A DNA stretch of 64,000 bases from Phoronis australis. Lineage: Eukaryota > Animalia > Phoronida. The position numbers and the translations under genes were made by a program. The notes under the pieces were generated by a model that saw only the letters and a list, made by a program, of their open reading frames with translations, was not told the DNA's origin and did not search any database. This document shows positions 1-64,000 of this stretch, piece after piece (the first letter of the stretch is position 1; every line of letters starts with the position of its first letter). Location of the stretch: contig NMRA01000090.1 of the NCBI GenBank assembly GCA_002633005.1, positions 978,736-1,042,735 of the forward strand. Reading direction: 5' to 3'.

Positions 1-2003
1 TTGCAACCATCGCGAAGAAAATGTCCAAAATGTTGGCCCTTCCCTCCCGCTAAAATGTCCAGAGTAATCTAAAGTACCAATGTGCCCTGCTCCTTGCTTT
101 TATCACGACATGAAACAATGTATCAGCACGCACTATCGCTGTCTGCACACGACACTATGCGAGTGCATGTGTTCAATACCGGTGCACAGCTGAATGAGAC
201 CGTGACTATATCCAGAATATTAGGCGCATGCGCCTACCTGTATATGGGAAAATTTACTAAGTATAACCAAGAATCAAATGAAAAAAGTTCTCTGAGTAAC
301 AATGACCTTTTCTTTTCAAAATTGGAGACGTTGACATGTACTCAATACTGAAACTAAACAAAAACATTAAGCGCGACGTGCATATACGGTTAAAAGGAAG
401 TAGCCGAGCGACCCTACATTGTGAAAAGTTTTGCGTGATCTCATGTTTTCTTGTGGCCTGTGCAACACAATCCCGCCTCCCGTTCAGTAACTCATGGACC
501 TAGCTAAAGGCAAGACTTCGCAAGATTACGTGAGACGTTGCCGTGTATTCCAAGTCAGAACACATGACTTTGACTAGATTTTAGCTAGGCCCTAGCGTAC
601 ATGTAAGTCTTAGCTTTAATGAACGCACGCCCGGTGTACTTCCAGGTCAAAATAATAGCTTCAACGACCTTCTTGCAACTTATTAAAAACTGGTTTTTAT
701 TTTTTTCTCCAGAAAATAAGCCGCAAAACTGTTTTTACCTCGATATGCCTGCAAACAATTTAACAAGCATTAGGAAATCAATCCTACAAGCTCATTTGAC
801 AGAACACAAGTAAATGCCTATAACCATGAAGCTTTTCACCAAGAAGATTTAATTATATAGGTCTCCTGAATTGACTTCAAGACGACCGTATCTAATTTCA
901 CAATTGTAATTTGTTTTTCGGGCGATGGTCAAGGCCAAACGAAAGTACGCGAGATAGGCTTTGGCAATGTTCATATGCAGGGGTAGGTTTCACAGTGAGC
1001 AAACATTCGAACATGAGATAAATTGCACGTCATGTGTTCGAACCCTATTCTATTTTTTGTTAATTGTGGGTTATGAACATACGAAATTACACCAACACGA
1101 AAAAAATATTCTTGCAATCTCTTGCCAACACTATCGGCGAATAGGTAAGAAAGCATAGGGGCTGTTTGACTGGCGGGGTTTGACACTGGGGGCAGATCAC
1201 ATGCTAAGCGATCGCAAGTGATTTTTTCGAAGGGTGTATCAAACGTCTGATGCCATGTGAACGTTGTGTGGCCACGCTTTCGGAGGCCACAAATTCTCCA
1301 ACTCCAATCAGACTTAAGGCAGCGTAACTCGTAAAAACACAATCTAGGCTATGCGCTTCAACCCAGAAATAACGCAACCATGGCAACTAACGTTATGTCC
1401 ACTCATTTCAAAACTTTTTCTCCAATAAGTTTATGTATACGAGTAATTACTGTCACCCCAACGAATGCCGTTACAGTCCACAAGAACAACACGCATATAC
1501 ACGTACGCACGCACGCACACACGCGCGCGTGGAAAGCGGCATGAATCTAGTGTTTAAGAATTGAATGTGTCATAGAAGATTACACTCCCAAAATTTAGCA
1601 TGGTTACAATTATAAAAAATGCTTTCATTTATATGTGAGCATTTCCTGGACAGATTTTCTTGTTCCAAATTTTTATTTCTTAGTTCGTATTATTTTTTCT
1701 GCAAAACACATCACGACAAAAATAACAAAACATTGTATACGTAGAATAGATAAATATATGTGTCAAGACATAAACATGACAAGACGTGTACATATGATTT
1801 CATTTAAAGTCATGTGACATTATTCCTGGAATTCCTTTCAGATGTTTTTTGCAAGGCTTGGCCGACCAAGGAAAACGTTATTGGAGACACAGGCTTGTTC
1901 AAAAAACTTCTACTGAGTGAGACATAATTTTCTGTTTGGCTGTGGCAAAGCACTGACTCTGGTCATCGCCATGACTGTTAACAATTGAAACGGGCACAGG
2001 ATT

Positions 2004-2156
2004 CAGTGGCGGATTTAAAGGGGGCCAAGGAGGGCATGCCCCCCTGAAATTCTCCCAGATTCCATTTGGCAGTTCGGGGGTGCGAATGTCTGACTGCAAA
2101 ACCCTGGCTAATACTCTGCCCTGGCCCCCTATCTCAAAATCCTGGATCCGCCCCTG
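2004..2156. mobile_element. MITE with TIR cagtggcggat / atccgcccctg and 5-bp TSD ggatt
   Basis: Terminal inverted repeats; ggatt at 1999-2003 and 2157-2161; a second copy in the opposite orientation at 38216-38369. Confidence 0.8.
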
Positions 2157-4288
2157 GGATTTCACCCTGGAGCAGCATCACAGCAGTTTTCCAAAACGGT
2201 TTTACTGTTATTACATGTACCTTACGTCGTACTTGTCATCATTTCGACCCCTTTTACATTACCAGTCGCCTCCTCTAGCGGTCGGCATCCGTCACCTATA
2301 CCATTTCAGTCATCGCATGAAATGGGGAATTTTTCTGACATTGTGTTACGGCACACGAGGCACAACGTACGCTGTAAGATATCCTGTGAAATTTAGAACA
2401 CGGTTTTGCGTCCGACGCGGGATTTCAGTTCATGAGTTTGGCCAAAAACATTGCTAAAGTCACAGTTTTGGTTTCAACCATAATCAGCATCGTCAGGTAT
2501 ATTTTCCGTCCGGCAGATATTGATGCGTTTATCGAGAATCTCAATCAGTATGTATTTTTTGGTTAATGGGCTTTACACCTGTTTTTCATGCAGGGCCAGT
2601 TCAGAATCTGCATTACGTACGGGATGATTAGCTTCATATATCGTTTTTGGCTGGCCTAGTTTTCAGTAACTGATTCAGCAAATGCCTTAAAGATGCGCTA
2701 TGTGCTAATGCCTACTTTCAGAGGAGATTTCGTAAACAAGTTTTCGAGCATCTGCAACAACCTTTTGCCCCAAATGTCAAAAATGCCAAGACGCTATGCA
2801 GTACTCACAACGCCACCTGGTGGTGTGACGTAATGGCGTGATCACCGCAAACCCGTTTAGGTTATCAATTGAACTTAGCCTCTAATATAACTACTTTCAA
2901 TCACCAGAAGTCCGTTCTACATTAGATACATAACGTGCAACAAAATTAACTTAACAATTTCAATGTTGAGGTTCTCATAAACATTCCGCCGTCATTCTCA
3001 ACGCAGTTTATCACACAAAAAGGAACTAATTCATATGACTGAATTTTGCGCTCAATATCTGTATTTAGCTACAGTGCATTACTGTACATGTGTGTATTTA
3101 GGCGCATGTGCCTGTATATGGAGCAGCGCCTAAGTCTGTAATCAGGCGCATGTGTGTATGAGCGAAACACTTCAAACTGCGGCATTTCGACTGTTTAGCT
3201 GGCTAAAAACGAAAAACGAATTATGCCTTTTACAATCATATATCATAATACGCATTACCGTAATGTGATTCTTTTTCCGTGACCAACGAGAACAACGAAA
3301 CCATCAGCGAGTAAAAAATGAACACCTCAGAGTTTATTGGGCATGCAAATTCCAAAATGGCGCATTTACTGTACGCACTGCGTCACGTGACTTGAGCTGG
3401 TAACGTGAACAAGGTAAGAAGCATTGTTAAACTGGTTTTATGAGAGCAAAAATAGTTTCGTTTTCAACCAGCTAAACAACCAAAACCATTGAGCAAGATC
3501 TTTGAAATAGCATGTTAACTTGTCTCATCAGTTAAAAATAGTGATTGTAGACTTCCATTCATGTTACAGCAACTACGACTTAGGGGTACATTTAGTCAGC
3601 AACAGCACAACTACATGTACATATCACAGCTGCGTGCGCATGCGCACTGCCAAGGATCGACTAACCAGCACCTACATGTATGTGCGAAATATAAGCGCAT
3701 GCACTTATACGCGAAGCACTTCAATAAATGCTTTTTTTTTAATAAAGCGCAATCATTACCTATAGCTGAACAATAGACCTATATTGTAAATGTGGGCATC
3801 ATCACTTGCCTGGAACCTCAAGACTAGTGGGTTGTTGCAGACAACATATGTTGACATTGGAGACTACAGTCGCTGCTATTGAAGCTGATTTCTGGAACCA
3901 GAAACACTCGCGCATCGTTGCTTCCCACAATCAGCTGAATTGAATCAATTTCATCTGATTAGTCTTTTATATTTTTCCAGGATGTCGTCTGAAAAGAAAG
4001 CCGCTGTTCCTTTTCACAAGACCTGATTCTTGAAGAATAAGTGACTGCAATTTCAGCCTCAATTGTTTTGAAAGCTTGTAGCACGGAGACATTCAATTAT
4101 TGTAAAGCACAAATGCGTGTAACTGGCCGTCAGTTGGAGTAATACATATGGCTAATCAGATTTAGCGGTTTGTTACTGCTTTTACATAGAAGAATCTCTG
4201 AATCACTCTGAAGAACTTTCGGGGTGATTACCAAGGCAACGCACGTGTCTCAAGTACGTGTCTTGTAACCTTTCATTGGCCGGGTTCT

Positions 4289-4355
4289 CATGGGCGGCGC
4301 ACCATAGAGGCATGGGGGGCTATAGCCCCACTTTTTTCAGCGCTACGCAGCCAAT
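4289..4355. mobile_element. GC-rich MITE copy (opposite orientation, partial)
   Basis: catgggcggcgcaccatagaggcatggggggctatagcccc. Confidence 0.6.
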
Positions 4356-6280
4356 AGTGCTGGTTTCGGTTTTGAGCGGAGGGGAGATATGAACAATCTT
4401 GAAATAAAACTTCCTCGAAAAGTTGGTGTGCGTACTCACTCAAATATCTACAAATGTACAAGTAACTATATATTTTGCCTATTTTTTGATTTTTGACTTT
4501 ATACCAATTTGCCGTTAATTTGGTCACGTGACCATGTCTTTTAGCAATATTTAGCAGGAAAATACATTCGTACGAAAACAAAGGTATCAATGACGTGGCT
4601 AATGTTTATTTGATTTACTTTTAAATGTTCAAGATGAAATGATATGTTACAGAGATCTCAAATATCATTTCGTTTTCGTTTTATGCACCGTTTGAGTTTT
4701 ATTCATAATCCATATTTCGATAGTCTCTCAAGAAAAAGTGGAAAATTTCAAAAACAATTCCTAACTTTGGCCTTCGTATGGTTGTTCATTGGCAGATATA
4801 GAGCCCCCCAGGGCATTGTTAACTGAAGATTCCAGAAAAAACGATTTGCGAATCGGACAGCAAGATGAATGGCAATCGGCGTGCATTGTTGGTGAATCGA
4901 GAAAGGCTTTCAAATGGCTCATCACAACGCGCCAACATATAAATCGTAATTGCGATTTTCTTATTTTAAAAGGTCGCTAAACTCTGAAAGTGTTCTATGT
5001 GCTACAGTACATAGCATTATGACACATCGTTTTCGGATGCCATCTGGAACAGTCCCAACAAACACAAATGGATCTTGTTATTGACACTATCGGTTTGATT
5101 TGAATGTCCTCTCTCTTTGTTTAGATTTTACTAAAACAATGCGGACACTTAATGATAGATTGGCAAAAATATAAAAAAATCAAAAAGGCTTTCTACATCC
5201 AGATAAAAACATACGTTTACAGAATTAAATCTAGTTATACATATATTTGGCTAAACACACCGACTTGTCAATAGGACCTCCACAACCTTGACATTATTGG
5301 TACAGTATATAAATGAAAAAGAACCGTAGAAAAATGATATCAAAGTCGGTCCTTGAAATAAAAGACATCTGTGTAACTGAAATTATGCTGCCAAACTATT
5401 CTAGAAATGTGAGTCTCCACATGCCAATTGCAGTGTTATTATCAATCGAGTTTGAAACAATCAAGTTGCACAATGAATGGTATTCTTTTTATTTTTACTG
5501 GCAACCTTCTGAGAGCCCTCCTACTGTAGTCTCATCAAGGAGTGCACTCCTTGGTCTCATCAAAATGCAGGCCTTGTATATAGAATATCACGTTCGATAC
5601 CTACATGTACGCGTATTCAGGGGACCTCTTTGGTAATAAGTGTTTATTGACAATGGCCTACAAATGAGTAGAAACCTCAGATTTTTGACAAAGTTTGAAT
5701 ATCTTAATGTTTCTTCTGGTACGGAGTAGTTGCGATGCCCCACAAAGCAAACGATACATGTAGTCCGTGCACTATTCGCCAGGAAATGGATCGATTCCCG
5801 AAGCCCCTTCGCAATGTTTGCCTACGATTCTGTACTTTAGACAGCTAGTACGGTGTACAGAGTCCAATAACGCTAGTACCTCGCTAGAGAAGTAAGATTT
5901 CGTGAGACATTGTCGCGTAATTTCAGTGAGAGCACGTGGCAGTGGCTAGATTTTCTGGCTACGAGACAGTTACTGTGCTCTACCAGGCCTACATGACACA
6001 TTTTCCAAATTACGATCCCACTAAGAACAACTCAAGTACATGCAGATACACTACACTTGTTCATGCAATTTGCCGGAGAGTGCCTGTAACAGTGAGATGA
6101 ATGAAACTCACTTGCATTCGACAATGACCAAGGCACACGAGCAAACTGTATTCAGATGTGCACTTCTAGTGCTGTTATCAAAAACGTAAGAGTGCGAATT
6201 TTTGTCAACCCACCGACGTGCATGGAACGGAAAATATCCAATTCAATAAATTTCTGAATCCTTATGTAGAGTATTGAAAA

Positions 6281-6600
6281 TTTCTTCGAAACGAACTCGA
6301 AATTGTTTTTGGCAGTTTCTCTGCTTTTTTTCTGCGAACTCAAGATAAGTGGTTATTAGACGATGCTCGAATACATTATATTTTACGCATATAAGTTTCT
6401 AGTCCAAGTTTGCGCTTGATGACCCTTACATTCTTGCAACAAACTCGAGTAAAAATTCGAAATTTCGAGTTCAAACTCGAACATTTAGCCTTAATGTTGG
6501 GTTTATCAACTGCAAACTAGGACTAAAAATTATGCACGTAAGTCAATATGTACTCGAGTATAGAATACTAGACACTTATTTTGAATTCCAGTTCGAGTAA
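6281..6600. mobile_element. Fold-back MITE rich in ctcgag/ttcgaa; second copy at ~10255-10650
   Basis: Arms 6336-6413 and 6512-6588 are reverse-complementary. aaactcgagtaaaaattcgaaatttcgagttcaaactcga matches the reverse complement of 10370-10435. Confidence 0.65.
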
Positions 6601-9600
6601 ACAGGTTAGAACCCGATTCTTTTGTTGACGGGTGGGGGGGGGGCTCGAGTCCACAGAATGGGGGTTTGCAGTTCGCTGAAATCTTTCATTCGCCCGCCAG
6701 AGAGTGTACCGTTGATATTGGCCACATAGCCTAAATATCTATTAGATACAAAAACTAAGAGGGAACCGAGACGTTACCTTGAGGCTAAATAGCCATCCGA
6801 CCTCGTGACTGAGAAAGCATGTCGACAACGTGCTGAAAAGCCCGTGATACCTTTTAATTTTATCAAGAGCAGATGACCCAGTGTCTTCCATTAGAGTCAT
6901 TTGTACACTAACAGTATTATCGGCCGGGCTACTGCAGTACATATATGGTCGAAAATACAGTTTCATGTTTTATTAAGAAGTTTCCATCACTTAGAGCGAG
7001 TAGGTTCACTTGGATTAGGCCCTACGTGACTAGTTTCGACACGTAACGTGAGTGCGGTGCGCATGCGACGAGAACGAGAATTCATCGGTATAAGCAGGAT
7101 ACCAAGAATGGATGGAACCGTGAAATGGAGGGAAGTTGGCCTCGGAGGGGAAGTTGGCCAAGTAAAAGTTCTAATTTCTTCCTGGTGTTAGTTACATGGC
7201 GCTCGAGGCCTTTTCTCAAAACCCCTCGCTTTCTATGAAAGGATGCATTTTCCGATTTAATTCCTTGCAGAGATTCACGACATCTGAGTTCGAAATCCTA
7301 GAGAAAAGGTTCCTTTCCAACTATAAAATATAAAATATAAAAAGGGTTATTGATGTTAATTACCGGCATGGTATCCATTGAACTATCGGTTGCAAAAATA
7401 TGCACTCATTTTTGCCATCTCTTGTCGTGCTGTTTCAGGCTTAATTCGAGAATTTCCACAAAAGGGTGGTGCATGCTTAAAGATCAAAATACCATTAACG
7501 TTGACATCGTTTCTGTGGAATTTCCTTATCAATGGGTTTCTTCTCGTGTCCACCACAGCGCTAAATTGGTGGATATTTCACATTTCAAAGTTCACCCTCG
7601 TCAAAATGTACCCGAGTAGGCCTACCCCCTAAGATAGCAGAATGGGATCGCTGGCGGGGAAGGCAACTTCAGACGACGAGTTTTCATTGTGTTGTAATCC
7701 ATTGGGGCAAGTAAATAGAACAGACTATACACATGTACATGGACTTATGTTCGTTTACATGGGTTGACGCCACAAATTCTGACAGATGTTTTTGTACTGA
7801 TTGTAAGGAGTCGCGCGATAGAAGTTAAGTACATTTGTCTATGTAGTATACTGACACCGGGTTATCGGCTGGAACTAAAACTTTTGCCGTACGGTAACTA
7901 TCCATATAGGTCTCGTATGAGGCCCTACGGTGTTTTAACCGGGCAGCACAGCAATGGGTTAACTGGTTTTATGTGCATATAAATCAACGCAATGATGGAA
8001 TCACCACCTAAAATCATTATTTGTAGTTTATGTGACGCCGATGATATTGCGTGGTATAACGATGGCAAGTCTGTGACCCTGCATAAATATGGGATACGTA
8101 ACGTATAAATTTTCAAGATATCAAAACAAAAACTCACCTGGAGATATATTTGGATATCCCGTTCATCAACATTCACACGTCGTAAGTGACCGAACCCAAT
8201 CTGTTTTCATGGTGTCGCTTCGTTGCCGGTGCGCTGAACAACTGATGCGCTTAGATCAACGGTAGTCAGCGCCACGCGAGATGGAGACGGAACACTAATG
8301 ACGTCACGCTAACATGAGGTTCGACAGTCAAACAAGGGTAGCTATCGACTCAAGAAATTATCGAATGACTGCGTCTTTGAAGTGCTACTTGTTTTCTCAG
8401 AATCAAACCTGCTTTTCCTACGGAGCATTGGAAAGATGTCAATAAAAACTTGTGAACCTATTCACATCGATAATATTTTTCGTCGAGTTTGTCATAATCG
8501 AATTACATGCTTAACGATTCAAATGGGCTAAACTCTTAAAAACTAGAACACGCGGGAAATCAAGTAAAAAGATTTACTCACAGAAAGTTACACTGAATTC
8601 TTGGGAAATTCACTTCATTGTGGTCGGTGTTCAAAAGCGCCGGGGAGATGCTGGTGATCCAGCGGAGCCCCTATATTGATGTACATGTAGGATGCCCCTG
8701 TAATAGCTTGTGCTCTAGTGACTGGGTTCCCCACATAGTCCTCGCTCAAAAGATATTGAAACGAAGATGGAAAGCAAAGCATGGGTCCTACCTCGAGGAC
8801 ACGCCCTTCTCAACACTCCCGAAATCTAAAGTTTGCACTTATATAACTATCTTGGCTTTCAAGCCCGGGCCGTGTGCTTGAACTGGTAGGGTAGACAAAA
8901 AGGATGTAGTCTGACAACGTCCCCGCAAAACGATAGATTTTTGCACACACATTACACCGAGCATTATTTGACATCTATATGTAGGAGAGAGCGGGGATAT
9001 TTGAAATGCCATGCTGTAAGTTGTAACACTCGCCATTTGTCTGAATCTCTGATGACAGTGTCATCCCTCGAGCATCTTATACCGGTATAGAATCGTAACG
9101 CGGGATTTCGCATAAAACGCGTGGAGCCCAGCTGCTTCGATGTTAAGTCCAAATAACTTATTGTTGACCCCTCAGATAAATAACATGTTTGTCCATGATT
9201 CAAATATGCTATGATTAATTTCGGAAAGTAATATTTTATGTATAAGAGTCTTGTTAATGCAAATCACATTTCTTTCATTCCGTAACACTTTCTAAACAGC
9301 AGTAGAAGTCACAAATTAATTAGGACAAGTTGCAGTGGGTTACAACTGAGCTTACTCCACCTGGCAAAGACCGTGCACTATAGGTAAAATATGATAAACG
9401 TTGTGTGCGAGGAGTGGTACCATTAGATGGCGCTGCTTACCTGGGAAGGCGGGTAGAACTGTGCTGCTGAATTTTGGTGTAAAATATTATTTGTGAGGAA
9501 GACGATTACTTCAAATCAAACCAGTCGAAGGAGGAGTGGACAGGGATTCCGTAGGTGCTAAAGACTGAGTGCGTACATCACCAAAATTAGTGCTTATGTT

Positions 9601-12600
9601 TTGTACATTCCCGTTGTGCCGAAACTTCGTTGTACCTAACAACAATTTGTTTTCGATTACTTCGGGCTTGGTTTAAAATTGAAAGGGGTCATTTCAAGTT
9701 GAATTTATGAGAATTGTATTGTTGCATTGCGAACTTGAACTATAGTCGATTGACAGTGCGAGATAAAGCAACGAGTAAGGACACCTTTGATTTGCTTACG
9801 AGTGGTGGCTCATGATATTGGCCAGACATCTGTAATAATATGTTTTGTCTTTCCTTTTTGACGGAATATATTTGAACTTTTTGGGCTACAAAATGTAGAA
9901 CAACCTTCCTGGTGCTTCTCTCCAGTGAGACACGCGGAGAGTGAAGCGCTAACTGGTCCATAAGCGATGACCTAGTTTACGCAGAGAACCTGGTGGATGA
10001 CCTAGTTTACGAATTGCTGGTAATGGGCGACCTACAACGTGCAATGTACATTGACTCCGCGGCGTCCATTGGATTTGGCTTTCATCGTGTGCGATTCCGC
10101 GTGCATAATTATATACTAAGCTGGAGTAGAACAGAGACTTGCCTTTATGTACTGAGTAATGAACAGGAACTCTAGTGAAACAAATTCTCTGCTGCATCCA
10201 GCATCAGAGGCAGACGGAGATAATCTGTTTATTCTGGCCTCGAAACAGACTTGTGACTCGAATTCACGTAACATTTTCCATTGTACTTTGGTATGAACTC
10301 AAGATGTATTGTGATTGATGTGAATGGCTGTGTAATCCTGTTTTGTACCAGATGACCTCAGCATTGACGAGCTCGAGTCTGAACTCAGAATTTCGAATTT
10401 TTATTCGAAATCTGATTTTTTACTCAAGTTTGTAGCTGAAACATTGCGGTCTTTAGCTGCGAAGTTGGTCTTACACAGTGTTTTTTGTAACGCGTAAGAT
10501 GCTCAAAAACCGGCTGTTGTCATTTGCCGTTGTCCCTTAATAATAAATAAATAATTAGCTTAAGTTCGTGTTTAAGTGTGACACATGATAAACTGGCAAA
10601 TGTTTTTCCGAGTTCAGTTTCGAGTAAAAAGAGTAAATCTCGGTTCCAAATTCAGTTATTTGTTTAGATTATCATAAAGCATTATTTGAAGCTCTTAAGA
10701 ATCTTTAGTGAAATGTTGATTTATCACTGCTATCAATATGATATCCAGTCCTATGTAACAATGGGTGTACATGTGGTTATTTACAAGTGCAAAGAGGTTT
10801 ACCATGTGGGAGACACATTCAGTAACACTATATTTTCTCTTGCACCGAAATAATGAGCTATTGACAGTGTACACAAAAACCAACAAACGCACATGCAGTA
10901 TACTGAAAACATTTCACTTCTCAGGGGCCAGTTTTATGAAAGTTACTAAGACTTTGGGACAGAAAATTGGTATTACGCTCCCTCTAGTCTGCACAATTGA
11001 CTAATAAAGGTTTAGTCAAGCCTGAGTGCATCACACTCTAAACAACTTGAATGCAATACTTTCAATTGTCAGAACAATACAGTTGAGTCTTAATGACTCG
11101 GTCAGCTACCAAAAGCACACAGCTGATCTCATGAACTACTACAGCAGTTTTGTGTATTTACTCGAATAGGATATTTATACAAAAATCAAAGTTCATGAAA
11201 CGAAAACTGTAACATCGATATTGAACTTTCAAAAGTTGAGCAAATGTATCAGTTGAAATTTGGCCATGCTATTGATAAAGTTGTTTTGCTGCGAATGTTT
11301 ACCTTTCTTTTTGTTAAATTATAATAAACTAAAGACGTAATTTCATGGCCAGATTAAGTTGACGTATTGGTTTAAAGTAAAAAATCAACTTCCTAAAGAT
11401 TTTCTACGTTCAGAAGATACCGCGGGTACAGTATATACTTTCACATAGCTTTGTGGAAATTGGGCTAAATGCACAAAAAATGACGTCATTCATAACCTTA
11501 AAATATTCCGACCTACCCCACAACAATCTCTGAACAACCAGCCCAGCATTTCAATGGATAATTTGCAAAATGGCGATACATGCGTTTAAGGTGCATGTAT
11601 GTTTTCAGGCTCACAAAAGAGTCTTGTTGACTCTGTTAGCTACCGCAAGCAAACAACTGGAAAGTGTTCTTCTTAGAACAAAGCTTTAGAGGATGAAGGA
11701 TACTACTAATATTACTAATTCGTCGGTTCTGAAAAACTACATTTCTAGCTCTAAGTACATTGGAGTTCGTCATGTATACGGCGTTGGAAATTTGTATAAT
11801 TCCATCACACGTGGTGAATATCGGGAATTATAGGCGAAGCAAAAGAATTATGACTCAAAATTAAGATAAGACGGGCGTTTAAAATCCTTTAATATCAATT
11901 TGTACTTTGCCGTCTTTTCATAAGTAACTCCTCCAATGCCATTTCGTTCACATCATGCCGGGCTACACGCTATACTACAAGCTTTCTCACATTTCAAACT
12001 AAACACCTCAACACGCTTTTCATAAATTTCATATTGTCCGAGCAAGCACGATTTTTTTTAAACCGCGATAATCGAAATTCGACTGTGACACCAACACACA
12101 AGCCGTAATTGGTGTAAAATGGTAACTGAAGAATGAGACTCGCCAAGACACTGTAAAACAATTTCACAAAAGTGACACTTGGCTGGAAGTAGTTCCCTGT
12201 GAGCCTGTGTTTTGATAAAGCTAGGACCAATATCATATGTATATTACTCCCAGGTTTGAGTAAAGATTACAAAAAGAAGAGAAAAATCCTTGACGTGGGA
12301 AAAACAAAAAAGGTCACCCTTAGTGATGCTCGATAAAATTCCTGGCTGACTGACAGCCATGAGCTATGATGAGCCCCGTCGCCTAAAGAGATTTTAGCAC
12401 CCTGCCCGGAATGACGTAATTCTTTTCATGCCTTCTTGCGTGATAAGTCCCGTCCACACACACACACAGCCTATCCTGGAACACCTTGCACTAGTATGTG
12501 ACCACAAAAATTACGTCCACACACACACATATCTAACAACTAGGGTTAGGCGGAAGTTGTCGCTCTGTGCCTAGCAAAGAACGCCTAATGTGAGTATGGC

Positions 12601-15479
12601 GCTCAAAAGAAAACCCGTCTGTACGTAACCGCAGCCGACAATTACTGTCACCCTAGCCCGCTTTTGTGGCCACACGGCGATTACAAGTGGCGCAAGTTAC
12701 CCTAGAACAATTTACCACACCTCAATAATGTGGAGTTAGTTGTCACAAGTGGGATAAGTTACGCACTATCGTCCAGACAGAACTCAAACCTAATGACAAC
12801 TCTTCCAGGAGTAACTTGTTCTTGAGTCTGTGTGCGTATACTAGGCACTCGTATCTACAGTCTAGGGTTTGTGGACGGCACTTAAAAGTTGTCACGATCG
12901 GAAGTGGGAACACTCAAACCAAGCGACAACTCTTTCCAGGAACAACTGAACTTTTTCAAGCTAGCTAGTGTGGATGGGGACTTTAGAAATTATGCAGGGC
13001 ATAATCATAGAACTTTAACCTTAGAATGCATCTTTGATTTCGTCCTGCTGAGGTTGCGCCGTACATGCGTGGCATTTGTTTGAATTTGTTTGTTCCGGTG
13101 TTGGTTATTCCTATGGAATATACTGTCAATAAAACTTTTTGCAATCAAATTGAATAAAATTCGTATCATCAGAAAGCACTTCATCAGCTCTTGATAGTGT
13201 ATGATTATAGTGGAAAGAAACAATAAAGAATTTAATTCATAAATAATCATCATTTCCCATACCTGACCAATATATCTTTTAATTCTAGAAAACAAGACCG
13301 AAAAATAATAGGGTATAATTGTTACATAAAAGGAAAATGAACCAGAGAGGTTATATACATGTAAATAAACCAACAGGGAGATAATTTCAATGATTCACGT
13401 AAGATTTTTACCCTCTCAATACAAAGATTTTAGAATATGGATCCCTCACAGTTGCTGTGAAGAATTTTGGAGGCACTGCTACAAAACATGGGATAAACTA
13501 ATTACTCCAACTACCTATCGGAAATTTGCAGAGAAAGACTTTCTGATAGTTAAAAAAGACCATTGGTAAACATGTATAGTGTAGGTTTGAAATGTTTTTT
13601 GGATAGATCATTACATAATTAAGTTGCAGTGTTGGACTTTGCGTAGTTGTTTGGAAAAAAACTAATTTCATTAGAAATTAACAATCGGTGGTCGTGACAA
13701 ATGAAGTGTGTTTTACCGTAAACAAGAGATAGTGTATTGGGACACGTTTTTAGGATTGTTGTGTTAGTAAAGAAAGTGGACTCTGGAAAATAGCGATATT
13801 CATGACAAAGAGACAAATGAGCACCTGTAGTTGACAGCATTCGAGAATGAAAAAACGGGACAACTGGACTGAAAAGCGGGAGTCTCAGATAAAAATTAGA
13901 GGGGCATCTGGGTCAATTCCAAAACGCAAATGTTTGCCACATCCGTGACACAAAAGCGTCCTGGCAGCGTTTTTTTGTCGAACAAGAGACGTTACAACAC
14001 AAAAGCGCCCGACGGTGTTTTTTGTTTTTGTAAGTCGAATGGACAATTGAAGGGGCCTGAAAAACTCATGCAGTGCCCCCTTTTGTTTGTTTTAGTCGAA
14101 TTGGAACAAGTGCTATGTTGCGTGAGACATTACAGGATATGATAGTATATGTATGTCCACGTCGCAGTGTGTCAAAAAGCGAGAAATTTTGTCGGTGTAG
14201 TGAGATGATGGGAAGAAATTGAAAAAGTCGAGTCCACCAAGAGCGAGACAACTGTCAAGAACAATGTACGTTGTCAGCGACCCAAAGGATTGGATTTTTT
14301 GCAAGGTAAACTTCTAATTTTTCAAATTATATTTCGCATGTCTGGGTAAATACCACAAGTAACATCCATTGCTCAGAAATAGAACCAGCAAAGAAGAATC
14401 TCGGCAACAGGTAAACATTGCACAAATGAATTACCGAGAAGCAACTGAACACAGTCATAATTGAGGCCAACACAAACACAAACATACGTCTACGCAATAC
14501 GAGTACTTTTTTCGAAAATCGCGTGAACAAATCTGCTAGTAGGGGTTAAACTTTTCATTAATAATTGCAGAACAAACACACAGAAACCAAATGACTGCTT
14601 CATTCCGTAAAAAAAGAAAAAAATCAGTAGCATACTGTATCATATTTCTAACACCTATGAAAATGACTTGTTGAAGATTTCTAACATGTACATTGATAGG
14701 TTGTCGAAAGTGGTTCCAAAACTGGAGATGAAAATATATCAGAGGCCAGACTCGCTATTCCCGGTATCCGGCCAAAGGCCACGGGTCGGCCCGGGTGCAT
14801 AAAAGGTAACCAATATAATTGTCGGGTTTATTGCCCGGACTTTGCCGGAAGTGCGCAAGCATTATCATGGCGCAGATCGTGAAATCGCTGGTTTCTGAAT
14901 GTGTAGCTGAGTCAAGAGTCCCTTGCCTTTGAACACAAATGTCAAAAATTAAAATGAAGCAAAGAATAAAGGCTTGATTTGTGACGACTTCAACACTAGA
15001 TCAAAGCTGGCCCAAAATTCTCATCGGTGCGAGAAGCTCGATCTTACTGCTCACTGAATCAGGGGGTGGCAAGTTCTCGGTCACGTGCAAGAGTTGGCAT
15101 TCCGGGGCTAGAGTATATGATGTAATAAAGGCACGTCACCTCTCAGTTTCACTGCGTGATTAATTGTTCTAAGTTGAGCTCTGATTTTTTAAAAAAAAAT
15201 AGCAGTTTTGTGATGTTTCGCCATGTGACACATACAGAACCGATCATGTCGTTGTAAATATTCCGAAATAACCAACAAACATATATCACACTATGCCATA
15301 CGAAACTGACCCGGGCAGGGGGGGTAAGTAAAGTCTTGAGTAGGCCTGGGTGGCTACATTCTTCAGAAACTCAGTCGCGACTGAAGCGTAAGATCAAACA
15401 CACGGCAACTCAGAACTCACTTAATTGTATGCGGCCGAGAACTAACGCGCGCACGAATTTACTTGCCTCCACGGAAAGC

Positions 15480-15870
15480 AATCATAAACTACCGGGCACC
15501 GTATTCGTTCTCAGTAAAACCCCGGAGCTGTATTTATCTCATTGTAAAACCCTCTCTCTAGGGGGCGCTCTGCATAACGTATTGCATTTGATTTTGAGAG
15601 TATAAAGCTTACGTCTTCTTTCGGGCGCTGTTATATAGAATGTAGCTGACAGCCTTCATCAAAAACTTCTCTACCATTTATTTACTACAAAGTACAAAGG
15701 TAAATAACTTATTGTTTTGCTGAAGTCTTCGTAAGTAGCATATTCGTTTTTAAGGTTTTGATGGCCGCCGGAAACGGGGAACGTTATGCTGCATTAGTCA
15801 CTGGGAAAACCCAGGGTTTTCGGTAGAATCCAAACATTTAGTTTCATTTACTAACTAGGAAAAACCCATT
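15480..15870 (+). promoter_or_regulatory. Putative 5' end of the TIR gene: non-coding exon ending at 15699, with kappaB/AP-1-like sites in intron 1
   Basis: Donor aag|gtaaat at 15700; acceptor actaactag| at 15858; GGGAAAACCC at 15803-15812; ttagtca at 15794-15800; CTCF-like ctctagggggcgct at ~15556-15569. Confidence 0.45.
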
Positions 15871-15873
15871 GCA

Positions 15874-18800
15874 ATGCTCCTGTCTTTCCACCATGGCGTT
15901 GACATTGAAGGTACGTTTGTATAAAGCTAATCAAGTTACAGCCGAATTACAGAAGTCACATGTATGTGAATTGAAATAGTTTGTTTTTAAACGACGCAAA
16001 AGCCAGGCGACAGGGGAAACTAATTATAGACGTCATGAGTCACGACAGTTTGAGCCTTCCTTGTTTGCTACCGTTTCGTTACTCGCATCCGTTTTATATC
16101 AGTATTTCTCTTCCTGTTGAAGTCGTCAAATGTCAACCATACTGTGTACAGAGGGGCATACAGCTCAACTTGAGAGGATGATCTCTGTTCTAAAGTGCTG
16201 GCTTCGGAGTTCAGTGTTGTACAGCTGTCTAAACGGTGACCACCGTATCTAGATAGCCGCAGTAGAGATGGTGAAGCTTTTATAGGAGTTTCATATGCCA
16301 GAAGATTTTCGGCAAACTATGCCTCGCACGGATGTTCTCATAAGATACTTTTGGCGCATAGAGGGATAGACACATTAGGAGGCAGTCAACGTCTTAAATA
16401 ATTCTTTTGAACTCGAACAAATACGCCCAAAATGAAACATTTTCTTCAAGCAGGCCAGTTTTGATACTTGCGTGCAGTCTTAGCGATGACATAGGAGCGC
16501 GTGTACTTTAAAATGGCCTGTTGCCGATTTGAGCAACTGAACGAAGGACTGTTGGAGTTGGAAGGTTCCAAGGTGTCCCTCTATGCGCAAAAGGTACTTA
16601 CAATAACATGGTTTTGATGATTTAATCAGTGTGAGGCATAATTTGCCAAAAAGCTTCCGGCATAGGAGCTTCACCGTGGCCAGCTATAGACGGTGGTCAC
16701 TGTCTAACAGCTGTCTAGACAGTGCAGTAGAGATGCCATGATGCTCCCATAGGACCTTCATACAATGGAAGCTTTTCGATGAATTATGCCTCACACTGAT
16801 TAATCCATCAAAGTCACATTGATATATTATTACCATATGCACATAGAGAGGGACACCTCGGGAGGCCATGGATGTCTTTGATTCCTTCAAACTCGAAAGA
16901 ATACTCCCGTTATCAAGCTTTTTTCAAGCAGTCATCATTATGGTATTTCTTTGGCAATAATATCACGTGTGGATGTCCAAGGCGTAGAAGTGATGACCCT
17001 GTAATAGGAATTCTGAAACTGATTTACCAGGGCATCAGTGACATAAACAAGTACACCCTCGAAAATATGAGTACACTTATAAGTATAATATTGACGTTAC
17101 TCGTATTATTCGGTAGTATTTGAACAGACACAGAGCAGATGTTCTGCGTTTTTCATCACATTTGGCTAGTGTATGTCTGGAAAGAGTGCAGAATATGCTT
17201 GTATTGAGCACTGTTTCTGTTTTAAATTGATTCTAATAAAGAATACTAAACAATATGCAGTCTGGAAACAGTTTCCTTTGAAAAAAAGATTGGAATTGAT
17301 GGACACACTGACAAAACTGCAGTTATCTTCTTTTAATTTTTGTCTTAAAAATGCACTAATTATAGGTCATTGACCAAAATGTTGTTACCTTACTTTTTGT
17401 AAGAAAAGTTGTCTGTCAACAGATGTTATGAGCTATGCAATGCATCGCTGAAATGGAAAGGAATCATCCCAGTGAAAAGGGTTCAATCGATTTATTTTTG
17501 ATTGATAAAATGAAGGGTTCAAATTTAGAGCAATCTAAGGGGAAAACTCTACATGTTATATTTTTACTTTTGCTCGTAAGTTTTGAGACAAGAAGCTAAA
17601 AATGCTAGCTAGTTCATTTTAATGTGTCTTAAACATGTGAAAGTTTTTAACGTCTTTTTGACTTAAGCCAGTACACTGACAAATCTATTTCAATTTCCGT
17701 TTTGTCATGAACATAATGCAAATTATATAAGTCAGCTGACCAAAAGAAGAAGTTGAATGTGATGTTGGCATAAGAAAACAAGTCTGGCAGCAGACATTGT
17801 ATCATAGAAAACTGGTATGCCACATGGCGAAGTAAATTGCACTGGTAGTCATAGTTAGTAACATTGGAAGGGAAGACAAGTGTTAGTTCTTTATAATTTT
17901 CTAATTGTATACCTAGCAATCTAGCGCAAATCCCAATATTCAAATGAAAATTGAGGTCGCCAAAATTGAACTCTGATCTTGGCCGTTTTTTTTTTGCCAA
18001 ACAATTCTGTCTTCAGTCTGTTTACTTTCTCACGTAGTTTAAGTGCTTATTTGATGATATGTGCCAACTAATAGTGAAGGTGGAAAGTGTTGAGTTCACA
18101 AAATAATATGAACAGTTGTGAACCAAAGGTATTGTAATTAAAGTTTGGAAGTCCACACAACTTTTTAAACGGATTTTGCATGAATTATTGTCTGACTTTT
18201 ATACTTGCTGTGGTGCATTCATGGTGACTTGGGATTTTTCCAGGTCGGCAAACACAATCTGAAGTCGTATTGATGAGCTGCAGGTTGCAAAATCGAGCAC
18301 AGATATTGTAGATAGTCTAGCTCATCAATTTCATCCGGGTTCTAATGAGTTATGCATGAAACATCATTCCGGTAGTGACGCTCGTGAACCAGCTTGCCGA
18401 AGTCATTCGTGGCCATCATTGTTTAAAAGCACATCAGACTGTGTTTGCCACCAGAACTTTAATTTTCAGTCAGTTTGGAGTACTACAGCACCTCTAGTGG
18501 CCGTTTTGTGCGATTGTCCTGTTGTTCAGATGTCTGGTTGATATCTCATAAACCACAAGGGCATGCTAATGGTATTTGAAACAAGGGTATAAGGCATCAC
18601 TGAGCCAGTGCATGTGACTCTCAAATCAACCCTGCCCATCATGGCCAGAAGGGTAGGGCTTAGGAGTGTTTTTGAGCTGAAACGTTTTCGAATATCTGGA
18701 GAACGGATGTATAGCTTTAAGTTAGCTTTGTCTCAATGATTTGTGACGATAATGCATCAGCTCCAGTCAATTTTGAGTGCTCAGATTCGACCTTTGCAGA

Positions 18801-21800
18801 ACCCTTTAGTAGCCTGGTCTTTATCTATGGGGAGAGAGCTTTTCTGGAGAACCAATTGACCGCTTACACTGAGTCTTTACTTTCACATGTATTTAGTCTT
18901 ATCAACCAATCATCATTTTTGGCTTGAGACACTTTTTATGTTTCAGGGACTGTTTGTTTTTCCTCTGAACTGCACTAGTGTCTCCTGTCCTGGCCCACAA
19001 TGCAATGTGGTTCTCGCTTTTCACGTGAGTACCTGAGATTATGTTCTTTTTACAACTTTGATTTAATTTAATGTAGAATTTGTCACTTGACACAGACTTA
19101 TGGTTGCACAATTTAAAGAATAAACTAAAGAAATGGAAATCATTGTTTTGTTTCTTTATTAGGCCAAAACCCATAATTGGTTCTGGACTGGTTTTTTGAA
19201 AATGGAATTGGTGGACCGGGTTCAGTTGTTTTTTGAGTTGCTCACCATTTCAAGAAGGAAAATCCACGATCAAAAATCATGTGTGATTTTTTCATGCATT
19301 ACCTTAAGCAAATCAAGTCTTTTTACCCTTGCTTACGTACCTGGGGGCAGCTTTTGTTTGCTTGTCCGCTGTTATGTGCCCTCGTGTAGTAACACCGTGC
19401 AGGATGTTAATGAGATTTTGCAGAGGTGCTCCTAAAGGTGGATGAGCACAATTTTTGGAACCATATGATGACCACTGCGTCCCCTAGTAGCAATTTTATT
19501 TTACATTTCAGTAACTCAGTAACTATTGTATTCTCGGCATTTTTTCCATGATGAGATTTAATTATTTTTCTAATTGTGTGGAGTAAGGTCATATTTCTTT
19601 CTTGAGTCTTTAAGTCTTTTTCTCTGAGACAGACCCTTGGAGTATCTAACTATGTGTCTGTTACTTCCTTGTAGTCGACTCTGTGCAGCCTGTTGGTGAC
19701 AATCTTCTAGACAATGATGCAGGGTATGCTGTACCTGATCACAGAATGGTGCTTAACTCAGGTGAGTTTCCCTGGTTGGATGATGGAATTCGAATTGGGT
19801 GGTCTTAAAGGCGTTATATATCTGCATGTTATTAAGAGATAACATTTGGATTTTTATGTGTCCACATTGCTGTCATTTGTGTTCAGGTGTCCTGTGTCCA
19901 CTGCTGTATCTCCTGAATCCCTTGCCGTGGTAAATTGAGATTTCACAGATGTGCTCTCATCAAAATGACAACAGGACGAAGAATTTTCGAGCCGTCACAC
20001 TTCTGCTGTGTTCCCTATTGGCAATTTTAGTTTTTTACGTTTGTCTCTGTATCGTTGGAGTTCCTTGATGGATGTTCATGAAATCCGATCTTAGATATCT
20101 GTTAAGGTGTTGGCGATGCCTTCCCATTTTCGGACAGATTAGCCGTATCTTGCTTCACCTAATGACTCTGTTTCTAGGCACCCTGATAAGCAGAGTTCCC
20201 TTATGGTTTTTCATGAAATTTGGTAAATCAGTCTCTATTATGAAGACAACAATGCTTTGCAATTTTTGAAGAGATTTGATGGATTCTATCTGTGCTGCCT
20301 AATGGCCATTTTTATGCGCCCACATATTTATATGTGGACGCATTATGCCGTCATCTCTGTCCGTCCGTCCGTCCGTCCGTCCGTCCGGGCGGCGTCCGTC
20401 CGGCGTCCGGCGTCCGGCGTCCGCTGCTCTATCTCGAAAACCCTTTGACATACGTTCATGAAATTTGGCACATATGTTCCATTCATGAATGGGACGGCAT
20501 GTGCGAACTTTCGGACGGATCCGACTACCGGTGTGCCCCCTAGTGGCAATTTTAGTTTTTTACGCTTACCTTTGTATCTTCAAAAGTATTGAACGGATTT
20601 TCATGAAATTTGGTATGTAGGCACCTATTAGTGAGATGACGCTATCCTACTGTTTTCAGATGGATTCGACGTAGTTTGCGCCACCTAGTGGCCATTTTTA
20701 CTGTTTTCGAGTCTGTATTTTTGCGTCCACCCCTCTATCAACCAAACCGCTCAAAGGATGATTGTGAAAATTGGCGTGTATGTGCTTACTATAAGGAAGA
20801 CAGCTGACAATGATTTTCAGACGATTTGGACTACTGTGGCGCCTCCTAGTGGCAGTTTTGTTTTTTTGCGCCCATGGCTGTATCTCCCAAACCGTTTGCA
20901 GGATCTTTACTAAATTTAGCAAGTGTATTTATGTGATGTTGACAACGGACGATGACGACTTTAGGATGATTCTGATTACCGGTATGCCTCTAGTGGCAAT
21001 TTTAGTATTTGCCTCTAGTGGCAATTTTAGTATTTTACATTGACCTCTGTATTTTCATAGGTCTTCAGGTGTATACTTTGTGTTACTTCGTGACTGTGAA
21101 GGAAAAGTTCCTAGTAGAAATTTGTTTCTGGCATTCTAATGCTGTGCTAATCTCGTATGTTGGTAAATTTGTTTTTAATTCTATGTTTCTGTGGTGCTTT
21201 AAGCAACTGGTGTATAGGATGTGCTTGTATTATGAAGATTACTCACATTTTGCCCCTAGCCTATTGAGGAGACAATGACCATGCCTTTCCATTTTGCAAA
21301 GTATGCCCTCTACTGGCCACTTTATGGTACCAATAAACAACCCTAGAAGGATACCGTATGCGGTGCAATTGTGGGCGCATTTCAACGCTCCGCGTTGCTC
21401 TTGTTATTCTTTTTGAGCTCACCTGAGTCTATATCTGCCAAACTGCTCAAGATCAATATCAAAATTGGCAGATGTGATCCCATTGATAAGAGCACGGCTG
21501 ACATTTGATTTCATATTGGTCTGTCTACTTTGGCAGCCTCTAGTGCTACTGTCATATTTCATGGAATTCAGCAAATTCATTTTTCATTGGGATGACTACG
21601 CCTTCCCATTTTGAACAAGTTTGATGTGATATTTGTTGCATGTCTAAGTGGTTTTATCTGACAACCCTTAACATTTCTTGACTATCCTGACTGGCCCTGA
21701 ACTCAGAAGTTTATTTTTGGGACAAATATGTGGTGTGGGAACTTTTGCAGTTTTATGACAAAATCACAGATGGAAATTTCAAGTAAGAAATCCCTGCAGC

Positions 21801-24800
21801 TTGCTCCTTCAACTCATCGCTGCTAACTTTCTAGATCAAGATACACTTCCAATAATTTTGAAGAAATTAGAAAATTTTGTTGCACAAACAAAAAAGAGCC
21901 ACTATAAAATCGTTATAATTTGTTAACTTTGAAACTTAAAATGTGGTTCCGAATGCTTACGTACATTTTTTGGACAGTTGAAACTCCACTTGTGAGTCCG
22001 AATCCTGAACAAGTCGTGATGTACTAGTAACATCGTTGACAGAAATTCTAGCTGCTATTGCTTTGATCCCAGAAGTCAAGACAAATTATCATCAACATAT
22101 CTGTCTAAATTTTGCCTCAACCTAGCCCGACGGACACATCAGTGAGCATATGGGTAGCCCAGTGTGTCCTGGGTGGGGTACTGATCTTAAAACCCCTAAC
22201 ATTTGGTGGAGTCTTGCCCATTGTACTGGCTGGCACTATTACATGGCTATGACTCAAAGTGCATGGCAACGAATGGGAAAGTATCTCCATTTTATTAAAA
22301 AAAAAACAGGCAAACTTGCTTTCACAAAGAACCTGTTGACCAATAAGAGGGCTCCCGTGAATTTTAGCTCCAATGTTTTGTGTAATAGGCTCAACCATGA
22401 GGCCTGGGCACGTCTGATGCACTGCAAAAGACATCAGACCGTATGCAGTTTCTTTTTAAATTTCAGGGAGAATATTGCTCTTTCATTAAACTTTTTACTG
22501 CCAAATGAAAGACTAACATAAAGTAATTTTCTGATGTTGCAAATTGTCATTAGTGGCATTTTTATAGCTAAAACGTAGCAAACCAGATACAGTGGCCAAA
22601 AGCTGATATTGGCATTCATGTGGGTCATGTTTGAAGTCTCCAAAAAGTGACGTCAGTGAAAGAGTTGCAACGATGTCTAACTGGAAAGCATACAAAACTG
22701 GGGTTTTGACTACAAATGAATATTAACACCAAATTAACACTTAAATATTTGCATTAGAAGAATTCACTGAAGAACTTTGCCAGTCAGTCAGTTTGATTAA
22801 AGTTCGACGATTCTAAATACAATGGACAGTCATGTCTAACTCTTTGAGCGTAGTAATGATGGACAGTGGGATGAGGCTGTGTGTCTTGAACCACAGAATC
22901 CAGTTTGCGACACAATATAGATAAGTAGTAGCTGAACACTTGGGGAGAGGATACTAATTTCATGATATCTGGTGACTGAAAGAATGTATGAGGCATAGTT
23001 TGTGAACAAAAGGCAGCTGCGCTGGTCTAATTTTGGGGAAGCTATCGCTTTCTATGGTTATATACATCCTTACTCATTTTTCTCTGCAGGCGGAATGGCA
23101 GGTTTGAAGCCATTCTCCAGTCAATGCATTAGAAACCAATAACTGCAGTGCTTGCATTAATTCCAGCCATTAACTCAGGAGTAACGAATTATAGATTATT
23201 GTTATTTCCCATATCTTGACCCCAAGTGCGATTTTGAGGATTAGGGTAAATACCTGCTGAGCACGTGTACTAATTTATTTATCCACATCTTGACAATAAA
23301 CTCTTACAAAACTCACGAATATTTAAATGCAGCTATATGCAGCGTAGTGTATCAGCGTAGTGTATCAGCGTAGTATATCAGCGTAGTGTATCAGCGTAGT
23401 GTATCAGCGTAGTGTATCAGCGTAGTGTAGCAGCGTAGTGTATCAGCGTAGTGTATCAGCGTAGTGTATCAGCGTAGTGTNNNNNNTAGTGTATCAGCGT
23501 AGTGTATCAGTGTAGTGTATCAGCGTAGAGTGTGTGCGTAGTGTAGCAGCATAGTGTAGCAGCGTAGTGTAGCAGTGTAGTGTAGCAGCTAGTGTATCAG
23601 CATAGTGTATCAGCATAGTGTATCAGCGTAGAGTGTGAGCGTAGTGTAGCAGCATAGTGTATCAGTGTAGTGTAGCAGCGTAGTGTATCAGTGTAGTGTA
23701 TCAGCATAGTGTATCAGCGTAGTGTATTAGCGTAGTGTGTGTGCGTAGTGTAGCAGCGTAGTGTATCAGCGTAGTGTATCAGTGTAGTGTATCAGCGTAG
23801 TGTATCAGTGTAGTGTATTAGCGTAGAGTGTGTGCGTAGTGTAGCAGCGTAGTGTATCAGTGTAGTGTATCAGTGTAGTGTAGCAGCGTAGTGTATCAGC
23901 GTAATGTATCAGCATAGTGTATCAGCGTAGTGTATCAAATCAGACACTTGAGCGTCTTCTATCACGGAACATTGCAACATGTCCGTTACGTTTCCTGACA
24001 ACCGTTATCTCTCATGAGAGATAACTCTATGGGTTATTACCTTGTAGTTATTTACTGTTCAACTTCAAGCAGATAAATGCTAATATGATGAAAAAGGATT
24101 TCATTTCTATTTCATCAAAGTCTGTTTAAGCAACTTTTCTCATCAATCAACACAACTTTTTCAGTTTCCAGTGGATCTAGTGGGTATGCTTCAGATCTCA
24201 GCCGCCAGGTGTCTCAAGTCTCAAATGAGCCGGAAAACAATATTGTCGATAGCGTCAATGGTCCCTTTGGTGATAGCGAAGATGACAATGATCGCCCTGT
24301 AGATGGCATGGTTTTTTATGCTGCTCATGATTATGACGATGCTGAGAAATGGATTGAAGATATCAGGGAAAACGTCAAACTTAGAAATGGTAAGATTCTT
24401 GGCAGTTTGAGCATTGAACATTTCTCCTGTCATTGTGCAAAGTTAGAGAGAAGGCCTTTCCAAAATATTCCGTAATTGCTGACCTCTTAAAATTTACGTA
24501 TTGTTGTAACCAGCATAGCTTACTGTCAGGTTCAAGCTTGTGACTGCTTAAACTTCATTGGAAGAGTAAATATCGAAATTCAGTGCTTCACACTTAGCTT
24601 GACGCCAAGATCTGAAGGTGCATTTGACGACTTGGCAAAAATCGCAGGTCACCAAACAAAATCTGAGGTCGCCAAAAACTGACATTGAAATCGTCAAAAA
24701 AGGTCGTGCCATACTCCGTTCTTAGAAACTTTTGCTTACCTCTCCAATTTCTCCCCGAAAAAATGCGTACCATTTACTCTTTTACTCATATGCCACTGGA

Positions 24801-27800
24801 GATGAAACGCAGGCGATCGCATACACTGGAGGCACGTGTTTCACCGATCTTGCTCGATTTTTGCTGAACAATTCCGACATCTGTCTGTTTACTTCCTGTT
24901 GTAATTTAAGCACATGTTTAATGTTTAACGTGTGCTGACTGTTGTGATGGCAAATGCACTGATTTCATGAAATAAATGGAACAATTGTGAATCAAAGATA
25001 ATAAATCTAAGAAACCTGTTAGCAATTTAAAGTTTAGAAGTCAACACAACGGATTTTGGGGGAATTACTGTCTGACTTTGGTACTTGCAGTGGCGACTTT
25101 GTGGCGCCTTGGGATTTTTCCTAGGTCGCCAAAACACAATCTGAGGTCACATTGGGGACCTGCCGGTCACCAAATTGAGCACTAAAATTAAACCAAACCT
25201 TTTTTCAGGAAAACCTCCCGAATTTCGATTATTTGAAGTTAACTATGGAAAGAGCAAGTTTCATGAGCTGGATAAGGCAATGCGTCGCAGTACATACTGG
25301 TTGTTTTATTTGACATCAGAGCCGGACCCTTTTATTTTGAAAGCTCGTGACGAGTGCCTAGAAGAGGCCTTGTCAAACGAAGACCGTAGGTGGTCCATAA
25401 TACCGATTTTTACTGCACCAAAAGACAAGTTGTCAGTGCCTTCTGGTCTAAAGTCTATAGCTGGCATTTATACAGTTAGCACAAATATTAAATCTGTGTA
25501 TAGCAAGATGAAAAAGACATTCAATGAAAAACTCTACGAGAGGCTTGAGAGAGAGGAGCGTTGGAGGACTGAGAAACGGCAGACACAGATGAAAAAAGCA
25601 AACATGAAAAAGATGGATGAGATACTGGAACGGGAGAAAGCGAAAATTAAAAGAGATGATGAGTTGAGAGACAAGCAGATAGAATTTGAAAAGGAAATGA
25701 ATAAGGTTAAGCATAAACATGCGCAGATGGAGGCTGCTCGAAAGGAGGAACGGCGCAGGGAGCAGCAGAAGTTGGCAGCAAATCCAGTGATTGGTTCATC
25801 TGCAATGAGTGGTGTTCTGGTAATTTTGAGTCTTTGTTGGCATGTTTTTACGAAATTTTTCTCTTGTTATTCTCTTTTTCATTGCTATACTTGACGGTGA
25901 TTCCTTGAATGCATTGGTGATGTGTCAGGCATAGGAGCTGTTGCAGCTGATTTGAGTTGATTTCAAGTTGTGGCACATATCCTTGATGTATTCAATTTTT
26001 GCATCTTGTACAGTAAATTCCAATAACAGGCAGACAAAATGATGTGGAATTCTCTGTCAAAATGACTGAACTTAAGTGTAATAATGCCCCGTCATTACAG
26101 CTAAGTGCTAACGGGATTCACTGCCAGAGTGCCTGGAATGAACCGAAATGATGGGAAAACAAATTTTTGTCCAATTACTTCTGTGTAAGTCAACAATAAG
26201 TTTTCACCAATTCTAGTACGGTTCAAGGCAGCCCTGGCTGCTGTCAATTCTAGATTGCTCTGAGTCTTCTCATAATTTCGGAACAACACTCACTCTTTTA
26301 TTGACACATTGTGTATTAACCGTGATGTCAAAGTGAAGGCATGCACGCTACTGTAAGGGAGATATTTGTGAATTTTTTTAAGATTAGTGCAGACTGAGCT
26401 TTAGTGGTTGGATATGGTTGGTTGTGAGGACAGTTTGCATTGACTGCTGTTTCTGGTAAAGAACACCCTCAAATAATTCAACATGTCTATATTTTTCAGC
26501 CAAGAGAGACTCAATGGGATGGGGTGAGTGATCAACTCAACAGAGCTCCTGCTGATGTCAGGGGAGGTAACTCCCAGTCTTCACATTGTCACGCCAATGG
26601 AGCCTCAGACACCACTTGCACGGGTGAACGGGATGTGCCAGAGAGTCCTTTACATGGTACATATACATTAGTCACGATTGTTTTGATTTGTTAGAAGTGC
26701 TGGGCCCTCAATGCTTCGATTTTGGGACTGAATGTCGGTCCCATTCCCTTCTGAAAATATTTAAATTCATGAAAATCACCCCAATCAGGCCCAAACATTT
26801 CCCTGTGACAAATGATTAAAAGAATTCTCCTCAATAATGAATCACTTCTAACTCGGGCAGACTCTCGAATTCAAAAGGTTTTAATCTAAAATCTCCACTT
26901 CTAAAGCCGTGCCTTATTTGAGTTTACTGTCTCGATGTGGAGAACACAATAAAGATTAGTCTATCTCAAGTATAGGTGTGATCACATAGTGTTGAGCAAA
27001 GGAAGTCAAGACTGAATGTTGTGGCGACCAGGGCTGGAATTGGTGTTGATNGGAGGGGGGGTCTCTCTCAATAAAAAATTCTTTTCTCAGAAGGCACAGA
27101 CATCTCCCCCTTAGGTGGGCGTGAGTTTCTCATTGCGTAATTGCTGTTTTAATCTTATTTCTCGTCACTGCAAATTTATTTTGATGACAGTAACTAACTA
27201 CAATTAATATTATGTTAAAGACATTTTTCAGACTTGTTTGTTGCAACTTCCATGTTGCAGCTAGAGCACTGCTACAAGCAGACAACATTTTTGAAAAATT
27301 GTTGGCAACAACATATCAGAATAGCACTTGAAAAACGAGAAATGCAATTTTGCAATTATTTTTGTCCGAAATTGGTGAGATTTTACTGTACTAGGTCTAG
27401 AATAATTTTGCCTGATTACACACGAGTATGAACTCTTATTTAGGTTTACTGAGAGCCATTGAGCCAGCTGTTAAAGATGGTGGCAACCTAACGGTCAACA
27501 TAGAAAACCTGCAGATTGGGAACAACAACCAGGTGATGAAGACATCCTGTGGAGACACAGCAGGTGACAGGGACGGGGATGAGGATGTGGTGTACGTGCG
27601 TAAGGACACCAGCCATGACCCCCGGTGAGTCGGCGGCATCTGTGCTGGCATTAGCGCGTGGGTTACACATTGTCTCCTATTAATTACAGTAGCAAAGATT
27701 GTGGTTAAAAGTAGTCCTGAGAGCAATGGACTCTTACTGTAATTTCTCTGCCCTTTAATCATTCATTTGTGATTGTTGTCCAGCTCTTTGTTTTGTTGGC

Positions 27801-30800
27801 TGTTGTTGGAACCAATAGTCAGAGTCTTGCTTTTATTTCAGTGCTGCGAATAGTCAAGAAGCAAGTGAACAGACATTGGTGATATCTAGTGTTCATAAAG
27901 TTGATAGGTGAGTGGGAAATGTTTGTCAAGATCTTGAGACAACTGTGTCATAAACAGTATCCAGTCACAGGTATACCCAAGATCTGCCCAGGCATATATT
28001 TGCCAGCACCAGGTATACTCAAGATCTGCCCAGGCATATATTTGCCAGCACCAGGTATACCCAAGATCTGCCCAGGCATATATTTGCCAGCACCAGGTAT
28101 ACCCAAGATCTGTCCAGGCATATATTTGCCAGCACCAGGTATACCCAAGATCTGCCCAGGCATATATTTGCCACCACCAGGTATACCCAAGATCTGCCCA
28201 GGCATATATTTGTCAGCACCAGGTATACCCAAGATCTGCCCAGGCATATATTTGCCAGCACCAGGTATACCCAAGATCTGCCCAGGCATATATTTGCCAG
28301 CACCAGATCATGTTACAACCTGGCCCGGTTGGTTAATGTCAAGTGTTCACCTGTCGTGTGGCATTGCAATGGTGGATACCTGGCTGCTCCAACTACATGT
28401 AGGTATCCATCAAGTTGACTTTCAGTGATTGCTAATGCCCTTACTAAAGTAAATGCGCTAAGCTTTTGGACAGCCTTCAACAATGAAGGAATGCCGCGAT
28501 TTAGCTAGGAGGTTGCAAATCTTGGGCATATAGTTAGAGAGTTACATCACCTCTGGATATCTATACCTGGATTTAATCATGTCTTGTGGCTTCTATATGA
28601 AACTGTGAAATTGCCCTTCAGTTCAAGCCATAACCCCTAAAAAGCTCAAGTCTATAATATTAATTAATTCTACATCAATCCTTTATTTTTTTCAAATTTT
28701 GGTACATTTAAATTTCAGTCCACAAATGGTCTTTCACAACATTTAATTATTCACGACTGTTTGCGTCTCTATTTTTTTCCAAAAGAAGCAAAACTTGGAA
28801 TTTTTCTCAACATTCGGTGGGTTTGCTTTTTTGTTCACCCTGTACGATGACTGGGAATTCTGTTTCATCTTGTTGGACCACTTTTGGCAGGCACTGTATT
28901 TTATTCTAATGGCCATAACACTTCAAGTAACCATTCATTTGGTGGCTCATCAGTTATTGACTCAAGACCAAGTTTGCTTCCGTAATAGGCCCTAAATATG
29001 GGTAAATTTGGAACATCACATTTCAAAAATGGCTGATTGTATTCTTGTGAATCTTCCAGAGACTACACATTGTTCTCCAAAACACTGTTGGGAAGTGCTA
29101 TAAAAACATTGTAACAGTTGAAAATAAGACCTTTCTGATTTCCATGACAAAATGAAAACAAAACGATAATTTTAGAAAAGTGTAATCTCACTCAGCATTT
29201 ATGGGGTCTCATAATGAACATTTACACGAAGTAAAATATTATTATGTTATTGATATCATTGTTTTGCTCTCAGTGGTTTTACCTTTCTTTATACTTAATG
29301 TTACTAAAAAGATAAGGTTAATATGCGACTCAACTAATGGCAGATTGGTACATGAAATGTCAAAGACCAAATTTTAAGGCTTTCTGCTTCTAGAAAACAT
29401 ATACTGCAAACCTCACAGATACAGACAAAATGCAATTTAATTCGGAAATACCAAATACGAAAGTAACATGAAAAATACCTCAATACTGCCGCTCCCTGGC
29501 TCTCCTCACTGATGCCAAATATGCACTGCCACAATGTGAGTAAATCGAGTCAGCGCACAACTCTTATACTGAAATGAGGGTCGGGTCACATGCAAATTAC
29601 ATTCAGTCTATTCATCCATGAATATACACGTGACCATGAGCCACCCGGAGCAAACAAACGTGAAGTATCTTACAATAAAGTTTTGTAGATATTTGACTAA
29701 ATACACCAGTGAGGTAATTTAAGTCTAACAAAATTCCATCTGCCTTTCAGTGATCGTTTAGATGATGCCTGTATCACCAGTGTGAAGAGTACTATGTCCA
29801 GTGGTGTGGTGGCGAACGTTGCTGGCGCGGAGGCGAGTCTTGCCCCAGGGTTGACCACATGTACAGAACAGAAGGTTTTAAGTCCCAGAGAGCAGCATGA
29901 AAACACAGGTGAAATAGACTGGCAGATGATGCTGCCCTCTGTTGTTTTCTGGACTCGCTTATTGAATTTTCAGGGATCGAAGTCTGCAGACTGTAATGAG
30001 TGTTTGACATAATGTTGTCTAGTTTTGAGTTTTGACAAAGATTTTGTAATTTCAACCTGGAAATTGGTTATGTTACTGCGATTTGATATCAGTCTGAACT
30101 TAAATCAACCGAATGTAGTTTTTAAAAATGGCGACAATATTGCTTCTCATCAAAACTGAGGAAATTTCGGAACCAAAAATTTCTGTTAATATTTGTATGA
30201 ATTAGTGTACCAATTATTCTTTCTGGTTCAAAATGTTTCTTCTTTGTTACAAAGGTTTTTTCCATACAAATAATTTTTATCATGGCTGAGATTTTGTAGC
30301 AATTCAGTTAGCCCTTGAAAAGAGGAAATACTGCAACATTAATTTGGGCAATTATTTTTGTGTGAATAAGAAAAAGTCTTAAAACCTAACTTTGAACCTT
30401 TGTGTGTGAAATGTATTGAGACAGTGCAAGTTAAGCCAACCGTTTTTTAATGCAAAATACTTAATATGTGATGGGATGATACAATATGCCGTAACAAAGT
30501 TCGGAGTTCATCTACAAAATCACATGTCCAGTGTTACCAAAGTAACGAAATTGCCTTTGTAGCCTTGCAGTAAAACTTTTGCACCTGTCCAGCAACATGA
30601 ACAGAAAGTTAAAAAGTGCATAACATCAAAATATGACAACTATCCAAATTGATATACAGTACAAATTGATATACAGTACAAATTGACATACAGTACAAAT
30701 TGATATACAGTACAAATTGATATACAGTACAAATTGACATACAGTACAAATTGACATACAGTACAAATTGACATACAGTACAAAGTAATTCAACTGGACA

Positions 30801-33681
30801 ATGTGGACTGTTGACTTTTTTATTACTTTTAGTAAAATTGTAATGAACACGTCAGGCCTTTCCCTACAGTGTGTCCGGGGCATCCAAAAGGAAACTAGAT
30901 TCAAATTTAGATACCCAGTTAGAAGACTCTGTTCAGCATTTGAAAACCCAAATAACTGAGCAACTAAGCATTGGCTCCTCTTACTAGCTGCAGCTCAGGG
31001 ACCAACAGTTCACTTACCTGTCCAGGATAAAATAGTTGGTTTAGAAATGATGGAAGACACAAAAAATAGTGCACATCAACCATTTTTTCATGGTAACATA
31101 CCACAGTATAACAGCAATATGATTTGAGATTATAAAATGCTGCTGTGCATTATTGGTCAAGGACGCCCTGAGAAATTGAAAATCTCATTTTGCATGCCTT
31201 ATTTTGAAACCCTGGATGAACCGCTGAATGAACCTCTTGTTTAGTCTGGAGATTTTCGTAGTTTAACTGTGAACAAATTTCTGTGCTTTGTCAGCTTGCT
31301 TTGCAAATTTCCTGTGTGGATAGTAATAATTTCTGTGTTAACATTCATGTTGGCAACACATGCAACAGGATGGGAAGGAGATGAGATCAAACAAATTGGT
31401 ATCTTTGCAAATACGCAATGTGATATGCAGTTTATTTTCAACTTTAGCGTATGTGGAGTCACTGAAGATGATACAGACAAAGTCCGTTCCTGACATTGAC
31501 GTTGGAGACCCAAAGAGCTCCAAGTCTTGCAATAGTGCTGTCTCATCTCCTTTCATGGATGGGATGTCCACTCAAGGCGGGACCAGCATCGAGGGTACTT
31601 CGGTTAAGGGTTTGTGTCTGAGCGGCTCTGGGAGTGCAGACATTGCTGATGGTGGAGCTGATGTTCAGAGGGAGACTCCATCGCACTATATCTGCCAGGC
31701 GGACGAAGATCCTGCTAATCAAGCAGAGATGATGGCCCAGAAATTAGGTAGGAAATGTTCACGGTGAGAAAGGCATGCCCTCTGGTGTAGATTATGCCCG
31801 GGTACATGCTTTTTAATTTAAAGCGAGAAATAATTAATGATCCTGTGAGCACGGTTCAGTGCCTACAGTCCAAAGGCTGTATTGTATAAAGGTTCAATAG
31901 TTGGACAGCAATAGTCGATGTCTGTTTAGTTCAAAGACTCCATAATTTGAAGTTTTTATTGGGTGAAAGTTATATAGTTGGTTCTAGAAAACATTCAAAA
32001 TATAGACAATGTTTAGGTCACAGACTGCAGCGACCTCTACAGTAGTGAAGTAGAATCTCAGAAAATAAGAGTGTGTTACGAGCATTTTCAGAAAATTGGA
32101 AGCTTGAGGATGAAGAAGTAATTGTCACGTTTGCCAGTCGATACAAAGGGATGGATCTCAGTTTTTGCCAAACAGGTTTACCAATGCGTAAACTGTAAGT
32201 TAATTGCTGCGGTCAATTCGCAGGCGAGTAGAAATCATGTTCTGTAATCCCTAGTGGCGACAAGTTTTATATTTGATCGCACTTCCATTTTGTAGTCGCT
32301 CATGGCAGCTTCGGGGTTGCAAAGTTATGTCCTGCATGTGTGTGTGTATGTGTGTGGGTGTGGGNTGTGTGTGGGTGTGTGTGTGGGTGTGGGTGTGTGT
32401 GTGTTTGTGTGTGTGTGTGTGTTTTCATGCCCTTGGGAAGGTGCAGCTGTGTCCAAATCTGAGCACTTTTGTCTGTTTACCAATTTTGCATTGTATTGTT
32501 TTGAATTGTGTCGATATTGAATTGTGTTGTATTGAACTCTATTGTATTTTATAAAGTATTTTCTTGGACAAACAATATTTAATCAAACATATTAAATCAA
32601 TCAATAAAAAATATGAAACATGTCTCAAATTGGTTCACAGTCAAATTACAGGTGATTTCTGGACATAGAATTATCTGGCAGTTATCGCTTAAAGCTTTTG
32701 GTTATCTGGATTGGCCATGGACGTACTTTTTTTGCAAAACTATCCTAAAAAGCATGGTTACATGACCTAATTAATACCAAATTGGTGTAGAGTCAAAAAT
32801 ACAATTTCAAGGAATTTCTACTCTCGGAAAACATATAATTTTGCAGAGTTAAATTTGATGTTTTAGTTGATATTTTCCTAAGTGTACAGACTTGGCGACA
32901 AGGTCCTACATAACCTTAAATGTGCGCTAGTGAAGTTGGCTAAGTATCCATTACGGTGCCAAGAATTGATAAAACTGCATCAAAAACATCCAGGTGTATG
33001 ACCTCCTCATTTGTGCAAGAGTCACTATAACTGCATCTGTTGATGACACTTGGTCTGCTCCCACCCACTCTGTGGAAATTAAAAATAACCTATTTCTGGT
33101 ACACGAGATGTAATGTAAGGATTTATCCCAGCATCTTTCGATCTATTTAAGGTAACTACGAATTGCCAGTCAAAGTACGTTATGCTGGCGTGAACAAAGA
33201 ATCAGGCACCCCCCAGTCACTCACATTCACTCAGGCGTCCGTCGATGAAGGGTCCCCGTCTTTGCCATCGTCTGCCTTCCCGACAGTCGTCGATGCACAT
33301 GGAGAACAGGACACGTCCGAGCCAATCAGAATACCAGGGAATGCTGACGAATCATTGCAAAGACACACAGCATGCAGTTATGACATCGGCTGTTCATCGT
33401 CAGAGGCTTCTGGAAGAGGAGAGGAATCTAATGTAAATTGTGAGAGCAGTACTACTTGGTATCGTACACTAGATGATGCTAGTGATCTAAATGGTAGCAT
33501 GTCACCAGGACAGACAGCTAGAAGTGAGCAAACGGAGAAACAATGTCTTGACCCATTGAGCCACAAACGCCAGTATTTGACAACAGAGGGCACTCACGCT
33601 GAAACTGAACCAGGGTCAGATGTTGTTGAGGATAGCAGATCAAAAACAAATGGTGGAGGCAAAAAATGTGCGATAATGTGA
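15874..33681 (+). CDS. Multi-exon TIR-domain adaptor, TICAM/TRIF-like (TIR + coiled coil + RHIM-like motif + C-terminal CaaX), ~761 aa (765 with microexon)
   Basis: Manually joined GT-AG exons: 15874-15910 (MLLSFHHGVDIE, tentative start), 19675-19761, optional 23090-23101, 24165-24389, 25209-25819, 26500-26656, 27444-27624, 29751-29908, 31448-31747, 33152-33681. All intron phases match, and the total is 2286 nt = 761 aa + stop without the microexon. The TIR-like segment DGMVFYAAHDYDDAEKWIEDI...FRLFEVNYGKSKFHELDKAMRRSTYWLFYLT...RRWSIIPIF...KMKKTFNEK resembles the TICAM1/2 TIR pattern. The first two exons are less certain than the rest. Confidence 0.8.
16220..16932. repeat. Three diverged copies of a ~200-bp unit in +/-/+ arrangement (fold-back)
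   Basis: Unit acagctgtctaga...gcagtagagatg...attatgcctcacactgatt...gcatagagggacacc at ~16220-16455 (+), ~16560-16715 (-) and ~16708-16932 (+). The last two meet at cagctg (~16709-16714). Confidence 0.75.
18138..18302 (+). repeat. Diverged copy of the 3' end of the 24581-25184 element
   Basis: ttaaagtttggaagtccacaca...acggattttg...tgtctgactt...ttgggatttttcc...acacaatctga...gagcac aligns to 25027-25183. Confidence 0.7.
20309..21405 (+). mobile_element. Complete non-autonomous Helentron-type element (HINE/DINE-1-like)
   Basis: T-run, then a 5' subTIR/hairpin atgcgcccacata-ttta-tatgtggacgcat (20314-20343), a (CCGT)n microsatellite (20360-20425) and tandem ~150-160 bp core repeats (ttcatgaaatttgg..., gccccctagtggcaattttag). 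The 3' end has subTIR gtgggcgcat (21371-21380), hairpin caacgc-tcc-gcgttg and a T-rich end. Older decayed relatives flank it at ~19851-20308 and ~21411-21660. Confidence 0.8.
22105..22440 (+). mobile_element. 3' remnant of the same non-LTR family (CCHC + 3' UTR) in a TIR-gene intron
   Basis: MGSPVCPGWGTDLKTPNI matches MGSPVCPECGTDVKTPNH at 44.6 kb. The tail aataggctcaaccatgaggcctgggcacgtctgatgcactgcaaa matches aatgggcccaaccattaggccagcgcacgtctgatgcaccgcaaa at 44.85-44.9 kb. Confidence 0.8.
23341..23937. repeat. 13-bp minisatellite (agcgtagtgtatc)n, ~45 copies, contains an assembly gap (Ns at 23481-23486)
   Basis: Direct tandem array with point variants. Confidence 0.97.
24300..25535 (+). other. 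TIR domain coding region, split by the intron 24390-25208
   Basis: Alternating beta/alpha TIR pattern: betaA DGMVFY, alphaA DYDDAEKWIEDIRE, betaB FRLFE, BB-loop NYGKS, alphaB KFHELDKAMRRS, betaC YWLFYLT, alphaC PFILKARDECLEEAL, betaD WSIIPIF. Recognised by eye, no HMM was run. Confidence 0.75.
24581..25184. mobile_element. Non-autonomous DNA transposon filling most of the intron that splits the TIR domain; 5-bp TSD aaatt
   Basis: Termini cagtgctt...gagcacta, aaatt on both sides (24576-24580, 25185-25189), and subterminal ggtcgccaaa/ggtcaccaaa repeats. A partial relative lies at ~17950-18302. Confidence 0.7.
27968..28306. repeat. 42-bp minisatellite, 8 near-identical copies (intronic)
   Basis: Unit caggtatacccaagatctgcccaggcatatatttgccagcac. 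Confidence 0.97.
30645..30784. repeat. 17-bp tandem repeat (caaattga(t/c)atacagta) x8
   Basis: Direct tandem array. Confidence 0.95.
32337..32422. repeat. (TG)n microsatellite with TGGG interruptions
   Basis: Seen directly. Confidence 0.95.
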
Positions 33682-35636
33682 AGTGCTAACTGAAGAGCTA
33701 TTGGCACAAGTGTACACTTAAAATACCAAAAATAACTGGACAATCTCTTACTGTTTATTGTTGGCTGTGGCTCAGAGACACCTGTTGGTGGTTGATCATA
33801 GGAGAATTTGTGCATGAACTAGTGGCTTTGGTTCGAAACATTGTGCGCTTGGACCTAGTTCAGCAAGATGTAGACAATTGGCGATGTCTTTAAACAAACA
33901 ATTGGTGTGTATTGTGAGGAGTTATCTCTGTAATCTTGGGAAAATTGTGTGAGTCAGCTTGCCTCAGATATTGTTGAAGATGGTGGATTGTACAAGCTCA
34001 GTATAAATACTTCCATTCAGTATTTTAAAAGCAGGTAAATTTACCGTTAGATACTGCAAGATGATTGCCCGCATGTTTGTGGACTAAAAAGTTAGTTATT
34101 GGATGGGTGTTTGAGAAACAAACATTTGTACTTGGCATGTTTGAAAAAATGAATCTTTTATTGTGTTACACAGGCTATTCGCGTTACTTTGATGTGTCCA
34201 ACACATTTGTTTCAGGATACTAGTGGCAAGATTTTTCATCTTATACAATGCAAGTAATGAGCATGGTTGGAGTTGAGTGATTTTGTTGGTTGCCGTTTGT
34301 CTTTAATGGGTTGAGGGTTTTGAAAATGGGCAGTTCCGAAGTATTTTTCCAGTCATGGAGGGCAGGTTCTCGGGGAATGACCCTTAATCTGCCTGTGCCT
34401 ATCAAAAGGTGCTCAAAGGCTGTCTATGTTGCCTGTCTCGCTTTGTTCAATCATAGTCAGTTGTTTGTTTTTCTGTATTTATAATATAATAATGAATCAT
34501 TGGTCTATGGAAATGTATGCTCTGTGTAAGTAGATCATCATTTGTTATGCACACTTGGTGAGCGTTGGAGGCTGACCCAAGCTTTTTCTCAGTCATGTAA
34601 TGATTTATTAAAATGTTGTGTGGTTACACCTTGTGGAAATACATGTAATAGGCGGAGTTCAGTGTCTAGCTCTGATACACTGGGGTGGCAAAGGAGCAAT
34701 TCAGTTTTGGGGAACGCCGAAACGGATCGCACAATGCTTCCGGCGACTCAAAACCATCAGTGAAGTGCAAAGACAATTAATATTTTCCGAAATTTATAAA
34801 CATTGCATTCATTTTGGTTTAAAATTTTTCCGATTTCGTAATGTACATCCAGTGAATACTGATATAGTGCGCTCTACGTAACTGTTTATCAAGGTACATG
34901 CAGGGTGGTTGCTTATTTGGTGTGGTTCTTTGAATTGAATTGAAACACTTGCCAGTGACATCTTTGGAAATCATTATTCCCCTAAGTCAGCCTATGGTTT
35001 TAATGACTTCAGTCAGACCCCAGTTCTGTCTTCTCACTTGTTGATGCATCAATGGCGTCAATCTTGAAAGATAAATTCATGAATCAACTAAAAACTTGAT
35101 TCTTATTGTGGGTTGTATTTACCCACACTAATTATTGCGAAGTTTAGCTAGGTCACGCTTGCTCGTCCAGCGGACTCCGAAATGAGCCAAAATTTTCTCC
35201 TAACTTTTGAGGGTTGTCTAGGGTTACATACATGTAGTATCATTGTGTTTAATGGATTTGTGTGGGAAAGTCGCTTTTACTATGTGGTAGGAGGTCAAAC
35301 CGGGTTCAAGTTTAATGAGGCAGGTCATGGCTGAAGCTGAATAACGAAACGCAGTACGAGTTATTGTTACAGCTAGAATTCTTTTCTTATGTACACTAAG
35401 TAACGAGGACCGAGATGGGACTAATTTTTCTAGCAATAGGCACGTACTGATAGATTGAGATCGAATTCTAGAGTGACGAAAATAGCCAAATGCACAGCTT
35501 GGTTTTGTTTGACTGAAGGCGTACGGGATTATTGCCCTTAGAGTCTCAGTACGGAGCAAATCTTGCACGGTAGATTGTGGTCTTGCGTAGTAAACCACGC
35601 CCGTTTGTTATGTCATTTCATTATTCTGTACATATT

Positions 35637-35792
35637 CATGGGCGGTGCAGCTCTGAAAAAATTGGAGGGGAAAGCCCCCTCTCTCCCGTGTGGTGCACCA
35701 CCTACATGTATAGACCGTGTGCGGCTTAGCATTGAAGATAGTGGTGGGGCTATAGCCCCGCTCCAGCCCCCTATGGTGCACCACCGCCCATG
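35637..35792. mobile_element. Longer copy of the GC-rich MITE family, upstream of the SLC5 gene
   Basis: TIR catgggcggtg ... caccgcccatg and internal ggggctatagcccc. Confidence 0.7.
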
Positions 35793-35899
35793 ATATAATA
35801 AATTAATCGTCTTACAACTTCTTGGCTATCTAAATTTCGTAATAACGTAAACAATAATAAGAATTTTCAGAATTCGGATTCAGGATAAGATTACATTAT

Positions 35900-36262
35900 T
35901 TTCCAATGCGAAGGGTGGCGCTGCAAAGTATCGGGTTGAGTCAAGAGTTGCGCATGCCGTCAACGAAAAAGTGCAGTGCACACGTACGGAGTGTGACCTT
36001 AGAAAGGTGCTGGTACTAAGCGACATATCGTCTTTGTAAGGGAACTGATTATACTGAGATGTCTTTCTTACACGTGAGCTTGTTGGAAGGACGAGCCTCC
36101 GTTTCTGAAGTTAAATTGTCAGTTCACGGCGTTTCAGGAGTCTCAAGGGATTGAAATCGCCCAGAACCGAGGCGGAAAGAACTAGTCTAGTTTTCAGCTC
36201 ATCGGACTTTTCGATTGTTTAGCAATATGCTAGTTAATTAGAGCTACCCGGCAGTTTTTCAG
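35900..36262 (+). promoter_or_regulatory. Putative promoter / 5' UTR exon of the SLC5 gene
   Basis: CpG-richer stretch with an NRF1-like tgcgcatgc (~35949) and a donor cag|gtaata at 36263. The ATG exon has its own acceptor at 38917, so an upstream non-coding exon is required. Confidence 0.35.
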
Positions 36263-36570
36263 GTAATAGGCTACTTACCTTCTTTATAGAGGGTCAACTT
36301 TTCTTAATTAAAAACTTTCTGTATTGATAGTAAACCTCTGACTCTACGTGTTTCAAAATATTTTTCGTACCACAACGCATGTAAAATAATGCGACTGTTT
36401 CGTTTACTACAATTGTCTTATTTTTCAGGGAGATATCTGTAATTTCAACAGATCAGTTCCGCTTCAATTTGGTACCTTTGTGCTAGTAGCGGGCCAATGC
36501 TAGCCTGTTACCATAATGAGAGCTTGTAGGACTCGGGTTGTTTTCCGGAGTAATATCTGCTTACGGATTT

Positions 36571-36730
36571 AGCATCACAGAGTTCTGTCGTTCAGTAACT
36601 TTCTCCAGACGTCAGCGGTACTGAACGTGCGGTACTGAGCTGGGCAGTTAACAAAACAGCCAGATGTTATGGCACGTTCAGCACCCCTCACGTCTGAAAA
36701 AGTTACTGAACGACAGAACGCTGTAATGCT
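36571..36730. repeat. Long near-perfect inverted repeat (hairpin MITE), ~60-bp arms
   Basis: agcatcacagagttctgtcgttcagtaactttctccagacgt...tgaacgtgc pairs with gcacgttcagc...acgtctgaaaaagttactgaacgacagaacgctgtaatgct. Confidence 0.85.
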
Positions 36731-38215
36731 TCGCGGGTAACCAGCCTCTTCCCCTAAAGCCTCAAGATAGCGCTGATGGATTTAGTCATTTGAGGCTTGG
36801 TTATGGCAATTAAGGATCGAGTGTACTAGTACTACACACCTTGCTTATGGGAAATGAAATGCGTCACAATTCTGACACATTTTTACGGAAATCGCCGGAA
36901 TATCACGAATAACGTAAAGTTATGTCAAATTTTTTGCAGTATAATATATAAATGAAGACTAACGGTGTATTGCTGCAGTTTAGGTCTAAATTATTGCAAG
37001 TGATGTACTGATTCGAAAACATTCTTTGATATACTATAATAAAGAATTGAAATTAAGTACGTCAACAGCATTTTTTAAACAATTAAAACTATGCCTTCTG
37101 CTTCATGAAGGGCAGCAACAACACCAGACCTGTTAAATTAATTATAACCTGCCTTTGTTTTAATGGGACGTCAAGGCAGCGGCCAATCGTTGCGCAGAAG
37201 TTGTTTCCCATAACGAAGCCTAGAATAGCTAAAACCATGAGCAGATAATTCTTTGCAGCAGGTGGCATTAAAGAACATTGTTTGTTTGATATGGTGAGTG
37301 AGGGGCAGCTTTACGACGAGTGTATCAGGTGTAGACCGTAATGCTTTTCAAGCATATTATGTACTGTCTCCTCGACCTCCAAAGGTCGTTAATATCAAGG
37401 CCTTCGTCCCGGTGGTCAGACACGACGTTGCTATTTGACCATAAATCCCGGGTTCGCTTGTTTCACATGACTGACAATAAACTCAGTGGCGCATAGCACA
37501 CGGACTTCAAACATCTTGTTAAACAATCTGTGCGGGGTACGAGTGGCAGTTTCTACAATGGTCTGGATGACGAAGTTTGACTAATTGCGCGAAATAATTG
37601 TCGTTGTCGAAGTCTTGAGTTGTGATCGTAAGTAAATTTTTGTACCGGATAATGTTTACCGGTGTCTCGCTGTTATCTCAGTCATATGAACAAGCCTGCT
37701 AAAATTTGCATGTTGTCGGATAACATACAAATCGGACTTACAACATACTCTGAAGTCGGAGCCCTGGAGGTATGAAGAATCGTCTATTTTCTATGATTGA
37801 CTGAGTTCGTGGTCAAAGCCCGGCAGGGTACTGTAGGTACATGTTAATGCACACTAATTACTGCACATCTGTCCTTGTGCGATAAGACAAGTGGTTCAAA
37901 AGCTTTCTGTTGAACGTCTGTTTGGTAAGCGCCGTCTACGAGTGTTATTGTCAGCGGTTCCTAGCACAATCTTGTTTCTTATACCCGATCACCGAGTCCG
38001 GCATAGGTCAACAGGTACAGCGGGCCTGCAATAGGTTGCTCAACTTTTAATTGAACTTTGGCCGAACACGAATCGTAGTTTGGTCTAATTAAACCTGTTC
38101 ATTTTTGAGAGGAATTTTTGGCTGTAAAGCCACAAAGACTGGTGTTATAAGCTAATCAACATCACAACGCAACGGGTCATCATTTTGCGTTTTCCACTGG
38201 AAGAACCCATATTAT

Positions 38216-38369
38216 CAGGGACGGATCCAGGATCTTAAATTGGGGGGGGGGGGCAGAGTATTAGCCAAGATTTTGCCTGTCAGACATTCTTACCCCCGAA
38301 CTGCCAAATGGCCGGGAATCTGGGGGAATTTTAGGGGTGCGGACATGCACCCCTCTAAATCCGCCTCTG
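38216..38369. mobile_element. Second copy of the 2004-2156 MITE (inverted)
   Basis: cagggacggatccaggat...ggcagagtattagccaag...ccccgaactgccaaatgg...ctaaatccgcctctg is the reverse complement of the 2.0-2.15 kb element. Confidence 0.8.
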
Positions 38370-38937
38370 AATGTTTTCTAGAATTGGATAGATATGTCGT
38401 CCACTCAGTCACAGCACCACCGTTTATTGATTTGTAAAGTAAACAAAACGTGACTAGATTTTTGTGTCACCCAATAAATGTACTCACCGACAATATTTTG
38501 CTAGTTGGTACATCAGTTTTAACCCATGACCTATTGCAAATTACTATTCAGTTAAACGAATTATAGACGAATATGCGGTATGAAATAAAATCGCACTCAA
38601 ACTTTATTAATAGTCAACGTGTGTATAAATACTAATAAAAATTAAACAACTTTCAACCTACCACTTAGTGACGTATTTTTTAGCACGGAATTTGGCTGAT
38701 GGAGCCCACGCCGCCTTTTGTTAAGGCTGTACTCTTACGAGACACACGCGTTAATAGGCAAGGAACAAATTCAGACTAGTTTTAAGAGAACAAAAACTAC
38801 CTGACCATGTCCCCCGGCAGACGTGCAGCGTGGAACCTTCATCCTGATTTCTGTAAAACCAGAACCATGGTAGAATTGCGACAGATTTGTTGAAATCCCG
38901 TTGTTTTCTTGTTTAAGGCAGCCTTTAATTTGGCACC

Positions 38938-41900
38938 ATGGCAATAAGATCTTTGTCGTCCGTGGACTACGTTATATGTGGGGCCATGCTGGTGGCGTCA
39001 GCTTCAATCGGCATCTACTACGACTGCACAGGAGGGAGGCAGAGGACGACAGAGGAAGTGTTTGTGGGGAACAGGCAAATGACTGTAAGTTGAACATCAG
39101 ACATACAGATGGCAGAGCCAGAAAAGTTTGGAGTTAAGCCAAGTTGAGGGCTTGGAGATACCTGAGCGACCGAAACCGAGCTAATATCACTCTATATCAC
39201 TGCTTGGCCCAAGGCTATTTATATACGAGAGGACACGATGCAAAATTCAACCTTTGAGCATAATCTTGACATCCGATCACGAAGAAATGCTTAAAATGAG
39301 GTTCCAGTGCATGAGAACGTAATTTATTGACATATCGCTCAAGAGCTAAGAATACTGCCTTAGGCATTACAATTCCACGGTGGCGGCAGGCGGCCATCTT
39401 AGATTTATCGATGACGTAAGCAAAACTTAATATGCCATACAGTGTTATTCCTGAACACTCAAAACTAGTCTGAATTTATATGTAAAGATGCCTTGAAATA
39501 TTTGACCTTACTGTACGTATCTTTGTGTGGCATATTGTGAGCTTGACCTTTTCGCGTGACCTTGACCTCCAATCACAAAAGTAGTATCGGAATCGATTTT
39601 ATCATACCTGAAAACCCATAGTTTGATGCTCATTTTTAAAGGCATTTATGAGGACTTTCCAATTTAATCAATATGGCCGATATGGCGGCCATCTTGGATT
39701 TGAGGGTTATGCAGGCAAAATCCAGCTCCATATATAACTTTTCTGGATTAAGCACCCCAAAATTTGTTGAAATCAATCATCAGATCTGCATTACATCCAA
39801 AAGCCCTCGACAGTCATTTTTTTGTCAAATTGGAACCTGACTAACATTCATGCGGTATAAGCATTACAAATGGTCTATACTTTTTAACAAGACATGGAAC
39901 CACCAGCGTTAGGTACTTTGCACTGCAATATAACGGAAATTGGGCAATTTTCATCAGATATCTGTCCTCATTGACATAATTGTTCCATCAACCTTCCAGG
40001 TAGTTCCAGTCGTCCTTTCTCAGGTTGCCACCATCTGCAGCGCCATTGCTATACTAGGCACACCGGCAGAGGTCGTCTTGAACGGTGTTGGGTACTGCGC
40101 CTTCTCCTTTGGAATCTGTCTAGCCGGCGTCTTCAGTGCATTTGTTATCGTGCCACTCTTCTACAAACTACAATTCACAAGCATACTTGAGGCAAGTTGT
40201 CCTCTCCGAAACTAACGATATTAACAAAGATGCTCATTTCAAGATTTGGTGCACATGTATTCAAGTGTTCTACATGTATTTGTGCGCCGACATATAGGCC
40301 TTCATATTTTGTGTTACATGTATATAAATATCGTCTGTGTTTGTGCGTCAGGAGTCTGAGCGCTCAAGACTGTATCTCCTAGTATACTCCTGGACGGATC
40401 GTAATAAGATGTGACAGGCCAGTGACAGATGGCAACCAGTTTTTGCCCCTTTTGACAATCTTAGTTTTTACGTTTTCCTTTACATGTATATCTTTTGAGG
40501 TCCTGGATAGATTTCCGTGGCAATTACATTGATATGAAGAGAACGATTTTACCTACCGATCCTCGGACGGATTCTGCTAATTCTACCAAATTTGCCATTT
40601 TCACAACTTTTTGAGTGCATTTCAAGGCGTCCCCCCTTTAGCTGCCAATCCTCGTTGAGGATATGTTTGCGGTGTATACTGGCAAATGTATTCCTGCTGA
40701 GAAGACTACGGCGGACGTTAATTTGCGGGCGAGGTCGTCTAATGTGGCGCCTTGCAATACCGTCTTTTTGGATGGCTGTAACTTCAGAACACCTTAATAG
40801 GATTTTTGTGAAAGTGGCACAAATGTTCCCCAACAAATGCCATGACGTAGGCCTATGACTTTCAGACGGAACCGGGCTACTGCTGCTTTACCAGTCAGTG
40901 ACAAGTTTGTTTTTACGGCTACATGTCTAAATGTATCTTCAGGGACAGATTTTCCAATAATTTTGCAATCAGTTCTTTATTAGGGAGACGACTTCATTTT
41001 GGTATTGATTCGACATAACCTGCGCCACCCAGCAGCCATTTTGTTGTTATTGTCGGGTTTTTTGCCTGCCATATAGCTGCCAAACTGCTGGAGGAGTCAT
41101 TTTGGAAATTTTCACGCGTGGTTCCGCTGAGAAAACCACAGCTTACATGTACATTGATTTTGGAACGAGCACAGTGAGCGCCTCCTCGTGGCAATTTCAT
41201 TTCTTGTATCCGTTCATGGCTTATCTTCCTCACACCACCGCAGTAAATTTTGCCAAGAATTTCCCTACAAAAATGAAAACCAATGACGACAACATTACGA
41301 CGGATCCGACTACTTCTTTGTTTTACCATTTGTTCCAGTCGCACAGTGTCGGGTGACTGAGAAATGTGCTGTGATTTCAGCTCACCCTCAAACAATTTAG
41401 AATTTAAGAACAAATGATTTGATGACAACTGTTGTGGATCACATCTGTGGAATTTCTAGCAAACTTGCATTCAGAATATAGTCCCGAGTTGTGTCGAAAA
41501 TTGGCAGGAAAGTGACGGTTGTAGGCTGAAGCGTACTGTCAAATTTGAGTTTTTGTCACATTTGCTCTGGCCCTGGCTTCCTTTTTGGGGCAAATTATGG
41601 GACAGGGCAACATGCCCGTGGTTATGTGCAGCGCTTTCCAAGGGAAATGACTCGCTGCTTTTAATTTGGGTCATGGTCTTTTCGAAATGTGTGGAAGAGA
41701 AAGGCGCAAAACTACGCAAGTGGTAAGCCTATGTGCCAAATCAAAGAGGACTGTTTACACTTTCTATGATAACCCAAAAATCCACGATTTATGCCCACAT
41801 GGGTTACTTTTCCACCATAAAATCCCATTATCTCTACTGTAACAAGAACCCGTTACGCTTTCCATTGTTTTCACTGCAATTTTGATTCCTTTCTTTCAGT

Positions 41901-44900
41901 ACTTCGAAATGAGGTTTTCGAAGGGCATACGGTTTGCCACATTTCTCATGGTAGTGCTGGTTAAGGTTCGTGTTGATGTTTCTTTGTTAAATTTATGTCT
42001 GTTTTCTATAGAATTAAAAGCCACTGTACACTTTTAGGCTCTTTGCTCATGCCTCCATATCCCAAAACCTACTCACACATATTCTAAATGAACGGCATTT
42101 TGATTATTAGTTGTCTTCTGTTAAAAGTATTGTTAACCCGCCTTCCGTCGAAAATTTTTCTTCTAAAAACGTTTTAGTCACTTATGGTTCATTAAATTGA
42201 TCTCAGTTTGTCCCTTTCTAAAATTAGACGTATCATTTGAGCCAAAAGTTTGTATTCCCACCTCACACTTGACTAAGAGTGAGACTTAACACCTTCGTTA
42301 CCGGTGATGGATTTTTTCAAATACCTTCACTCCCAAATCATTTATATAACCCATGTAGGTTCTTTGGCACGAAAACTCGGCAGCCTAAATCAAGACTTTC
42401 ATTTTTCCAGGAATTTTGACCTTTTTGTTTCTGACAGCTGAGTTCTCGGTATAATAGTCCACAATTAATATCATCATCCTGTAGGTTTCAATAATGCTTG
42501 ACGCTTTAATGCTATTCAAAAATATTTCTATCATTGCCTCGCCAACGTGAAATACATATGTATTTTCATTGTCTGGGTAGAACATTATACGTACAGTGTA
42601 CTTTGACTTGACGGCATCGTTGATTTGCTTCTAATGACAATGTTATCTATCGTACAATTAATACTAGTGCTCCGAAAATGATTCATTTTTACTCCTTTAC
42701 AGAGAAGTACCGCTATGATTCGTCATATGGCATCTTTCAATATTGACCATTCACATACAAGTCCAAAAATATTCATTTCATACCTATATGATCACAGAAG
42801 GTTTCTCTCGAATTGTAAAACAAGATATTAAATTATTAGGTGATATCCTTGCACCTGTGCCACACGAATATCTGTTATGCATTCAAAGCACTTTTAACGT
42901 ACATCAAGATCTGCTCCGTGTCACAAATCTTCCTTGCAGTGATGTGCCGTCACGCACTTCATAAACTGTTCGCCATGCCTGATCTTTCAGTGAGATCTAC
43001 AGATCCTTGCCCAAACCCTAAACACTAAGTGGTAAATCACACAAAGCTATGGATGCAGGGACAGACTGCTGTCAATTTTCTCGGATACTGTGACCAACAC
43101 TGCAACAAGGTGTGTTCGTGAGTGTGATACCAGTCTGGTTTCTAAGGTTTGGTCAGGAAGCTAGCAATCTCAAACATCAAACCTGACAGCCAGTTCCACG
43201 ACCAGGCATGAGTTTTTATGGACCAGGAAGCTACTTAAGTTGACATCGACTCTTTGGATGAAACCGGCCTAGTTGTCTGTGCAATGGCAACCCTGAATTC
43301 TCTGAGATATGAAAATTAGGTACATGTATGAGTGAAAGTTGCTACCGAACACAGCCTCAGTTCAGACGGTTGATGCAAGCCCTCCTACGTCGACTTTGGT
43401 GAAGTACTATAGCCTCACACTAGCTGTACATGTATTACAACTCCAGATCCAGAAATGGTTAAGTGTCTCATTCTGTGCACCGGGGCTCTAAAGTCCATAC
43501 AAAGCAGGGCACCATCTGTAATGTGGAATGTGTGCCAGTACTCCAAATGACATTGATTTATGCCGCTGTTATCCGACCTGTAATGTCTTATGCTGCGTCA
43601 GTATGGGTAACAGCGTTAAAACAGTTTACAATTATCAACAATCTTTATCAGACGCAACGTCTTGCTTGTTTGTACACCATCTCTGCTTTTCCAGGAACGC
43701 CCCCTACAGCCATGGAAATGCTAATCGGTTTACCACCACTGTACATATACATGTACTTGAGGGTGAAGTTGCATGTTCAGGGCTTCGTCTCAGATACACG
43801 TATAATCATGGTCAGTTGGTGAAAACTCACATCCCCGATTCCGTTGCACACGAAAGCCTCAGGAATGTGTGCAATAAGCTAATGGTAAAAATTGGGCAAC
43901 TACGGAACATGCCTAGTGATGTCCAGATCACCGCTTCGAATTGGTGATAGATGGCCTACCGCAGAACACAACAACGAGGTGGTTTATTAGAAGCATGACT
44001 CTAAACTGGAGAATGGCCAGACAGTCGCTGGAATGTATTTTCTAAGCCTATATGTTGCAGATGCAGAAAGCTGTGTATCGTAGGCAATCTTGCCATAATG
44101 TTCTAGGATGAGATCACTGCAATTAATAGAGCTGCTCAACTGGCATGACACTATAACACCGAGCTGAGTAATCAGCCAAATACCTATTTTCAAATAGCCT
44201 GAGCAGCAATGAATCCCTAAAGAGACCAAGGGTCAACTCTCGATGCTTGCATAATGAGCTTAACAAGCTTACACTTGAAAGAACCGTCAATATACACTGG
44301 GTCAGAGACCATGTGGGAATTGACGGCAATGGAAATGCAGACAGACTCGCAAAGACAGGAGCCAGCATTCTGCATTGTGTACATGAACCTGCTATCCTGG
44401 TATCTTACGGATGCTACAAGATGAGTATACGCAACTGCTGGGTACATACATGTACATGTACCCAATCAGCAGCCCTGTGAGCAACAATTAACTACTGCAG
44501 AGAGACGGAAGAGAATTTTTTGAGCTTCATCAAACCAAAGGTTCAAAAAAACCTTCAGAGTCTCGATACACGTCATTCAAATTTTGACAGACCACTGTAA
44601 CCTAGCTCCACACAGACACATTTCTGGGCCCATGGGCAGCCCAGTGTGTCCCGAGTGTGGAACTGACGTTAAAACCCCTAATCACCTAAGGAGTAACCTA
44701 CTGGATGACACTGCTACATGCCTACAACATATAGCGCATGACAACAAACGAGAATGTCTGTCCGTTTTCGTAAAGGAGACAGGCAGAATTGAAAACTTCC
44801 TTCACGAAGAACCATAACGGGGCTCTCGTGTTTTTAGGTCACGTGTTTGGTGCAATGGGCCCAACCATTAGGCCAGCGCACGTCTGATGCACCGCAAATG

Positions 44901-47900
44901 AAACCAGTAGGTCTTATGCACTGTTTTTTGTTATGACATTGATTCTGAGTCTGACAAGGATAACTAATCTCTCAAGCCACTTAGTTTCTTCTCCACTCAT
45001 TTCCGCAGAGTGGCCTCTCTAATCAGACTGGTACGCGATTGTGCGACGTTCAAGGTTAGATTATACTTTGCAGGTGGGATATTCAGCCATAGCTCTCTAT
45101 GCACCAGCCTTGGCCCTGAACGTCGTGACGGGTTTGAGCTTGTGGGCGTCGATTTTAAGCGTGGGAGCCGTTTGCTCTTTTTACATATCCTTGGTGAGTC
45201 TTTTCAGACAATAACTTGTCATTGGTTAATACTGCTTCAAATTAACGCTGGGTCAAAATGTATTTGTAATTTGGACCACGTGCCTACATGTACATTAAAC
45301 TGTTCTCAAATGGGGCTATTCGGAGAATTCTCCTCGCGGTGTCGCTGCTGTACTAGTGGTGATTGAATTGCGCATGCGTGGCTGTCTGCATGTAAACAAC
45401 TGGTAAAAGATGGAATTTTTATCAAAATACGTCGTCGCGCTAAGCCTTATTACTGCTAATTTCCCTGGTGCAAGTCTTCGACAGGTGGCCACAAATTCCC
45501 AAAAGACCTAAGGTTACTATATTCGTGGACAATTGCGGTCAACAGGGTCAACTAACTGACAAAAAGTGTGTGGATGCTGAAGCCCCGTGTGTGCTCTATG
45601 TCTATGACTATGCAGTTCCATTCGGAGACTACACAACATTACTTGGTAAGTTTTTAGCAATCAGTTTCTATCAACATCGTTCGGTGATGTTATCCCCACC
45701 AGTTACCCCACTGAATAACAGTTTTATTGAGTGGAACTAAGTGTTTCTTTTTGGAAACTCACCCGATGCCGGGTAGGCTAGCAGCACATATTCATATTGT
45801 CCTGGGTGGGAGTGCTCCCAAAATAAGAGGTGTATGGTACGTGATGCACAGAAGTCAAGAGTGACTTTTTCACAGCAGTTTCTCTTCAAAACTATGCTGT
45901 TTCCAATAAAATTCTCTAGATGAGTGAGTTTCCTTATTTTATCATGGACCCCACCCCCAGGACCACCAGCTCAGTTATCGAATTAACATGAATAAGCCTT
46001 AATTCAGTAAATGTCGTAACATTGCATTGGAAAAAAATTGACACCTAGAATGAATTTTACTTGTTGAGATCAGAAGCACATTTTAAGTGTCATGAAAAAT
46101 ACACATTGTTAAATCACTTTTAGCCTGTTTCACATATTTTAATTCAGATATTAAATAAGACTTGGGTACAAAGGTTATTAGTTTCTACACATAAACATGA
46201 AGATGAAATGTCAAGTATGTTCTGCCTTACAAAAGTAGTTTTGTCTTGTCTTTTCTTTTACAATTTGCTAATATTTCTATTCTGTTACAGGCAAGAAAAA
46301 ACAACTGAAACCAACCGCCTGACCATCTATTTCACCGTTGGACAAAGTGAAAAGCAATCCTTCAGCAATAACCTGAGAGAATTGAACGTAATTCAGAAAT
46401 TCAGCACCTGATATGCCTGATTATGGACTCCCTCGCAATGTTGTTTCTTTCTGTGCTTTTTCAGTTTGCCATTTGTTTTTAAATACACTGATAATTGTTT
46501 ATTCTCGAATCTTGTGCATAGCAGATTCTTATCCAGCTAGCTACAATTGAAAACATACAATAAGACAATCGATGCAGTCACTGAATGTCATTTCCCCATA
46601 ATCTGTACCAAATTGAAAAGTTTTTACCAATAGTATAAAGCCTTTCTTCTGAAAGGAAAATTTAATGTCACTCAGCTTTTGGCTTTCATTTCACTGGGTT
46701 CTAGTTTCAATGGCCTATAGAAGCGCTTGTAAAAAAGGTCCAGTTTCAACACGTGGCTTTCTTTCATGTAACCTCATTCAGCCTCAATAACATCCACAAT
46801 TAGACCCTTGAAGGTAAACACAGCAGCATATCACTTGAATCGTTTTGAGCCCAAAATCAGACTCTGAACTAGACCAGAGTGTGACTAGGTCTTCTTTAGC
46901 TTCAGTCCCTCATGTTTCTTCCAGGAAAGGAAATAAGCTATTGTCCACACATGACTCATTGCCTATGAAAGGGCATCCTCACCAACAAGGCTTATTTGTG
47001 TAGCAGTCAGATATAGTTCGTCTGGATACACAGACACTCCACTGGCACATTGTCTTATGGTAACTTAGTACTGCGATTCACATTTCTCCAGGGCCACTGA
47101 CTTGCACATTGTGCCATGCAGCACTGCTGGTGTGTGGAAGTGCTGTGGGAAGAGAACGGAGTAACAAAGCTTGTCTATGATACAGCTTGAAGTGGCCTTA
47201 AAATGTCACTGAACCTGGAACAAATATTGAAATATGAATAATTAAGTACTCCAGATTGGATCAAAAATGTTATCCCTGTTTTTCAAAAATATATGGTGAT
47301 TGGTCTACAGTTTCACATAAAAGTAAATAATTACTATTTTCAGAAACCAAGGGTGTATATAATGAGTATTGCATAAAACTGTGTCTTTATTTTTTATCCC
47401 TAGCCATAACAATTCTTTAAACGCATCACTTGTCTGTAAAATATACAAGTTTTTTGAGACAACTTCAAACCTTTGTTACCCATTTTCAAGCCTTTTTAAT
47501 TTTGATACTTTCAGCAATTTTAAACTCAGATTACAGGTTCATGGGTCTGTCAAGCATACTTCTAGCCTAAGGTTGAGGGAACCGTTTTTCTTCTAATAGA
47601 AGATATGAAGACTTGGGTCATTTAAAAATGATGGATAATCTTTCTGTTGTTTAAGAGTAATTACAAATCGTAAGGCACCATCAAAAATGCAATTTTCACA
47701 AAAATGGCAGTCATTTGAATTTATAACGACTTGCAACATTTCAAGGCATGAGTTAAGACTATTCAGTCACTGTGAATTCGGAAAATGTAATATATTTTCG
47801 TGGTTTTACAATTGATACAAGTAGCAAAACAGTTTCATGAAATCAACTTGAAGGGACTTCGTGAAGGTTAAGAATTACCTCACCATGCTCTTTTCCCCAA

Positions 47901-50900
47901 ACATGTATTACCTGTTATTTCCACACATTCAGTTGTACCAAATATTACAACCCCCCATGCCAATTCTCCCTCGGGACCTGAATAAGTAATTTAACAAAAT
48001 GACTTTAAAAATAGCTGTTCCTTTTCAAAGGCTTTGTTCGTTGTCTCCAATATTCAAAGTAGGCTTTGACAACAGATCTGCACTGGATGGGAAGATCTTG
48101 TTGGTTAGCTGCAGTCAAATGCTAAAAACCAATTTTTGTCCATTCAGGGACGGTGCAGAAGCGATGCATATCTCCTCTGCACGGTACAAGCCTTCAAACC
48201 TAAAAACCAAAGGTTACGTGAAAACTGACGTGATAGATTTCCATTTCAACGTGTAATAGATTTCCAGAAGACATATGATAGGGAGTAAACAAATAGTCTA
48301 ATGCAATGGATATTTATCACTCACGTACCCTTTGCCATTGGGATTGGATTGTAATCTTAACTCATTAACCTGTATCGAGTTGACAGCATAAACATTCAGC
48401 ATTGATTGATGTAACTGTCACTGATAAACTTTTAGAAATCATTCCAAACAATAATAATGCTTTGATGTACGAAAAGATCCCGATTGCTACGTCAAGTATC
48501 GTATCACACATCACAACATACAAAGATTAACTCTGGCTGGCGACTGACTGCCGCGAAGTCGACATCGGCGAGTGCCTCAGTTAACAGGCATCAGTGGAAT
48601 AATCATGGAATAATCGTTAAAACAATCACAAACCTTACCTTTGTATGAGGTCGCGCTTACTTCCTCTCATAGAAGCACCCTTTTTACGCAATCTCAGATT
48701 CAGTTGGCACGGCTGCAAGCCATTTCACCATGTATTTAAAGGGCTCGCGAAATCGAGGCTGTTAATCTATCACCACTAGTACACGCACGCCCTCTAGTTA
48801 TTGTAGATTTTCCGAATAGCCCCATTGATCCTTCTTTGCCGTGGCCAAAAACTCCTTATTGTCCTGTGACATCACTTTTGTCTTGCGTCACTGTTCCCCT
48901 AAGCTCAGTTGCACGAAAATGTTTCAGACAACACAAGCGTGCATGGCATAAATTTGTGTTTTACACGCACCCATACTTCTACAGGGTGGAATCAAAGCAG
49001 TTGTATGGACCGACGTGCTTCAAGTTATCTTCATCATGGCAGGTCTGGTTGCCATCTTGATTAAAGGCTCAATTGACATGGGTGGTTTCGCCAACGTTTG
49101 GGAGATTGCCGGCAATGTTAATGGAAGTCGGTTGAACTTCTTCGAGTGAGTACTTTAAAATAACACATAGTCGACTTGCTGTGTTTATTATTCGTATGTT
49201 CATATTTCCAGAGAAACGGAGCGAAAGTTTCGCCCGTCGGTGGTTGGCCTTACAATCCAAAACTAATCAGGCCCATGAAACTAGTGGATCACATCGAAAA
49301 TTTTGTATCCGGAGCTGTGCTCATTTCAGAAACTACATGTATGAAACTAGATTTTCTGCACCATGCCGGAAATTCTTTAATTACTCGCTACATGAACTTT
49401 TGCCTCGTTTTCTCGGATTTTTTGTTTCTCTGAGGCGGACCTTTTGGCCCTCTTCACCAAATTGGGGTGGGGGGCTCCTTCAAGTCACCCGAGCCCCCCT
49501 GGGTGTACGCGTGTGAAGTTGGCATTACGCTTCCCAAAACCATTTCTTTCTGAACAATTTTTAAACCCCACTTAAACAGAAATGCAACATGTATGAGAAT
49601 GTACTATTATTTTCTTTTCACAAATAGTTGTGTCGAGCGAAGAACCAAACTTTTGACTTGACTCTGACGTCACTTTTCATGCAATTGATAGAAGTCTTCA
49701 GAATTTTTTGTGCCTATTGTCTTCATAAGGCGCAGATTGTTTTGTCATACCTTTCCTGTTATTTCGTTTCCAGCTGGAACCCTAACCCAACAGCTCGCCA
49801 CACTGTTTGGTCTCTTGCTATTGGAGGAACTTTCACAGCTACGACGCTGTTTGGATTCAGCCAAGAAAGTATTCAGCGAATGCAATGTTTACCGACACTG
49901 AGAAAGGCTAAAATGTGCGTACAAACACTGTAGCATCCTTGCCTTGGAAACTCAGTATTTACTGGTTTGTGCTGAGGGAGAAATGTCCCTGTTTTAATCA
50001 TCTGCAAATTCAGTAGAAAAGGCAATTCCTGGACTAGGCGTTCATCTGGATCTCGCGTGGCTACCAGCATATTCGTAGATAACGTCCTCCATAGCTCCCC
50101 ATTAAAATGAAAGAAATCATCAGTCTTTTACTATTAAAATAATTGTGTCGCAGAAACAAGAGTCGTTAAAACGTAAGCCGTTATAAAACAAGGAAATGCT
50201 GTAGAAACAACCTATGGTACATGAGATGACGCATAAAGCGTTTTTGAGCTACGTGTACATGTACTAATAACAGTCCAAGGGGTCAATCTGCTGTCAGGTA
50301 CTTTAAAATGCACAAAAGTTATTAGAGTCAAGAGGTGATTCGGAGCAAGCTGTTACAGGAGTGCGTTTCAAGAGAAGTGACTTGAAATTTGAAGTCAAGA
50401 ATTTGATCTTACACTCCACGCAACTATTTCTGAAAAACAATCAGATCTCATTCGAGCCAAACTTCAGATTCTGAGAATATACAAAAAAACTGCTAACTTC
50501 TAAGATAATTTTACCAATACGTCTAGTCTGTAAGGCGTAAGTAATTGCTTGACCACAAACATTTGTTTAACGTTCTTGAAGTGGGAGAGTAAAACAAATT
50601 TCCGTCTAAGGTCACTTTTCATTAAACTGACCCCTGACCAGCCTTCGCCCGTGCAAGTCACTCGTGTTACTTCCGGCAGCAGAACTTCCTGAAGATGGAA
50701 AACGCAATGTTCTGTTGAAGATTCTTACTTCTACGCCAGCTGTGACCGTGCATATTACTTTCCGCTTATTTTTTGTTTAATTTCAAATTGTACTGCGCGA
50801 ACGGGAACACGGCGAGTCTGGGCATCCTGCGCGTTTTAAGTTGTCATGTAAACACGGCATTACACGTAATTATGAAAGCCGATCTGCAACATTCAAATTT

Positions 50901-53900
50901 TCACGTGTACTTCCAGAGCCATGCTTCTGACCGGACCGGGAATAGCGCTTATTATCATCGTTGGCTCATCGGTTGGTCTTGTTGTCTACGCACATTATGA
51001 GTCATGTGATCCAATCGCAAACAAGGATATACTTTTGGCGGACCAGGTAATTTGCGTTCAGAGAAACGAGATAGATAGTGGCCTCCCGTGACACGGGCGG
51101 CACGGCACTGAAAAAAGTGGGGCTATAGCATCCCGTAGCCCCCTATGGTATGCCGGCCGTGCGTGATTATGAAAGACGTTTGAGGAATGTTTGGATTTTT
51201 TCTCGCACTTTAGTTGTAATTTTTACAGGTACAAAGACACACTTATCATTAAGAATCATTTTCTTTTAAAATTCCACCAACCTTCCTCCTTGCGCCCTGT
51301 CTGCTTCGTTCAGCCCTTCCTCTCTCTTCACGCCTTGCTCCCTCGGCAACCCAACCTCACCTCACTCCAACCATCTCCTCTTTCCTTCCTTTTCATTATC
51401 TTTCCTGATGAAATGATACGATTGTGTACGTGTCTACAGGTACTCCCATTTTACGTGATGGACAATTTTTCCACTATCACGGGGTTCCCGGGACTGTTTG
51501 CGGCTTGTATATTCAGCGGGGCACTAAGGTAAGCAAAATAAAAAAATAAATAAACGGCTACGAAGAACGATTAATATACCAGGAATTACCTGAGACCTGC
51601 TTAATGAAGGCTATCTAGGACCCCAGAGAAACGTCCGAATTCGGCTAACTTCGGAGCATTACACTTCATTGGTCTAACCAATGAAATGGTAAGTTACTCT
51701 GCCGCACGGTACTCTAAAACTCCTTTACAAATATCATTGTTCTTTATAATCTGATCCACTTTGACATCATGAGCTATCGAAATTTGAACGGAACTGTTAT
51801 GAATTGATGACAAAATGAAAAGCTGTATGAAACGAAGCGAAATGACAATAGAAAACTGCCTCAACTTTTTGACATTTCATCGTGAATATTTATATTGAGG
51901 ACAATTTGATTTTGATTTTGTTATTGATCCCGTTGTTGTCTTATGACTTTCTTTGTTACTACATTTTACTATAAAGTTATTATCATGAGTCCCAATCAAG
52001 TGAAAAGTCAAATTCTACAGACTTTTTACTTTCAGTTGAGTTAAGATGTATAGTTCTGTGTGACTGAACTCACTGACTTTCCGATGGTGTCCTACGTGTA
52101 CATGCACTTTAGCTTACGACAAAAATTTGGTCTTACGCCTCCATTTCACAACTGTTGTATGAACGTTGAGGCAACGCACGACAGTCTAGAAAAAAAATAG
52201 GGAAATTTTGTCGAAATAACCATAAATTCTGCTTGTGTTCTCAGAAACTTGCATTTTGTTCATATGAGATTAAAGTACCTTTCAGAAAGAGTTGTGCGGA
52301 GCAATGGTAAGACAAAATTTTTGATTGAAGTCCGAGGTTACTTTTCACGAAATACTGTAGACTCCTGGAGTCTTTTGTTCGGGGAATTGGTGGACAGAAT
52401 GTTTTGTAAGGAAGTGCACCTCAGAGATGAAAAATGCCACTGGCTGGAGACTTAAACAGTGGCGCCTACTGTTGGTAGGAATAAGAAGACACCATGGTGA
52501 CGTAAATTGTGAGTTTCTAGTTGCGATAAAGTGCCCTAAATAGAATACGATTTTTACATGGGCTTTAAAGAGTTGGCCACGAAAAGTGATAATACAGATA
52601 TCAAAATCATTAATAAAAAGCTTCATACGAGTAGGGTTTCATAATAAATTCAACAAAATTTCTGTTGTAGTTCCGTTTCCTCTGTGTGGAATTCACTCGC
52701 TGCCCTGACGCTTACGGAGGTCAACAAATTTAGGAAGGAACCGATAAAAGACCGCCAGGCGGCGCTAGTCGCAAAGATAATATGTAACGTTTCCCTTGGA
52801 TTCTGTGGTTTTCCGATCTGTAAAGAAAAATGACATCATGAGCGGGTTTTAGATCGACTGAATCATTGTCAGAATTGACCTATCGCCAGGACTTTGAGTG
52901 ACGGCTTAACTGACCATTTAGAACTCATCATTCTTGACACACCTTAGTTTCCAAGCCGCCATTTTACCCGACAAACAACACGTTGCCAGGTAAAACTTAT
53001 TGTTTGTTAGTCGACATTACGCAAGAGGTCGGAGCTCGCGATAGGTCTATCATTCGACAACGTCGGTGGATCGACACCAATTGATATTTTGTGGAAATTT
53101 AGCTGCTAGGATAGAAAAGAAATATAGCCGAAAATCAATGTATTTATTTGCAGCTTTATGCTCCGAACTTTGTCGAATTTTGTTGTCCAGTTTATTTCGA
53201 AAACTACTGTGAGAACATGTGACCGTAGTGAAACGTAAGTTACGTAACATGTTAAAAAAAACTAGTCAAAAATCGCTCGTTTTGAAGAATCATTTTATTT
53301 CTTACATACTTTTTCTTACATTTACGAGGCGAGTTTTTCAAATTCGCTTCGTAATGTTTTCGCTAAATTCCACTCCACGATGGTAGACCATGGGTACTAG
53401 GCTTCCCTTCCGACGAGTGGTTGGGCCCATCTAGCGGACATGCTTTACTCATGTGCTCCAGGATGGACTATGAACACTCACCTCACACAGTATTACCTGC
53501 TTGAGAAATCAATTCTGTGCTCGTTCACGCTGGTCCCTTTTCACTTTAAAATTCGCCTAACTATATTGATATCTAATATCCTACTAAATATCAATTTTTG
53601 AAAATTCTCTTCTAAAAAACACATTTCCGACAAAATTCAGCTGCGAGAATTGGCAAATTTATAATAAAATTGTAAAAAAAATAAAGGATTTTGTTTGATA
53701 TCTTTGGTCAAAACGTATAGCTTCAAGTAAATGGGAAATTTGATTCTTAGTAAAAAAGTAACTAAACGGACGGAGAAGATAAAAGTCTCTTTTGTCCTGG
53801 AGGTTGTTAAACGCGTTGTTGGCTCCCTGACCCAGTAAGACTCGATAATGTTTTTGCTATACCGGTAATTAAGTTAATTACGTAGTGTAAACTCAGACGA

Positions 53901-56900
53901 CATTGCGCCTCAATGTTGGAAAATGTTGTACTCCTCAGCCACGTACTACGTGGCTAAGGAGTGTACATACAATGTAGGTTACATAGGCCGGAAACAAGTT
54001 TTCACCGAATAATTAGCCAGAGACCTTGGGACTTTCATCTGTCACGATTTAATTGGCTTTTCCTCGGCTTCGGCAAATCAACTTATTTTGAACTTGCGAA
54101 CACGAGTTCTCGAAAACGGCTCTGTAGGTTTCGTTGAAACTTTCCGAAATTAATATTTGTTTATCAAACTCAAAAGCACTGTTAGGATTTTCGATATGAA
54201 GGCCTAGTTTTTGTGTAATGCATCAAAGGCGAAAACGACTCCTATTTTTTCCAAAAATACCTTACGTTTTGCGAGTTGATTTGTAAATGAAACCTAATGA
54301 AAAAGTAATTGAAAATTCCTAACAGCATTTTTGAGATAACTTGAGAAATGGGGTGATCTTGCTATGGATGCGCTTTCTTAGAAACGAAATTTTGAATTAA
54401 AAAGGTGAAACTTGATAGTAGTAATGTCACATGAATATAAAACATTTTTGTATTCCTTGAACTTTTTTCTTTTGGAAAGGATTTACTTTTACTAGTTGAC
54501 AATGCCTAGCGTTTTGATACAGAAGTTAGTATAGCGGCCACTAGATAAGGTTTGAGAAAAGTTTAAGCAAATCCTAACTGTACACCAGGAGGCAAGCTAA
54601 GAATTATAATGACGTCGCGTACGACATTAGATGAAACTATATAATACTGAGCCTTGGTTTTAATACTTCCTTTGTTGCTGGGAGTGAAGTTCGCGCACAA
54701 GCGGATGTGAATTACCTCCGAAAGTCAGTTTGAGGTTTCGAAAATACACGATGCTTTCCCTATGGTTTATCTTAGTTGTAGTTCTATTGTTCGAAGTATT
54801 TTTGTTGTTCACATCTTTCAGAATTTTATAAATTTTGGCTACACGTTTCAGCTTTCACCTACGGTCTTGTGGGTATCTGTTTTGCATTTGCCGCCGGTCA
54901 CATGGGTGGGATACTCCAATCTGCAATTGTGTTATCCGGAACAGTAGGAGGCGTTATGGTCGGCCTGTTATTTCTTGGAATTCTTTTTCCCCACTGCAGC
55001 TACAAGGTACGAATATGGTCGTGTTGATGCAATTTCAAATACTTTGAAGACTATAATTAGAACTTCAACATTATACAGATATTGACCGATACACGACTAC
55101 CGATGCCGTTTCGTCTGATATTTCGCCTCTTGAGACGAGCTACGTATGGCATCATCTTTTTGCTCCGTGGTCAGAGTTCATGGTTTTTATATCGTATTAT
55201 TGGTCATATCTTAAGTAGGCATCGGCGCGGCATGCATGAAAAGTTAAAATTCACGCAAAGTCGGTCATTATTACGCTATATTAGACGTCGGACAACGGTT
55301 TAGTCAACCAGGGAACAGTGATCTTATGCTTCGACACTCAAAACAAGAAATTGTTCCCCAAAAGGAATTGTTGAGATCTTCACAAAGCAGGATATGCTGC
55401 AAAGTTGACGATATGTGTGTACACTGTACGTACATGTAGGCCTACTTCAACTGTTCTGCTAGTCATTTACGACTTTCTGCCATTGATTGTGAAGCTTTGT
55501 TAGTTTGCACGGCATACTTGCTTCCTATGATCCCTTAGTGTTTTGACCCATTCATGCACACAGAAAGTACTGAACAAGTCCTGAGCCGGACGGTCGTCTT
55601 GTACTCGGCCATTTAAGAAATGAATTTATAACAATTAAGACACGTGTTAATATACTTCGTATTATATTGATTGCTACATCAACAAATTTAAGTGACTGAT
55701 TTTGAACTTTGAGCAACAGCAACGATAATCTACGAAGTCAAATCTCTTGTCTACCAGCCATCTGTTACATATTTGTGTAGCTTATATTTTAACCATTTTC
55801 TAGAGTGCTTACGTTAGCTCCATGACTGCTTCAGCATTCATGCTTTGGATCTTCATTGGTTCAAGAATCTATCCTCCGCTTCCTCAGTACCACCTCCCAA
55901 GATCAACGGAGGGATGTGCGACGCTGAACGGCAGCTATCTTAACGCCAGCTCTTTCAACGGCAGCGTTTTTAACGGCAGCCATTTTAACGAGCCCAGATA
56001 CAGGATCATATTGCCAGAAGAGGTTGTTACGTCAGTTTCTACTACAAACGAATCTTCCGTTGACAGAGAACGGTGCGGTTCTTGCGGATTTTTAGTTGCT
56101 TCCAACTCGTCCTCCTTTCGAAGACAAAAAATGACTTTTGACCACGTACATGTACCTTTATAAAATTGGTCTCGGCTCCTCATTCCGATTGAAAGTAATG
56201 TCTGAGTTTGATAAAGACACCCTTGCCACCATCGGTGTCTAACCTAATGTGCTTTCTTCCGAAACCCAAAAGTCACTAATAATATAATCACAAGGAACAA
56301 ATTCGGCCGATTTATAATGGATTGCGTCTGAACTACTGAGATACGGCAGGCAGAAAGACTGGATTTTGTCAGATTTAACATTGATATTAACATCTGTCAC
56401 ATGACACAGTGTACCATGTTTGTACTTGCTTGCGCTAAAGAAATGCCACAAACCTAATACATTTGAACATTGTCTCATATCTTTGTTTCGACGGTTGCTC
56501 AGTTTTATCTCACTGCATTGGATCGTGACTAAACCTTCCTCATGTTGGGATACTGCCTGCCGCCTGCGTGCAATACGTGAACATGTCTACGACGTGGGTA
56601 AACCGCGCATAGTTATAAACACACCAAAGCCTAGACAAGTAGGGGCGAGAATATTGTTGTTTTCGACATACATGTTACAAAAATTTTATTCTCGAACTAC
56701 AGATCTGGAAACACCTGTCTTTTTCATGTATTATTGCCTCTGTGAAATTATGCCGTTCGTACTAACTTCGCAAGTAATAGTGTACTATTCAAGAAGAAGG
56801 TGATTGAAACTCTCGTCATCAAGTTAACGATATATGCCAAATACGTTTTTCACTTTAGAAATGATCTGAAAATATCAGTTTGTGGCATAATGTCGCCGTC

Positions 56901-59875
56901 TGTCATCTACTTTTTACTTTCAACGTAAGCTATACTTACAGTGTTCTTAAAAATTGGATTCAAATTGTTCATTGGTCAAATTAGAGGTGATTTATGGGCT
57001 TGGAATAGTCTCAACAAATTGGCACGGTGCGCCATTTATACGCCGAGCGAAGTCTCAGAAAATCAGGGCTGAGTTGCATAAAGCTTCAAAAGATATCCGC
57101 TGGATAAATTTGATTGTTGCATGACGTCATGTGCATTGTTCAACACTAACAACGTGACGCGTGATAATGCGACGTCATTGTTGCTATACGGCGTATAACT
57201 TTTATGCAACTGGGCCCAGAAGTTTATTTTCTTTGAAGACTCTGAAAGCACACTTAGTCACCAGAGCAACGAGCAAAGGCAGACTTGATTTGGAGAATAA
57301 CGGAACGTAAATTTATAGCCGTTTTAAGTTGAATGCATTATTGACTGAGTGACCATGTAGATTTTCAGATATTTTACCAGTGTACATGTACATGTTTGTG
57401 CTGTGGAAGGAGGCCTAAAAGACCGTCCTGTATCATGAGAACTGATCAATTTCAGACCAGCCATTGCCGTCTTGTACGCATTGTCTTACCAATTGTATGC
57501 CATGGTCGCCATCTTTATTGTCTGCTTGACGGGAATTTTGAGCAGCTTTGTAATAGGCAAGTGTGCTTTCGTTTCTAATTCACAATTGGAATGCTACTAG
57601 TAGAGAAGTTCTTCGAAGGTGATGAGATTAATGCATTCGAAGACGGGTCCACAGAGAAGACGCTGATCTTTCTTCAGAATTTCTTATGACCCATGGAAAC
57701 AGCAACACTCTTCACTCCACTGACATGGATTCACCAGCGCACGAGTAGCACCACGTCTGTAAATCTTTCTCACAAAATTATGCTTGATGTGACCTAATTT
57801 CTTATTCTGGTGTGCAACTAGGGGGAAACGCAATTTCATTCGATCACGAGCATTTTAAGACGTTGGACATTTTTGTGTGATTCGAGCATGACGGTGGCAA
57901 AGAATTTATAAAAAGCACTAGTAAGTACAGTGTATTTCATTTCTTTAAATCCGTACACGGGTGCATCTAGCGACAATGCATGTTTCACCATGTCGCCGCT
58001 AAAACGGAAAATGGCCAGTTTGCGTACTTTACAATAGTCTGTGCAATAAAATTTTCTTTTANGCCATGAGTGCAGGTTCAGCGGTCAGTGGTAGCATATG
58101 CAGGGGTAACCCCCCGGACATTTAATGACTCAATAACCGCAGTCCAACCGAGTCCAACCTAGGCCAGTCTTAGGGTGAGTCACAACCCAACCGAGTTCAG
58201 AACGCGTCCGGGCGAAGCCTGACCTCACTCCGGTTGAAGGTCACCCGAGGCCTGACTGAGGCTGAAGTTCGTTCGATAGGACATTGGATTCGATCAGCAC
58301 TGTATTCTTCACAGGCGCGACACCTCTCAGTGACGTTGATGCTTGTCTGATATCGCCATTAGTGGTTCATCTGCACTGCTGGCTATCTAGTGAGCAAAAA
58401 GACTTGTTCCGAAAGAAACGTGAACTGGTAATGTTGAAACTTTCCTTGTCTCAAACACTGACTTTTGATGCCTACTCTGAAGTTATATATGAGACTGACA
58501 TCTATGCCCTTCAACATGGACGTTACATATTCCCCAACAGGTCATGGAGTGGGCGGTGCACATGGAAATTGTATTAACATATGGTTATTCAGCCGCAGTA
58601 ATCGTGTTGCATGGCCATAATTATTTTTTCCCGCTGACAGCAAAGACCGGTGAGCAACACATACCACGTGACCACGCGCATCTGCCGTCGCCGAACTCTT
58701 CCAGAAGAATGTGACTTCCTGAAACGCTACACTGCCGTGAAAATATGGCATCCACTCAACTTTCAGTAGTCATTAACCAGCGCCAAGGTTTCTCCTGAAA
58801 CGAGTGGCCCTAGGTTTGCTCACTATGGTAGGGAACAATAAGACTTGGCCGGTGTCAGCAATTTAGATTTTTGAGAACGATCCTTCAGAGGGCGACAGTT
58901 ATATGCGTTTCAGGTGCCCAATTTTGTTGTGGATTTTTACAGTTAAATTTTAAATTCGCTTTTTCACAAACGCGACTAAGTAGTTTTTTTGTATTATGTT
59001 TCAGGAACTTGAATAAAAAATTGTCCATCTATGAAATTTGAAAAGTGAAAGTCACGGAATTAGCCCAATGCATTCTGCTCAGTAAACTGCTTTGTTGATA
59101 AGCTTGACATCCAATTCGTTTACTTTTGTTTGTTGGTAAATCCTGATATTCCCACCAAATAAGTTATACGCTATAGGTATCCGTCAAAAGAAATTACTAA
59201 TGTGAAATCTTTCAAATGAAAAGCCTCACCATGTTTGAATATATGTAGGGACAACGCTGACTGATATCAGAAGGTCAAAAACCATGACCGATATTTTTGA
59301 GCTGAAAATATAATCTTCATTAACTAAAAATAAAACCCAGGAAAATAATAGCTTTGCGAGTCTTTACCTTTGTAAAGCAATAACGACTCTTAGCTTGACG
59401 AAATATAACAACGAATCAATTTGAATAAGCCCCAACATTTCTTCGAAATCTCCACAAAGTTCGAAGAGAGGTAATTTCATCAACTATCTGAAGACAAGTG
59501 TGCACGCGCTTGCATAATTAGTCTGTCTATGGCTGGGTTTTCACAAGAGGACCCTAGGTTGGCGTATTCTATCCCTGTTGACATGCAGAATTCATTGTTA
59601 GTACATTTTTTGTTGGACAGATAATCCCCACCAATCATTTGGATGTTTCACTACTCCAGCACCCTCTGTTGTTCATTTCAATAATGTAATGCACAAAAAA
59701 TATACTGAGCGTTTTGATTTCTTAAGGCGAACCCATTTCTTTCTCCTACCTACATTTTCAGGATACTTCTTCCTCGGGTGATCATGAAATGAAGATGCTT
59801 GTGCATGTGGCTGAAAACAACGTGGCGCCTCCATTGGAGGTTAAGCAAGATGGCAAGATCTTCGAGGACAGATGA
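38938..59875 (+). CDS. SLC5 family sodium:solute symporter (SMCT/SMVT/NIS-like, SLC5A8/SLC5A12/SLC5A6 group), 636 aa, 14 coding exons
   Basis: Exons 38938-39084, 40000-40191, 41900-41965, 45074-45193, 48985-49145, 49774-49914, 50917-51046, 51440-51528, 52671-52783, 54852-55006, 55804-56072, 57456-57556, 58315-58427, 59762-59875. Phases are consistent and the total is 1911 nt. Family motifs: VDYVI..ML..SASIGIYY, ILGTPAEV, EYFEMRF, LYAPALAL, GGIKAVVWTDVLQ, NPTARHTVWSL..GG, CDP..DQVLPFYVMD, PGLFAACIFSGALSSVSS..NSLAA, LFLGILFP, LYALSY. Kozak context gcaccATGg. Confidence 0.93.
42014..42604. mobile_element. Possible Kolobok-like non-autonomous DNA transposon
   Basis: ttaa|aagccactgtac ... gtacagtgtacttt short imperfect TIR next to TTAA; the right TSD is degenerate. 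Confidence 0.4.
43540..44910 (+). mobile_element. Degenerate 5'-truncated non-LTR retrotransposon (LOA/I-group-like): RT C-terminus, RNase H, CCHC knuckle, 3' UTR; in SLC5 intron 3
   Basis: LIYAAVIRPVMSYAASVW...QRLACLYTISAFPGTPPTAMEMLIGLPPL is the post-RT region typical of LOA/Lian elements. VNIHWVRDHVGIDGNGNADRLAKTGA matches the RNase H motif W.xxH.GIxGNExAD. LTDHCNL..H...SPVCPECGTDVKTPNHL is a CCHC knuckle. The frame is broken by stops and frameshifts. Confidence 0.85.
45410..46387 (+). pseudogene. Possible decayed nested gene fragment (signal-peptide first exon) in SLC5 intron 4
   Basis: NRF1-like tgcgcatgcg (45369-45378), then ATG 45410 MEFLSKYVVAL/[+1]/ALLLLISLVQVFDRWPQIPKRPKVTIFVDNCGQQGQLTDKKCVDAEAPCVLYVYDYAVPFGDYTTLL. 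Strong donor g|gtaagt at 45646 and acceptor tctattctgttacag| at 46290. No family recognised. Confidence 0.3.
51092..51161. mobile_element. Short GC-rich MITE family (ca(t/c)gggcggc ... ggggctatagcccc ... gcc(c/g)(a/g)tg); copies also at 4289-4355, 35637-35792, 63177-63245
   Basis: Shared palindrome ggggctatagcccc and TIR. This copy is flanked by the 5-bp TSD cgtga (51087-51091, 51162-51166). Confidence 0.7.
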
Positions 59876-61542
59876 ACTTACGACCAGGGGTAACAACTAC
59901 CAGGAAACCTGCATAAACAAGCCTACCAATGTAGATAGACAGGTTTACAAACTGAGTTATCGCCAAGCCCCGAAATGACCTCTACATCAATTAAACTATA
60001 TACTTAGATCATTTTTCTAAGTACAATGTAAGTGGTTTTGAGAGAAATAGATTTTGTGGCAGAACTTAAGGCACACACCTACTACTTTTGAGACCCGTGA
60101 TGTGGCATTTTTGCCGTGCCTGAGCATGAAACTTGCATTTTTATCTCCTTGAATCCTGAAAGTCACATTGAAAGTGATTTTTTATTGTAGAGAGCAGCCT
60201 CGAAAGTGAAATTAATTGGGATGCGTGAACGTGATTAAAAATTTTGATCTGGACACGGGGGGGGGGGTTAGTGGAATTGATGGCGTTGGGCCTAAGAATT
60301 TGTGATTGGCAATTGGCTGAAGAATCGAAAGACGTCCAAGCGTATGTGGAGAGGAATTTATAGTAATCAGTCTGTCCCCGCAGAGACTAGGCTTGGCTTC
60401 AAGTTGTAGACAAATTTTCTGACTTATAGCTTTATTAGGCCGATTTTGTGAAACACGCTGAGCCATTTGTAAACTGTTTAGCCAATATCAAAAGACAATG
60501 GAATCTGCGAGAAAACAGCCCCCAGCCGATGAACGAATAGGCGAATTTCATGAGACACGGTTAGGTACTTGCATTTAAATTGAACGTTTTCGACCGTCAC
60601 CCTGGTTTCTGTCACCTTCAGGATGGTAATTTTGAATTGCAGTCATGTGATGAAATTTCCGCATTGGACTAGAACAAATCTACTGGGAACTGCAGATCTT
60701 GAAAAAATTCAGTCGTCATGCATGCTCAAACCGTGACTTTTGAGCTTGTATTTGGAGCAGTTAAATCTATCATGGGGATGTTAAATATACATATTTCAAA
60801 TGGCAATTATTTTTCTGAAACTTCTGGGAATAATTAAAATAGCTTTCACTTCATTAATAATTCCGGCTCAAACACAGCCCAGGTGGTTTTAGTTTTGAAT
60901 ATTGTAGGTACCAATTAAAGATATATTTATTTTACTTGTACATCTTGTATATAGGCATGTCAATACAAGAGACTAGACAAAATTGTTGGCATTTTTTGAC
61001 ATGGATAGAACAGTCCGCTGTTGATTCTCATTGTAAGTCATACATTTTGCAAAATCTTGCTGTTATGCGTCAGTGTTTTAAAATTCTTTTGACATGTCCA
61101 AACACAACGTCGTTTTGAAATGTTCACAAACTAGGAACATGGAAATTCCGTTTCTAAAAAAGCGAAATAGTATATGTATACATAACAGAGGGACAAGAAA
61201 AACAAATAACGTAAATTAAGAGTTTCCGTGAAAATTTGCAAGAGTTTGATTTTGGAACACGACTTGAAATGTCGCATTCAAGTTTGGTGGTAAATTTTCG
61301 TCCCTCTGGCAACTTCTTACACATCCATGAATTTAAAACAAGTTTCTACTGTTTTATTTTTCTTCCATTAAGCTGCAAAAATGATATCAAAATTTTCACT
61401 TTTTGACAATAGGGTGGGTCATTTTAAACGCACTTAGTCGTGACTTTGTAAATATTGCACGGAAACATTTGAGAACGCATGCTTGTGTCAATAATTAAGG
61501 AACAATTGTACTAGAAACTGCTGGTAAAATTTTGTAAGTGAA

Positions 61543-62081
61543 TTAATGGTACGGGACCTGTTTTCTGAACCTCTTTTTCATCAAGCACGAAGGCTTAGAT
61601 GAACAATCGTTGACATTAACTGAACAGTTTCTGCCTTCAAAACCAGGAGGACATGAGCACTTGTAGTCGCCAATGCCATCAACACAGATTCCGTTGTTAA
61701 GGCATGGGTTTGTCGCGCACTCGTCGATGTCTGTTTCGCACTGCTTTCCAATGAACCCTGTCGGGCATATGCATTGGTAATCGTCCGTTCTGTCTACGCA
61801 TGTTGCTTTGTTCTTGCACGGATTTGACACGCAGTCATCCACATTATTCTGACAGAGATCGCCATCAAATCCCACTATGCACGAACACGTGGCCTTGTCA
61901 CCCGCAGCGAAGCATGTACCGCCGTTGCTGCAGGTCACCGTTTGGCAAGGATCCAGGACTGTCTCGCAGTGAACGCCAGAATAGCCCCGAGGACACGCAC
62001 ACTTGTAAGACGTGGTATAAACTGTCGTATTAACTTGGTCCTGACATGTTCCACCATTTTTGCAAGGATCACTTGTGCAAG
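61543..62081 (-). CDS. EGF-repeat exon, Delta/Notch-ligand-like: 4 complete EGF repeats plus a truncated 5th, then stop; upstream exons not identified in the window
   Basis: Acceptor ttttttcag| at 62082, phase 1. Translation: CTSDPCKNGGTCQDQVNTTVYTTSYKCACPRGYSGVHCE TVLDPCQTVTCSNGGTC...CSCIVGFDGDLCQ NNVDDCVSNPCKNKATCVDRTDDYQCICPTGFIGKQCE TDIDECATNPCLNNGICVDGIGDYKCSCPPGFEGRNCS VNVNDCSSKP-SCLMKKRFRKQVPYH*. It contains Ca-binding EGF, O-fucose and O-glucose consensus sites. Confidence 0.8.
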
Positions 62082-63176
62082 CTGAAAAAACGGGACACGC
62101 AAAATAGGCCTACTTGTAACCAACGTTCATGAACAAAACAAGAAAAAAAAACGTGATGAGGCACCTGGTGGTACTACTTTTTTTCTTACAATCCATTTTC
62201 ATGGAGAAAGAAATAATGATATAGAGATCTGAAAAAAAAAACAGTCTCCAGTTCCAGCATCAAACCTAAAATGTTCCAATTGGCCGGTACAGAAAGGTTT
62301 GACAATCAGATTGTTTACTTATTCATCATCTTTGTATATTTAATATACACAAAATTGGACTGTTAAGAGGATAAACAATACTGAAGGGTGGGTGGGGTTA
62401 GCAATAAAAATTTGACTTCGCCAAATACCCACCTCCCCCATCGCCATAACTTCCACACGCTGTGTTATCACCAATTTTGGACCCCCCTCACAGGCGTGCG
62501 GATTTGGCTGTTTGAGGTGCATATCCTGGTAAGGCGGCCTCCAAATACTTGGGCACCCATTCTTCAACATCATATTACGCGCGCTACGCACTTAGGTTAT
62601 GATTTTGACCTTTAAAGGTGCAAATGTAACGACTAAGCAACTGTACTGCGGCTGAGAACGCTGGAGAAACACCATGAGAAACAATTTCACCCGCTCGAGA
62701 TTGTGTACACGGACCATCGTCTTGTAAACTTCGATTATATTTTCGTCTATTTCTTAAAGTTGAAATGAAGCCCAGGATCAAGATTCACTTTAATACAGTC
62801 GTGTTTGGGGAAAGTTTATTTTATGAGAGTCATGATTTGAAGGTACTCTTTGGCAAGGTGAGGTTCCAGGGTCCGTGATGCACTGCCTTAAGTACTATTT
62901 CAACATCCCTACTTGAAACCATAGGCACATAAAGTGTATGGATGGCAATCGGATTCCCGAGTTTCTGATAGGCGAAATTCACCAAATGACGCCAAATACT
63001 TCTGAAACACCAATTTCTCAGATGTTCTTTTCAGATTATCCAAAATCTAGGGCATTTGTTTAAGAGTCAGATGATAGAACCCAAAGTTCAACCTGCCTCT
63101 AAGTTCATTGAAGTACCGCCAATCTCTTACAAGAATGTAATTGTAAAAATATCATCCTACGAATCAGTCGATTGTT

Positions 63177-63245
63177 CACGGGCGGCACAAAAAATGGGGG
63201 GGGGGGCGCTATAGCCCCCCTGCCCCCTATGGTGCGCCGCCCATG
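63177..63245. mobile_element. GC-rich MITE copy
   Basis: cacgggcggc...gctatagcccccctgccccctatggtgcgccgcccatg. Confidence 0.65.
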
Positions 63246-64000
63246 TGTTGTACATGCAGAAACACATACATGTAGATCTGAAACCAATGAACCTTTGCAG
63301 GTTACCAGAAGAAATTATCCACCATACTTAGGCCGTTGATCTTGAATTAATCAGTTGTTATATTGTAAGACTTTCTGAAATTCGTAACTCTATGTAGAAA
63401 TGTGTAGGCAATTCCTGAAGGCATGTAGCAGGCAGGTACTTGGCGAGCAACCGATATAGCACGGGAAAGGAGCACCACACGGAGTCTGCTGGTCACCTCA
63501 CAAGGAATTTTCAGACTAAATTTATCCGTGTTAACATGAGTTCTGGCTAATTCTCATGGAAGCATGTTACGATTTATCAATTAAATTAATTTGCACTTTA
63601 GAAATCTCAGAAAGCTTTACCTTTGCCATTACATGTGGTTTTAGCACCTTTATGCGTTAGACATATACACTAAATACGGTCATCAAAAAATCCCGACAGT
63701 CTGGTTGACATGTGTGAGTCTCGTACGAATATTTACTTCCCCATTAACAAGTATTCGTATTAAAAAGAATGTTCAAATACACAATTCTTGGAATACTTTG
63801 GCAAGAAGTATTATGCTATCATTACAAAACCACCGATAATCTTGTTTTGTGTAATTCACAAATAGTTGTCTTTAAGTTCTTTAAACCTTGACGGTCATTA
63901 ATTTTACTTCATTTTCAAAACAATCTCACATTTTGTTTGTTGAATCCGCATGGCCTAATGCAGCTATGCTTCACGTCAACACATTCCATATTTCTTTCGG

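Follow-up and report, generated by a model that had tools for sequence, protein, structure and literature searches.

The window, that is, the whole stretch of 64,000 nucleotides of Phoronis australis DNA that was analysed, carries on its plus strand a gene that is real, spliced and expressed from its TIR exons to the exon encoding a RHIM-like motif. The 761-aa product that a preliminary description had assigned to this gene is regenerated exactly by a nine-exon model starting at 15874. That model, however, missed an in-frame exon of 66 nt that is revealed by RNA reads, and the predicted protein has 783 aa. The motifs named in the description were correctly placed on the plus strand: KTFNEKLY at 25514, PRETQW at 26500, LQIG at 27509, PREQHE at 29884 and GGGKKCAIM-stop at 33652-33681. 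The features of the locus are as follows.

15803..15812, plus strand: kappaB-like site, 62 bp upstream of the proposed start
15840-15851, plus strand: ISRE-like site, downstream of the kappaB-like site and upstream of the proposed start
15874..15910, plus strand: proposed first coding exon, predicted from sequence and frame; no Gly2
19675..19761, plus strand: exon 2, predicted; second in-frame ATG at 19746
24165..24389, plus strand: exon 3, encodes an acidic linker and, from about 24299, the initial third of the TIR domain; from RNA depth, a joint and the family profile
25209..25819, plus strand: exon 4, remainder of the TIR domain, ending at about 25588, running into a charged helix of 98 residues (25487-25780); joints by reads
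26500..26656, plus strand: exon 5, opens with PRETQW, a TRAF6-like motif that is not conserved; joints by reads
27444..27624, plus strand: exon 6, RHIM-like motif LTVNIENLQIGNNNQVM at 27488-27538; joints by reads
27842..27907, plus strand: exon 7 (66 nt), 5' joint from reads, 3' end predicted; pLxIS-like TLVISS at 27873-27890
29751..29908, plus strand: exon 8, predicted from splice sites and phase; PREQHE at 29884-29901
31448..31747, plus strand: exon 9, predicted from splice sites and phase; disordered, rich in Ser, Gly and Asp
33152..33681, plus strand: last coding exon, predicted join; open frame of 176 codons; CAIM at 33667-33678, then stop

Splice joints were examined in three raw RNA runs of the species, and read counts are given per run. 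The joints 24389/25209 (9, 10 and 9 reads), 25819/26500 (13, 10 and 8) and 26656/27444 (15, 19 and 22) all have GT..AG borders. The same holds for the joint 27624/27842, which defines the 66-nt exon (2, 11 and 10 reads, with another 7, 7 and 0 for a two-letter variant); the read stretch used there is unable to display any joint that skips this exon. The RNA check that had been proposed for the exon joins thus links the TIR, long-helix, PRETQW and RHIM exons, while the joints to the CAIM exon remain predicted. A single RNA contig covers the end of the TIR domain through the RHIM exon. The contig match extends four bases further, and these bases fit the end of the exon at 19675-19761; this exon has the sole TCAG/GT donor found upstream, in agreement with the contig overhang at 24161. 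At the predicted joints 5' of 24165 and 3' of 27907, the splice sites are canonical and the reading frame is kept. In the last exon there is an alternative in-frame acceptor at 33170, and both acceptors read into CAIM. With its joints predicted in this way, the CAIM exon is very probably part of the same ORF.

The kappaB-like and ISRE-like sites are suggestive by their position alone. Both patterns were picked post hoc after viewing the sequence, and their counts across the whole window are at chance level (4 against 3.1 expected and 9 against 9.05, respectively). Among the 18 frames scanned of the 150 ranked in the window, no neighbour resembling those of vertebrate TICAM genes was encountered.

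When single exons are compared with Pfam, neither a TIR nor a RHIM match is obtained. The TIR domain is nevertheless well supported: a profile made from 66 homologs (E<=0.001, best-stretch identity 23-42%), with this gene excluded, scores residues 87-243 at 125 bits, and this match includes the N-terminal third of the domain, which the search query had left out. The 125-bit match and the fit of a homolog model to TRAM (see below) place the protein in the TIR superfamily, and the top fold matches of the gene's own exon model are TIRs as well. Word-based homolog searches with the exon and with a profile returned 0 matches; these blanks carry no weight because relatives of those lengths do exist. 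Names were found for 15 of the 30 homolog clusters examined, all of them molluscs, Lingula (a brachiopod) or Paralvinella (an annelid), and further bivalves were found besides. Chordate TICAM names are absent from the sequences recovered. The relatives keep a common architecture: the TIR domain comes first, then the long helix, a disordered linker, the RHIM and a disordered tail, which often finishes in a CaaX end. In a quick tree confined to family members, the family appears mostly single-copy with a species-like topology, and the Phoronis protein is a long-branch member. A match to Pfam TIR_2 at E<=0.01 occurs in 23 of 40 homologs, every one below the 28-bit cut-off, and a published genome-wide search for TICAM applied a 30% identity filter (PMC9440496). 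This combination is our explanation of why the family was overlooked before.

Among solved structures, TRAM (TICAM2) is consistently the nearest relative in family-based searches, all of which were one-way. Two family profiles match TICAM2 in the PDB at 9e-12 and 1.1e-12, TICAM1 (TRIF) at 6e-4 and 1.9e-5 and TIRAP at 1.5 and 0.008; MyD88, TLRs and SARM1 are absent from both lists at E<=10. Two disjoint 14-row profiles, from which this gene was excluded, also have TICAM2 on top (7.2e-9 and 1.9e-9), and TICAM1 is missing from the list of the mollusc-only profile. The whole-TIR model of one homolog has TRAM as its top Foldseek match (6.5e-8), with MAL and MyD88 above TRIF. The VIA comparison of a homolog's whole-TIR model places TRAM, TRIF and TRIF as the top three (Z 17.7, 16.9 and 16.7; rmsd 3.1, 3.7 and 2.4 over 152, 153 and 139 residues). 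MyD88 follows at Z 15.8, about 1 below TRIF, so the structural margin is small. In the Atlas, TICAM2 is the nearest named cluster (0.89, to be taken as a lead only). Sequence identity of the family TIR to TRAM is 21-26%. The gene's own exon, taken singly, is less informative: single-sequence PDB searches, including one with this exon, returned nothing significant, its model has no significant Foldseek match (best E 0.019) and ties TRIF with a bacterial TIR in VIA (Z 8.0 and 8.1), and its nearest Atlas rows are unnamed or bacterial TIR clusters. The profile and fold searches thus uphold the proposal of a TICAM-like TIR, nearer to TICAM1/2 than to MyD88, TIRAP, SARM1 or TLRs. TRAM and TRIF have an extended C-terminal helix, on which the helix after the TIR domain superposes; the preliminary description had noted an echo of the TICAM1 post-TIR segment in this flank. 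The label "TRIF-like", on the other hand, needs adjustment, as the TIR domain is nearer to TRAM than to TRIF and the TRIF N-terminal domain is lacking. Orthology of the family to TICAM is probable on the basis of these one-way searches.

According to the accessible parts of PMC11745336, residues of TRAM were identified whose mutation lowers signalling. Among the 66 relatives, W148 is kept in 61, L157 in 62 and M158 in 55; E87 and D89 of TRAM were left out of this comparison because their mapping was off by one residue. The Phoronis protein has Lys, Glu and Ser where TRAM has F151, M158 and F187. It also has no BB-loop proline (P434 of TRIF), and any Pro in this segment is found in only 22 of the 66 relatives. 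At the position of the catalytic Glu in helix C, the Phoronis protein has Ala, Glu occurs in 0 of 47 pattern-matched rows, and the 66 relatives have mainly Ser (34), Gln (15) and Ala (6). The same source, as far as accessible, describes TRAM and TRIF as likewise devoid of Glu at this position.

The long charged helix that had been read from the sequence is present in the predicted structure model as a 98-residue helix, continuous with the TIR domain in exon 4. For the RHIM, the published consensus is [IV]Q[ILV]GxxNx[MLI] (PMC9440496), from which the Phoronis motif deviates at two positions. A family RHIM profile scores this motif at 6.9 bits; among 2,000 shuffled tails the highest score is 6.2. 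The RHIM-like core is therefore above chance but has no Pfam RHIM match; among 40 homologs, Pfam RHIM is matched in one, below the cut-off of the model. A RHIM-like motif was found in 20 of the 21 named loci with a pattern tuned on the family. At the family level the RHIM lies C-terminal to the TIR domain, the Phoronis copy being non-canonical. We consider a RHIM-driven output of the adaptor reasonably probable. The RHIM partner is not evident, because lophotrochozoan RIPK-like proteins are said in a review to be devoid of C-terminal interaction domains (PMC10492769).

Other motifs did not hold at the family level. The Phoronis protein has two TRAF6 motifs against 0.29 expected (at least two in 159 of 5,000 shuffles), but the 22 family tails contain 20 against 14.8 expected, and the motifs are absent in 10 of the 21 named loci. 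This is chance level, and TRAF6 motifs were dropped as a conserved trait. The pLxIS-like word TLVISS was also dropped, as the relatives are devoid of it; in the first isoform listed for each of the 21 named loci, LxIS does not occur 3' of the TIR domain. None of 40 homologs matches TRIF-NTD. In the Phoronis model, with its predicted start, the stretch before the TIR domain amounts to only some 86 residues of low complexity. Gly2 is missing at both candidate starts, which are themselves predicted, and a loose myristoylation pattern is found in 2 of 66 relatives. As a side observation, an N-terminal degron-like pattern ([DST]SG-hydrophobic-x-[ST]) is shared by the Phoronis protein and 5 of 51 relatives, where 0.77 would be expected; it was picked post hoc and serves as a lead only.

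The CaaX end is better conserved. Cys is found at position -4 in 14 of the 21 named loci, compared to 0-2 at the offsets from -1 to -15, and the CaaX end is absent in the other 7; the 14 loci are not independent, since they include four from Mytilus, three from scallops and two from unionids. The strict CaaX form is expected by chance in 49 of 100,000 cases. Cys at -4, a hydrophobic a2 and a compatible X are thus present and conserved in the family, the last-exon join being predicted in Phoronis. Farnesyltransferase favours Ser, Met or Gln as the X residue. This residue is Met in Phoronis and Ser, Met or Gln in 13 of the 14 relatives. CAIM is flanked by only two lysines. The preliminary description had named orthologs lacking both the RHIM core and the CaaX end as grounds for its rejection; the relatives co-conserve the two. 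Gigantopelta and Mytilus have isoforms or gene models without the box, and it is lacking in several taxa. CaaX labels are unclustered on the quick family tree (7 changes, with 128 of 500 shuffles equally low), and cannot separate loss from incomplete models because the cluster representatives are often truncated or other isoforms. Functional prenylation of this end is predicted and likely.

Taken together, we favour, with modest confidence, the view that the Phoronis gene, which is transcribed, belongs to an uncharacterised TRAM/TRIF-like TIR family and encodes a likely one-chain, likely non-enzymatic adaptor. Such an adaptor would merge the membrane anchoring of TRAM with the RHIM output of TRIF. 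The CAIM end would be farnesylated and, with no more than two lysines next to it, would tether the adaptor to internal membranes, for example those of endosomes. There, an activated TLR or another TIR receptor could nucleate a filament of adaptor TIR domains, as in TRAM and TRIF; that the receptor is a TLR has slightly better than even chances. The long helix and a linker of about 150 residues might cluster the RHIMs, and these may seed a beta-amyloid with a putative RHIM-bearing partner and switch on NF-kB, and perhaps cell death, independently of MyD88. Localisation may be switched according to whether an isoform carries the CaaX end. In its widest form, this proposal would have Lophotrochozoa retain a C-terminally farnesylated single-chain ancestor of TRAM and TRIF, with alternative last exons switching membrane binding and with signalling from TLR to RHIM amyloid, which is tentative and falls somewhat short of even odds.

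It is also conceivable, if unlikely, that the family is a separate lophotrochozoan TIR-RHIM lineage that relays from other TIR receptors or from cytosolic sensors, TRAM merely being its nearest solved relative, so that the origin of TICAM would not be pushed back. Few invertebrate TIR adaptors are in the PDB, hence being nearest among solved structures differs from orthology, and the low identity to TRAM and the unconserved BB-loop proline fit this reading. So do a TIR survey which, in the passages available, confines the TRIF group to jawed vertebrates (PMC7075850), and the occurrence of RHIMs on many unrelated immune proteins in amphioxus (PMC4262963). However, TICAM2 is several orders of magnitude ahead of every other TIR in four profiles, the extended C-terminal helix is shared, and the TIR-then-RHIM order is TRIF-like. 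Enzymatic TIRs, SPARTA among them, are high in the fold lists, and the Atlas rows nearest to the Phoronis exon could likewise suggest a membrane-tethered NADase, either SARM1-like or bacterial-like; with Ser, Gln or Ala in place of the catalytic Glu, as in TRAM and TRIF, this is highly improbable.

A role as an inducible decoy or brake, which would dampen signalling by engaging TIR and RHIM partners at membranes, has a precedent in amphioxus TIRA. According to the available passages of PMC6043800, TIRA, itself a target of NF-kB, inhibits TICAM by binding to both TICAM and RIP1b. The kappaB-like site upstream of the proposed start and the three altered TRAM interface positions of the Phoronis member would be in line with this, but the promoter motif is a weak one and was picked post hoc, the relatives retain the interface residues, and a mostly single-copy family with a species-like tree fits a core adaptor, which makes a decoy rather improbable. 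Less probable still is that the TIR-RHIM adaptor is real but its CAIM exon in Phoronis belongs to a minor isoform, is not joined at all, or carries an unused box. The three 3' joints are predicted only, the last acceptor, AAG, is comparatively weak, and box-less isoforms, models and taxa exist. Yet the last exon is open over 176 codons and in the correct phase through either acceptor, the X1 contig extends, by its length, 771 nt beyond the RHIM exon compared to 524 nt in the three intervening exons, and Cys at -4 is kept in taxa ranging from bivalves to a brachiopod, in which the tails ahead of it cannot be aligned.

If the proposal holds in its widest form, a MyD88-independent TLR branch would go back to the last common ancestor of bilaterians, and the family would be the "unknown adaptor" postulated in papers on mollusc immunity. 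As the layout is common to mollusc and brachiopod relatives, this branch, commonly regarded as confined to chordates, is likely to be far older and likely self-anchoring; a TICAM-type lophotrochozoan family would shift its origin to early bilaterians. With members among bivalves and gastropods as well as in a brachiopod and an annelid, the family is a candidate for knock-down in farmed molluscs. TIRAP reaches membranes via phosphoinositide binding. A prenyl-anchored TIR adaptor would add a further route of membrane placement to this one and to the myristate of TRAM.

An invertebrate TIR-RHIM adaptor independent of MyD88, which the preliminary description took to be undescribed, is already known: amphioxus bbtTICAM has TIR and RHIM and activates NF-kB via RIP without MyD88, as reported in the accessible parts of PMC6043800 and PMC11788365. 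What is new is a TICAM-type family in animals reported to be devoid of TRIF and TRAM, with a conserved C-terminal prenylation box replacing the myristate of TRAM; no description of such a family, or of a CaaX-bearing TIR-RHIM adaptor, was found in the open-access literature. The amphioxus and Phoronis proteins are alike in being single invertebrate TICAM-type adaptors with TIR and RHIM. Amphioxus TICAM, known here from review passages, is however a chordate protein, whereas the Phoronis family is lophotrochozoan in all named matches. Amphioxus TIRA and the ecTIR-DC proteins are also invertebrate TIR adaptors, with regulatory or unknown function in the passages available (PMC6043800, PMC6321704); TIRA and the numbered ecTIR-DC groups were compared with the Phoronis family by description only. 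TRIF shares the order of TIR domain, long helix, disordered linker and RHIM, and is the second-best match in most searches. The family differs from it in having no TRIF N-terminal domain and no conserved TRAF6 or pLxIS motifs, and the Phoronis protein in the missing BB-loop proline, the RHIM in mid-protein and the CaaX end, which is absent from TRIF. TRAM is the best match by profile and structure, with W148, L157, M158 and P186 conserved in the family, and has in common the lack of a catalytic Glu, the extended C-terminal helix and, with the predicted last exon of Phoronis, a lipid-anchor signal. TRAM is, however, short, N-myristoylated and without RHIM, whereas the Phoronis protein has 783 aa, no Gly2 at its candidate starts, a RHIM-like motif and a predicted C-terminal CaaX box.

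The window has about 40% GC and long introns, as in animal genomic DNA. The preliminary description read the gene at 15874..33681 (+) as a TICAM/TRIF-like adaptor of 761 aa, and all the motifs that it quoted are present in place on the + strand. Nine exons reproduce the 761 aa exactly (ATG at 15874, stop at 33681), but one exon of 66 nt had been missed. Raw reads from three RNA runs, together with a contig set under the same species label, were aligned to 23950-27950. Most reads match the window at 90-99% and thus stem from individuals other than that of the window, or from a close relative. In the exon bins, first mates map to the - strand alone, consistent with a + strand transcript in a usual stranded library. 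Four splice joints were recovered:

24389/25209, + strand, GT..AG joint (9, 10 and 9 reads in the three runs)
25819/26500, + strand, GT..AG joint (13, 10 and 8 reads)
26656/27444, + strand, GT..AG joint (15, 19 and 22 reads)
27624/27842, + strand, GT..AG joint (2, 11 and 10 reads, plus 7, 7 and 0 variant reads)

The joint 27624/27842 adds the in-frame 66-nt exon, so that the protein has 783 aa; a form skipping this exon may also exist. The TIR end, the helix and the exons for PRETQW (a TRAF6-like motif) and the RHIM are all on one RNA contig, which has 771 more bases downstream, compared to 524 summed over the three next predicted exons. Upstream, the contig match runs four bases beyond the acceptor of exon 3 (24165..24389), and these letters fit the end of the exon 19675-19761. 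Three 3' and two 5' joints are predicted from canonical splice sites and in-frame chaining; the predicted last exon reaches CAIM, the C-terminal CaaX box, from both possible acceptors. The observation in the preliminary description is partly confirmed. A strong-Kozak ATG at 15893, read by hand, lies in another frame than the modelled ORF. If the predicted splice is right, a short upstream frame starts there and could limit translation.

The window has further features:

38874-60000, + strand, downstream exons of a sodium:solute symporter (SLC5) gene, e.g. 48952-49146 (Pfam SSF 1.1e-5, one exon), with an extent guessed from scattered frames
43463-44477, + strand, decayed retroelement fragments (RNase H match 8.9e-7 at 44172-44477)
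61546-62109, - strand, exon coding for at least four EGF repeats that resemble those of Notch or fibropellin (Pfam EGF 5.6e-30)
23340-23937, 27968-28306 and 30645-30784, intronic tandem arrays with periods of 13, 42 and 17
27348-27390 and 24620-25155, intronic dispersed repeats (both-strand reads, many loose ends)

The 42-mer array has long open frames, yet nothing in this analysis supported it as an exon.

Pfam searches on single exons gave no TIR match. When the TIR part of exon 4 (25209..25819) was used as phmmer query, 66 proteins were retrieved at E<=0.001, with identities of at most 42%. Among the first 40 homologs, 23 have a TIR_2 match in Pfam, every score being under the cut-off. A profile of the 66 homologs, from which this gene was excluded, matches residues 87-243 of the spliced model with 125 bits and also spans the N-terminal TIR third, which is absent from the phmmer query. 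Taxa were looked up for 30 of the 66 clusters (the other 36 could include deuterostome members), and 15 of these 30 carry names: bivalves, gastropods, the brachiopod Lingula and the annelid Paralvinella. A third search added more bivalve members. Named clusters are annotated as uncharacterised or after low-complexity best hits. The label TMED7 on one of them would, in our reading, come from a best hit to the TMED7-TICAM2 read-through. In a quick tree of family members only, a single starred branch unites the main group's named proteins from bivalves and gastropods. The window's protein lies outside this branch; it is long-branched and insecurely joined to one other protein, so that the host is likely an invertebrate other than the sampled bivalves and gastropods. 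Two homologs on a very long branch (P0020, P0030) have two tandem copies of a related TIR. A compact Lingula paralog of 385 aa (P0031), with TIR, helix, RHIM-like motif and Cys at -4, is a convenient test protein.

Searched against PDB, the family profiles rank TICAM2 (TRAM) top (9e-12, 1.1e-12), TICAM1 (TRIF) second (6e-4, 1.9e-5) and TIRAP third (1.5, 0.008); the TIRs of MyD88, TLRs and SARM1 are not listed at E<=10. Two disjoint 14-row profiles excluding this gene retrieve TICAM2 at 7.2e-9 and 1.9e-9, and TICAM1 at 9.1e-4 with the first, being unlisted with the second. Structures were ranked with a model of the whole TIR from the homolog P0029 (pLDDT 86.7). TRAM is best in Foldseek (6.5e-8), followed by MAL (2.7e-6), MyD88 (1.3e-5) and TRIF (2.1e-5), and also best in VIA (17.7; TRIF 16.9 and 16.7, MyD88 15.8), where the extended C-terminal helix of both TRAM and TRIF is part of the alignment. 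The partial domain of the window's protein is modelled as a TIR fold that is unable to rank subfamilies. TRAM residues, hand-mapped via the family profile-PDB alignment, are largely kept in the 66 relatives (W148 in 61, L157 in 62, M158 in 55, P186 in all); the BB-loop proline is not conserved among them. At these four sites the window's protein carries Phe, Leu, Glu and Pro; F151 and F187 are replaced by Lys and Ser. It is thus a divergent member.

The post-TIR helix is unbroken over 98 residues in the predicted model, and named relatives also have a charged helix after the TIR; we infer that it pairs as a coiled coil. The long helix (25642-25727) is highly polymorphic across RNA samples, with many substitutions, and one RNA contig has in-frame deletions of 9 and 6 bases there. 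The RHIM-like motif scores 6.9 bits with a profile from the motifs of 20 relatives; none of 2,000 shuffled tails exceeds 6.2. The motif has Leu at the first core position and a short spacing as in mussels and a limpet. With a pattern tuned on the family, such a motif occurs in 20 of the 21 named loci; it is missing only from a 364-aa record, whose sequence stops in the helix. The proposed TRAF6 motifs did not hold up as a family feature, since TRAF6-type words occur across the family about as often as expected by chance, and a pLxIS-like word in the 66-nt exon is not common to relatives. Ahead of the TIR (24173-24193) is a degron-like SSGYAS, perhaps a beta-TrCP site; similar words, by a post hoc pattern, occur in 5 of 51 relatives (including P0019, P0024 and P0042; 0.77 expected).

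Cys at -4 is found in 14 of the 21 named loci (any isoform), compared to 0-2 at every other offset from -1 to -15; among search hits it occurs in 7 of the 22 with 800 aa or more and in 10 of 66 overall. The 14 loci include close relatives and span what we take to be five bivalve orders, a gastropod and a brachiopod. Their final residue is Ser, Met or Gln in 13 cases, which favours farnesyltransferase. The box is absent in the records examined from Haliotis, Littorina, Patella, Ruditapes, Ylistrum, a second Potamilus and Paralvinella, and from two Mytilus gene models. At one Gigantopelta locus it is isoform-specific (P0014, P0068), and one Mytilus locus has isoforms or gene models with and without it (P0021, P0073). 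A Patella protein without the box (P0052) has a myristoylation-type Met-Gly start (one case, loose pattern), possibly an anchor swap toward the TRAM state. Four homologs (P0104-P0106, P0110) end in a basic-hydrophobic stretch instead of CaaX, possibly another membrane-binding end.

We lean toward a single-chain scaffold adaptor that would link a membrane tail, a TIR filament and a RHIM amyloid to NF-kB without MyD88. Its likely farnesylated tail would hold it at membranes, a TIR receptor would nucleate a filament of adaptor TIRs, and the clustered RHIMs would seed amyloid with a RHIM partner, leading to NF-kB and perhaps cell death. The anatomy is observed; each functional step is transferred from TRAM, TRIF and amphioxus TICAM. 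This reading is weakest at the interface residues, which are changed in this member, at the predicted 3' joints and at the RHIM partner: lophotrochozoan RIPK-like proteins are said to be without such domains in the accessible part of one review (PMC10492769), and RIP1 is listed in that of an oyster study (PMC4892480).

TICAM-clade membership is supported one way only, by profiles and folds from the family toward TICAMs, and an independent TIR-RHIM lineage is unlikely. A decoy like amphioxus TIRA is quite improbable. There is only a slight chance that the CaaX box, which lies beyond the predicted joints, is not used in this species. At the position of the catalytic glutamate, the window's protein has Ala and most relatives have Ser, Gln or Ala; TRAM and TRIF likewise lack this glutamate (PMC11745336, available text), and an NADase can practically be dismissed.

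The interpretation as a self-anchoring TIR-RHIM adaptor is partly supported. In the open-access literature searched, neither this family nor a TIR-RHIM adaptor with a CaaX tail is described. One of the ecTIR-DC groups may correspond to this family, which would count against its novelty. TRIF and TRAM are treated as chordate-only in the available text of PMC6043800, PMC9334734, PMC4892480 and PMC6321704. A TICAM survey, likewise available in part, found none outside chordates, but applied a 30% identity filter (PMC9440496), and a term search of its readable supplements for six invertebrate genera found none named. Also against novelty, a figure legend in a 2025 review names TRAM and TICAM2 for scallop, as inferred pathway components (PMC12521104), which probably stems from best-hit annotation. 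A bolder reading, at somewhat less than even odds, is that TRAM and TRIF descend from a farnesylated adaptor of one chain that dates to the bilaterian ancestor. The window's protein differs from TRIF in lacking its N-terminal domain, BB proline and conserved motifs, and from TRAM in having a RHIM-like motif and no Gly2 at the predicted start. By analogy, the scaffold adaptor would act like amphioxus TICAM, which activates NF-kB via its RHIM without MyD88 according to the accessible parts of reviews.

Follow-up and report, generated by a model that had tools for sequence, protein, structure and literature searches.

The stretch of DNA analysed here (64,000 nucleotides from Phoronis australis, hereafter the window) carries on its forward strand a predicted gene for a TIR adaptor, closest to TRAM and TRIF by sequence comparison, with a RHIM-type motif downstream of the TIR domain and a CaaX tail. 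The motif had been described in an initial annotation, which left its host protein unnamed. It is very probably the true RHIM-type motif of a protein family, whatever its output, and our preferred reading, held with somewhat better than even confidence, is that it forms the RHIM-type part of a predicted membrane-anchored TICAM-like adaptor that would recruit a RIPK1-like kinase, with NF-kB activation as its output.

Gene structure

The predicted gene (19675–33681) comprises eight exons, with GT-AG boundaries at 7/7 introns, matching phases and 718 codons up to a single stop; since the exons were picked by eye among candidate exons, the phase fit is supportive but not proof. GC content is 47% in the exons versus 39% in the introns, the window as a whole being at about 40%. 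Exon E1 (19675–19761, phase 1 to 1) encodes a disordered N-terminal region and has AG/GT ends, an open frame and a fit to E2, without homology support. In E2 (24165–24389), the first TIR strand and helix are encoded from 24299 onward, and this exon matches the family profile at E 2.5e-07 as a single comparison; E3 (25209–25819) holds the remainder of the domain (to about 25546) followed by a long charged helix (about 25532–25780), as indicated by 66 relatives, AlphaFold and Foldseek. A profile built from the relatives only, with the window left out, crosses the E2/E3 junction with 148.8 bits over residues 74–292, and this junction is confirmed by homology. The AlphaFold model of E3 has a mean pLDDT of 85.6 with a helix at residues 108–190, and the charged helix is likely to be a coiled coil.

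The support for E4 to E8 consists of splice sites, phase and agreement with the order of elements in the family. E4 (26500–26566, phase 0 to 1) opens with a PxExxW TRAF6-type pattern, and E5 (27444–27624, phase 1 to 2, tttag acceptor) carries the RHIM-type motif within an open stretch of 70 codons (27416–27628), where its gtgagt donor at 27624 is the best among eight GT sites. E6 (29751–29908, phase 2 to 1) and E7 (31448–31747, phase 1 to 1) are predicted from splice sites and phase and are disordered, and E8 (33152–33681), the predicted last exon, ends with KKCAIM and the stop codon. The reading frame is lost if E5 alone is skipped, but is kept to the CaaX end if E5 and E6 are skipped together, so that a motif-less form is possible. 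Neither the true first exon nor a start codon was found, the 5' end of the model being incomplete; a segment that ends at 14305 and fits in phase was rejected as the first exon, as it contains no ATG in frame. In the modelled product an acidic N-terminal region precedes the TIR domain and the long helix; a linker then leads to the motif (residue 352), which is followed by about 350 residues of acidic, low-complexity sequence and by KKCAIM.

A TIR domain closest to those of TRAM and TRIF

A phmmer search in which only the TIR-coding portion of E3 served as query (E up to 0.001) retrieved 66 proteins, 23–42% identical to the query, 38 of which are shorter than 600 residues and many of these probably partial. 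Thirty of the 66 were looked up and 13 could be named, 11 from molluscs (Potamilus with three, Mytilus, Argopecten, Pecten, Mya, Mactra, Haliotis, Patella and Gigantopelta) and two from Lingula, with no deuterostome among these 13, which would by itself make a spiralian the likely source of the window. Identity between the window TIR and the 15 best-scoring relatives is 28–35%. In a tree of the 66 relatives plus the window, with all rows kept, the window falls outside a 45-row group that contains all named molluscs; this placement was set aside as unsure, long branches meeting there. Database names of members include 'serine-rich adhesin-like', 'daf-12-interacting protein 1-like' and 'TMED7', and the Pfam TIR and RHIM models mostly score members below threshold; such misleading or empty names and sub-threshold scores would explain why the family has been missed.

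Compared with PDB, the family profile matches TICAM2 (E 5e-12), then TICAM1 (0.002) and MAL (about 1), with a similar outcome in a repeat search; rows for poly-Q and coiled-coil structures were discarded as composition noise. The Mactra relative P0065 also has TICAM2 as its best PDB match (E 1.7e-07), and its database name TMED7 may derive from the TMED7-TICAM2 fusion. With the window's partial TIR, no Foldseek match reached E 0.001, the top rows being TRAM (E 0.012) and TRIF (E 0.021), and with relative P0010 it ranked TRAM top at E 2e-05. Fold comparison of P0010 by VIA-align gave Z-scores of 16.2 for TRIF, 15.3 for TRAM and 14.8 for MyD88; these lie within about 1.5 of one another, and the fold margin over MyD88 and MAL is small. 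All TIR leads from the ESM Atlas stayed under 0.9. Searches of Pfam, NCBIfam and PDB sequences with single window exons returned neither TIR nor RHIM, and word-index homolog searches gave no matches, one of them being uninformative as it covered lengths 2429–5000 alone. Overall, the sequence comparisons place the family TIR closest to the TRAM/TRIF (TICAM) TIRs.

The fourth residue past the helix-C Trp, which we take to be the position of the catalytic Glu in SARM1, is Ala in the window, and in the relatives Ser (34/66), Gln (15/66) or Ala (6/66). A SARM1-type NADase TIR was accordingly rejected, there being no Glu at this position in the window, and the domain is predicted to be of the scaffold type, TICAM-like. 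Where the BB-loop proline (P116 of TRAM) would stand, the window reads NYGK, and proline is outside the four commonest residues at family columns 111–115, where the alignment is gappy. P116 is required for TRAM signalling (PMC11788365), and because this proline is missing the predicted protein is classed as TICAM-like and not as a TICAM member.

The RHIM-type motif in the window and in relatives

The motif peptide NLTVNIENLQIGNNNQVM is the frame 1 product of forward-strand positions 27485–27538 (read from 27200), with the core tetrad LQIG at 27509–27520, and it lies as originally described within the AG/GT-bounded segment 27444–27624. The tetrad alone is worthless as evidence, its counts being near chance expectation: the six frames of the window hold 12 tetrads of the [IVL]Q[IVL]G type versus 10.2 expected, and one turns up in 10,303 out of 200,000 shuffled versions of the modelled protein. 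The relaxed 9-mer [IVL]Q[IVL]GxxNx[MLIV], a pattern loosened after inspection of the sequence, occurs in 73/200,000 such shuffles. The window contains one further 9-mer, near 50889 on the minus strand, which is hemmed in by stops and plainly non-coding, so matches of this kind do come about by chance outside coding sequence.

The initial annotation called the motif RHIM-like, with a hydrophobic strand upstream of the core, an N-x-hydrophobic element downstream and otherwise disordered surroundings. The downstream element holds: GNNNQV satisfies the rule, given in sections of PMC4262963, of Asn at the third residue past the Gly, then any residue, then an apolar one. The surroundings also agree with the description, the flanks being acidic and 20–26% hydrophobic with a net charge of −26 downstream (disorder judged by composition); RHIMs are reported to form amyloid and to sit within disorder (PMC4262963 and PMC9444067, in part). 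In the upstream strand VNI fits the positions adjacent to the core, but the hydrophobic residue further out is shifted by one position relative to the spacing in the family and in RIPK3. LQIG departs at position 1 from the core consensus (V/I)-Q-(V/I/L/C)-G given in an extract of PMC9444067. Put into human RIPK3, this tetrad, a natural RIPK3 variant, is functional: NF-kB output is reduced and ZBP1-dependent death stays normal (PMC12119088, in part). The strict TRIF pattern [IV]Q[ILV]GxxNx[MLI], as it appears in PMC9440496 excerpts, is not matched by the window motif, and scoring with the Pfam RHIM profile (PF12721), proposed as a check, gave no match to the motif exon at E up to 10.

The relatives, selected by their TIR alone, carry the same kind of motif. 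The 9-mer is present in 8/66 versus a shuffle mean of 0.05, the 7-mer in 11/66 (0.22) and the [IVL]Q[IVL]G tetrad in 16/66 (3.8), although these proteins share ancestry and such counts, like those of CaaX ends below, are non-independent events. A gapped motif profile trained on the sites of 25 relatives selects exactly the window motif with 12.9 bits, a score reached in 0/2000 shuffles (maximum 5.8). The window's level is attained by 32/66 relatives, 25 of these being the training sites and 25 of the 28 long relatives being included, and all 32 sites lie downstream of the TIR. An ungapped family matrix scores the window motif at 6.8, a value reached in 6/1000 shuffles, this weakness reflecting the upstream strand that is one residue off the family spacing. 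The whole-family profile aligns the window motif to the family motif columns 373–393, with negligible score, and matches RIPK3 7dac over the motif columns at E 0.093 (0.023 in the repeat).

The Pfam RHIM model is insensitive in this family, where it matches 2/66 relatives with a best score of 19.8 bits (Lingula P0026) versus a cut-off of 20. Searched against PDB, P0026 gives TICAM2 first and then RIPK3/RIPK1 RHIM constructs, which make up 10/11 rows; its segment IINIYNSSGIQIGNHN aligns to the RIPK3 RHIM at E 6e-04 for 7dac, helped by low-complexity flanks. This alignment supports the RHIM-like character originally proposed. Conservation of the core, whose absence was to count against the original reading, is partial: canonical xQIG cores are kept in bivalve, gastropod and brachiopod members, but in many relatives, spread over several subgroups, the core has drifted (VMIG, VIIG, VMVG, LMMG), so that the core Q is not under strict constraint. 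As the same motif lies at the same place in relatives chosen by TIR alone, the window motif stands above chance, and it is classed as RHIM-type through family homology, not as a member of the Pfam RHIM family.

The CaaX tail and other short patterns

The predicted last exon ends with two lysines, a CaaX box (33667–33678) and the stop codon (33661–33681 in all), an assignment that holds if E8 is the last exon. A KK-CaaX end occurs in 15/200,000 shuffles of the modelled protein, and CaaX-like C-termini in 8/66 relatives versus 0.21 in shuffles (P0044 being doubtful). Such ends are found in Potamilus, Mytilus, Argopecten, Pecten, Mya, Mactra and Lingula, with the motif in 7/7 of these; a Cys at −4 is present in only 7/28 relatives of 600 residues or more. 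CaaX boxes with Met as X favour farnesyltransferase. As regards a TRAM-type site for N-terminal myristoylation, an MG start is seen in 3/66 relatives, among which the Patella protein, without CaaX, has Thr at position 6.

Other short patterns were given no weight or were weak. The PxExxW pattern of E4 appears in 92,126/200,000 shuffles, TRAF6-type sites downstream of the TIR are not enriched (20/65 relatives versus 20.7 shuffled), and TRAF2/3 patterns were rejected as evidence. In N-terminal regions PxExx is borderline (13/60 versus a shuffle mean of 6.6 and maximum of 13), and a DSG-type degron upstream of the TIR is weak (3/60, with a looser form in 8/60 versus 2.3). No pLxIS was found in the 718 modelled residues, whose N-terminus is incomplete, nor any enrichment of it in relatives. 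No TRIF N-terminal domain is among the matches listed for relatives (best 25 of 54 Pfam families), and no PGRP or death domain was found in the exons scanned or among the matches listed for relatives.

Proposed mechanism and alternative readings

In the mechanism that we propose, which would relay signals of Toll-like receptors, the CaaX cysteine would be prenylated (farnesylated) and would anchor the protein to the membrane, as a counterpart of the N-myristoylation of TRAM. Receptor TIR domains would then nucleate a filament of the adaptor TIR, the long helix aiding pairing, and RHIMs crowded on long disordered linkers would seed cross-beta stacking in which a RIPK1-like kinase takes part through its own RHIM. 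The output would be MyD88-independent NF-kB activation, and not interferon, which is disfavoured because the modelled part has no pLxIS. A RHIM kinase or IMD-like partner had been suggested for the motif; the TIR adaptor host with its CaaX tail favours, at the level of sequence, a RIPK1-like partner over an IMD or PGRP one. A cryptic RHIM of the IMD/PGRP kind was itself rejected, as the host has a TIR and the exons scanned gave no PGRP or death domain match. Partial accounts of the literature describe the components of such a pathway: in amphioxus, TICAM relies on its RHIM to activate NF-kB by way of RIP (PMC6043800); RHIM-bearing kinases of the RIPK1-like type are reported from zebra mussel and other spiralians and from Lingula, and NF-kB activation by the zebra mussel RIPK1 C-terminus requires its RHIM (both PMC12119088). 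Counted against this reading were the missing TRAM BB-loop proline, the drifted cores, the Pfam RHIM miss and weak ungapped score of the window motif, the TRAF6-type sites at shuffle level, the narrow Z-score margin over MyD88, the skippable E5 and E6, the few Cys at −4 and the finding that in HEK293T cells human TRIF can activate NF-kB without its RHIM (PMC12119088).

Should the RHIM be real, the protein could instead act as a brake, a membrane-bound decoy for TIR filaments or RIPK1-like kinases that dampens signalling. The missing BB-loop proline, the TRAF6 sites at shuffle level and the many drifted cores fit such a role, as does the amphioxus TIRA, which binds RIP1b and TICAM and thereby inhibits signalling by TICAM (PMC6043800, in part); however, TIR followed by RHIM is also the order in TRIF and the amphioxus TICAM, both of them activating adaptors, and canonical cores persist in bivalves, gastropods and brachiopods, and we regard a decoy as unlikely. 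Slightly less likely still is a real RHIM that serves self-assembly or another RHIM partner (CARD-RHIM or IMD-like), leading to cell death and not to NF-kB via RIPK1. Bivalves possess CARD-RHIM proteins that a cockle iridovirus has copied, as told in part of PMC12452177, varied RHIM proteins occur across invertebrates (portions of PMC4262963), and gastropods have the adaptor family, yet no RIPK ortholog was detected in Aplysia in the excerpt of PMC9334734. Against this stand the spiralian and Lingula RIPK1-like kinases mentioned above and the use of RIP by the amphioxus TICAM, the sole invertebrate TICAM tested according to the sources as excerpted.

That the motif at this locus is a chance or decayed match, its exon skipped or assembly lost, appears improbable. 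Such a reading could draw on the other chance 9-mer in the window, the in-frame skipping of E5 with E6, the off-register strand with its weak ungapped score, and the low identity and unsure branch of the window TIR among its relatives. The family profile, however, selects exactly this site over 2000 shuffles, the whole-family profile puts it on the motif columns, if with negligible score, the E5 donor is a consensus gtgagt, and the position of the motif agrees with the family order.

Comparison with known adaptors

Human TRAM/TICAM2 (PDB 2m1w, 9dki, 9dlg) provides the best TIR match by profile, by single relatives and by Foldseek, shares the logic of a lipid-anchored adaptor and likewise has no Glu four residues past the helix-C Trp. 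In contrast with TRAM, which consists of a TIR only with an N-myristoyl anchor (PMC9440496, in part), the predicted protein adds the long helix, the RHIM and the C-terminal CaaX box, and has no BB-loop proline. Human TRIF/TICAM1 (PDB 8rlm, 9dk8, 2m1x), second by profile and top by VIA-align, similarly has a RHIM in a disordered region C-terminal to its TIR, whereas the modelled part of the window protein has no pLxIS and no TRIF N-terminal domain was seen; the features of TRIF given in the excerpts of PMC9440496 include neither a CaaX tail nor a long helix. The amphioxus bbtTICAM (Yang et al. 2011, through a partial account in PMC6043800) is a single invertebrate TICAM resembling TRIF plus TRAM, with RHIM-dependent RIP binding and NF-kB activation without interferon, but it is a chordate protein, and the named relatives here include no deuterostome.

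The RHIMs of RIPK1/RIPK3 (PF12721; PDB 7dac, 7da4, 8ib0, 9hr6) share with the family the hydrophobic strand, the (V/I/L)Q(I/V)G core and the xxNx-hydrophobic continuation, and differ from the window motif, whose core begins with L, whose strand is one residue off and which has no Pfam score. The ecTIR-DC proteins are likewise conserved invertebrate TIR proteins with a hypothesised adaptor role, while RHIM or CaaX are not mentioned in the excerpted account of PMC6321704; the family described here may already be among their numbered groups, the comparison having been made through the citation in that paper only.

Evolutionary implications

TRIF and amphioxus TICAM are known examples of a TIR combined with a RHIM, and invertebrate RHIMs have been described before. 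The sources, each in the portion consulted, place TRIF-like adaptors within chordates: no TRIF homolog exists outside them according to PMC6043800, TICAMs were, as expected, not found in Aplysia (PMC9334734), TRIF-like TIRs are confined to jawed vertebrates in PMC7075850, and the earliest TRIF-like proteins are those of lancelets in PMC9440496 and PMC11788365. In two nemerteans no RHIM was detected, in the extract of PMC9835746, and prior hints comprise a Mytilus match to TRAM, itself weak, together with claims made for cnidarians (PMC3308963, excerpt). Our literature searches, which covered excerpts of main texts, found no description of a spiralian TIR-RHIM-CaaX adaptor or of a C-terminal prenyl anchor on a TIR adaptor. 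We give about even chances to the proposal that the family represents a spiralian ortholog of TRIF/TRAM, with a TIR-to-RHIM amyloid relay as old as the bilaterians, and that it joins a TRIF RHIM and a C-terminal prenyl anchor in one protein, switchable in some species by an alternative last exon.

If true, the MyD88-independent relay from TIR to RHIM amyloid would reach back beyond chordates to the ancestor of bilaterians. A RIPK1 whose RHIM works has already been described from a spiralian, no upstream RHIM adaptor being named in the consulted text of PMC12119088, and the family described here is a candidate for that role. Mussels, scallops and abalone would thereby allow a test of where MyD88-independent, amyloid-based Toll signalling originated.

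Variation of the motif core, and possibly of the lipid anchor, among relatives

Within the 66-protein family recovered by the phmmer search with the TIR exon, the cores VMIG, VMVG, LMMG, VMVA and VMMA, all lacking the glutamine, occupy the position of the RHIM-type motif in one well-supported clade of the tree, consisting of nine unnamed relatives (P0005, P0015, P0019, P0027, P0035, P0038, P0050, P0059 and P0061).

A cysteine at position -4 is present in some forms and absent from others of the same cluster (family members P0017/P0093; P0021/P0074/P0076). Isoforms X1 and X2 of Gigantopelta differ in this cysteine, as do the 921 aa and 805 aa forms of Mytilus, hinting at a membrane anchor that may be switchable through an alternative last exon, or that may differ between paralogs. 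The Patella member, P0053, has an MG start and Thr at position 6 and no CaaX box; its N-terminus resembles the myristoylation-type start of TRAM, and a swap of lipid anchor is possible in this protein.

Candidate first exon and other features of the window

An open frame at 14200-14305 (+) ends in a phase-1 donor compatible with the first modelled exon of the adaptor gene (19675-19761), while an ATG near 14208 lies one base out of frame relative to it; this candidate may be a first exon carrying an assembly slip, or else non-coding.

Three intronic tandem repeats are present: 46 copies of a 13-base unit (23340-23937), eight of a 42-base unit (27968-28306) and eight of a 17-base unit (30645-30784), the 42-base array opening several spurious ORFs just downstream of the motif exon. 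Decayed retroelement pieces occupy 43463-44480 (+), with an RNase H match at 44172-44477 (E 8.9e-07).

A sodium-solute symporter gene of the SLC5 family, SMVT/SMCT/NIS-like, has exons across about 48985-57560 (+); exon 48985-49143 (+) matches SMVT (E 1e-07), and one near 55900-55990 (+) carries short NGS repeats. Four to five Notch-type EGF repeats run without introns at 61546-62109 (-; Pfam EGF, E 5.6e-30), with no obvious adjoining exons.

Finally, a chance RHIM-like 9-mer, intronic and with stops on both sides, lies on the minus strand at about 50860-50890, providing a useful gauge of the chance origin of RHIM-like motifs.
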